64,000 nt of DNA, from contig NC_047016.1 in NCBI RefSeq assembly GCF_902652985.1, positions 52,142,001 through 52,206,000 on the forward strand, in the 5' to 3' direction. Numbering within the stretch: position 1 is the first letter of the stretch; the number at the start of each line of letters is the position of its first letter. Shown here piece by piece: positions 1 through 64,000 of this stretch. Under the pieces are notes generated by a model that worked only from the letters and a program-made list of their open reading frames with translations, was not told the origin of the DNA and made no database searches. The DNA comes from Pecten maximus. Its lineage: Eukaryota. The position numbers and the translations under genes are program-made.

Positions 1-989
1 ATAGAATTGATCGTGTTTTTCATTGTTGTGGTTTCAGTACTGACATCAGTTTCACTAAATAATGTTTCCCTACACTCTGCTAAAACTTTGGATGTAGACA
101 TACCTGTATTGTCCAGTGCAGCCATATTGGTGAGTTCAAGTCCTCAGAGTAAGATTTTCAAATCACAACAAAAGTTCATTTTCCCGGATAATTCCCGAAT
201 TTTTCCAGAATAATACCGAACAGGATGCTAATCCAGCACTTACACAGCATTTTCAACAGTTTATAATGTTAATGACCCTACATTTTAGATAAAAACCAGC
301 AAATTTCCTCTCCCAGATTTTTCATGTGTGTAGACACCTGGCTGAACACTACTCAGACTCAATAATACAATATATTAGAATTAACTAATAATGATCAAAT
401 TGTTAAATATCAATAATTATCAAATTAGTATTTATAAATAATTCGTTGAAATTGATATAAATTGATAATTCATTGAAATTAATATTTATTGATATCATAA
501 AATACCTTTTGATAATTCTCTCAATTTCATCAAACTAAAAATTATATCAAATACTTTGCTTTTTTCCTTAATACAAGTTATAATCAAAATGCTCTTTTTT
601 TCTCATTTGAACGCCTCTCTGATACCTGATATCTGATAACTGAAGATAATGATGTTGTTAAGTAAAAACCGCTCACTTTACTGAGATCTGTAAAAATGAT
701 GAGCTGTGTTAATGTAACCCACGCTACGGATGGCGTGACACTTGGATATTAAAACCGAAGCTACATGTACATGTATGTATCTATATAAACTTCAAAATTA
801 TCATCAGGACTTATCATTCCACTGTTTGCACTCATACCGTTATTACCATCTTTGGCTAATACTCAGTTAGAGTTTAACTTTATTAGGAATAGGTTATGAG
901 ACAGATGTACACATTCAACATCGGGACAGACTCTTCACCGTCTTCCCGGGGACCAACATCAAGGGATGCTTTTCCATTTAACCCAATGC

Positions 990-1435
990 AACGACGACAC
1001 TATAGGAGACTGGTTCGCCGAGCAGCTGTATTGCCACTTGTACCACTACACCAAGTAGAAAACGTAAGAGGACATCCAGGAAGCTGACCTACACATTGAC
1101 GTTACGCCATTCACAGACTACGTTGTTGACCGGTGGATAGAGGTGGAGACAGTTGGGAACCACTACGACAACGACGGACCTGAAGGACGACCAACCACTT
1201 AGAAGCCTAGCACGGGAAACTCAAAAAGATTGTACACCACACACATCCTAACATCTTCACAATTATACGGACATTCAAGGACATATACAGGCTACTAATG
1301 AGATAACTAGACTTCAACGTCGCGCTGGACCCCGACCCAGGAAATACAGAAACATTGACACTCGCCTTGTCCTTCAGAAACAGAGACTGGAGAACCATAT
1401 AATATCCTACACCGACGCAGCCTCCGAATTTCTTC
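990..1435 (+). pseudogene. MULE (Mutator-like) transposase C-terminal remnant
   Basis: Frameshifted translation gives YRRLVRRAAVLPLVPLHQV...FTDYVVDRWI...NHYDNDGP/RTTNHLEA*HGKLKKIVHHTHPNIFTII. This matches the RTNNxxEGWH...HPNI motif of MULE transposases. Stop and frameshifts are present. Confidence 0.75.
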
Positions 1436-1439
1436 ACTT

Positions 1440-1690
1440 AGGTTGTACTGATGTAACATGGACAAGGTTGTACTGATGTAACACGGACTAGGTTGTACTG
1501 ATGTAACATGGACAAGGTTGTACTGATGTAACATGGACAAGGTTGTACTGATGTAACATGGACAAGGTTGTACTGATGTAACATGGACAAGGTTGTACTG
1601 ATGTAACATGGACATGGTTGTACTGATGTAACATGGACAAGGTTGTACTGATGTAACATGGACAAGGTTGTACATGATGTAACATGGACA
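1440..1690. repeat. 25-bp minisatellite (GGTTGTACTGATGTAACATGGACAA), ~10 copies
   Basis: Directly visible. It explains the 25-aa periodic ORFs at 1307-1685. Confidence 0.97.
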
Positions 1691-3154
1691 GTGCTTTATC
1701 CTATTTGTATTTTACTACACTGTGATAATAAATTTGTAGATTTGTTCCAACTGTGTACATGTATACATGTATTTGCATGCCTGTTACAGTTTTCTGTGTA
1801 TATTCATTGATTTCAATTTTGTCTGTCGTGTAACATTATATTATATAAACATAATGTAAGATTCTAATAGTCCTACCAAAATATGTGATATTATATTAAT
1901 ATGTAATATTCTATGATTATAATAGTGATATTTCAAACTGTGTATCTTTAAATTAGCATACATGTACATTTCTAGTGCTCTATATAATTAAGATTCTAAT
2001 GATGTTATTCCTATCAAAATGTGTAAATTTACATTAACGTGTATAATTGTAGTTCTCAATTTATAATAAAGATTCTGATAATGTCGTTTTCAAATTATGA
2101 AAAGATATCTTAACTTGCAGAATTCTAATTAGAATTTTTAAAATTGATATGCTTGTGTTCTGGTTTTCTTTAGTTGTCAAATGATTTCTACAGGTAAAAT
2201 ATCTCGGTAAATACAGAACATGTATAAAACAGACTATAATTACCCTCCCTTTGATGTCTCTGCCTATTGTTCTAAATATGTAGGCGTTCAGGGAACACAC
2301 CCCCCTGCTGGTACAGGTGTGACACTCTTTGATTACCTGGACAGTTCAGGTATAGCCTCAGGAAATCTTTCAATACACTGGCCGGTTATAGAGATACACA
2401 GATAAGTCAACTTATAAATCTTCCCATGTGTGAGAAATTTATCTTCATATATGGTAGAAATTACTTCCATAACTGTGAATGTATAATTGAAATATGTTGA
2501 AAGTTGTATTGCCCAGTAAATCTATATAATAAATATTTCATACAGAAATTGAATCTGAGTAGTCAATCATATATAGTTCATAATCTTACTTATCAAGGTA
2601 AAGTAATAATACAAACTGGTAATTGCGTTACCTTTGTATAATTTATATAAAATACCACAAAAGACTGCAAATCACCATTCTACTGTGCCACGCACTCACT
2701 ATTTCTTGCATATTATGTAATATGTATAACCATGGATAATATATTAAATCATTATCTTTTATTCTTATTTTGTATTATACAAGTTCATGTGGAATTTGCA
2801 TAATGAGGATGTTGGAATTATAAAACGTGTAAAAAAGTTATGGTGTAACATATGTATATCAAAAAAGATGTTCTTAAAATTTAGATGATTTCAATGCAGC
2901 AACCTTTGTGTTGATTATTGAAAAAAATATACAGTTTATTCAGGTGTCTTTAATATTTCAATTTATGTCTTAATAATTATGCTATTTAAACAACATATAG
3001 AACTATTGAATTAATATTCAACTCAGACGGGAATCGGGCTGTGAATCACGAAAGATTGAAAAATAAACCCCTAAAATTTTATATAAGATACAGTTGTGCA
3101 ATGTAGAACATATACTTGAGTCCATTCTCTGAAATTAATACCAATTATGACCCC

Positions 3155-3635
3155 ATTTTTAGCCCATCATCTGATTTTTAGCCCACCATCTCATATGTAG
3201 GTTGCCCTTGGTCCCTAGTTACAATGTATGCATATTTCATTTTGGGACCAGTCAGAAAACAACATGGCCGACAGGCAGTCATCTTGGATTTTGACAATTG
3301 AAGTTTATTATCGCTATTTCTCAGAAAGTACTAAAGGGATCTTTCTGAAGTTTCATATGTAGGTTGTTGCCCTTGGACCCTAGTAACAATGTATGCATAT
3401 TTCACGTTGGGGCCAATCGGAAAACAACATGACCGACAGGCAGCCATCTTAGATTTTGACAATTGAAGTTTGTTATCGCTATTTCTCAGAGAGTACAGAA
3501 GGGATCCTCCTGAAATTTCATATGTAGGTTCCTCTTAGTCCCTCGTATTGCATTTTGGGACCAATCTGAAAACAACATGGCCGACAGACAGCCATTATCG
3601 CTAAATCTCAAATTTCATATATAGGTTCCCTTTGT
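3155..3635 (+). mobile_element. Non-autonomous Helentron/HINE-like element with ~2.5 internal core repeats of ~170 bp
   Basis: Starts TTTTTAGCCCA(C/T)CATC. The internal repeat CATATGTAGGTT...GGGACCAATC..AAAACAACATGGCCGACAG..GCCATCTT.GATTTTGACAATTGAAG occurs 2-3 times. The family assignment comes from recalled bivalve HINE architecture. Confidence 0.6.
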
Positions 3636-3639
3636 CCTG

Positions 3640-3745
3640 ACCGTAGGCCGGTGGTTTTTTCTCCAGGTACTCCGGCTTTCCTCAACCTCCTAAACATGGC
3701 ACACCCTTGCTGTTTATAGGACGTTAAACAAACTAAACCAAACTA
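3640..3745 (+). mobile_element. SINE 3' fragment (V-domain-like GGTGGTTTTCTCCxGGTACTCCGGxTTCCTC, tail GGACGTTAAAC(AAAC)n)
   Basis: Same family is present in reverse orientation at ~42170-42410. Confidence 0.6.
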
Positions 3746-4896
3746 ATTTGTTTGAAAACACTGAGGGATGTTTCTCAATTTACACAGATTAGTAAGAGGA
3801 AGAGAAAATATAGAGAATATCAATCTGACATGGAATCTATAAAGATCATTCAATGGTGGACGCCAAGATCACTCTGGGATTTCTTGTTTTTCTTCGTTTC
3901 GGCAAATACCTCAAATACACCAAACACCGTTGCCAGTTCCCGGTACTCTTCCTAATAACTCCGTCCCCATTTTTTTTGCAATTTCGTGGCATTGACATAG
4001 AAAACAGATATAACTATTATGGAGGCATCGACCAAGCCATATATATGTGATCTTGGGTTGCCATTAATACATGTGTGCAAGTAGAATTTTAGGTTGTTTG
4101 GGAGTATGTGTAGTCCGAGAGATTTCCATCAACCTTAGTAACGTGTTGACATGCCTTAACAGTTCGGCCATATTCGATTGCCACTTTTGCAATTGGTGGA
4201 ATTGTGGCCCGTTTATTGATAAGATATACCACCTACCCTTTCCATGCATTGACTGAATCAGAATATGGCGAGTTTCCTTAAAAATTGTAGAGTCCGACCA
4301 AATTCTTCATTCTTTAAGATTTAATTAATCTGATAGCGTTGAGAGTCGAAATAGTCTTTTCACTAAATCTTTTCAATACAACGACCATGGTAAAACGCTT
4401 CAAAATGTTGCAGTGTCCGTCTGACATTCATTTTTACCTTGACACTGCTTCACACATTTGACTTGTGCGTTCATGTAATAGAAGTCAACAACGTGTGTTG
4501 GAATAAGTTAACATCAACCATATTCAATGAAACAACTGTGTTAACACTTTCAAACGGCTTTTGGCTAACTGAAATGAATACAATGGACATGTGAGTTTGG
4601 TCAGGTCCAAACGTGTTATCTGTGAAATTACGATAATGAACCAATTGAAGAACTGAATATCGACTTGCTCAAAAATAAGGGAAATCCTGTTTGTGATACA
4701 ATTCCAACAGAAAAAAACGTGTAAAATATTGTCAACTGATAAAATTGCACAAGAGTTTTAGCGCTACAGTACTTACAGTACTTTGATTAAATATAATTCG
4801 TGCTTTAAAATTAGAAAATATTGCATGCGACATACAGAAATTTATGGATAAGTAATAACATTTTTAAAAGGTTAGTAAATTCTTGTCTGTTTTCAG

Positions 4897-5645
4897 GACG
4901 CCTTCCAATTCAAGGAGTCAAGAAATTTTTAATGGATGGCTATCACGAGGCGAACAAGCAAGGATTCCCCACAGAGTTAATCAAGCATGCATTTTTTATA
5001 CGAGAGAAAGTGGTGTGTTCCCCTAAGCTTCACCGAAATGACTTTCCAATGGACCAAAAGTTTATGTTTCGTATGTCCATTGCTAGTGTCGGAACTACGT
5101 CATATTCTGTTTTCCAGGAACTATACGACCCGTCTACAATGGAGCGACTACTACGTTCTGAAACTAAACTGGTGAACGTTGACCCCGAGACAAGGAGACC
5201 AACGAACCTCCCAAAACTGTTTGTTGAGCAAAGCTCCAAGTTTAAAAGTGGAGATTGTGGATTAATAACAGAAATTCAAAAAGATATCGTACCACCAAAT
5301 AATGCATTCAGAACGATTACTCGTACTAGATACAGTGATATGGATACAAATTTACATGTGAACTTTGCAGAATATTACGGATTCTGCGCAGACTGTGCTT
5401 CGGAAGCGTCTCAATCCGGGTACTATCGTCACTATGCCGACGACATAGGTCGGTTTCCTGTTCTGCAGACAGATGTAACATTTATTAGAGAATCTCCATC
5501 ATGTTCAAATTTGGACGTGTACACTTGGCAAGACACTGGCAACGTTCAGATTATTTATTTCGCAATTTATCTTAAGTCTGACAGGATATTGCTAGCACAA
5601 TTCCTGTATGATTATAAAGCAAGTTTTATTGCTTCCAAAATATGA
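4897..5645 (+). CDS. Double-hotdog acyl-CoA/acyl-ACP thioesterase-like protein, paralog 1 (main coding exon; first coding exon uncertain)
   Basis: Acceptor tttcag at 4896, then an intact frame to TGA at 5645. Motif RTRYSDMDTNLHVN is like the DxNxHVN motif of acyl-ACP thioesterases. Clear paralog of 14147-14898 and 22517-23283. Ends in SKI. Confidence 0.8.
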
Positions 5646-6902
5646 TAGTTATGAGCTTTACCGAAGGCGATAACGATGTTTAGATATATTTGCATAACTC
5701 TTCCTTATGAATTGTATTGATGTATATATTTTTGAATCAAGAGTCCAGAAAACAATATTAAACGTCGCACACCTGAAGCATACGCTGATAAACATTGCAA
5801 ATATTTTGTTAACTTTCCTAATGAATTGAACTGTTATCAGTGTCACAAATCTTTCATGTCTTGACAATATTATGCTGCTACAGTATAACAGTATTTAAGC
5901 AATTCGAAATTCTGGACACATTGCATTCCACAAGATGAAGGAAAGTAAGGAAATAAAAACTAAACTTAATGTGTTATTTGTGTCACTTTTTGTCATTTTG
6001 ACATTGAATTCGCAAACTACATGATGCGGAATAATAAAATACTTGGCATGCAATAGGTCCACTTTTTAAACTTTCCTATCTTACTGAACATTCATTCGTT
6101 TTAAAGGTAAGCAAACAAGCAAAACAAACAAACAAAAATGTAGAAGCTCCTGAACCAGTTTTCATTTCATATATAATAATGAACACAGGCCATGAATTTA
6201 TCATTTTATGAATCTCTGGCGAGATAAAATTGATAATTCGTGACGTTTATAATGTCTGCATCTCATAAATGCTACACTGGTATATTCTGCAAACAGGAAA
6301 TGTTTTGAATCAGACTGATATGCAATCGACCATCGCGATATTAAACCCACGTTGACTTCATTCCTTTTCGAGTCCGCCAAGGTAAAAGACAGTCTAGTTC
6401 CATCCACTATTTGTGTCAACCGAAAACTCCACCACAAGGTAATATTACAAATGTGCTCGTAACGCAATTTATGAGTGGTGTGTTAAGCCATGCACATGAA
6501 CCAGAAATACGTTAACTACATAAAGCAATAGGGTGTCAGACGTAGCTTCAGTAGGTGATGAATTTTCGTTTGAGTATATTTCAATCCTGAAAATGTTTTA
6601 CTGGTGTGAATAAGTTGAATTTTCGTTTGAGTATATTTCAATCCTGCAAATGTTTTACTAATTTGAATAAAGTGGCCACCCATTCACTATTTCATTATGC
6701 AAAACACATTTCATGTCTAATTATCCATTTGACAAATGTTTTGGTTTTTAGTTTATCAAATCATTTTAAAATTAAATTAAATTATGTATCATATGTACTT
6801 TGTGTTTGTGATCCGTGTTTGTTATAGACGACTTTCACTATGATCCTGTCCGGATATCGGTCCGACCATCACTGCGCCATTGAAACGTTCTTTTTTAAGA
6901 AC

Positions 6903-6978
6903 GCCGATATGGCGCAGCGGCATAAGCTGCGGATATTTCTGGCTAGGCGATTGGGTGCCATAGATCGTGAGTTCATAT
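6903..6978 (+). mobile_element. tRNA-derived SINE head fragment
   Basis: A-box-like TGGCGCAGCGG and B-box-like GAGTTCA. CTGGCTAGGCGATT is shared with the reversed SINE near 42330-42360. Confidence 0.4.
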
Positions 6979-7714
6979 TAGGAATGTACTGCCACGCCGA
7001 ATTTCAGAGGTGCTAATTTAGCCGTAATTATGACGTTGACATTTGACGTCAAATAGAGACTGCCTTTACGCTCGTGATTTGTGACGTCATGAAACCTATT
7101 AAACACACAGTTTCTACGTATTTTCAATATCAATTTTCTGACTTCGTTTCCTGAGGAACCATCATCAAATCGACTGTAGGTTTGACATTATTGTGTTATT
7201 AACAAATGATGATTTCCAGCTATATGGAAATACTTATTTATCTTTAGAAGATATCACAACAATATGTCAATCCACTCAGTAATACACATTATAGAATCAA
7301 ATAGATAAGATAACATAAGATATTCAGTTATTAGACTCCTTGGTAACGAGTCGCTTCATCCACATCCTAGCTAATTAAGGGGTTGGATGTTAACCGTCCT
7401 TATAAAGGGAATAATTAATGGTAGGTTTACGGCCTCCTTGTTTTACACAAGCAAATCACACCTAAATTTAAATGAAAGTACACCAGACCTAGAATTAGTT
7501 TCCCTGATATACTGATTGAGGATTTCAATCCTGTTTCTAGTACCAATTCATGTTGGGCAAAAGATTCAGGATTTACATGTCTTTAAAATCATTCCAAAAC
7601 CTTATTGAATATGCCGGAATTTCAGAAAAGACAAATTAAACATCTTTAGTGAAAAATTTAGCAACAAATGAAACAAACTTGTCAACGCTGTTCTTACATA
7701 AACATAAAATTCAG

Positions 7715-7920
7715 GGCCCAGTTGTTCAAAAGGTGATTAGGCTAATCACATTTTTCAAATCCTATGATAATTTCTGGTAGAACTTACTCCACAAAACTTC
7801 ACAGTTCTCTTCAAACTGGCATAATTTCAAGACGATATACTCACAGGTTTTTCAACAAATGAGAAATGAAATTTTCACTAATCAAGTGATTAAGCTAATC
7901 ACCTTTTGAACAACTGGGCC
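7715..7920. mobile_element. PIF/Harbinger-like MITE (206 bp)
   Basis: TIR GGCCCAGTTGTTCAAAAGGTGATTAG..TAATCAC and its reverse complement, flanked by a CAG 3-bp duplication (7712-7714, 7921-7923). Confidence 0.85.
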
Positions 7921-8883
7921 CAGAAATAACTTTGATTAAGTCGCGCTTCTGCTTTACAATATAATTCCTGGCGATGGTAAAAAATCTCGATTATATCTAC
8001 ACGATGTCTCAAGAAAAACCTTAACTGCATGTTAACAAGATTGGTAAATACATGTACTTCGAAATATCTGGTGCGGCTTACGGCTATCCAGTAAGCATAT
8101 TAAGCTTACTTACTCTCATCCGAAAGCAGAATTGGACTAAGATTATCAATATAGGTGAAATAGTAGATCAATAATACATTCCAGAACAGGTGTACTCTTG
8201 TGTTTAACCAAAGATATTTGACATAAAACAAGAACAATCACCAACATATAAACTTTACCTTTCATTCTGGTGACAGGAAATGGTATGTAGGGATATGATA
8301 GTGATGATAAACAAATAATGAATCAAGAAAAAATGTTCATTGTTTTATACTATATATATATATATATACCTAAATGGTATTACAGAAAACAATATAAATA
8401 GAGACAGTCATAGACAGGTCAGCCTGGTAATCGGCTGCTTTTGTAAAATGCAGATGTGCGGCCAAGATTGCAAAACTCGAACATGCTGCTTTTCCATGTC
8501 GGAAAAATGGCGTTCACTGGAACAACGCCGTGACTTTCTTCACGACTTTGTCTTTATTTACCAGCAGTGACGTTATTTATCAGGATAAGACGTCAAACTT
8601 TATTTCAATATGTAGGTAAAAATATCTCCCTATCAATATATCAATTAATAAAATGATGTGTTCATTTTTTACCTTTCTGCATTAGCCTGCTGGCACTCAT
8701 CGTTGTACTACAATCAACACAAAATCGGCTTCGTGGTACAAACCTCGTTAAATGACCTACTCTATCATGATCCGGGCTTCTTGATAACAAAAATAACCTT
8801 CGTACTATCAATATCAGAAGAGCACAGGTGCGTGATTTAAGCAAGATAAATGTGACCTCTTTACTTCAGCGTAATTATTTCAG

Positions 8884-11848
8884 GGAGAACATCCGCGCAG
8901 CTATAGGTAAGTGGTCGTGGTATGTGTGTTTAGGGAGGACACGAGTACAGCTATAGGTACGTGGTCGTGGTATGTGTGTTTAGGGAGGACAAAGGATGAG
9001 CTATAGGTAAGTGGGCGTGGTATGTGTGTTTAGGGAGGACACCAGTACAGCTATAGGTAAGTGGGCGTGGTATGTGTGTTTAGGGAGGACACCAGTACAG
9101 CTATAGGTAAGTGGTCGTGGTATGTGTGTGTAGGGAGGACATCAGTACAGCTATAGGTAAGTAGTCGTGGTATGTGTGTTTAGGGAGGACAAAAGATGAG
9201 CTATAGGTAAGTAGTCGTGGTATGTGTGTTTAGGGAGGACACCAGTACAGGTATAGGTAAGTGGTAGTGGTATGTGTGTTTAGGGAGGACACCAGTACAG
9301 CTATAGGTAAGTGGTCGTGGTATGTGTGTTTCGGGAGGACACCAGTACAGCTATAGGTAAGTGGTCGTGGTATGTGTGTTACGGGAGGACACGAGTACAG
9401 CTATAGGTAAGTGGTCGTGGTATGTGTGTTTAGGGAGGACACCAGTACAGCTATAGGTAAGTGGTCGTGGTATGTGTGTTTAGGGAGGACACCAGTACAG
9501 CTATAGGTAAGTGGTCGTGGTATGTGTGTTTAGGGAGGACACCAGTACAGCTATAGGTAAGTGGTCGTGGTATGTGTGTTTAGGGAGGACACCAGTACAG
9601 CTATAGGTAAGTGGTCGTGGTATGTGTGTTTAGGGAGGACACCAGTACAGCTATAGGTAAGTGGTCGTGGTATGTTTGTTTAGGGAGGACACCAGTACAG
9701 CTATAGGTAAGTGGTCGTGGTATGTGTGTTTAGGGAGGACACCAGTACAGCTATAGGTAAGTGGTCGTGGTATGTGTGTTTAGGGAGGACACCAGTACAG
9801 CTATAGGTAAGTGGTCGTGGTATGTGTGTTTAGGGAGGACAAAGAATGAGCTATAGGTAAGTGGTCGTGGTATGTGTGTTTAGGGAGGACAAAGGATGAG
9901 CTATAGGTAAGTGGTCGTGGTATGTGTGTTTAGGGAGGACAAAGGATGAGCTATAGGTAAGTGGTCGTGGTATGTTTGTTTAGGGAGGACATCAGTCGAG
10001 GTATAGGTAAGTGGTCGTGGTATGTGTGTTTAGGGAGGACACCAGTACAGCTATAGGTAAGTGGTCGTGGTATGTGTGTTTAGGGAGGACACCAGTACAG
10101 CTATAGGTACGTGGTCGTGGTATGTGTGTTTAGGGAGGACACCAGTACAGCTATAGGTAAGTGGTCGTGGTATGTGTGTTTAGGGAGGACACCAGTACAG
10201 CTATAGGTAAGTGGTCGTGGTATGTGTGTTTCGGGAGGACACCAGTACAGCTATAGGTAAGTGGTCGTGGTATGTGTGTTTAGGGAGGACACCAGTACAG
10301 CTATAGGTAAGTGGTCGTGGTATGTGTGTTTAGGGAGGACAAAGGATGAGCTATAGGTAAGTAGTCGTGGTATGTGTGTTTAGGGAGGACACCAGTACAG
10401 CTATAGGTAAGTGGTAGTGGTATGTGTGTTTAGGGAGGACACCAGTACAGCTATAGGTAAGTGGTAGTGGTATGTGTGTTTAGGGAGGACACCAGTACAG
10501 CTATAGGTAAGTGGTCGTGGTATGTGTGTTTAGGGAGGACACCAGTACAGCTATAGGTAAGTAGTAGTGGTATGTTTGTTTAGGGAGGACACCAGCACAG
10601 CTATAGGTAAGTGGTCGTGGTATGTGTGTTTAGGGAGGACAAAAGATGAGCTATAGGTAAGTAGTCGTGGTATGTGTGTTTAGGGAGGACACCAGTACAG
10701 CTATAGGTAAGTGGTCGTGGTATGTGTGTTTAGGGAGGACAAAAGATGAGCTATAGGTAAGTGGTAGTGGTATGTGTGTTTAGGGAGGACACCAGTACAG
10801 CTATAGGTAAGTGGTCGTGGTATGTGTGTTTAGGGAGGACAAAAGATGAGCTATAGGTAAGTAGTCGTGGTATGTGTGTTTAGGGAGGACACCAGTACAG
10901 CTATAGGTAAGTAGTCGTGGTATGTGTGTTTAGGGAGGACACCAGTACAGCTATAGGTAAGTGGTCGTGGTATGTGTGTTTAGGGAGGACAAAAGATGAG
11001 CTATAGGTACGTAGTCGTGGTATGTGTGTTTAGGGAGGACAAAAGATGAGCTATAGGTAAGTGGTAGTGGTATGTTTGTTTAGGGAGGACAAAAGATGAG
11101 CTATAGGTAAGTGGTCGTGGTATGTTTGTTTAGGGAGGACACCAGCACAGCTATAGGTAAGTGGTAGTGGTATGTGTGTTGAGGGGGGACAAAAGATGAG
11201 CTATAGGTAAGTGGTCGTGGTATGTTTGTTTAGGGAGGACACCAGCACAGCTATAGGTAAGTGGTAGTGGTATGTGTGTATAGGGAGGACAAAGGATGAG
11301 CTATAAGTAAGTGGTAGTGGTATGTGTGTTTAGGGAGGACAAATGATGAGCTATAGGTAAGTGGTAGTGGTATGTTTGTTTAGGGAGGACAAAAGATGAG
11401 CTATAGGTAAGTGGTAGTGGTATGTGTGTTTAGGGAGGACACCAGTACAGCTATAGGTAAGTGGTCGTGGTATGTGTGTTTAGAGAGGACACGAGTACAG
11501 CTATAGGTAAGTGGTCGTGGTATGTGTGTTTAGGGAGGACATCAGTACAGCTATAGGTAAGTGGTCGTGGTATGTGTGTTTAGGGAGGACACCAGCACAG
11601 CTATAGGTAAGTGGTCGTGGTATGTGTGTTTAGGGAGGACAACAGCACAGCTATAGGTAAGTGGTCGTGGTATGTGTGTTTAGGGAGGACACCAGCACAG
11701 CTATAGGTAAGTGGTCGTGGTATGTGCGTTTAGGGAGGACACCAGCACAGCTATAGGTAAGTGGTCGTGGTATGTGTGTTTAGGGAGGACACCAGCACAG
11801 CTATAGGTAAGTGGTCGTGGTATGTGTGTTTAGGGAGGACAAAAGATG
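8884..11848 (+). repeat. 50-bp tandem satellite (CTATAGGTAAGTGGTCGTGGTATGTGTGTTTAGGGAGGAC+ACCAGTACAG/AAAAGATGAG), ~59 copies
   Basis: Strict 50-bp register across ~2.95 kb, with two main 10-bp variants. Confidence 0.98.
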
Positions 11849-12002
11849 TAATTCGTACTAAGTCGTACGTATAAGTAAATCGTACGTACGAATTAGTACG
11901 AATTACTAATTCGTACGTACGATTTACTTAATTCGTACGTACGGATTACTAATTCGTACGTACGATTTAATTTTTTTATAGTGGCCCTAATACGCTTCCG
12001 TA
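11849..12002. mobile_element. Solitary right end of an IS3EU-like foldback element with 21-bp subterminal repeats (ATTACTAATTCGTACGTACGA)
   Basis: Ends GTGGCCCTAATACGCTTCCGTA, resembling the terminus TTGGTCCTATACGGCTTCCGTA at 45590. Same 21-bp palindromic subterminal organisation. Confidence 0.65.
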
Positions 12003-13520
12003 CCATCGCACTCTTATCGTATAATATTTTTTTCAGTCGATATCTTGCCATTTTAGCTATCTGAGCAGCCATCGACATAAAATAGGCAGAACAAATATAG
12101 TGAGATACGTGTAATTTTTTTAATAACCTCGTACATATCGTAAAGCTGTACCCGGCTAGTGTGTGAAAACGCCATCTTGCTTTTAGGAAAGGTCTCTGAA
12201 GCGAGACTATGGTGTTGTCTTTTTTTCGGTTTTAAAAGTTCTGCTTTTAGATCAGTCGAACGAAAAGTATAAGTCAAACTTGTTGGTAGATAAAATATAT
12301 AGTGAACATCGTAAGATAATCTTCCAGAATTTATGGTCCAGTCGCGCTGAAAATCAACGATGCCTGAAATCTGAACTTAAAAGTTTATTGTTTATCTCAA
12401 ATCCTGAAAAAAGTACCAATGCTATTCCAACCAAACCTGGAATAAAGTTGTATTGTAATATGATTACATGAATTTTATGATTTTGTGTATTATTGGTTTG
12501 CGAAACTAACGTAACATCGTTATTGCCCTAACGATTAATGTACTTATTAGCCAAAACGCAAGTTATTAATGGATCAGATGTATTGCCTTCTTACGTTAGA
12601 TCCTAATTATTTTATCAGTAAAATCTTTGAGGATTAGTAAATTTGTAAAGTTTGCTATTAGTCGTATGAAACAACAAATATTTACACGTGGTTTTTGCGT
12701 TACATGCGGAGTATTTACAAAAAAAACCCCACTACTTTGAGTAGATTGATTAAGCTGTAAGTGTGAAAAAAATACAGAAATGTTTGTGAAAATGGAGTTT
12801 GGTTAAAACTCAATATACCAACAAAAAGGGGACCGTGGAGAGATTTTTTTTTTTTAAGTTTTATTTTCTACACAAGGCTTCATTCGTACACCAACACCAT
12901 CACAAACGCACCGTAGACACGTTAGTTTCTATGTAACAAAGAATTAGTGCCAAATCCCGAAATCGACGAACCGATTATCGTATAAACGTATTCACAACAT
13001 GGCTACAATTGACACTGGATATTATCAAATGTAATACAATAGTCTTTTTTTTTGCTTTTTTTTTAATAAAAAAAATACTGATTAAAAAATTGGCGAAAAT
13101 GCGGTTTCGCAAGAAGACGTTAAGAAAGAAAAAATATAGTATTTCAAGAAAACGGCGGATGAATTGTGGGTAATTATCCAGTCATGTATTATGTACCATG
13201 TGCAATATAAGCATTCATAAAATCCCCATCCAAAACCATTTTGAATTTCGGGCTATGGAATCCTCGATGTCAAACCAAGACCTTCCCCGTAATCACCTTG
13301 ACAATTTCAAAATTGTTTTTCATTCTCATTCCAACCTTTTCGTGCCTGTGATACTCCAGTTAGTGTCGCTAAATCGAGGTACTCGTGTGCTGAGGTCAAC
13401 GATGTAATTTTGTGATCATTTCACTGCGATTTCAATGCTATTACGACGAAATAATGTCGCATATATTTGATTTTGCCGAAATATGGAGGTATTTATGCAC
13501 TAATATCATTCTGTTTAAGG

Positions 13521-14898
13521 ATGGCGACGAAATCGAAGCTATATCCACTTGTGTCATTACCAAGACCAGCTTGGGCACTTTTTGACAGGTCAGGTAAGTC
13601 GACACATAATGTTGTAATATAGGCGACAAAGAAACGTCACAATACAATTACAACATAATGTTGTATATAGGCGACACAGAAACGTCACAGTAATTATATA
13701 TAATATTGAATTAATTGTAGAGAGTGACATTATTTCTTAAAAGGATGAACGTTCTATTTATTGTAAAACAATCATGTTTAGACACGTAACTCATGTAAAT
13801 ACAATTACAACATAATGTTGTAAACACGTGAAAAAGAAACGTCACAGTAATTATATCTACAAGGGCAAATATTGGATTAATGTAGAGAGTGACATTATTT
13901 CTTAAAGGGATGAATGTTCTATTTATTGTAAAACAATCATGTTTAGACACGTAACTCATGTAAATACAATTACAACATAATGTTGTATATAGGCGACAAA
14001 GAAACGTCACAGTAATTATATATAATATTGGATTAATTGTAGAGAGTGACATTATTTCTTAAAATGATGAACGTTCTATTTATTGTACAATAATCATGAT
14101 TGTTTAATACTTATCAATGTTTATGAAAGATTGTTGTTTTATTCAGGTCATCTGCCTATACATGGAGCTTTACAGTATACTGAGGATGGGCAAGCAGAGT
14201 TGTCGCAGCTGGAATTCCCAACAAATACTCTCAAACAAGCATTCGCTATAAGGGAAAAGACAAAATGTTCTCCAAAACTTCATCAAATCGGCTTTTGTCA
14301 GGATTGCAATATTTCAATGCACGTGTCTATTCCAAAGATTGGAAAAACGTCATATTCTATTTTTCATGACCTGTTCGATTCCGCCACAATGGAACGGATG
14401 TTACACATAGAAACAAAGCTAGTGAACATTGATCCTGAAACAAGGAGACCATCGCAACTTCCCTCTGCTTTTACTGAACAATACACCGATTTTAAGAGTG
14501 ACTATCCTGTCTTGATAACTGATGCTCAAGAAGATCTTGTCCTACCAACAAACGCCTTTAAAACATTGATTCGCACGAGGTATAGCGATACGGATCAAAA
14601 TTCGCATGTCAATTACTCAGAGTATTATAGATTCTGCGCAGACTGTGCTTCGGAAGCGTCTCGATCCGGGTACTATCGTCACTATGCCGACGACATTTGT
14701 CGGTTTCCTGTTCTCGAGACAGATGTTACATTTATTGGAGAATCCCCAGCATGTTCAAATTTGGACGTGTACACTTGGCAAGACAATGTTAACGTTCAGA
14801 TTATTAATTTTGCAATCTATCTAAAATCTGACAGGATATTTCAAGCACAGTTTTTGTATAGCTTTGAAAAATCACCCAGAATAAATTCAAGATTTTGA
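13521..14898 (+). CDS. Double-hotdog acyl-thioesterase-like protein, paralog 2 (coding exons 13521-13593, 14147-14898)
   Basis: Exon MATKSKLYPLVSLPRPAWALFDRS-G|gtaagt joins in phase 1 to attcag|GT CAT (GHLPIHG...). Motif RYSDTDQNSHVN. Ends in SRF. Confidence 0.88.
13600..14095. repeat. ~160-bp tandem repeat (~3 copies) filling the intron of thioesterase paralog 2
   Basis: AATACAATTACAACATAATGTTG...AGAGAGTGACATTATTTCTTAAA recurs at about 13641, 13798 and 13962. Confidence 0.9.
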
Positions 14899-16805
14899 CA
14901 AAATCGCCATATTCAAAGGATGTCGTAAATGAGTTATCCTAGACTAGGTAAATATAATCAATGCTGACAGAGGAGTATTTCAACAAAAGTAATATGTATA
15001 AGTTGATAATGATGTTTAAAGTATTTTTTCCAAGTATCAATAGAATGTTTATCGGAATATGACTATATTACCATGGAGATTTTGATATTTAAATGTACAA
15101 GAATAGAGAAAAGCAGGTCCATGAGAAAAAATAGGCTCACTTTAAGGTAACTTCCTTTGTTGATATTTACAAATCCACATGTGAAAAATCCAATTATCGT
15201 TTTTATCGATAGTTCAAATTGACGCTGTTTAGCTGAAAATGTAGAAGTACCCAGAATAGATTATCAATGAAATAATGACACGGGCCATCATATTACCCAT
15301 TTGTATATATATATGAGGTCAGTGGTAGGAAGACGATGTATCATTCTGGTCTTAGTAACTTCCCATCGCTTCACTTTGTGAGTATATGGAAACGATGGGA
15401 GCCGAGGATGACGATGGACATACAGAGCATATCGCATGTTTCATCACTTTTTTTCATTTGATGGACCTGGGTTACTGAAATTCATCAATCTCCTAATGTA
15501 TGCGAACAGAGCTGGTGAACATTTTGATTATAAAAATGTTCACGGAAACATTTGTTAGACTGATATGTTCCGTTGAAACTCTAGTCAATCTTAGCAGCAT
15601 TAGGTATTCCACACGTGTTTATATCAAGGAATATGAAATAGATGACACACTTATGTACGTGATAATATTGCCTGAATGTTTGATGTTTTGATGGTTGCAT
15701 AAATTTACCTGACAAACCAATCTTCAGTCCGATATAAGATAACAGCGTGTTGTTGATATACTCATGTATGATCAGGCTATTAACAGCAAAATCAGAATGT
15801 ATCATCATACCTTTACCTATATGATGTCCTCTGACCTTAGCAAGATCACGTCCTATAGAAATGACTTTGTAATAGTACATTTGTACTTGTGCAAATATTT
15901 TATAATACAACATGTAGTACTTACACAACTACTTTGGAATTGTACTTATACAACTACTTTGTTATAGTATTTAATTTATACAAATAGTTTGTAACAGTAC
16001 TTATACATATACTTTGTAATAGTACTTATACCAATACTTTGGAATAGTTCGGGTGGGGGGTGGGGTGGGGGTGGGGGTTGGTTGGTTATATCTTTCAACA
16101 TTTAAAAAAAAAAGTTGTTCATAAGTGTTAAACATTTGTCTTTTTACAATGAAATAGTGTGGGGAGCATACACTAACTCGATAAGTGCATCAAGTCAGTA
16201 AAAGAGCTCTTAATTAATACTTATATACGTGTAAATAGCAAAAAAATGACTCTTGTATGATATTAGTGATATTAAATTCTGATGCTATTCACATCAATAC
16301 AAATAATATAACAATAATAAAAACTGACACTACAGTGCTGAAAACGTCGACCTGAAGTGTACAAGTCCATTGTATTTATCTCCCTTCCTCGACATTGTTA
16401 CGTCGTGATCAGTCGCATCATCTCGGTCATTTCCGTCAAATTTGATACAAACTGAATCAGTTTAATGTTATTTCTAACAAGACTGTACTTTTTGAAATGG
16501 TCCACTAATATTTAAAACGTATTACTCTTCGAATTCTTTAAATTTTCTCTTATATTTTAAATTGTTCTCTTTTCGTGAAGTAAACAGGATGCTATCTCCT
16601 ATGATACCCTGGTGTAATTGGGCCGGGAATACAGTTGTTTAAACACTTAACATAATTTACCCCGTGTGGCCCCGTTGCATACATTTACCTCACAAACCAA
16701 TCTTCAGTCCGATTTAAAATAACAGAGTGGTTGTGGCTAAACTCATGCATCGTCACGCTATCGACAGTAAAATCAGAATGTATCATCATACCTGTACCTA
16801 CACTT

Positions 16806-16841
16806 TGACCTCTGACCTTATTAAGGGTCACGTCCTATAAA
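16806..16841 (+). promoter_or_regulatory. Putative promoter of thioesterase paralog 3: perfect DR1 nuclear-receptor element plus TATA box
   Basis: TGACCTcTGACCT at 16806-16818, an extra GGGTCA half-site, and TATAAA at 16836-16841. Followed by a candidate first exon ending CAG|gtgagt at 16945. Confidence 0.55.
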
Positions 16842-17755
16842 CATTTGACGGAGTCTGATATCCGGGTAGTCTAGGGGTGAATAGAAGTGAATTGATTTTG
16901 CCTTCAAATTTGTCAATCGGATTGACCCTTGTGGAAATCCTACAGGTGAGTAATGGATGAAGTTTGTTTATTTGCTGTGTTGATAGATACAGGGACTGTC
17001 AGAGCTATTTCGCGGCGTCCCGATCTCCTTGTAATCATGCAGGTGTGTTCTCTACCGGAAACACAATACATATCTTCCTGAACAGTGGTGTGATCAGTAT
17101 TACTGCATACCAACTAACACACAAGCGACAGCACAGTAGGGTAGTGTCGGTTACATTATACTAGACTAGGATATGGATCGAATCACACATTTACATATAA
17201 GAAAGCATGAGTTCCATGGTACAACAAGAACAGTGCAGATATTTCAAGATAAATAAAAGACATATGTGTGGATACAACGCGCATATAAAAGGGATATCAG
17301 TCCTATATATTGACGGCCATTTGAACATATTACTAAATCATCCCTAGAACTATTTGTGTTTATAATATATTATTTACTCCATAACTGTAGAATTCATACT
17401 CATTAAAAGGTGAGTTCCTTTTATAAATAAGGTTATAGGTTCAAGACAAGTATAGCGTACACGTACCGTACAAATTTTATTTATATCGTTTATGACTATT
17501 AAAACACTATTGACCGTGGCTGATGTTTATAATGATTGTTACTCGGAGAAAGCCGAATAGTGCCACATGTGTGTCAATAACTAGTTCGCCCAGAGTCTGT
17601 TCTTTAACGGGCGGTATACAAGTTTTGATTGAAGTAAGAGCACAATACAATAAATTATCTCTAAGTAACTCTAATAAACATTACATGATTGTTACATTGT
17701 AGATATATACGTGTCGAATTCTCTAATATCTGACATTTGTGTCTCCCCCACGCAG

Positions 17756-17775
17756 AGTCCAAACGTGACGAAAAG
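17756..17775 (+). other. Putative 20-nt non-coding 5'UTR micro-exon of thioesterase paralog 3
   Basis: Branch-like CTGAC, pyrimidine tract, then cgcag|AGTCCAAACGTGACGAAAAG|gtgagt. Confidence 0.5.
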
Positions 17776-17802
17776 GTGAGTGCCAGAATCCCCATGGGCC
17801 TA

Positions 17803-19690
17803 TTCAATTTTAACATATTTTATTGACTGATGTTATATCAATATAGGATTGGACATCAGGCAGAGCCTATATAAGTCCTCTCCTTACATAAAAAAGGTAA
17901 ACAAACTTGATATTGACATACAACCAATATGGATTATACAATAATAAGGAAGGTATCTTCTTAGTTTGTTATGATTTTTACATGATTAGGAGAAAGTAAC
18001 TTCTTAAAAGATGATTTAATTGTTGTGAAATGTATAAGTATGCCTATTTGGTCAAATTGAGCTTATTCCCCCAACAGCTACAGGCCGACAGTCCATATGT
18101 ATATAACATAAAAGCCATCCACTGATGGGGATCAAAACCCATTTTCACTAGAGAGGTATATATAGTTTGTGAATGGAGTTACAGTAAAGCTTACTAATTA
18201 TATGTTCAGTCTAAAATTGCTGCTATAGAAGTTACCTCGATTTAACACTTTTATAATATAAACTATATTACAACAATGCCAATTTCCATCCAGTCCATTC
18301 TCCACTATTTGTGCATTAATAGGGTGTTAGAGGTGTACTCTATATGCTACATAACTAAATAAGTTCCAATGAAGAATAAAAATAAAAAATAAAAACAAAA
18401 ATAAAAATGGGGATGATGCATATCAAATATCAAATCTTTCAGTTTCATGTATGTGCTGTGTTACACATTTTAGTATGTCAATATTGACATTATTGTTACA
18501 TAGATAATATCCTTTTAGCAGAGTATTAATATTATAGTGATTGTGATCATCTTGAGTGTTTATTTGTGCTAAGCTTTGCATTAGATGTTGTCTAGCATAT
18601 TAAATAAAGGACATTCAAACATGAAATGTTGAATATTTTCATTTTCATAGTTACATATACATGCTGCTGATTCAACTAGGTAATCATTATGAAGATGTGA
18701 ATTTAGGTTTGAGGCATTGTTTCTTAATTGGCAGAGTATAATATTTTCTTTGTCCGTTGTACTTGAAAATATTACTTACCTCATATATGTCATTATTATC
18801 ATTTGTATATTTAATGAGTTTTTTTAATTGATTTAATGTATTAGCATTTAATACTTCTCTGTCTAGTTGATTAAATTCATTAAGAGTTGATGGGAAAAAA
18901 CGTTTTGAGTAACGTTCAGTTCTGCAAAGTGGGGGGTTGAAAAGTCGATTATTTCTAAATGGATATCTAATGCGTGTGTTGTCATTAATGTGTGGTTCAA
19001 TAATATCGGCAAGGTATTTAGGTGTTTCATTAGTTTATATTTTGTACATTAATACAAGTTTATGATTCCCTTGTCATTCTTACAGTCAAGAGTTTCGATG
19101 TATAATTTATCATTGGATGTCCTCCTTCTTAATCCTGTAATTATTCTCAGAGCTTCTAATTGGATTTATTCTAAACAGTTTTTGTTTTGGTTTGTACAAT
19201 TATCCCAGATTACATCCCCATATTCTAAAATTGGTCTTATGTATGAGGTATAAATGGTCAATAGGCTTTTTCTATCAACTTTGTGTTTAACAATCTTAGT
19301 ATGTTCATTCTTTTATATGCTTTATTAAAAGTATTGTTTATATGAGTGTTCCATTTGCCATCATTACTAAACGTTAGTCCTAAATGTTTGTGATCCACAA
19401 CAAAATTAACTGCATCATTAGCAAATAGAATATCTGGATTTATTATCTCCTTTTTTCTCGAGAAAAGTACTGATTCTGTTTTTAATGAATTAAAATGTAT
19501 ATCCCATTTTATTACCCATGTATTTATATTATCTAAATCATTAGTTAACTTTTCAGAAATTTCCATTTGGTTATTGTCTATTATTTCATATAATGAAGTA
19601 TCATCAGCAAAGAGTTTTTTTTTGCTTTCAATACAATAAGTGATGTCATTGATATATATTAGAAATAAGAAAGGACCGAGCATTGAGCCT
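17803..19690 (-). mobile_element. 5'-truncated CR1/L2-group LINE (reverse transcriptase C-terminal part plus 3'UTR), decayed
   Basis: ORF 19258-19779 has GSMLGPFLFLIYIND and LFADDTSLY RT motifs and HKHLGL. The 3' end has AATAAA and a TTGAA tail at ~17803-17823. A 9-bp TSD ATGGGCCTA lies at 17794-17802 and 19691-19699. Confidence 0.9.
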
Positions 19691-21059
19691 ATGGGCCTAA
19701 TACATCTATCTTCGGGAATGAAAGGGTCCGATGTGTTTTCGTTTATGTAAATAACGAGAGAGAATAAGATCGGTAACAAATTTATCGGGGACGAGCAAAG
19801 GTAAAAAAAACGCTTACAGGAGCAAATACCGATATACCCTTTCCGCTCGATTGAAGTATAAAGAAATGTAATTTATTTATTGTTTTGCGTTGATTTAGGT
19901 ATTTACAGAACACGGTCACTATTCTTTCATACGTAAATAAGGGAACGTCTTAGTTTTATCATATATCTTTTGAAAATAATATGCCTTGTGTGATATTCCA
20001 GGTGATTTTAACAGTTACAGTCGCTTTAACACACTTTAATCCAGAATGTATCAATTTAATTTAAATAAACAGATAAGTTGTTATTTGTGGGGGTTTGTGA
20101 AATTTAAACATATAAATGTTAAGGTATTCAGGTTTTAATGTTATAATCATGGACAAATGACTTCAAATTATGTTGAACTATATCAATTAATTTAACCATT
20201 TGAAGCTGAATTTCTTACCGTAACGAAGCTAATTATCCGTGTTGTAATTAATAATCATAGTGGTTATTTTACATTCTTAAATACATTTTATCCGATGAGC
20301 ATTCTCATTTATTATACCTAATCTTATTAACGTGATTATGCTAATATCATAACTGTATATATGACTATATCACAAATGATGATGTTATATTTTTGGTAAA
20401 AACTAATGAGAATAATGAAGGTCCTGTTCATCCATCGCAAGCTCCAAAAGAAGAGAGAGAGTAAAATGAGTGGTTATATTACTTTTTACTCTTCCCATAG
20501 TTTACATAGTGCTTTTGAATTTTCATTTACCAACAAGTAATAAGCAAACCATCCAAAGCACATATAGAACATGTGCTACGCAACCCATTCAGAATATCAC
20601 TGTCTCACCATTTAGCGTAATGCCATTAGAATGTAATGTCAAGGGTTATGCTACTGAGTTCTGGGCATTTTCAAGAGGAGAATGTTTTGATATTTCATCT
20701 TCAGAAATGAAGGGAAAACTGAACAGAATACATATATTGCGTATAGAAGAATACATCGATATTTTGTCGTACCGACAAATACATGTGATGCTCTAAGGGA
20801 AATCATTCAATATCCTTTTATTTACTCTAAGGTTAATACGAAAACAACCAAATTATCTATCCATAAAAAAAGAACGCTAGTTTCGGATTATTTTTTAAAG
20901 TCTCAAGTGACCTGCTTCCGGTTTATTCGATTAACAGATTAGATAACATTTCAATATCTCTATTAAGATGGATGTAATCTTCAGGGATAAAAAGCTCTTA
21001 TGTCGTACACTGAGTTAAATGAATACATAACCAATCATACTCTTTTCAGGTAGGATAGC

Positions 21060-23283
21060 ATGCAGTCGAAATTAGCCTCAGAACAACAGGTCGAGATGAT
21101 GGTGCCGCATTTAACTGCATCTTACTACGATAGAACAGGTAACAAAGTGAAAAAAACACATATAGATGCATAACACGTACCAACAGGTATCCTACAACGT
21201 TGTATATTTGAGCCCGTAACTAAGGAAGTCATATTGCTTGGATACGGAACCACAGATATAATTGAAATTCCATTTTTGTTATTCATATCCACCAATTATA
21301 ACATAATTTAACATTTAAGGTCACTTTTTCTAAAATCTATTTTTTTTTCACTTTCCACCTAATGCTCGATGCTTGCTGACATCCACTCTTAAGAATCTTC
21401 CCCTCGGATTGAGATTCCCCTGTCTCACCCCCAAAGGGGTGAAAGATTCTATTATTCTCTTACCCTGGACAGGGATATCTGCAGTTTTACCGGGGTGCGA
21501 TTTAGATTTTCTTATCTCACCCTAGGGAAAAGACAAGCTACACGTGATCTTTCAACGTGCTCTTGTTCTCGATAGGGTGACGTCACTATGACCTGACCCT
21601 GAACCTTTTATGGGGTCACACACATGCATATGTTCGTCGGCTTGTTTACCTGTGTGCATATTATTTGAGGAAGATTTAAAACATAGTTAAGTTCACAAAC
21701 ACAAGGCTTGCCTCGTGTTTGGGAATTTAGCAATCTCCCCCCTCGGGTTAAGATCCCCCTATCCCATCCCAAAAGGGGTGAAAGATCATATTAATTTATC
21801 ATGGGTCTGTTCCGTGGACAGGGATATCTCAACCCGAGTGTAAGAGTTTGGCCAGTCAGCACCAGGCTTGCCGAGTGCTGGCCAGCCAAACTCTTACACT
21901 CGGGTTGAGATATCCTTGTTCGCAGAACAGACCCATGATTGATTATTTTTCCCACATATATGCAACCAAACATAAGTTTTTATGAAAGGATTCCATCGGG
22001 CCGTCTTCCATGATCCTTGGAATGTGCGTCAACATTGATGACGTCATCATTTACGACTTTGTTACTCAACGTAAAATGATGACGTTACGTTATTGTGAGC
22101 AGCGTCATATAGAGCGCGTGCCTGCTGTGCTGTCTTTGCCCCCCCCCCCCCCCCCCCCCCCCCGTGTAAGATCGATTTATCTTTTCCCTAGCAACTGCCG
22201 GATAACCCTGTGAAGTATGGGAGAAAGATTTATCTCTGCCCTGTGTAATTTATATGTACACTATTTTTATACACTACTAACACAATGATCAATCACTCAC
22301 ACATAAAATAGCATGTGTCCTCCTTTTGTATGTGCAACGCACAAATACATGTCAAGGTGAAGGTTAAGTGCAATATGGCACGGGTTGATTTATATCAGAA
22401 TGGGAAATGTATTATTTTATGATTCTAATATCATCGAGTTAATTACATTACTTATAACAATTGTATTATTTTGAGAACTCATACTTAATATGAAATGCTA
22501 TATTTTTCATTTTCAGATCATTTTTCAGCTCATGGGATAATTTGTGTTTTAGCTGAGTATTTCATTGAAGCAGAAGCAATGGGGTTCTTTACTGCGAGAT
22601 TAGCACAGGAAAATATGAGAACGTTCACAGTTCAGGAGAATATAGTTTATTCTCCCAAATTACATCGGAAGGCTTCAAAGAAAAACGGAGATCTTCTACA
22701 TCGAGTCTTCTTTGCGTCTATTGGGCAAACCTCGTATGCTTTTACACAGGATCTGCTGGATCCGTCTTCAAAGGAACAACTTGTTCATCTCGAATCGAAA
22801 GTAGTAAACATTGATCCAGAGACACGGCGTCCATCAAAACTGCCATCATGGGTTACTGAACGATTTTCCAATTTTGAAAAAATTGACAAACCAATACTGT
22901 CTACGAGACAAGAGGACATCATCCCACCTCACGATGCTTTCAAAACAGTGACTCGCACTAGACCGAGCGATATGGATTCCAACTTCCACGTAAACTTTTC
23001 CGTATTTTACAGGTTCTGTACAGATTGTGCTACAGAAGCGTCTCTAGCGGGGCATTACCGTCACTTTAAAGACGACATGTGTTGGTTTCCTGTTCTGGAA
23101 ACTAAGGCTACGTTTCTTGGCGAAGCTCCAGCGAGTGTAATGCTGGATGTGTACAGCTGGCAGGACACTGATCATGAACAGAGGCTGTATTTTGCAATTT
23201 ATCGAAAAAATGAGAGGATATTTCAGGCATCCTTTCTTTACAGTTTAGTTAAGTCAACGCAACAGAGCATTTCAAAAATGTAA
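21060..23283 (+). CDS. Double-hotdog acyl-thioesterase-like protein, paralog 3 (coding exons 21060-21138, 22517-23283)
   Basis: MQSKLASEQQVEMMVPHLTASYYDRT-G|gtaaca joins in phase 1 to tttcag|AT CAT (DHFSAHG...). Same intron position as paralog 2. Motif RPSDMDSNFHVN. Ends in SKM. Confidence 0.88.
21390..22250. mobile_element. Intronic non-autonomous DNA element with a long hairpin (~21795-21947) and a duplicated ~60-bp block (possibly Crypton-like)
   Basis: ATCATGGGTCTGTTC...CTCAACCCGAGTGTAAGAGTTTGGC / GCCAAACTCTTACACTCGGGTTGAG...GAACAGACCCATGAT inverted arms around a GGCTTGCCGAG loop. The block CCCCTCGG.TT.AGAT.CCCCT..C.CA.CCC.AAAGGGGTGAAAGAT occurs at ~21400 and ~21740. Confidence 0.6.
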
Positions 23284-24405
23284 ATGGTATTTATTATAGG
23301 TTCTGTTTAAGGGGGAAATCGGTCGCATAAGACATATATAACTTAAATATTTCTTAATTTGTTTTTTTCCCTTTCAAATTATGTTTGTTAACAAAGTCTA
23401 TGTTGACTCGAAAGTTTAATTTAATAGTGTTTGCCTTTTTGAAACTTATAACAATGAAATAGTGTGCGAGCATAACGAACTTCATAAGTTCACCCGGTCA
23501 GTAGAAGTGCTTTTAATTTATATTGATAGAGTTAAACAAATCAATGACGCTTGTAGGATATTTATGGTATCATATATGGATTATTTTTATTCACATCATT
23601 AAATATTATAATAAAAATAATTAAAAAAATGACATACCAGTGTTGAAATAGATAACATAATTGTATTTATCTCCCTTCGTCCACAATACTATTTGTACGT
23701 CGTCGTCAATTTCATCATCTTGATCATTTCCGTCAAGTTTAATATAAACTTATGCAGACTGATTTCTATCGAGTCTTCATATCTTGAAGTGGTACGCAAA
23801 TACTTAAAATGTATTACTCTTCGATTTCTTTTAACTGTCTTTTACATTTTAAATTGATGGGTTTTTTTTGGTTAAAATTACTATAACCCGAAGGAGTAAA
23901 GATGAAATCTCCTAAAATATAAAATATACAGTCTATTTAACACTTATCATCATCTATTTAATGTTCTTCTTCGTTGTTCCGAACAAAAAATCTACCATTG
24001 CTTTTTAGAATCCCTCAAATCCTTGATATAAACCTTTTTTTACACAAATATCAAAATGGTTGCCGCCTCTTCTTACGAAGAACAATGACGTTGCGACACA
24101 TTGATATATATATTTCAAACAATTAAAATGGAATTTAAGTGCTTCACTTTTTAACTGAAAATTACAATTGTTTTCGTCTCGACTCCTCGATAACCGTTAA
24201 GGGGACGTAACCCACGCTATACCGGTAAAATAGCTACACACGGCCGGGGATATCACAATTTCCCTTACTATTTCCGTTAATGTTGTAATTAAAACTCGCT
24301 AATCAACGGAAGTAAATAACATGCACCGGCTATTTCACCCCTGGACCCCCCTTTGCCAAGCCCTTCTTCAAGGAGACTCACTTAGAACACTCAACTCTGG
24401 GATGT

Positions 24406-24601
24406 TGTTATTATATAACGGTCTAATGAAGCACACGGACACACATTTATAAAATTAAAATCAAATCTGCAATTACTGGTGTTGTGTTTTTCACTCTCTG
24501 CAGGAAGCACATGTTGATGCACTTCCGATTTCTACATGTTACTTCATATGCGTATTTACATTATAACACAAGCTAACCGAACCAAGGTTATACTATTAAC
24601 A
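24406..24601 (-). repeat. 3' LTR of the Gypsy element (~196 bp)
   Basis: Starts TGTTAATAGTATAAC immediately after the PPT. Ends in the inverted counterpart GTTATATAATAACA. Confidence 0.7.
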
Positions 24602-26890
24602 TCTCCCTCTTTTTGAGATGAACGAATCTAAGCTTAAGGTGACACCTTCAATAAATCAACCCATAAGTATTTAGCCATGTCCATAAGTATTTGACAAATA
24701 ACCTATGAATATATATCTAATCACACACTGGACATTATATAGCTACACCTTAGCTATTTAATAAAAATCATCATAAGGTTTTGGTTTGACAACCATTCTG
24801 CCTGAGCGCGTACTTACAGATGAAGGATTGTCACTGCACATGGGTTTGGATTGTATACGATCATGATCATAGTGTTCATCAGATGCCTCATTACTGTTCA
24901 AAATGTCTTCCTCCTCTTTTGACACGTTTGCCGAGTTCTTAGGTGGGATATCCTCATGAATAACACTGCGTGGCATAGACTGAAGTTTGTTCAAAAGTAC
25001 TGGACTTTTAACGTTGTTTGTTATATCAAAATTGTCTGTGGGCTGAGGCCCATGTCTTGATAAGAGTCAGTGTCTACGATTTCTTCAGTAAACACCTCGG
25101 TGTGTTCTGACACGATTTGACCGTCTTTTATGATTAGTCGCTTCCACTGTTCCTTTCAAGCTCCACAGTTTCTGGTTGTCTAGCTTAATTTTGACAATGT
25201 CTCCAGGCTCAAGTTTTGGTAAAGGACGGACAGCATTTCGGCGATCATATTGAGCTGTGTACCGTTCCTTATAGCTTTTGTCATGCCGCTCAATCCGTTT
25301 CTTACTTGGCCATTTAGGGTTCAGTGTTTTTGGTGCGGCCGGTACGGATGTCCTTATCTTTCGACCCATGAGAAGCTGACAAGGGCTAGCTCCCATCGAG
25401 GCGATAGGTGTTGCCCTATACCCCATCAGGGCAAGAAATTTATCGTCTTGCGCAAGTATTCGTTTTGCGATCTTCACTCCACTCTCCGCTTCTCCATTTG
25501 CTTGAGGGTAGTGTGGACTGGTAAAGGTCTGAATGAAGTTGTACTTCTCTGCGAACTTGTCAAATTCCTGTGAGGCAAATTGCGTGCCATTATCCGAAAC
25601 CAGTTCTTCCGGAACGCCGAATCGCGCAAATATGTTCTTTAGTTTGCCGATAACTTGACCACTAGTCTATGTTGGACAGATGTGCGATCTCCAAAAACCT
25701 CGAGTAGTAGTCCATAACCATGCCATGGTCGTTGAGGAAGCGGAGTAACTTTTAATGGTTCCTTTCATTGAGGAGGTTTGTGCTCCTGGCAGAAAGTACA
25801 CCGTTCCACCATTTCCTTAAGATCCTTCCCTATGTTGGGCCACCATACGCAAGTAGCTGCATGCTCGCGACACTTTGTAATACCCAGATGACCTTCATGG
25901 AGTGTTTCCAGGATCTCCCTCTGTAAACAGTTTGGTATCACAATCCTCTGTCTGTATAGGAGCAAACCATTAGATGTTGACAGTTCATTACGCACCGCAA
26001 AATAGCCTTCCATCTCCCGTATCGAGTATTCACGATCTGGCCACCCAGACTTAGTAGGAGTAAGGGCTTTAGCAAGTTGTGGGTCTTCTGTAGTAGCTTG
26101 ACGTATACGGGACAATTTGCGGTCTGATATCGGCCATGTCGATTCGACAGAGACCACAAACATTTCTACATCATCGTCAGAGGGAATCTCGCTTATCTCG
26201 AGGGGACTCCTTGACAGAGTATTAGGAACTACCAAAGATTTCCCTGGTACATGTTCTGCAATCGGAGTAAATCTCCTTAGGCGCATAAGCAATCATTGAC
26301 ATCTCAGTGGCTTTCTGTCAAGATCTTGAGTGTTTATGAGTGGCACTAAAGGCTTGTGATCAGTGAACAATTTAAATGACTCTAGTCCGACCAAATAACG
26401 TTTAAATTTCTCGCAGGCCCAGACGGATGCCAAACATTCCTTTTCAATTTGGGCGTACCTGGACTCAGCGGGAGTTAGTGTGCGAGAGCAGAATGCAACT
26501 GGCTTGACCTCATCTCCATCCTTTTGAAATAGTGCACCACCTAGACCGTAGCTGCTGGCATCAGCACCGACAAATGTAGGTTTGTTTGGAGAATAGAATG
26601 TCAAAGTAGGAGTACTTGTTAACTTCTCCTTTATCTCATTGAATGCTGTTTGCTGGTGTGGAGTCCACTGCCACACTACATCAGACTTCAAAATGTCCAT
26701 CATAGGACGTATGATTGTTGACAGGTCTGGAATGAACCTTCCCAGATAGTTTGTCATGCCAATGACTCTTCGTAGCTCGGTAAGGTCTCTTGGTGACTCG
26801 AGTCCTCTAATGGCTTCTAAGCGACTTGGGTTAACGCTTACGCCATCTCCACTAATCACGTGGCCAAAGTATTCAAGTTTGGATTTTCCA
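24406..26890 (-). mobile_element. Decayed, 5'-truncated Ty3/Gypsy LTR retrotransposon (RT end, RNase H, integrase, PPT, 3' LTR)
   Basis: RNase [10 protein letters not shown]...[10 protein letters not shown]...TDHKPL (26293-26859). Integrase zinc finger HEGHLG...WWP...C..C (25765-26292). Integrase core SDNG/PHYPQANGEAE/YRATP. PPT AAAAAGAGGGAGA at 24602-24614. Confidence 0.93.
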
Positions 26891-28164
26891 ATTGCTCATC
26901 ATAAGTAGTTATCTATTTCATTTTAGCACTTACTCCCTTCTTTTTATAAATTATCGGCATCCTAGACTCACTTTTACCGGCATCATGTAAAAACTAACGA
27001 TGTCAATATCAGCTTAAACTAATTACACCAATTATCGCCAACTCGTCGCTTCAGATTACATTTATATTTAAATTACTATCGATACGCTTACTCAGAATGC
27101 CATACAGAATTGAAAAAAACGCATTAATAATTCAGTTCATTTAGTACTCATCGTTTTCGCCCTCCGCCATATTGCATGCAGGCCATTACAGTTAATCGCA
27201 TCAGGTTCTCCACCGCGACCGTGGGAATAGAGAAAGTTTCTCTCGCAAATATTATCCAATATACAGTAATTCGTTCTGATTTGACGTGGGTTTAAATGAA
27301 CATACCATTTATATTATTATATGTTTTATTCATCTGTTAAAACATACAAAAAACACAATTCTAACTAAAAGTCGAAAATAGTTATATCTATCACAATGTG
27401 GATACATCGTTTTTCTCATTGAGCTATAATAAATGTTTCTTTAATCCACTGCATACATCCTGGCAAATGTTCTCTCCAAGTATGTGAACAGTGATCATGA
27501 CTGTTGATCGAAAACATTTCAGTAATAATTCGAAATATGCACTTATATATGAGGAATAACATTCAACGCTTGGAATGAATGATACACATGTAAAACACGT
27601 GTACACGAAACCTGACTTCCTACTGTATTAGAGTACATTTGGACGAAATGTCGCGCTACGTTATTGAGAGCTGACTTCACTAACTCGGCCTATTTGTGGT
27701 AGTTAGATGATATCAGCGGTCAGAACACCGACACTCGGCTATTGCAATCTTTACTTGACAAAGGAAATAGACGTTTTCGAAAGATCGCAAATGAAATTTT
27801 TAATTTTCTGTTTGCGTACAAAACTTATTTAGCTTTATACTTCATAATTAAATATATTTTTGCAAAGACATGTTACACTCCAAAGAAGAAAAAGGAAGGA
27901 TATCCTTTGATTGGTCCGTTAAAAAGCATTGTTATCTGATAGGGAATTAAGAAATATGGGGTCAAAGGGTAGAGTAATTTCAGAATGACAGAAATACCTA
28001 GGCATATCATTCGTATGCCTTTTGAAAATATCGTTATTTCCTTTTTTGAATCCTATATTGCAGATTCAGCAAGGTAGCACATCAAGTTCTGTATTTGTTT
28101 TGTTCCTATGTAATGTAGACTTATAACAATGACACCGATGATTGACATATAAATTCCAATTTAT

Positions 28165-29821
28165 TTAACCAATTACACCCATTGTTGTAGGTACTGTAGT
28201 GTGTCCGTGGTGGGGATGCGACACCACGAATACGTCCTGACCAGCACACATATGTTCTACATGCATACTTAGGTCATTAACATCGTCATGTGACATCTGT
28301 GTTTGGGTTCCCTTGGCTACGAGGAACATCAGATTACTCTGAAATAAAAACAGAAATGGAAAATGTCAACGAAACAGCATTTATAACTCAAAAAGATAAA
28401 AACTGCTTGAATAGAATATCGGTATAGGAGCCATAGAATTGAGGGAGAATAGAAATAAGACCAGAAGATCCGGAAGATATGCGTCCTCTGTTTCATCAAC
28501 GACAGTCGTCATGTAAAACAAAACCTTAATGACGATGTCAGGTCTAACTTATTACACAAGCTTATTCGTCACAACATATTAAACAGGAATTATTTCTTAA
28601 ACGAAAGATGAATGTCTTAACCTTTGATATCAATTAAAGATATTCTTTGTCAGGGGATGACGGTGTAATATATACATGTGGTATTTACCTCCATCTTCAG
28701 TAGTCCGTCTGTTGTGTGTACTTGGGGTCGCTGTGAAGCTTTCAGCTTCTCAATATAACATCTGCTTCCCAGCTTCATCACCATTTGATGCTGAAGAAGA
28801 TCCATTGCATATGATAGCGAATACTTGTTAAAAACTGATTTAATCATGCAATCAGTTTCCGTAGAATTGTGTATAAATAAAATTATTTCAGTAATACGTG
28901 TCAGAACGTATTCGAAATACGCCCCTTTATGTACAACAAATCTAGTGAGTATATTATCAGAAATCTTTACTTAATTGTAAGTAAACGAATCATATAGCAG
29001 AGCGCCACCTTTCTAATGTATTATTTATCTTATAATTTTTTATCATAAATTCCCATTATTATCAAAATTATGTCATGATAATGCTTGGGCGACATTTGAT
29101 TACATATCACAAAAATACGTTTTATCGAGATAGTTATCATATGTCAATATTATTGTAGTGGTAAGTGAAAATGCATTTTGCAAAATAGTGGTCTAATTTA
29201 TCGTGATCAATCGAGATAACTACCATTGTCTAAATCATCATAATAAATCAATTAAACATGATAATGTAAACTTAATGTATCGACTTGATAAACTAAATAT
29301 GCCATTTTAAATATCAGATTCATTTAAAACCTGGAACATACCGATTTGGCGTCATAGTAAAACAGGCCCTGGTCGAACTCGTTAGATTCGTGAACGTGAT
29401 GGCGATGAGTGGTGGGCGTGAAGGTTGTCATACCACATATCTGTAAACATTTAATGCCTTTTATCTTACAAATGGTACTGTTTCTATAATTCAAAAGTAC
29501 GCGAGTAATTAATATCTTCGTTGTAGAAATAGATTTATTGCTATTTCAGCCAAGCTGATATTGTGAAATAAAATGTTTGCAAATGAAAAATTTCATTAAA
29601 CACGTATACGACCTTTTGCAAAACCAGGTGATGAAACATTGCCAATGACATTGCCGTCTTACATATTCGTGTATGTGCCAAACAAACGTACATTTTGATA
29701 TATTTTTCCTAAGCTTGAAATTTCACAATATGCATGAAACACAAAAAATAAACAAAATAAAATAAATAAAACAACATACCTGCCCAAAAAGGCATACGGC
29801 CACAACTAACACACAGTACAT
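28165..29821 (-). CDS. Secreted His-rich BRICHOS-like protein A, 138 aa (exons 29821-29780, 29440-29342, 28790-28689, 28338-28165)
   Basis: All introns are GT-AG phase 0. MYCVLVVAVCLFGQ/ICGMTTFTPTTHRHHVHESNEFDQGLFYYDAKS/HQMVMKLGSRCYIEKLKASQRPQVHTTDGLLKME/SNLMFLVAKGTQTQMSHDDVNDLSMHVEHMCAGQDVFVVSHPHHGHTTVPTTMGVIG*. TATA-like at ~29893-29899. AATAAA overlaps the stop. The gene model is well supported by paralogy; the BRICHOS label is inference. Confidence 0.88.
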
Positions 29822-32383
29822 CTTGCTGAAAGGACGAAGTAAGGAAGATAAGATCGTTTCGTGACAAGAATGATCAAACTCTAAATACAGGTTATATATT
29901 GGAAGACACTGGGGCTCTTTAGGGGACTAGATTCATAATGTCTTGTTTCGTAAATACTGATAAGAAAGGTCAAATGTTGTTGAGACATTCTTTCTCCAAT
30001 TCTGATACACATAATGTTCTAATATTTCTAATCTAGATCTTACATCTTCAAATCTATATGTCTCCAGGCTTTTGATATGCTCTGCTTACCTGAATCATTA
30101 CTTATAAGTAATCATGTCTTAGCAACTTCAATGAAAATGTATTTCCCTTTAAGCCTAGAATTCATAATTCGTGAGGGATATCAACACGTACAAGCTTCTG
30201 TTTTCAAAAAAAAACAAAAATTGTAAATAAGTTAATCATAAGGATATTACTTTTTTGGTATGTTTCCTATTTAGATAAATATACGTTCAAACTATCCGAT
30301 ATGTGCTAATTTGGATTATGTTAATATTGTATCTAATATTTTTACGGAAATATTGAGGTGTAAATCCACCTGGGCAAACTTGTGTCCATATTTTCATCTG
30401 ATTCTACGTTATCGGATTTTCATGCTGCACTCTTAATTTCAGTGTAGCAATAAAACTTTGGGTCCACATGGCACAGTCAGAGTACTATTTATGAGAAAAC
30501 ATATAAAAAATGCTGGATTATTACAAATTACAATTTGACAAAGGCAAAAGGTTGAGTCAACATTTGGCTCTCACTTAATTCAATTTCTGTCATTTTTTAT
30601 CACCATTTGTAGATGCATAGTTAAAATTGAAGGACTAATAGCATCACCTTGGCGCACACTTTAAGACATCCATTTAAGACTTTCATTGGGTGTCAGACAA
30701 GGCTATCATTTCTGGCTATACTTAAATGTTTGGGGAAGATATATATCTACGTATGTAATATATCTTCATGTTTTGTGTGAAAAAATGGGTAAAGACATAA
30801 TGATAATCACATATGTATTATTTTTATTATAATGGATACTTCATTGTCTAGGTATACATGTACATGTTAATGGACATCAATGTTCATTTTACCACCATCT
30901 CAACCTTAAGTAGTTCTTCAGAAGATTATTACTTCTGCATATAACTGTTGATCTTGGAGTTGTTATGTAATAAACAAAATTAGAAAATATATCGGTATTT
31001 AAAATAAAAATCGATGACACAAAACTTCATGATTACGGGAAATTGTGCATTGGACACATTTGACATGTTAAAAACGTAATTTGCCGGTTTTATAATTTTC
31101 TCAAATTCATTTTGTAGAATAAATAGTCCTTCTCTATCAAACGTTTAAGTCACTCAGATGTCAACACTGCCAGACGACTAGCTATATAGGCCTACATGAA
31201 AGTCGAGATTTCAGTGATTCTAATTGTGTTTTAGTGATTATGTAATAAGTATACCATGGATGTCTGTGCAATAGCCCAGAATATTTGACCCTCGGTACTG
31301 GTAATCTTTACAATATTGGATACTTTTTAAATTTTGTCAGAAAAATGGCATGCTATTCTAATTAAATGTATCACAACACTTACTTCATGTATGTCAATAT
31401 GACATATTTGATATCAAAATAACAGTAATTATATACACTTCAAACGTTTATAATTGATTTCCACATACATATGTATAACATTAAATCGTAAGAATTATTA
31501 ACCATTGTGTAAGGATACCTCCTTCACTCAACTTGGTGTTATGCAAGGAGGTCCACTACGACTATCGATTGATACAATGATTAACCATTTACGCGATAAT
31601 CGTTTACTTTCATGTAACTAAATATTGTGAAAAAAATAAAGAATTTGAAGTGGGTGGCCGGCGCTAATCTGAAATCTCCATAGTCGTTGACCCCATATTT
31701 CAGATAATGTTTTAATGCAATTTCCAGTCTTTTGTTATCAAGTTAGATAAACGATTTTCCTTTATTTATTTTAAATTCAAGTTTACATTCACCAAAATGG
31801 GAAAGCTTTTTGTACAAAAATGGGCTGAGATAACACAGTTAACTGTTGTCTTGAATTAGGAACACTACAACTGGAACAGTCACCAAGTTCTTCGTTTGAC
31901 TTCATCATAGAGTACGTTTTTGTCACGATCTATGTTAAGGGAACCGACATATGGTATTCGTTACATCATCCAATGATATGTGAAAAAAGTTTTTTTAAAG
32001 ACATGCACCACTGGAATATCATACTGCAGTTTTTATCGGCAATGCAATTTATGATTTTTCAAGAAATGTAAGATAAAATATTGCGTTCATTATTTAGAAT
32101 ATTAAAATTTGATTCATAATTTAAAGACAAACTCAACACACATGCATATATAGACACACGATTCTGAACATATTGAACGAAGATATTTTAATTTAATCAA
32201 TTACAAACTTATCGACTGCCCCTCAAGTACCTAACCTCTACGTACTACACCTCTTATACAATTTTTGACCATCACTATCAGTTGTGAATTTCGTATAAAC
32301 TCCCCCTACTGTACCTTACTGCTCCATAGTATATATCTGGGTCATTACTGTGAAGACAGATTACGTAGCATTCCCTTACCAAG

Positions 32384-33848
32384 ATGTACTGTGCGGTGGC
32401 AGCCATAGCTTTGTGCCTGATTGGGCAGGTATGTTTCTTTCATGGCGATTAATTTTTGTTGTAAAACTTGTTATAATAAATATGCCTTCGGAAGCAGGTG
32501 CCATTCTTGACCACTTGCCATTACTTTATACTTATAATTGACGACGACAAGATTCTACTCTTGATTACTACATAGTATAACTCGTCATTTTGTTACAGGT
32601 CTATACCATGACAACAATACCTCCTAACCATTCACACAGTCCTCATGTCCACGAATCTAACGAGTTTGACCAGGCCTTGTTTTACTATGACGCTCTATCG
32701 GTAGGTATTATCATTCTGTCCGCGGACGAATATGTTAATTTCTATCAGATATCGCAAACATACTTAGTATCTTTGTTATTGGTTACCTATGGTCTTCAGG
32801 TGGAAATTTGAGCTGAACATATATATCACGTAATCTTTAAATGAAAATTAACTGCACAACATGACAACCAATGTTCTGTAGATTTAAAATCAATTAGAAT
32901 TGTTCTTCTATAGCCGAAAAAATAGATAGCCTTATTTCAAAGTTTAGATATGTGCATGAGTTATATTTTATACTTTCATTAATGTCAGATCGGTTATTAG
33001 AAGCTTTGATGACTTCCGTCTATGATTTAACATCCATCAGTTGATATCTCACATGTATCTCTACAGCATGAAATGGTCATGAAACGCGGGCAGCAGTGCT
33101 ATATAGAGAGAGTGAGAGGTTCCTACCGACCACAGGTACATACACCAGAAGGACTACTGAAGATGGAGGTAAGTACAGTTATCTATCACGTGGAGATGGA
33201 GGTAAGTACACATATCTGTCACGTGAAGATGGAGGTAAGTTCACATATCTGTCACGTGAAGATGGAGGTAAGTTCACATATCTGTCACGTGAAGATCGAG
33301 GTAAGTACACACATCTGTGACGTTAAGATGGAGGTAAGTACACATATCTGACACATGAAGATGGAGGTAAGTACACATATCTGTCACGTGAGGATGGAGG
33401 TAAGTACACACATCTATCACGTGAAGATGGAAGAAAGTACACACATCTATCACGTGAAAATGGAAATAAGTACACACATCTATCACGTGAAAATGAAAAG
33501 TAATTGCAGAGGTTTATAACGACAATGTTCAATCAGAAACGGCAAAAGTGGACAGGACAAGTAATAGTACAATAGGTGTATCGTTAACCCTGAGTGTAAT
33601 TATGCTTAGACACTGACTGCAATCAAAACTATAAAGTTGACTGAAAATCAAATCATAAGCATGTTTTTTTTTATTTCAAGGATAACCTCATGTTTCTCGT
33701 TGCCAAGGGAAACCACACACAGATGTCTCATGCTGATGTCAAGGCGTTAAGTGTGCACGTGGAAACCATGTGTGCGGGTCTTGATGTATTTGTTGTGTCG
33801 CCTAATCATTATCATCATCATACTACAACTATGAGCCCAATTGTTTGA
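32384..33848 (+). CDS. Secreted His-rich BRICHOS-like protein B, 138 aa (exons 32384-32428, 32599-32700, 33067-33168, 33681-33848)
   Basis: MYCAVAAIALCLIGQ/VYTMTTIPPNHSHSPHVHESNEFDQALFYYDALS/HEMVMKRGQQCYIERVRGSYRPQVHTPEGLLKME/DNLMFLVAKGNHTQMSHADVKALSVHVETMCAGLDVFVVSPNHYHHHTTTMSPIV*. Phase-0 GT-AG introns at the same positions as A and C. AATAAA at the stop. Confidence 0.88.
33159..33500 (+). repeat. 33-bp tandem repeat of the exon-3 end plus splice donor (GAAGATGGAG|GTAAGTACACATATCTGTCACGT), ~10 copies
   Basis: GTAAGT donors at 33169, 33202, 33235, 33268, 33301, 33334, 33367 and 33400. Later copies have lost the GT. Confidence 0.95.
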
Positions 33849-34109
33849 ATAAAATTATGTGTAATTTAAAATTGTCTCCTCTTATCTTTCTCTGATCAAA
33901 ATGAATATATACAATGTGTATGGAGGCATGTTTTTTCCCTTAAAGGCTTATCGATACTGAAAGGATCATTCGGGACAATGAATGATAGTATAAGGAATTT
34001 ATAATTAACTGACCAACATTAAAGATATGAGATATGTAAAAATATTTACACGCACGTATACAGTATAAAATTATAATAGGCTATTGTTAGTCATATCCAG
34101 TGGTACAGA

Positions 34110-34520
34110 CTAAAAGCTGGTGTGTTTTGGGAGGCTGTGTCATATTTGTGTTAAGTCTCCTTGTGATAGGCCGGAGATGTTACCGATTTATAGTGCTACC
34201 TCACTGAAGCATACTGCCGAAGACACCCAGCAGGACACCCCTACCAGTCACATTATACTGGAAACGGGCAAACCAGCCGTCCCACTCCTAATATGCTGAG
34301 CGCTAAGCAGGAGTTGCAACTACCATTTTAAAAGACTTGGCCAGGAGACAGAACCCAAAACCTTCCTCAAAGGGGCGAACGCTCAACTAAAGTGAGGCAT
34401 TGTCAAGGGAGATATTAGGAAGAAGAAAGTAAATAAAGAATAGAAAAGATAAGATCCCAACTTTAGTCGCCTCTTACGATCATGAAATTGAGGCAGCAGA
34501 TACAATTCTTGCGCCCTACC
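34110..34520 (-). mobile_element. SINE (Meta-domain-like) followed by a second SINE-like tail
   Basis: TTTATAGTGCTACCTCACTGAAGCA...CAGTCACATTATACTG...GCTGAGCGCTAAGCAGGA...ACTACCATTTT resembles recalled bivalve Meta-SINE sequence in reverse orientation. Confidence 0.55.
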
Positions 34521-34764
34521 CTAGAATATTTTTAATGAGACCATAATGTCTTCCAAATAGCCACTCCATGGCCTAAAATCGTTACGGATGGATTCCTCTT
34601 TCATAATATCGCTATCATGGTCGGTGACAATATTTACAAATGGCATATTGGTAAAGTGTGATGCTCTACTAAACCAGCGGGATTTGAAGGGGGCTGACCC
34701 AAAGTGTATCTTAACAATCTGTTGATCGAGTACCAATTAGAAATGGAAAAATGCTGACTTCCTT

Positions 34765-36175
34765 CTTAGGTAATTCACACCATATCTCATTTAGAGATGT
34801 CGAAACCTTCATGGATAATTTGACCACTCGTTTAGAGATGTTGACACTTTATGGATAATTTGACCACTCATTCAGAGATGTTAACACCTTTCGAGGGTAA
34901 TTTGACCACCCATTTAGAAATGATAACACCTCTCGTGGGTAATTTGCACCACTAATTTAGGGATGTTGACAGCTCTCGAGGGTAATTTGATCACCCATTT
35001 AGAAATGTTAACACCTTTCGTGGATAATTTGCACCACTACTTTAGGGATGTTGACACCTTTCGTGGGTAATTTGACCACTCATTAAGAGATGTTAACACC
35101 TTTCGTGGATAATTTCCAAGACTCATTTAGAGATGTTAACACCTTTCGGGGGTAATTTGCATCACTAATTTAGGAATGTTGACACCTTTCGTGGGTAATT
35201 TGACCACTCATTTAGAAATGTTAACATCTTTCGTGGGTAATTTGACCACTCATTTAGAGATGTTAACACCTTTCGGGGGTAATTTGCACCACTCATTAAG
35301 AAATGTTAACACCTTTCGGGGGTAATTTGCACCACTAATTTAGGAATGTTGACACCTTTCGTGGGTAATTTGACCACTCATTTAGAGATGTTACATGTAA
35401 CACCTTTCGTGGGTAATTTGACCACTCATTTAGGGATGTTGACACCTTTCGTGGGTAATTTGACCACTCATTTAGAAATGTTGACATCTTTCGTGGGTAA
35501 TTTGGCCACTAATTTAGGGATGTTGACACCTTTCGTGGGTAATTTCCACAACTCATTTAGGGATGTTGAGCACATTTCGTGGGTAATTTGACCACTCATT
35601 TAGATATGTTAACACCTTTCGTGGGTAATTTGACCACTCATTTAGAAATGTTGACACCTTTCATGAATGACTTACACCACTAATTTAGAGATGTTGACAC
35701 CTTTCGTGGATAATTTGCACTACTCATTTAGAGATGTTAACACCTTTCGTGGGTAATTTGACCACTCATTTAGAGATGTTAACAGATGTTAACACCTTTC
35801 GTGGGTAATTTGACCGCTCATTTAGAGATGTTAACACCTTTCGTGGGTAATTTGACCACTCATTTAGAGATGTTAACACCTTTCGTGGGTAATTTGACCA
35901 CTCATTGAGAGATGTTACTTGTAACACCTTTCGTGGGTAATTTGACCACTCATTGAGAGATGTTACTTGTAACACCTTTCGTGGGTAATTTGACCACTCA
36001 TTTAGAGATGTTAACACCTTTCGTGGGTAATTTGACCACTCATTTAGAGATGTTAACACCTTTCGTGGGTAATTTGACCACTCATTTAGAGATGTTAACA
36101 CCTTTCGTGGGTAATTTGACCACTCATTTAGGGATGTTAACACCTTTCGTGTGTAATTTGCATCACCTCGCATTT
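34765..36175. repeat. 42-bp minisatellite (TTTAGAGATGTTAACACCTTTCGTGGGTAATTTGACCACTCA), ~33 copies
   Basis: Directly visible. It produces the 14-aa periodic ORFs (MLTPFVGNLTTHLE). Confidence 0.97.
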
Positions 36176-37884
36176 AGACAATTTGCGACAGAAGAACAAA
36201 ATGATGAACAATTTATGAAAAAAGCTGCCTATCTTTCAAACGTTTGGGTATTCGATAAAAGGTCACTAAGGTTCGGCACATTGATTACTTACTAATGTGT
36301 CAAAATAGATGAAATTGCTTCATTAGGCTGCTTAATCAATTAACACGTATTTGTTGTGTTTGTGCAATCTGCGATAAAAATGACGATTTCAGATTTCAAA
36401 TTTACTAGTAAAATTTTGCAATTTTGACATGTTCAATACCATCATCTGTTATATTTAATTTACAAAAATGATTAAAGGGTGGTTTTCAAAAATGACTCGT
36501 CGTTTGTTTTGAGTTTAATTTGGTGGTGTGTTGCCTCTAACGTTGTAACAAACAATTGAACAAGTACAACTTATTTGCATTATCAGCTGGGGTTGTTATG
36601 TCGCATAAAAGTAACACCCACCAGAAAAAAGTAGGTTTTTTTCGAAAAAGAGAAATTCTGCTATCTGAGATAAACTATCTTAAGAGTGCTTGGGTGCTGC
36701 ATGCACAATATATTTGACCTGGTAAAGATTATAATATGAATTATTGATAAAAGAACGAAATATTAAAATGCTATTTGGGCTACAGATTTAAAATTGCGAT
36801 GCCATGACCCTATTGTTTAATTGCCAATATCCATGATTATATGGAAAACTAACAAAAAATGTTTGTTTTCAGTTTTAACCAAATAAGTTACCGAGCAACG
36901 TGTATGGTCTTTGAATATATATTAGAGTTAAGAAATGGGACTCATTGCGAGTGGGCTTTGGGGGAAGGGATCTTTGATTAATGATCATGAATATTGCATT
37001 TCCCGGTCATCGATGCCTATCTTTTGTATTCTTTCATTGTTGATACATGTAAAATGTACATTTGGTACACTACTAAGTATACTTGAACTAATTACGTAAA
37101 TAATTGTGCACTTGCGGTGTCACAATTGTATGATATTAATAAATTACCTTTAACAACATTTAATGTCAATTGTTGTTTCCCCTCTTCAGCTTCAGTTTCT
37201 GAACGGATTATCAATCTGCTGTATAAATTAATCTGTTGATATCCTGTAACTAATGCTGGTTTGGTTTATTAATGCAGTTAATCTAATAACACACACTTAT
37301 CAACTCAAAACAGACACACTTGATGTCCCGAATTGGTGATACATGAGCGACACCTTAAGAATACAACAGATGTCGTGAAATTCTGAGTAGGCGTTAGCTC
37401 TTGTAATGTAAGCAATGATAATACTGTTACATGTGTTTCAATGATGCCAACAATTTCTATGTGTCCTGTAATGCAATGCCTGTATATGTTTTTTTTAAAA
37501 AAGCTTGCATTTCTAATGTGAACAATACTTAACGATTTTATATGATAAATATAATTGCTTAACAATCAAAATGATATTACTGTCCTTGTTAACCGTGAAT
37601 GCTTTATACATATCTCAACGTTAGTTAATAAGATTCCAAGTTTATACGTATAATTAAAAAAAGAAGGAAAGGCACAGTTATTCAAAATATAGCCAGAAGT
37701 TGCAGAATTACGGAATTAAAAAAAAAATTGTTATCTTCACATCTATTATAGAAGTTCACATGTTTCCCTTAAATGTGCCTCTCCTCCTTATCTCTGATCC
37801 ATATATAGAGGTGGACACCGATACACGTTTGTGGACTTCATTTTCAGAGCGTTCTCGACCTACTTCCCTGAAAGACAATCCAAC

Positions 37885-39793
37885 ATGCAGGGCGTTTTAG
37901 TTGTCGCTCTCTGTCTTATTGCACAGGTGATGTATATGTTTATTAATGAACAATCACATTGATAATACTTTAAACTCTAACTTACATTTTAAATATTTTA
38001 TATAAATAAACTTGAAATTGAAAAGACAACAGATTGATTATGAAATAAAGGTGGTGGGACTTTACTGGAGTACAGTTAATCAATTATCTGCTCAGCCAGC
38101 TGATATTCCACTTTACATATACTTTTGTCTCTCTTCACATTAAAATATGATGTTTAATGATATTAAATGCATTTTTACAGATATACGCCGAAACAACCAC
38201 CCACAAGCCTCACCACAATCATCAACACGAGGCTAATGAATTAGACCCTGCCCTCTTCTACTACGATGGCGCAACCGTAGGTGATCGATATCAAACGCCA
38301 TATTTTATATTAAAACATAAGTTTCTCAGACTAATTAGATCGTAAAACAATATAAAATGTTAAAATGGTTTGACTTCCAAATCATCAGAATGTTCTCTTT
38401 TTATTTCGTGAATAAAAAAGTTGTCTGATCACAAATAAATAAAGAACAAACGATAAAATTCATTTGCGGGAGATCTTGGTATATCAAAAAAATACTGATT
38501 TGATGTCTTTAATGGTGTAGGTAGATAAATCAAATATGAATTTTGGTTATATGATAAATATATCGATTTTACTGTATGGAATCTACCACTCTAAATTTAA
38601 CATTTACATAAGTGTGTTTTGTCAGATGCGTATGTTCCTATGCATTCTACTTTACTCGAAAAACAGTTCAAAGACGTAAAGTTCAGACAAATAGGATGAA
38701 TAGAACAGTTTTAAAATTGACGGCACTGCTTGGAGTAAACAAACATCAGTATTAACGTCAAGCGAACGAGTTAAGAATAGACAGGTTACGTGATACATTG
38801 CTATCACAAGATAAGAAAAGTCACGATGTGATACGAATGTGAGGAATGCGTTCACATAGACTGTCTAGAACAATGACCGATTATTATGACTGGGAGAAAT
38901 GGCGTTTTTAACACTAAAATAGTAAAGCTTGCAATAAACTAAAAATGCATTCAAACTGATGAGGCTAAGATAAATGTTCTAGGCGGGAATTTCGGAAACG
39001 TAACAGAGTAGCTGGTGATGCAATGAAACTGACAGTTTAGTAGTTTAATGGCACGAGATGACAATGAATAATAGTATAGATACAAAGTTTAGATAATATG
39101 ATTTATAAAACTAGACAATGGATATAGTTCATAGGGATCTCTTGTGGCTAGGAATTACGAAATAGAGATACAAAACAAGAAAAAAAATACAGATATAAAG
39201 TTTTAATAAGAGAATATAATAAATGTAAGCAATACTTCTTACAACCAAAACAATAATTATCATTCATTTAATTAATGTAATTGTTTTTATTCTTCTGAAT
39301 TGATCACATTACAGTGTACAGTATATTTATTTACTGGCAACACACGTATTGTAGTGGTATTCTATTTTAGCGGTTTTGCAGTGCGGTATATAATGACTGC
39401 ATCAATACCAGTTTCTGTATTTAGGTTCCTATGGTAAACACTGTGAATGCGACAATTCATAACTGAACTCTTTGCTATTTTAATGTAGTTGTGCTCTAAA
39501 TTTCGAGTCCTCAAAAATAAGAAAATTTGCAGACTTAGATATATTACACCAGAATTGTTTAAATGCATATTGATAGAATACATATAATTATGCATGTATG
39601 TTTAATTTTCTTACAGCACCGCCTGGTGATGAAGCTGGGTAACAACTGTTACATAGAAAGGATTACGTCACATCATGGCGTAGATGTTCACACTGAGGAC
39701 GGCCTCCGAACTGCCGAGGTAACAAATAAATATAGCATCTTACATGTGGGATATATCAAATAGTAGGGTAGATATGATGTATGTGTGTAACAT

Positions 39794-39824
<31 letters not shown>

Positions 39825-40311
39825 GGGGGGGACATATATAAGAAAGTAAAGACGTTAGGTATGGAAATGCACTCTCTGCTCTTTTTAGGTACACATATTA
39901 GGCTAGGTTTTAATTACCTCAATACATTTTGCTAATAATACTGATGACATTACAGCATATGAAAATGAAAATCATGCCATTCCAATCACATATATGTTTT
40001 TTTTCGCAGCAATACGTTTTATTCTACTATACTACATTTATATTGTAATATGATATTTCAGAACCAAATTTAATAACACTCTATCGAGGTGTTGATTGTT
40101 TAAAACAGACAGAACTCAATAAACGGTTTGTTATTTTTTTCAGACAAAACTGATGTTGTTGGTCTCCAAAGGAACAAAGACGCCCATGTCTCATGATCAG
40201 GTGAACACGTTAAGTCAACATGTAGAGCACATGTGCTCAGGCGCGTCTGTCTACACTGTATCTGCTACTCATCACCATCATCATACAACAACAATGGGTC
40301 CTCAAATTTAA
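37885..40311 (+). CDS. Secreted His-rich BRICHOS-like protein C, 135 aa (exons 37885-37926, 38181-38276, 39617-39718, 40144-40311)
   Basis: MQGVLVVALCLIAQ/IYAETTTHKPHHNHQHEANELDPALFYYDGAT/HRLVMKLGNNCYIERITSHHGVDVHTEDGLRTAE/TKLMLLVSKGTKTPMSHDQVNTLSQHVEHMCSGASVYTVSATHHHHHTTTMGPQI*. TATA-like at ~37802. AATAAA at ~40332. Confidence 0.88.
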
Positions 40312-42169
40312 TATGTTAATGATGAAGTAAAAATAAATTTAATGGTTGGATTTGCAGTCAATATTCATTTATTTATTTAGTTAATGGTATTATTTCTCTC
40401 GCCAGATACGAGAGTTCATTCAAAGGGGAATTACTCTAACAAGAAGGTTACAACCCCCATTGAGTCATGCGACTGTCAAAATTAAAGCTGTATATCATCT
40501 GAAACACTGGGACGTTGCTCAACAAAATTAACGAAAACATATAGTAAAAAATTAAATACACCATAGAAAGTAAAACTTAAAATGCATTATTTTGTGTTAT
40601 TGCTAATAAAACTGAAATTATAAAGTGATTTTCACATACCTTGAATGCTACTCCTCACAATCTTGTTTCTTATAAAGAAAATGGAAAACCTGAGAAAGAT
40701 GGCCTAATACACATCACGATTGCGTTTAAACTCGTTATCGACATTTCTAAGTGAGTAGAACGCACGCAATACACATTTCAAAGAGTACCCATGGTGAAAT
40801 ATAGGTAATCAGTTTTTAAATGAAAAAATAAATTCACTTTTAGGAAAACAATCAGTTTCGTGTTCTTCTATCTGTAATAGGAAAATGGAAGCTACATTGT
40901 ATATTATGTACATTTGGTACATTATGGAAAATTGTATAATGTTATTTGCCCGAAATTTTTCTATCCGAGTCCTTTCTTAAATATTCAAGCTCGATCTATT
41001 TCATGTATCACGCTAATAGAGATTGCAATATTTATTTGCACGTTTTCAGGAAAAAGGTATCATTTTCTGTAATTATATATATAGTATCGGCAAATATAAC
41101 GACGACCTATAAAGGAAAAGAAGTGCTAAGGATATCGTGTTCATTTCATAAAAGTCATTAGAAAAATATAACCTGTTTGTGATGAAGGTAACAACCCATA
41201 TATACCCATACATATATTACAATATCGGACATTTCTGAGCGAATGCGGGTTTCGCGACCCTATCAAAATCGCAAAAAATAAATATATAGATAAGTATCAT
41301 ACTGTCAGTGTTGGTTGCCTGTATGAGTTACTTCCCTTTTGCTTGAATGTTCGAAATTCTTAAATAACTATGTATAATATAACATACGATTAACTATTGT
41401 GCAACTTTTGTATTTTACTACTGAAATAATGAATTGTGAAATGACGTAATTGTCCCCTTCCTATATCCCAGGGTAATTACCAACACTACTCTGTTTAGAC
41501 GTTTACAACCCTGGGATGTCCTTGGGCACGATAGTAAACACTGGTCTAAGAGTAGTTCAAGAACACGTTCTGTGTCAATATCGCTCAAACGACCGAGAAC
41601 AATAAGGCGGAGTTCAACATATAGGTCCTGTTCATTTATGCTGACAAACCAGTCAGTCTGTCTTTCAAATATAATATTTCAGGTATAGATCATGGCGGAC
41701 CTGTCGATGAGTTTTACCTCCCTGGACGTAACTGGAGGGAAATATAGTCATTGATCTAATTTTTTTAATTTTTTTTTTGGTAAAAAGACTTTCGTCAACC
41801 ATTTTAGCTTTCCTAGTATATAAGGGAACAACTGATTAAATACAATAAGATATATTATGCTAATGTCGATTTTAGAAGATTGTGAAGACATTAGCTTAAT
41901 ACATTAGCGAGTATACAAGTAATGCGTCGTTAAAGATAGACATGAAGAGTGTCTGTGACAACCATACGGGGTATGCTACAGAGGAACAGGTCTTTTTTAT
42001 TGATAATCTCTCGGGTTACTCACTCTCGACAATTGGGTTAAGATATGTTCCTCATCAATCGTGTCAGTTTCCATTTGAAAAAAAAAAATTCTGTCACCTG
42101 CATGTAGACCTTAGAAACACAAGTGACGAAGGAAAGCGTTCTTTTCTAGTTTATAATATTTACATTCGT

Positions 42170-42410
42170 AAGGTTTGATTTATTTTTATTTAACGTCCTA
42201 TTAACATCCAGGGTCATTTAAGGACGTGCCTGGTTTCGGAGGTAGAGGAAAGCGGAGTGCCCGGAGAAAAAAACACCGTCCTACGGTTTAAGATACCTGG
42301 TGTTGATAATTAGGTGGTGATGACTCGTACCCATAATCGCCTAGCTAGCCAGAGACATTTTATACAGTTCTGCAGCTCCAATGACATAGTTACTCCAGCT
42401 GCCGTGGCCA
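42170..42410 (-). mobile_element. SINE copy (same family as 3640-3745)
   Basis: TTTAACGTCCTATTAACA.CCAGGGTCATTTAAGGACGTGCC...GAGGAAAGC.GGAGT.CCCGGAGAAAAA..CACC is the reverse complement of the 3640-3745 fragment. Confidence 0.6.
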
Positions 42411-42956
42411 TATAGTGACAAATCGTCTCTTAGATGATATGGAAATGAATGCTAAGACATGAACTAGTTGTTAGTATGTACCGTTTGAATAAATTTGATC
42501 ATCTTTATGTGTTAAAGCTGCCTCACTACTTGCTTGGTGATTTTAAACCCACCATACTGTAATGGATTCCTGTTGGTTATACCTATTAATTGTCTATATT
42601 CTGTGTAGATAAAATTCTACAGAATGACAAATATGAATGTATTGTATTAATAATTTCTTGTTTTAAATCTGTATCAAATGATAATGATAATCTTATCATC
42701 AAACTTTTTATGAAACAAACCTTTAATTTTTGCTTTCATATTGTTTGAATAGGTCAATTATATATTCCTTGTAAATTCCTGTGAATAACCTAAATCTACC
42801 TAACAAATATGCAACTGGTATGACAAATTAAGTGCAATCCACTAAAGTTTTCCGTGACATGGAACAATGTGTATGTGACTTTAAGATATGCTGCTGGAAT
42901 GGTCGTCCACCCGCTTTCAATCTTCCTCCAAAAATATAAGTAGACACTTGCCATAC

Positions 42957-45590
42957 TACGGAAGCCGAATAGGACCAATATAAAGAAATAACTTAGTTGG
43001 TATCATTAAAAAATAAATAAAAAATCTCGTATATACGAGTTTCTTTCTCGTATATACGAGATTATTTCTCGTAATAACGAGATTAATTCTCGTATATACG
43101 AGTTTATTTCTCGTATATACGAGTTTCTTTCTCGTATATACGAGATTATTTCTCGTAATAACGAGATTAATTCTCGTATATACGAGTTTCTTTCTCGTAT
43201 ATACGAGTTTATTTCTCGTATATACGAGTTTATTTCTCGTATATACGAGTTTATTTCTCGTAATAACGAGATTATTTCTCGTATATACGAGTTTCTTTTC
43301 GTATATACGAGATTATTTCTCGTAATAACGAGATTATTTCTCGTATATACGAGTTTTTCTCGTACATACGGGATCCTTTCTGGTTTGAACTATCTAACTT
43401 GCGAGTTCTTTTTTCTCGTTATCGCGATATGGAAATTCGGTTATCACCAAATTTACATAAATTAAGTCACATTACAACTTAACTTATATAATGAAAACGA
43501 TATCATGATATAGAAGCTTCATTTCAGTCGCTAGTGTGATATATAAAAGTTGCGAAGACAACTTTTAAGTAGGTTGTTCGTCATAATAAGCTAGTGTACC
43601 CGGAACGATTTACTATATTTAGCTTATAATTTAGGATGAAACTAAAAATGCTGAAAGTGCGACTTTTATGACGACTTTAGTTTTAGAGTTATCGCGATTT
43701 TTCTCGAAAACACATCTGAAGCCCAAAGTCGTTGACCTCGTTTCGGTAACCCATGACCTGTGACGTCACAGGTTTAAAGGAATCAGAGCCGCCAGAAAGA
43801 AAATATACAGAATCAAACGTGAACACGTGCCTGCAATTTATACAAATTAGACCAAAGTGCTGGATAAACGTTTTGAGTAATATTTGTGAATAAGTTAATA
43901 ACAAGTGCTACCGAAACCAGGGACACACTTTTCTTTTAAAACTGGCAGTATACAACATGTAACATCTTACTTATTTTCTATTATAACGGACAAATATGAC
44001 GAGTATCATCTTATAACGGGTCGTATATAGCATGTATAACGTTAGAATAATGTTCTATTATAACGGGCAGTTACAACATATGTAACGACTTACATTATGT
44101 ACATTAATATTATATCCTTTATTATGAGGTTTGTTGCACACAAATATTTATTTCGCTTATAATACTTCTAGTAATAGAAGTTTAAAATGCAATTCATACA
44201 TGATGTGAAATAAATGCCGAAAAATTTGAATTCTTACTAGCCAAAACAGCAATGGATACGTTGGAAATCCACTTGAAGAATTGTCTAAAATTGATCTGTA
44301 TCTATAGAAGAACGTTGCAGGTTCCAACACTGGTTTTCATACGGGAGAGATTAAATATACTGTAGATCACACTATGAATCTATAGAATACATTACTTTTT
44401 TTACTTTTTGAAAGTAGTGTCCTTCATGCGCGGGTTTTTGTATAGAATACAATGCATAACTTTACTGTACGTGTGTATCGTCAAAGTATCCAGAACTGTT
44501 GTATTCTTGGTATGTTTATTTGAATATTAATTTGCGAATAAAATGACATAATTTTTTTTACAAAAAAAACTAATGTTGATGCGGTGTTCCTTTTTATAGT
44601 TAAGAGTAAGGAATGGTAAATACATTTATAGTTTGTGTATTGGTGATTGACTGATTATTGGATCGTGTATAACATCCATCCGTAGGCCTACATCAAGCGG
44701 TCTTTTTCAGAGTCCATTTCGCTAAAATTTAATTTTTTTAAAAGCTTAAACTTATATTGTTGGATTCCGACTTCTTGTCGACAATATTCGCCAAAGTCAT
44801 CAACCTCAAATCTCATTTCCAGATCGTAAAAAACGATGTCAAAAACGAGATACATTTAACGCGTTAGCATTTAATGTGTTAAACACATTTAATGCAGTAA
44901 ATCTTAACACGATGTTTTCTTGGAATTTTAACGCGTTTAATTTCGTAGCTTTTGTTTTATCGCGTTAAAATGACTAACATAACAGAAACAATCGAATACC
45001 TTGTTTCATATATCTACTAAGTATTTAAAGGACTCGTTAAATCTTAAATGTTATGTTTAACACGTTAAATGGTACTCGTTTTTGACATGAACGGTCTTCA
45101 GACATGTCTGTGTTGCTACTGGTTACACTGTCGAAGACAGCGTCACTAGATGTATTTAATAAATATCAGACTTAAAACGTGTAGCTACATAATGTTAGTA
45201 CCTTGTAACAACTGCCATTCCGTAGAGTTCTGGTTTCATGATGGAGCACACTGTTACATGTAATACGATCAATAAACTCGTATATACGAGAAATAATCTC
45301 GTTATTACGAGAAATAATCTCGTTATTACGAGAAAGAAACTCGTATATACGAGAAATAATCTCGTTATTACGAGAAAGAAACTCGTATATACGAGAAATA
45401 AACTCGTATATACGAGAAAGAAACTCGTATATACGAGAAAGAAACTCGTATATACGAGAAATAATCTCGTATATACGAGAAATAAACTCGTATATACGAG
45501 AAAGAAACTCGTATATACGAGATTTTTTATTTATTTTTTAATGATACCAACTAAGTTTATTTTTTTCATTGGTCCTATACGGCTTCCGTA
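42957..45590. mobile_element. Non-autonomous IS3EU-like foldback DNA transposon (2634 bp)
   Basis: Termini TACGGAAGCCG.ATAGGACCAAT / ATTGGTCCTAT.CGGCTTCCGTA. 6-bp TSD CCATAC (42951-42956, 45591-45596). Mirror arrays of 21-bp TTTCTCGTATATACGAG units at 43025-43370 and 45273-45522. No convincing ORF inside. Confidence 0.88.
44836..45088. repeat. Nested ~250-bp inverted-repeat (MITE-like) element inside the foldback element
   Basis: ATGTCAAAAACGAGATACATTTAACGCGTTA versus the reverse complement of TAACACGTTAAATGGTACTCGTTTTTGACAT. Confidence 0.65.
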
Positions 45591-48500
45591 CCATACACAT
45601 TTGGGCAAAACATACCAGTGCTACATCAAAATAACCTCACACGAATGACCTTGAATTAGTATAAAAGTCACAGTGATCAATTATCTTTTAAACTTGAGTA
45701 ATCTTCTGAAAGTTCCAGTTTTCGAAGACCAATTTTCAAGGTCGACATGGGTCGAATGTTTAAAAATTACCCTGAAAATCTGAATTTCTAGTAGACCCAA
45801 TGGATCATACGAATACAAAAGTCAAGAATCTTATCACTTTCAGAAGATCCTGATATATTATACCAGTATATTTCAAAAACCAGTATCCTATAAAAAGTCC
45901 TCGAATATATAGCCCCAACTTATTTCCAAGGTCAATAGTGTCAATTAGAGTAAGGACGTTGAGAAAATTCTCAAGTCTTATAAGAACAAGCTTAATTTGC
46001 CATTAGATACATATTAAAGCTTACTCTAAAAGTCCTTCATACAAATGATGTTTGGCATATTTTCAAGGTCACAAGGGTCAAATACAGTAAAACTTGGAAT
46101 CTCCTTATCTTAACTAAGGTAGCATCAAATTCACATTATATTGACAATAAATGGACAAAGAAATGCAAGATTTAAGGTGTTCCGTCATTGACAATTAAAC
46201 ACAGCCAGGGGTACCCTGTTCACACTTTTATATACCTGCCTTTGACAGGTCGTATATTACTATCACAGGTCTGTATCCAACTGTCCATCAAAATTTGCTT
46301 GTCAGTAAAATCATAGCTTTGCCGTCGATAGCTTCAATGTAGGGAGGTACGTGGTCATTGACTTCTTGTTTATATCACAATAGCTCACATAGTCAGACAG
46401 GTGACCTCTGTATATGTTTGCGCATCAAATCGATGAAAAGAACCCCATTCCTCTAGATAGGTGATGAATGTATAAACAGACAACGCTATCAACATATTTA
46501 AATAGATGGGAAATGTACCTGTATGGAGAGGGGCGGCCCAGTTTAATTATTCGGCTGTAAATATGATATCTTATGTGTAAACAACTAGAAATAGAAAAAA
46601 AATGTACCCAGTACGGTGAGTGACCAAAATTACCAAAAGCTGAAACATGATAAATACAACAGTTTCACTATGTTGAATAATATCAGTTACTTTTTTTATA
46701 GAACGTACCAATCTACGCTAAATTTCTTACATACATTGCATATTAACAAATAAAAGGTAAACATGGCATTGTAATAAGATTACTTCAACACATGAAATAC
46801 TTGTATTAATCATGCGTTATGCTTATATCCGCATTGGCTCTTCATTTCGTAAAAAAGTCGATCATTAATATCCGTCATTCCACTTAAGTACAAGTGTTTC
46901 ACGAGTTTGGGTGTTGAAATATATAGTGAGCTGACAATGGTGGTAAATCTATTGAGATCTAATAATCCTAAAGCCCACACGACTTAGAGTGTCTTTATCA
47001 ATGATGAAAGTGATATATTAAGTATTTTCATTTGTGGCTGTATTGATCGTCCTATAACGCTATTCCGTTAAGTCTCCTCGTAGAAGCTGGTGGCTTCCTC
47101 GCTGAATATCAAGTAGGCTACCCGACCCTTTTAGGCCAATTAGAATAAAGTGTCTTTCAGAGGGACATTATGACGGCCATGCAGACTGTTATGTTCCTCG
47201 GACACGCACGCCACCTTGAGTAGGATTTTAACCGTACTCCTCGGATCTTTACCGGAGGTTGTATTAGTCCAATACGCTTCCGAGTGAGCTGTCGTAGCCT
47301 TCACCATAGAAGTACAGAAACACAAATTGATATTAAAAATCATTATAATACACTTTCACAAAGACAGCAAAGCTACTTGAGAAATCGGATTGAAAATCAT
47401 GCAGACAAAAAACAAAAACAAAACAAAAAACAGAAAAAACAAACGAAACCCCCCCCCCCCCCCCCCCCCCCAAAAAAAAATAAAACCTCCAAAAAGCACT
47501 ATATAATAATACATCGTGTTTATATGGCATAATGGTATACACCGACATGTTTAGTTTGACATGCTATGGGTTTAAACAGGATTGAAAATCATGCAAAGAC
47601 AAAAAAAATGGGGGAAAAAAAAACGAAAAGAAAACAACAAAAACAAAAATACAACACTATATAATACATCGTGTTTATATGACAAACTGGTATACACCAA
47701 CATGTCTAGTTAGACAGGAAAAGTTTCTCATTACAATACAAACAATAGGACCCAGTTGATGACCCTTTGTACACAAGTTTCTATATTACAAACGACTATT
47801 GAAGACAATAGTAATTTGACAAAGCACGGAACACATTCTTTATTTAGATTAAGTGATACATATAATTCAATAGCATCAATGAGTAACATACTGTCATAGA
47901 CTAATGTCGCTATGACTTGTTGTTGATCACAGCTCATCTCGATTTACCCTCAATGATGACCGAATATTTCGGAAGGCAGATCGTAAGTATCCTCTGCGTC
48001 ATTAACAACACCCGCTATGTATACCAAGGATAGGTTTGGTACAGCCTCATAATGATACCAAGGGAAAGGGATAAAGAAAAACCACAACAGCTGATCAAAC
48101 TTTAATGAACTGTCACAGTTAAAGACGTGGAGAAGTGTGATGGAACTGATAGAAGGAATTAATAAACTAAAGTTTGTTATGCAGGTGTTCAAAGCTGTTA
48201 TTGGTAGGATGACCTTGGGATGACAATTTGTCTATATCAAACTGGGAAAACAAGACAAATATCCTGCGATTTGTACAGAAGAATTAGAAAATTATAACTA
48301 TGTAGAATGTTCACTGTGACTGTTCTTCAAATCACTCTGATATACATTCAAATTCAATATCGGAGAAAAAGGCTTTATTATATATAGTAGCGAACGTACA
48401 AAAAATGATAGACTGTCCTAGTTAACAAACTATTGCCCCTATCAAGTTTGGTATGTGAATGACACTTAAATATTTCTCAATACCCTGACATAAGGGCGGA

Positions 48501-48804
48501 AGAGCCGAAAGCAAAAGTACTGTTAAATGTATTACTCATTTGTGCGTATAGTGCACACGCTACAACTTTTATTGATGATATGAAATTAATACCACACGCT
48601 TGCTTATATTTCCAAATTTGTTCATTTGTTCAACAAGATATTGCGTAATATTAAACACTGCTAATATATACCGTATTTGCCTTATAAGGAATTTAGATAA
48701 GACAGTTACTTCGTCCTTCCTGGACTCGTCCTGGAACGTCAGAAAGGTGGGCCTAAACTAAATGTTATACATTTGTAATATAAATACGATAAGTAGATCA
48801 TGTA

Positions 48805-48950
48805 AAGGGGTTAGCAAAGTGGTGACACACTTATCTTACAAATAGGCGGTCGGGGCTTGATTTCCCAATCGGACTTGAGACAATATGGGGTCACCTGCTT
48901 AACCACATGGGGTTTTTTTTTCCCCGGGGAACCACGATTTCTTCTCATAG
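48805..48950 (+). mobile_element. Degenerate tRNA-derived SINE
   Basis: A-box-like TAGCAAAGTGG, degenerate B-box, and a V-like GGGTTTT..CCCGGG.ACC.CG.TTTC.TC segment. Confidence 0.4.
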
Positions 48951-51289
48951 TAAAATGTTTTAACTTGTTTCGCAATTGTTATCAAAAATAAATAAATTAG
49001 ACAAAGAATGTTTGGAGTGAAGGTGTTACTTTTCAGATAAAAATGTACATAATTGGGAATATATATTCTTATTTAATGTTACATGTTTGTCTGGACGCTA
49101 TATTATTTAGATATATGTTGTCCTACATAAAATTAGATCTGATCGGATTCATGGAAAATGTTTGAAATGGAAACGGTAATAAAAAATCACATTGTAATTG
49201 TGTTGATTGGAAGTGCTGAGCGGTTAGCAATAATAAATCTAAAAGGCAAAAGGGTGTTTATCGTTGAAAGTGTCGGCGTGTTTGATCCAGATAAATAGGA
49301 CTTATAGTCATTTCCGTGTTCACTACAGTAAATGTGTCTGTATGACTATGTGTAATGAATAGATATATTTTTTAAAAAGTTTTCTCCGCTCCGTATATCG
49401 TCAGTATATAGTCCAGATTGAAAGCAGGTCTGTGTGGTTTGTGTTGACTATGTCTGGGTCGTGTACGCTTAATATTTTATGTTTGTTTTGTTATGAAGTG
49501 TTTGACTAGTTCTTAGCGGTAAAACACAAGAGATTAAGATAAAAGCAAAACGGCACAGAGGGTATGAAACAAAAAAATAAGTATGAGGTAATGGAGGTTT
49601 TCCACCGAGAGGAATCATAATAGAAATTATTTGAAGGAACCCGATATTTACTTTTCAAATCATCTCAACGGAAAGTGCATGTATTTGGTGTATTGTGTTG
49701 TGGTGTGAAAGGCGGTTTTTGTTTATTTGAGCTTAAATTACCAAACGACATACAAAAAAGATATGCAAATCCTAGTGTTAATATACTGTTGCCAAATGCA
49801 TCATACATACCGAACAAAAGGAATACTACGCATGCTCTATATCTGTTATGTTCAATATTATTGTTGACGTGGTAACTTAAGTATATATAGAGCTATTCAT
49901 ATATTATTTCGCAATAAAATATACGGAGTCATAAATAAGAACGCTTTCTTAGGTGATTATGACTGTAGAATTATCAAGGACACTATTCAGTGTGATCATT
50001 CCCTATACAAAGTTAAGATAATATTTTCGAAATCAAATATTTGAACAAATCTTATTCATCCCGATACAGGTCCCAAGTACATGTTGCCTTGCCGTTGATC
50101 GGTACGATGTTAAGATATATTTAAAGTTATTTGCTCATTAAAGTAATAACAAATATCGGGAAAGATATAATTCTACAAACGATTTCATAATAAGCGTATT
50201 TTGTAATTATTCGTATGTTCCTTAAATGCGACACCAGTGTAACGGACCCACGAATAATTTGCTTCCTACGTCATTTGATCTCTTTAAACAATAAACACAC
50301 AGACACAATTTCTGTCCACCAAAACAATAAGCAATTACTTCGTCTAAACTCTTTTTGATTAATTTTGTTGACATAACATTACATAAGCGGTTTCATGTAT
50401 ATATATAAATGTACATACACATCTATCAGCCATATTGAATTAGGTGTACAGAAATGTAAAGCTGTAAAATGTTTAAAATTTACAGGGAGCTTGTGAGTAT
50501 TGAAGCCCCCATGACAATGTTTAACACTTTAGATCAATGATATTTGTCTCCCATTAAACTCCGGAGGTTATTCACTCCTACAGACGGGCTGTAATCATTC
50601 CGGTTAATAACCCTATGACCTCCCGTCTGACACTTCTCTTTGTAACACATAACAGATCAGAAAATCACGTTTTAAGTAGTACCTAGTGGTTTATGTAGGA
50701 AGAAGCTGTTCAAACAGTGAAAACATTTTCGATGAATGGTCGCATTAGTATTTCTCAACAGAGGTTTATGTTAGGTACGGGTACCAACGGTTATACATTT
50801 TAAACAATATGATATACAAAATGTATTTATTGCCGTTTGACGTCTTACTAGCATTAGGCCGTGTTTCGGCTGTATATCCTTATATGTCCCCAATATGGCT
50901 ATGTAGGTCTTCTTTCTTCATAAAGACGTCATATTTATGGCAATTAAATGGGATTATCTTTTTTTTACATTAAAATTGTATCAGATCAACAAAATAAGAG
51001 AACAGAAAAATCAAAGGGAAAAAAAGAAAAGAAAAAAAAGACAGTTCAGCCGTGCACAAAACACCATAGCATACAATGTTATATGAGGCAAAATAATCCA
51101 ACATATCGTGACACAAAACTGCTCAATACAATACCTGTATTATAACTGTATTATAATATATCGCTCTATGATACTGCTCAATATAACATTTCATATCGTA
51201 ATATAACACTTCACAAAACAACACAAGATATAGTTATATAAGCTGCTCATTATAACACGTCACATTGTAATATAACATTTAACAATATA

Positions 51290-51810
51290 ACACATAAATA
51301 TTGAACAAAATAACACATCGTTAGATAATATTGAACAAAATAACATATCGTTATATAATGTTGAACAAAATAACATATCGTTATATAATATTGAACACAA
51401 TAACATATCGTTATATAATATTGAACAAAATAACATATCGTTATATAATATTGAACAAAATAATACATCGTTATATAATATTGAACAAAATAATACATCG
51501 TTATATAATATTGAACAAAATAACATATCGTTATATAATATTGAACAAAATAACATATCGTTATATAATATTGAACACAATAACATATCGTTATATAATA
51601 TTGAACAAAATAATACATCGTTATATAATATTGAACACAATAACATATCGTTATATAATATTGAACAAAATAACATATCGTTATATAATATTGAACACAA
51701 TAACATATCGTTATATAATATTGAACAAAATAATACATCGTTATATAATATTGAACACAATAACATATCGTTATGTAATATTGAACAAAATAACATATCG
51801 TTATGTAACA
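51290..51810. repeat. 30-bp minisatellite (TTGAACAAAATAACATATCGTTATATAATA), ~17 copies
   Basis: Directly visible. Source of the 10-aa periodic ORFs. Confidence 0.97.

Positions 51811-64000: not shown

What the first reader, a model, noticed from the sequence alone, without database searches (positions are those of the whole stretch)
8884..11848. The 50-bp satellite is a tandemly amplified micro-exon with its splice sites
Seen: the array begins at a unique-looking micro-exon, aattatttcag|GGAGAACATCCGCGCAGCTATAG|gtaagt (8884-8906). Almost every unit parses as a 27-nt GTAAGT...TTTAG pseudo-intron plus a 23-nt exon-like GGAGGAC(ACCAGTAC/AAAAGATG)AGCTATAG. This gives roughly 55-59 consensus donors on the sense strand upstream of thioesterase 2, whose ATG exon starts with an acceptor at ~13519. 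Paralog 3 has a similarly placed 20-nt candidate micro-exon (17756-17775). Established: 27 nt is below normal spliceosomal intron size. Inference: the copies act as competing donors or U1 snRNP-binding decoys, or give variable 5'UTRs (one variant carries an upstream ATG).
Basis: partly seen in the sequence, partly recalled or inferred. Interest (0 to 1): 0.7.

Follow-up and report, generated by a model that had tools for sequence, protein, structure and literature searches.

The report
Splice-donor minisatellite in scallop thioesterase leader
A 50-base piece covering the end of a real untranslated exon and its splice signal has been copied about 59 times in a row in a scallop thioesterase-like gene; the spare signals are likely ignored, as in known human and lancelet cases, so this is an ordinary member of a known kind of repeat.

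Summary
The array is real: 59 units of 50 bp, 56 with GTAAGT and 3 with GTACGT, found only at this locus and on a second contig of it. An RNA contig joins the first donor (8906) to the ATG exon at 13520. That contig also contains the supposed acceptor, so the founder is the end of a longer exon (about 8686-8906), not a shown micro-exon. The copies have no branch point or pyrimidine tract (55 of 55). Neither informative contig (2 of 4 runs) uses a copy. This is an exon-intron-boundary minisatellite like human F7 and amphioxus 'mirages', likely tolerated because the first donor wins. The scan has noted this kind before: 29 notes in at least 19 genomes, three of those shown from this genome. New here: paralogue 1 has its own unrelated donor array, and genome-wide triple-motif counts give 12,484 for the donor against 1,112-3,176 for same-letter controls. 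That is about 3-fold after background, while one acceptor motif is depleted. An array-level sample shows only about 1.8-fold. Interest is low to moderate.

The parts
8686..8906 (+). 5'UTR exon of thioesterase paralogue 2 (221 nt in this allele); its 5' part and acceptor lie in a dispersed repeat
   Evidence: X6 contig lays 8685-8823 and shows 8874-8903 directly before the ATG exon; strong acceptor at 8685; use of that acceptor is inferred because the contig's first 149 letters were not placed; repeat: 34 other matches to 8560-8757
8879..8928 (+). founder (edge) unit: last 28 nt of the exon plus first 22 nt of the intron, with the authentic donor at 8906/8907
   Evidence: 22 of 28 identical to the commonest unit over 8879-8906, 5 of 22 further upstream; donor joined to 13520
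8898..11849 (+). 50-bp minisatellite, about 59 units, 58 extra donor copies (55 GTAAGT, 3 GTACGT; the nearest copy at 8957 is a weak GTACGT)
   Evidence: U1 duplex -7.4 against -11.6 kcal/mol
8828..8883 (+). possible 56-nt intron (GT...AG) that would leave a 23-nt exon in this allele; untested
   Evidence: sequence; the X6 allele lacks 33 letters here, inferred to include the GT
11849..12002 (+). insertion ending in one terminal repeat of a dispersed MITE-like family; replaces the array's 3' end seen on C1727
   Evidence: 56 exact genome matches, several as inverted pairs
13520..13593 (+). ATG exon of paralogue 2 (acceptor 13519; ATG 13521)
   Evidence: RNA contigs of X6, X8, X1; P0001 N-terminus
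14147..14898 (+). last coding exon of paralogue 2, thioesterase-like (hot-dog) protein
   Evidence: 4HBT_2 E 6e-5, just under the cut-off; paralogues 1 and 3 pass; joined to the ATG exon
17756..17775 (+). candidate 20-nt exon of paralogue 3; no sequence likeness to the paralogue 2 exon; not tested with RNA

Best explanation
The array is a single-locus minisatellite whose first unit spans the real donor of a 5'UTR exon, and its 58 extra donors are likely ignored because the spliceosome is predicted to define the exon from the upstream acceptor to the first donor. Shown: the array, its confinement to this locus, the 8906-to-13520 junction, the exon running upstream through the supposed acceptor, the lack of branch point and pyrimidine tract in the copies, and different array lengths on the two contigs of the locus. 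Inferred: birth by a local duplication and growth by slippage or unequal exchange in a genome that is about one-fifth minisatellite; silence of the copies by first-donor preference as in F7; near-neutrality. Leakage to the nearest copies would lengthen the UTR exon by 50 nt per unit and add a three-codon uORF each time (ATG TGT GTT TAG in the commonest unit), which would slightly dampen translation.
For: X6 contig: 8685-8823 at record 150-286, ATG exon at 334-412 preceded by 8874-8903; its coordinates agree with the last exon. Unit acceptors lack signals (55 of 55). All 76 pattern matches are at the locus. C1727 has 39 donor units against 59, an insertion inside the array, and lacks the founder exon while keeping the array, which fits decay. 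Arrays fill 312,606 of 1,520,000 sampled bases, 352 arrays. F7: only the most upstream donor is used; IFI6 and CBS also use the two nearest copies (PMC1557585). Mirages do not disturb splicing (PMC3087553).
Against: Only 2 contigs from one study inform on what lies before 13520, and contigs drop rare isoforms. The X6 allele differs from the window (8 other letters and 2 gaps in 139 nt, 33 letters missing, one inferred change near the donor), so it may not carry the array at all. These donors pair with U1 almost perfectly (-11.6 kcal/mol), and in F7 constructs perfect pseudo-sites did draw some splicing. Run X2 has unexplained depth 1.51 in bin 8791-8956.
Confidence: 0.72

Rival explanations
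1. Leaky alternative donors: the nearest strong copies (9006, 9056) are used at measurable rates, giving longer 5'UTRs with extra uORFs, so that array alleles tune expression, as in IFI6 and CBS.
For: Copies pair with U1 as well as the founder does; IFI6 and CBS use two nearby pseudo-sites; the exon would grow only to 271-371 nt with copies 1-3.
Against: Not seen in the 2 informative contigs; the nearest copy is weakened to GTACGT.
Confidence: 0.17
2. One reading: in the window allele a 56-nt intron (8828-8883) is removed, leaving a 23-nt exon, and unit copies can be picked as alternative micro-exons.
For: 8828 is a fair donor (-8.6 kcal/mol) and 8883 has a branch-point match and 10 of 16 pyrimidines; likeness to the unit starts 5 nt before 8884; the X6 allele lacks the 8828 donor, so it cannot test this allele.
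Against: The only transcript seen reads through 8883; copies lack acceptor signals; 27 nt between copies is too short to splice (established knowledge).
Confidence: 0.07
3. Selected U1-binding platform: the array keeps U1 on a long first intron to suppress premature polyadenylation, or acts as a decoy.
For: 56 of 59 donors are perfect GTAAGT on the sense strand; paralogue 1 has its own donor array; genome-wide excess of donor triples.
Against: Homogenisation keeps all unit positions alike, not only the donor; the second contig shows decay; array-level excess is only about 1.8-fold and within the range of shuffles.
Confidence: 0.04

Closest known systems
Human F7 intron 7 37-bp VNTR, and the IFI6 (6-16), CBS, LMNB2 and PDGF cases listed with it (PMC1557585; outline, abstract and 12 passages read)
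   Same: First unit spans an exon-intron boundary; identical donors repeat into the intron; the authentic upstream donor is the one seen in RNA; length varies between alleles.
   Different: 58 copies against 4-25 in those genes; a 5'UTR exon partly made of a dispersed repeat; near-perfect donors; an invertebrate genome where thousands of such matches occur.
Amphioxus 'mirage' minisatellites (Adh3, BflGb6, BflGb9; PMC3087553; 7 passages read)
   Same: Tandem copies of an exon-intron boundary, haplotypes of different length, edge unit left out of homogenisation, splicing apparently normal.
   Different: Many more copies; untranslated exon; two neighbouring paralogues with unrelated donor arrays.
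Internal tandem repeats at exon-intron boundaries of human duplicated genes (PMC2812944; outline and 12 passages read)
   Same: Minisatellites at boundaries of recently duplicated paralogues.
   Different: No new intron or alternative transcript was shown here.
Micro-exons and recursive (ratchet) splice sites (recalled, no call)
   Same: Short AG...GT cassette and AG|GT junction in each unit.
   Different: No branch point or pyrimidine tract before either AG; the founder is part of a longer exon in the transcript seen.

Membership tests
Exon-intron-boundary minisatellite (F7 type / mirage) | Tandem array with minisatellite-sized unit | tested here: met
   50 bp x 58.9
Exon-intron-boundary minisatellite (F7 type / mirage) | First unit spans an authentic exon-intron boundary | tested here: met
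   X6 contig joins 8906 to 13520; one contig, of a divergent allele
Exon-intron-boundary minisatellite (F7 type / mirage) | Splice signal reiterated in the copies | tested here: met
   55 GTAAGT and 3 GTACGT in 58 copies
Exon-intron-boundary minisatellite (F7 type / mirage) | Length differs between haplotypes; edge unit diverged | tested here: met
   59 against 39 donor units on C1727, read as a second haplotype; founder 22 of 28 identical
Exon-intron-boundary minisatellite (F7 type / mirage) | Copies silent or only the nearest used | tested here: inconclusive
   0 of 2 informative contigs use a copy; contigs drop rare forms; array status of those alleles unknown
Micro-exon | Exon of about 30 nt or less with a used acceptor and donor | tested here: not met
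   Supposed acceptor is inside the mRNA contig; not excluded for the window allele
Micro-exon | Copies carry branch point and pyrimidine tract | tested here: not met
   0 of 55 with branch-point match; longest pyrimidine run 1-3
Recursive (ratchet) splice site | Pyrimidine tract directly before AG|GT | tested here: not met
   The 20 nt before each AG|GT are purine-rich
Dispersed satellite family | Same unit at many loci | tested here: not met
   76 of 76 matches at this locus
Hot-dog thioesterase-like protein (4HBT_2) | Pfam match above cut-off; catalytic activity | tested here: inconclusive
   Paralogues 1 and 3 pass, paralogue 2 scores 23.9 against 25.5; activity not testable

The most novel reading that the evidence does not exclude
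In this scallop, minisatellites arise or survive preferentially on 5' splice donors and are purged on acceptors: on the order of a thousand unrelated arrays carry a perfect donor, including both of these neighbouring paralogues. First-donor-wins splicing would thus shape where tandem repeats accumulate, and would stock introns with ready spare donors.
Probability: 0.3. Interest if true: 0.55.

Novelty: new member of a known kind. Interest (0 to 1): 0.27.

Why it matters
The locus itself adds one more large example to a known class. What could matter is scale. The genome offers 12,484 tandem triple matches to a perfect donor, so first-donor preference, so far tested on F7 minigenes, could be measured across hundreds of natural genes with existing RNA-seq. 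C1727, which keeps the array but lacks the founder exon, would be a natural test of whether orphaned donors become active.

Tried and rejected
Micro-exon reading: rejected for the transcript seen. After I considered that the contig held two 23-nt exons; one search showed that the extra letters are the upstream part of the same exon. Genome-wide satellite: rejected. Recursive splice sites: rejected on sequence. Homology between the leader exons of paralogues 2 and 3, or between the two donor arrays: none found. Runs X1, X2 and X15 gave little or no cover at 8075-8956, and X2 none at the ATG exon; absence in contigs proves nothing. X2 and X15 look like one data set. Exon anchoring of other donor arrays was only weakly testable: Pfam hits running up to the first donor in 3 of 23 arrays (trypsin, cupin, SRCR; 5 arrays gave no segment of 20 aa), against 1 clear and 1 faint hit among 40 control edges. 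An acceptor-plus-open-frame rule passed 1 of 14 sampled and 3 of 8 listed arrays (L036 passed too but was scored at the wrong donor and is not counted), against 34 of 416 controls. Neither test separates the sets. Relaxed donor patterns in the first 720 kb were within shuffle range. No ortholog DNA from other scallops could be reached with these tools.

Full report
Setting. The window lies on G000:C2:52142001-52206000 of a 918-Mb genome. Three thioesterase-like paralogues lie in it. The closest protein records are labelled Pecten maximus and Mizuhopecten yessoensis. All 21 protein matches in the genome but two lie on C2.

The array. TRF gives 8898-11841, period 50, 58.9 copies, no indels. Cut from 8907, 56 of 59 units begin GTAAGT and 3 begin GTACGT; 53 of 59 have TTTAG before the exon-like part. 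A 21-nt pattern matches 76 times in the genome, 51 here and 25 on the small contig C1727; its reversed control matches 0 times. So this is a single-locus minisatellite.

RNA evidence. Two stretches were laid against contigs of public runs. One X6 contig (1,315 nt, depth 16.6 in both calls) lays on 8685-8823 at record 150-286 and on the ATG exon at 334-412. The 30 letters before the ATG exon are window 8874-8903. Its place on the last exon agrees to the base. So donor 8906 is real, and the letters of the supposed acceptor are in the mRNA. The exon is about 8686-8906. Caveats: this allele differs from the window, lacks 33 letters (inferred 8824-8856) that include a possible donor at 8828, and its first 149 letters were not placed. 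A 23-nt exon in the window allele is therefore unshown but not excluded, and X6 may lack the array. An X8 contig joins a different exon straight to 13520. That exon ends at C2:52127882, 27,637 nt upstream, so the join skips paralogue 1 and the exon above if its allele resembles C2. X1's contig starts inside the ATG exon and X2 had none. Thus 0 of 2 informative contigs, both from one study, use a copy.

Anatomy. The founder matches the commonest unit at 22 of 28 positions over 8879-8906 and 5 of 22 upstream. The unit is therefore 28 nt of exon end plus 22 nt of intron start. I cannot tell whether the edge unit diverged or a short direct repeat seeded the duplication. None of the 55 unit AGs has a branch-point match, and their pyrimidine runs are 1-3 nt. 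A YAG at that distance arises in 57% of shuffles. The nearest copy is the weak GTACGT (-7.4 against -11.6 kcal/mol with a recalled U1 end); with 3 such units in 58 this may be chance. The variant ATG in 16 of 58 copies is in frame with the main ATG.

Second contig. C1727 (L021) is about 86-95% identical to the flanks. It holds 39 donor units and a roughly 760-nt insertion with a 4-nt duplicated target. It lacks window 7990 to about 8900, including the founder exon, lacks about 19 kb that include paralogue 1, and lacks 34 nt with the acceptor and ATG. The protein on record for a contig of that length has the full N-terminus, so either the model was patched or the contig has an error. I read C1727 as a decaying second haplotype; this is not verified.

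A class, not a one-off. Paralogue 1 has an unrelated 32-bp x 9.2 array with CAG|GTAAGT about 300 nt before its ATG exon. A 33-bp array at 33158 starts at an apparent exon end. Genome-wide triple matches at 25-55 nt spacing: AGGTAAGT 12,484 against same-letter controls 1,112, 3,176 and 2,279; AGGTGAGT 7,068 against 2,336; acceptor motif TTTTCAGG 344 against 509. These count matches, not arrays. After dividing by single-motif counts outside repeats in 1.52 Mb, the net figures are 3.3-fold (1.7-6.6 by control), 2.1-fold and 0.38-fold. Against a strong reading: at array level, 14 of 325 distinct arrays have 8 or more of 9 donor matches, against 2 reversed, 8.2 (max 16) in dinucleotide shuffles and 7.7 (max 14) in background windows; 3 of 325 hold AGGTAAGT. 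Twenty-seven of 352 arrays were dropped as family duplicates first. T-rich motifs may be scarce in minisatellites for reasons unrelated to splicing, and only one acceptor motif was tested. Pfam domains run up to the first donor in 3 of 23 arrays, against 1-2 of 40 control edges. With arrays filling 20.6% of sampled DNA, many will fall on donors by chance; the excess is modest.

Mechanism. Shown: real founder donor, reiterated donors, no acceptor signals in the copies. Inferred: the exon is defined between acceptor 8685 and the first donor, and downstream copies stay silent, as F7 minigenes showed (PMC1557585); leakage to near copies is possible, as in IFI6 and CBS. Amphioxus mirages behave alike (PMC3087553).

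Literature seen. PMC1557585: outline, abstract, 12 passages. PMC3087553: 7 passages. PMC2812944: outline, 12 passages. PMC10078293: 8 passages, nothing bearing. No supplements were read. Searches listed no genome-wide donor-versus-acceptor count in a mollusc; that search was narrow. The scan's own notes hold 29 findings with these words in at least 19 genomes, and three of this kind among the 8 shown for this genome. They are leads, not support; the 'mirage' lead came from them and I read the paper.

Verdict. Observation partly confirmed; a new member of a known kind; interest 0.27.

Noticed in passing
L022:1854-2148 (G000:C2:52133854-52134148): Second donor-bearing minisatellite, 32 bp x 9.2 with CAG|GTAAGT, about 300 nt before the ATG exon of paralogue 1; unrelated to the 50-bp unit; no RNA test.
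   Followed up: partly
L023:5851-5882 (G000:C2:52127851-52127882): Leader exon spliced to paralogue 2 across 27.6 kb that contain paralogue 1; a paralogue on the minus strand lies about 7 kb upstream. A shared leader or bidirectional promoter is possible but unshown.
   Followed up: partly
L021 (G000:C1727:1-10000): Second contig of the locus with a deletion of about 19 kb removing paralogue 1, loss of the founder exon, a 34-nt loss at the ATG exon and a solo-LTR-like insert in the array.
   Followed up: partly
window 33158-33495: 33-bp x 10.2 array with GAG|GTAAGT starting at the end of an apparent coding exon; a similar exon without an array lies at 28650-28970 on the minus strand; no Pfam hit.
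   Followed up: partly
L023:2139-2361 and L023:7819-7983: Two more arrays with donor-like motifs (68-bp and 30-bp units).
   Followed up: no
window 11849-12002: One end of a dispersed MITE-like element (56 exact matches of its terminal motif) has replaced the 3' end of the array.
   Followed up: partly
window 8425-8757: The acceptor and first 70 nt of the UTR exon lie in a dispersed repeat at about 74% identity to its relatives, which suggests an exonised repeat.
   Followed up: partly
G000, contig C2: 19 of 21 matches to this thioesterase-like family lie on one chromosome, with nearly all of the coding sequence in a single exon.
   Followed up: no
L030, L032, L033, L034, L036, L150, L154, L186, L124: Other donor arrays that begin at apparent coding-exon ends; Pfam confirms trypsin (L032), cupin (L034) and SRCR (L150); the rest are judged by eye.
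   Followed up: partly
window 24758-26895 (minus) and 18687-19872 (minus): Broken retrotransposon reading frames, LTR-type and LINE-type by their look (names recalled).
   Followed up: no
window 54927-63506: Exons of an NRF-domain gene (Pfam NRF at 56657-56941) with several minisatellites nearby.
   Followed up: no

What the first reader, a model, noticed from the sequence alone, without database searches (positions are those of the whole stretch)
28165..40311. Cluster of three secreted, stand-alone BRICHOS-like proteins with His-rich arms, invisible in the ORF track
Seen: three intact 4-exon paralogs (135-138 aa) with identical phase-0 intron positions, a hydrophobic signal peptide, and the invariant core HExNExDxxLFYYD-x3-H-x2-VMK-x-G-x2-CYIE...VHTxxGL...LM.LV.KG...MSH..V..LS.HVE.MC.G..V. 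Established: BRICHOS domains have a conserved Asp at the end of a beta-strand, a 'CYI' cysteine, and a second cysteine in an 'L-x3-I-x2-LC-x-G-x2-hydrophobic' motif. They normally sit in larger precursors (proSP-C, ITM2/Bri2, gastrokines, arenicin) and chaperone a beta-prone C-terminal client peptide. Inference: these are miniaturised client-less BRICHOS-like proteins secreted as free extracellular anti-aggregation or assembly chaperones, for example for mucus, byssus or shell matrix proteins or in defence. The family is tandemly expanded, which makes it a candidate undescribed system.
Basis: partly seen in the sequence, partly recalled or inferred. Interest (0 to 1): 0.9.

Follow-up and report, generated by a model that had tools for sequence, protein, structure and literature searches.

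The report
Scallop mini BRICHOS proteins, histidine tails
Three neighbouring king-scallop genes encode small secreted proteins made of little more than a stripped-down BRICHOS chaperone domain with histidine-rich ends. The family is real and expressed, found only in scallops, and nobody has described it, and what it does has not been tested.

Summary
The window carries three intact four-exon genes: A on the minus strand (28165-29821), B (32384-33848) and C (37885-40311) on the plus strand. All introns are GT..AG, phase 0, at the same positions. The products are 138, 138 and 135 aa. RNA contigs from four studies show every junction of A and B exactly as modelled. The joined exons are letter-identical to three Pecten maximus RefSeq 'uncharacterized proteins'.

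The BRICHOS reading is supported by three methods.
- Pfam PF04089 is the only recurring hit, in 12 of 14 family members. Gene A scores 25.6 bits against a cut-off of 25.
- Two AlphaFold models have proSP-C BRICHOS (2YAD) as top match. It is the only chain of 48,161 with Z of 5 or more (6.1).
- The nearest named ESM Atlas cluster is gastrokine-1.

The Asp and the two Cys are invariant. There is no convertase site and no hairpin 'client' peptide, only a conserved His4-Thr3 tail.

The family has 14 members, all in scallops, in three old orthogroups under purifying selection. A homodimer is predicted (0.65, best control 0.00). Chaperone activity, metal or pH switching, tissue and partners are inferred, not shown.

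Verdict: a new variant of a known kind, of moderate interest.

The parts
29780..29821 (-). Gene A exon 1: start codon and most of the signal peptide (14 aa)
   Evidence: The junction 29781|29441 is seen in RNA contigs of runs X5 and X6. The 5' UTR reaches at least 29871.
29342..29440 (-). Gene A exon 2: end of signal peptide, His/Thr-rich N arm, NEFD..FYYD strand with the conserved Asp
   Evidence: The joint 28790|29342 is present in 4 runs.
28689..28790 (-). Gene A exon 3: two beta strands with the first conserved Cys (CYIE), a loop, and the start of helix 1
   Evidence: This exon alone gives Pfam BRICHOS E 0.17. The joint 28338|28689 is present in 4 runs.
28165..28338 (-). Gene A exon 4: helix 1, strand, helix 2 with the second conserved Cys, last strand, His/Thr tail, stop
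   Evidence: RNA contigs run through to 28100.
32384..32428 (+). Gene B exon 1: start codon and signal peptide (15 aa)
   Evidence: The joint to exon 2 is present in X5 and X7. A cDNA-adaptor-like loose end at 32363 marks a likely mRNA 5' end.
32599..32700 (+). Gene B exon 2: N arm and the Asp-bearing strand
   Evidence: The joint to exon 3 is present in 4 runs.
33067..33168 (+). Gene B exon 3: strands with the first Cys, a loop, and the start of helix 1
   Evidence: The joint 33166-8|33679-81 is present in 4 runs.
33681..33848 (+). Gene B exon 4: helices, second Cys, last strand, His/Thr tail, stop
37885..37926 (+). Gene C exon 1: start codon and signal peptide
   Evidence: The joined model is identical to P0014 / XP_033733257.1. 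No reads were laid on it.
38181..38276 (+). Gene C exon 2: N arm (5 His in 15 residues) and the Asp-bearing strand
39617..39718 (+). Gene C exon 3: strands with the first Cys, and a loop
40144..40311 (+). Gene C exon 4: helices, second Cys, last strand, His5-Thr3 tail, stop
29822..32383 (.). 2.56-kb head-to-head spacer between the start codons of genes A and B, holding both promoters. A shared or bidirectional control region is inferred only.
   Evidence: The 5' ends of the RNA contigs lie at about 29871 (A) and 32363 (B).

Best explanation
The three genes encode a scallop-specific subfamily of the BRICHOS superfamily. Each product has four parts: a cleavable signal peptide; a 13-18-residue His/Thr-rich N arm; a minimal BRICHOS core of about 85 residues (three strands, helix 1, strand, helix 2, strand); and a 15-17-residue tail with a conserved His run followed by (S/T)TT. 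The core carries the family's one Asp and two Cys. Shown here: the genes are spliced and transcribed, conserved under purifying selection, and best matched by BRICHOS in sequence, fold and language-model features. Inferred: with no convertase site and no hairpin-forming propeptide, the domain is not an intramolecular chaperone of its own precursor. It would be secreted as a free, probably dimeric, ATP-independent binding module that captures beta-prone or hydrophobic stretches of other secreted proteins in trans, as shed Bri2 BRICHOS and gastrokines are thought to do. The 13-17 histidines move the calculated net charge from about +10 at pH 5 to about -4 at pH 8. The arms could therefore couple binding or release, or metal coordination, to the passage from an acidic secretory compartment to sea-water-like pH. 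My odds are about 0.9 that it is a secreted BRICHOS-domain family and about 0.4 for the trans-chaperone mechanism with a pH or metal switch.
For: Gene structure and RNA. Identity to RefSeq models.

Pfam BRICHOS PF04089 is the only recurrent family. It hits 12 of 14 members at E<0.1, always aligning profile positions about 21-90 to residues about 52-118. Gene A scores 25.6 bits (cut-off 25, E 1.5e-5), gene B 18.8 bits and gene C 14.3 bits. One member carries a precomputed PF04089 tag.

Two AlphaFold2 models (B with 9 sequences, A with 14) have core pLDDT 73-90 and the same topology. Foldseek ranks the six 2YAD chains first for both models (prob 0.84-0.99, TM by target 0.56-0.62). VIA-align gives Z 6.3 / 2.7 A / 68 residues. 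In the unbiased scan of 48,161 chains, 2YAD is the only one with Z>=5 (6.1; next unrelated 4.4).

In the ESM Atlas, a GKN1 BRICHOS cluster scores 0.92 with 200 shared features, 16 of 30 hits are BRICHOS, and ITM2 and SP-C models reach TM 0.50-0.51.

The Asp and both Cys are invariant in 14 of 14 members. In the 13 members with a signal peptide they are the only Cys outside it, and the isoform without one has only these two. dN/dS between A and B is 0.16 with dS 1.3. Three orthogroups are shared by three scallop genera. The homodimer score is 0.65 against a best control of 0.00, with runs agreeing in at least 94% of contacts and partner pLDDT at least 78. That mark was reached by 21 of 30 solved homodimers and 0 of 23 solved single chains.

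The family's defining features and the trans activities of BRICHOS are taken from PMC10182729, PMC9714404 and PMC9627735.
Against: Only one of the three window proteins reaches Pfam's own cut-off, and only just. Foldseek E-values are 0.04-0.3, and Z near 6 is in the range the tool calls 'middling'. No sequence hit to any solved BRICHOS chain was found. Cys-Cys distance could not be measured. No activity, tissue, partner, metal binding or oligomer state has been measured. The tails are disordered in the models. The dimer pass comes from a model without an alignment, calibrated mostly on microbes, and may reflect memory of BRICHOS oligomers. His-rich segments could serve quite different ends, such as metal buffering or material cross-linking.
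Confidence: 0.55

Rival explanations
1. Extracellular metal-binding or metal-buffering proteins. The His runs (11-14% His) bind Zn, Cu, Ni or Cd in haemolymph, mucus or digestive fluid, and the BRICHOS fold is only a soluble scaffold.
For: Each mature protein has 13-17 His. The tail keeps a His cluster before (S/T)TT in 14 of 14 members (four or more His in about 11, two in the most divergent pair). The N arm is His-rich in about 11 of 14, and several core His are invariant. The predicted dimer brings the two N arms next to the two-fold axis. From general knowledge, bivalve plasma histidine-rich glycoproteins carry metals.
Against: No metal-binding fold or motif was matched. BRICHOS domains are not known as metal proteins. 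The best-conserved residues are the BRICHOS core and the first strand, not only the His. Purifying selection acts on the core (dN/dS 0.14).
Confidence: 0.15
2. Pro-proteins in the style of the polychaete BRICHOS antimicrobial precursors (arenicin, nicomicin). The BRICHOS domain would escort a terminal His/Thr peptide that is released and is the active product.
For: BRICHOS-AMP precursors exist in marine lophotrochozoans (PMC9756803). The C tail is strongly conserved. From general knowledge, His-rich peptides can be antimicrobial at low pH or with zinc.
Against: The Pecten proteins have no furin or dibasic site between the last strand and the tail. The tail is only 15-17 residues, has no Cys, is not cationic at neutral pH and is not a hairpin. 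The family is far shorter than the roughly 200-240-residue AMP precursors (PMC6265681 abstract).
Confidence: 0.1
3. Building blocks or cross-linkers of a secreted material (byssus, periostracum or shell matrix) that harden through His-metal bonds when pH rises on secretion.
For: The calculated charge reverses between pH 5 and 8. His runs sit at both ends, which is a bivalent geometry, and a dimer is predicted. From general knowledge, mussel byssal proteins use His-metal cross-links.
Against: There are no repeats and no Gly/Ala/DOPA-type material motifs. The protein is small and globular. No hit came from BRICHOS plus shell, byssus or mantle literature searches. The tissue of expression is unknown.
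Confidence: 0.1
4. Not BRICHOS at all: an unrelated small alpha/beta protein whose resemblance is chance or convergence.
For: 11 of the 12 Pfam hits are below the cut-off. Foldseek E>0.01 and Z is about 6. No PDB sequence hit was found.
Against: Three different methods independently put BRICHOS first. The three residues that define the domain are invariant and sit on the expected elements. The alignment to 2YAD, 38..122 against 97..197, places the Asp and the second Cys at the offsets expected from proSP-C numbering (the residue numbers of proSP-C are from my own knowledge).
Confidence: 0.07

Closest known systems
Gastrokines (GKN1/2/3), vertebrate secreted BRICHOS proteins
   Same: Both have a signal peptide followed directly by a BRICHOS domain, with no transmembrane anchor, and are secreted as small soluble proteins. 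A GKN1 cluster is the nearest named ESM Atlas cluster (0.92).
   Different: Gastrokines are longer. As the superfamily is described in PMC10182729, they keep a C-terminal beta-prone region. They have no His-rich arms and occur in vertebrates. No direct sequence relationship to them was shown here.
proSP-C BRICHOS domain (PDB 2YAD)
   Same: It is the best structural match for both models (Z 6.1-6.3, rmsd 2.7 A, 65-68 residues). Both share the sheet flanked by two helices, the Asp at the end of a strand, and Cys in a strand and at helix 2. Both also lack the extra N-terminal strands of other BRICHOS domains (PMC9714404).
   Different: proSP-C is a type II membrane protein whose client is its own poly-Val transmembrane helix. 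The scallop proteins are 18-23% identical to it, have a strand between the helices where proSP-C is disordered, and have no membrane segment after signal cleavage.
Bri2/ITM2B BRICHOS, shed into the extracellular space
   Same: It is a free extracellular BRICHOS domain acting in trans on foreign clients, with activity governed by oligomer state (PMC10182729). An ITM2 cluster matches by structure with TM 0.51.
   Different: Bri2 BRICHOS is cut out of a 266-residue membrane precursor that carries a furin-released 23-residue client. The scallop proteins are made free from the start.
BRICHOS antimicrobial-peptide precursors of polychaetes (arenicin, alvinellacin, capitellacin, nicomicin)
   Same: They are marine lophotrochozoan, secreted, single-BRICHOS proteins and form multigene families.
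   Different: They carry a cleavable cationic Cys-rich beta-hairpin at the C-terminus. The scallop tails are uncleaved by sequence, Cys-free and His/Thr-rich.

Membership tests
BRICHOS domain (Pfam PF04089) | Sequence match to the family profile at or above the curated cut-off (25 bits) | tested here: inconclusive
   Gene A reaches 25.6 bits (E 1.5e-5) and passes. Gene B reaches 18.8 bits and gene C 14.3 bits, and both fail. In all, 12 of 14 family members hit only this family, in the same register, and 2 have no hit. A full-length profile-profile test could not be run.
BRICHOS domain (Pfam PF04089) | [quoted passage not shown] | tested here: met
   Two AlphaFold2 models show five strands and two helices. 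2YAD is the top Foldseek hit for both. It is also the only chain with Z>=5 among 48,161 (Z 6.1). This is moderate, not overwhelming, strength.
BRICHOS domain (Pfam PF04089) | Conserved Asp at the end of a beta-strand | tested here: met
   The Asp of FYYD is invariant in 14 of 14. It is the last residue of strand 40-44 in model A and of strand 42-46 in model B.
BRICHOS domain (Pfam PF04089) | Two conserved Cys forming a disulfide between a sheet strand and helix 2 | tested here: inconclusive
   Both Cys are invariant, 54 residues apart, and the only Cys outside the signal peptide. One lies in strand 57-62 and the other directly follows helix 106-111.
BRICHOS pro-protein architecture | N-terminal signal peptide or type II membrane anchor | tested here: met
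   The N-terminus is hydrophobic and 14-15 residues long, with a small-residue cleavage pattern, in 13 of 14 members. The exception is an alternative isoform. This rests on a hydrophobicity calculation only.
BRICHOS pro-protein architecture | An aggregation-prone client region, usually a C-terminal hairpin after a convertase site (PMC10182729, PMC9714404) | tested here: not met
   Only 15-17 residues follow the last strand. That stretch has no dibasic site in the Pecten proteins, no Cys, contains Pro, and is disordered in the models. This is the respect in which the family departs from all described BRICHOS proteins.
BRICHOS-AMP precursors | Cleavable cationic Cys-rich beta-hairpin peptide at the C-terminus | tested here: not met
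   See the rival explanation.
Gastrokine family | Orthology or significant sequence similarity to GKN1-3 | not tested
   Only the ESM Atlas feature similarity is available (0.92). No gastrokine sequence with a usable reference was at hand.

The most novel reading that the evidence does not exclude
This is the first natural BRICHOS domain that has shed its client. It would be a dimeric, free-standing extracellular chaperone whose two histidine-rich arms act as a built-in pH or metal switch, conserved since before the genera sampled here diverged to handle a secreted scallop-specific material or cargo.
Probability: 0.3. Interest if true: 0.65.

Novelty: new variant of a known kind. Interest (0 to 1): 0.45.

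Why it matters
Reviews of the BRICHOS superfamily state that every member carries, besides the domain, an aggregation-prone region that the domain chaperones (PMC10182729). A conserved, expressed family consisting of the bare domain plus two short His/Thr arms would be a natural counter-example. It would also be a natural 'minimal BRICHOS' of about 85 residues. That is useful for asking which parts of the domain suffice for anti-amyloid activity, a property being developed for therapy. The His arms offer a testable pH or metal control of a chaperone. For scallop biology it adds three transcribed, lineage-restricted secreted proteins to look for in mucus, haemolymph, byssus or shell. If the proteins prove inert in aggregation assays, the finding shrinks to an ordinary lineage-specific small secreted protein family.

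Tried and rejected
- Pfam on single exons gave nothing except BRICHOS at E 0.17 for exon 3 of gene A. The exons are too short for this.
The exon-4 peptides were searched by reference. The full-length searches then used database proteins returned by those searches. A script showed three of them (P0012, P0007, P0014) to be letter-identical to the joined exons.
- Sequence searches of the PDB with the family profile and with P0012 gave only His-tag-driven or chance hits (2LBB, MrpR/YopR) and no BRICHOS chain.
- Two long hits of the exon-4 profile are repeat artefacts, not multi-BRICHOS proteins: P0005 is a yeast flocculin-repeat protein and P0006 a repetitive Mytilus protein.
- Profile searches at E up to 10 found no member outside Pectinidae. 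The exhaustive HMMER scan used exon 4 only, so distant relatives can have been missed. The ESM Atlas lists unnamed molluscan clusters of 127-150 aa that look alike, and I could not fetch them.
Clustering elsewhere rests only on consecutive LOC numbers and shared contigs.
- Literature searches by LOC and XP accession numbers found no paper on these proteins. Searches for BRICHOS with scallop, bivalve, mantle or byssus, and for histidine-rich with scallop, found none either.
- Depth figures of the RNA contigs were not used to rank expression, as the tool advises.
- The tissues of the runs are coded and remain unknown.
Full report
**What is there.** The window is AT-rich animal DNA (GC about 0.34) from a 918-Mb, 3,983-contig assembly. 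Reading the small ORFs of 28-40.5 kb and the flanking bases gives three genes of four exons each. Coordinates are listed under 'parts'. All nine introns begin GT and end AG after a pyrimidine tract, all are phase 0, and they fall at the same places in the three proteins. The products are 138 (A, minus strand), 138 (B) and 135 aa (C). A and B lie head to head, with 2.56 kb between their start codons. C lies 4 kb beyond B, past a 42-bp minisatellite.

**Are the genes real?** Logan contigs of four runs from four studies were laid on 28100-33900. Single contigs join 28338 to 28689 and 28790 to 29342 in all four runs, and 29441 to 29781 in two runs. For gene B they join 32425-8 to 32596-9, 32699-700 to 33066-7 and 33166-8 to 33679-81. 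Allowing for the stated ambiguity of 1-5 bases, these are exactly the modelled junctions. The introns are bare of contigs apart from a repeat. One run is an RNA library by its record and the others are guessed to be RNA, but unspliced DNA cannot give these joints. It rests on canonical sites and on conservation.

I did not send a joined model to any search tool. The exon-4 peptides were aligned and searched by reference. The database proteins those searches and their follow-ups returned include three that a script found letter-identical to the joined exons: P0012 = A, P0007 = B and P0014 = C. These are XP_033733255.1, XP_033759335.1 and XP_033733257.1, all 'uncharacterized protein' of Pecten maximus. 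All later full-length work used those ids. The genome holds only these three copies.

**The family.** An exhaustive HMMER scan of 1.84 billion representatives with the exon-4 profile was run, followed by three word-indexed searches (the last at E up to 10). Together they find 14 proteins, all from Pectinidae: Pecten 3, Argopecten irradians 3, Ylistrum balloti 3 and Mizuhopecten yessoensis 5. All are unnamed. Within each species their locus numbers are consecutive or nearly so, and they share a contig, which suggests the same clustering elsewhere.

A maximum-likelihood tree splits the family into a C-type clade and an A/B-type clade (both 100/100). Within the A/B clade there are A-type (87/91) and B-type (81/90) groups, each with one gene from Pecten, Argopecten and Ylistrum. 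The trio therefore predates the split of these genera and is not a recent expansion. Between A and B, dN/dS is 0.16 with dS about 1.3. Comparisons with C are saturated.

**Is it BRICHOS?** Three independent kinds of evidence agree.
- *Sequence.* Pfam PF04089 is the only family that recurs. It hits 12 of 14 members, always aligning profile positions about 21-90 (7-90 in two members) to residues about 52-118. Gene A scores 25.6 bits against a cut-off of 25 (E 1.5e-5). Gene B scores 18.8 bits and gene C 14.3 bits.
- *Fold.* AlphaFold2 models of B (9-sequence alignment) and A (14 sequences) have mean pLDDT 70-72 and core blocks of 73-90. They share one topology: three strands, a long helix, a strand, a short broken helix and a last strand. 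Foldseek puts the six chains of 2YAD, the proSP-C BRICHOS crystal structure, first for both models (probability 0.84-0.99, TM by target 0.56-0.62, E 0.04-0.3). VIA-align gives Z 6.3, rmsd 2.7 A over 68 residues. In a scan that does not lean on Foldseek, 2YAD is the only one of 48,161 representative chains with Z of 5 or more (6.1). The next unrelated chain is at 4.4.
- *Language-model features.* The nearest named ESM Atlas cluster is GKN1, in which 91% of members carry PF04089 (score 0.92, 200 of 256 features). Sixteen of 30 hits are BRICHOS, and the Atlas's own model matches ITM2 and SP-C clusters at TM 0.50-0.51.

The three residues that reviews call the only highly conserved ones, one Asp and two Cys (PMC10182729), are invariant in all 14 members. 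They sit where they should. The Asp is at the end of the first modelled strand, one Cys is in the third strand, and the other directly follows helix 2. In the 13 members with a signal peptide, no other Cys lies outside it. The one isoform without a signal peptide has only these two Cys. I could not measure the Cys-Cys distance, so the disulfide is inferred.

No sequence search hit a solved BRICHOS chain. Each line of evidence is modest on its own. Together I put membership at about 0.9.

**How it differs from known BRICHOS proteins.** Described members have a membrane anchor or signal peptide, a linker, the domain, and a beta-prone region that the domain chaperones. That region is usually a C-terminal hairpin freed at a convertase site, and proSP-C with its N-terminal client is the only stated exception (PMC10182729, PMC9714404). 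Here only 15-17 residues follow the last strand: a His cluster, (S/T)TT, then a few hydrophobic residues with a Pro or Gly. In the Pecten proteins this stretch has no dibasic site, it has no Cys, and it is disordered in the models.

The N arm is 13-18 residues of Thr, Pro and His and is also disordered. The domain itself is short, about residues 38-122. Like proSP-C, it lacks the extra N-terminal strands of other BRICHOS domains. Unlike proSP-C, it has the strand between the two helices. 'Miniaturised and client-less' is therefore a fair description of the sequence.

The C-terminal His cluster followed by (S/T)TT is present in all 14 members, with four or more His in about 11. The His-rich N arm is present in about 11 of 14. 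Mature proteins contain 13-17 His (10.7-14.4%) and have pI 6.3-6.5. Their calculated charge runs from about +10 to +13 at pH 5 to about -4 to -5 at pH 8. B-type orthologues share an N-H-T sequon.

**Oligomer.** ESMFold2 folding of two copies of mature A scored 0.65 in all three runs, against 0.00 for the best of three controls. The runs agreed in at least 94% of contacts, and partner pLDDT was at least 78. That mark was reached by 21 of 30 proteins solved as homodimers and 0 of 23 solved as single chains. The calibration is mostly microbial, and a pass may be memory of known BRICHOS oligomers.

The interface is an antiparallel pairing of residues 31-45 of the two chains, centred on residue 39, backed by helix 1. 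It covers the NEFD..FYYD stretch, which is the most conserved part outside the canonical core (invariant N, E, D, F, Y, D). That would explain why this stretch is conserved. It supports binding but does not show it.

**Most likely mechanism.** Shown: these are secreted-type, expressed, conserved BRICHOS-fold proteins without a client. Inferred: they work in trans, as free and probably dimeric ATP-independent binders of beta-prone or hydrophobic segments of other secreted proteins. All BRICHOS domains studied so far modulate amyloid formation by foreign substrates, and Bri2 BRICHOS does so after being shed (PMC10182729). The His arms would make binding, release or self-assembly depend on pH or on Zn, Cu or Ni.

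I give this about 0.4. Metal buffering, release of the tails as peptides, and a role as a cross-linkable material component are the live alternatives. The tissue and partners are unknown, because the run records are coded and no paper mentions these genes.

**Novelty.** All three genes are annotated but unnamed, and one carries an automatic Pfam tag. Searches by the proteins' accession numbers and for BRICHOS together with scallop or bivalve found no paper on these proteins or on small BRICHOS proteins in bivalves. One Mytilus paper lists an unnamed 'BRICHOS domain-containing protein' among toxin-responsive transcripts. A review states that BRICHOS AMPs are known only from polychaetes. This is a new subfamily and a new architecture within a known superfamily, not a new kind of system.

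**Surroundings.** Upstream lie three thioesterase-like single-exon ORFs; one tested ORF hits 4HBT_2 at E 1e-8. There is also an LTR-retroelement pol fragment at 25765-26859. A 33-bp tandem repeat copies the end of gene B's exon 3 together with its donor site ten times. The RNA contigs use only the first donor.

Noticed in passing
window 33158-33495: A 33-bp tandem repeat (10.2 copies, 90% matches) starts in the last 11 bases of gene B exon 3 and repeats its GTAAGT donor in frame. All four RNA runs join only the first donor to exon 4. Short contigs inside the repeat are ambiguous, because repeated words are counted many times.
   Followed up: partly
window 34786-36160: A 42-bp minisatellite of about 32 copies lies between genes B and C. 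It is open in several frames only because it is repetitive.
   Followed up: no
window 25765-26859 (-): A fragment of an LTR-retroelement pol gene lies 1.3 kb beyond the 3' end of gene A, with an RNase H domain (E 4e-34) and an integrase zinc-binding domain (E 4e-16). It was observed only.
   Followed up: partly
window 31147-31267: A short patch between genes A and B is covered by contigs with loose ends on both sides in all four runs. It looks like a transcribed dispersed repeat rather than part of either gene.
   Followed up: no
window 32363: One cDNA contig of gene B ends here in a template-switch-adaptor-like loose sequence. The mRNA probably starts about 21 bases before the ATG.
   Followed up: no
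window 39804-39831: An uninterrupted run of 28 G lies in intron 3 of gene C.
   Followed up: no
window 55023-55736 (+): A 237-aa ORF with a signal-peptide-like start and several N-x-S/T sequons has no Pfam match. It lies just after the N gap at 54377-54876.
   Followed up: partly
G000:C14:9192506-9192613 and G000:C7:24701633-24701782: Two other exon-sized sub-threshold matches to Pfam BRICHOS lie elsewhere in the genome (23 and 20.7 bits). They are probably canonical BRICHOS genes.
   Followed up: no
window 4821-5645, 14083-14898, 22495-23283 (+): Three paralogous ORFs of 262-274 aa lie upstream. The third matches the thioesterase-like superfamily 4HBT_2 (E 1e-8).
   Followed up: partly
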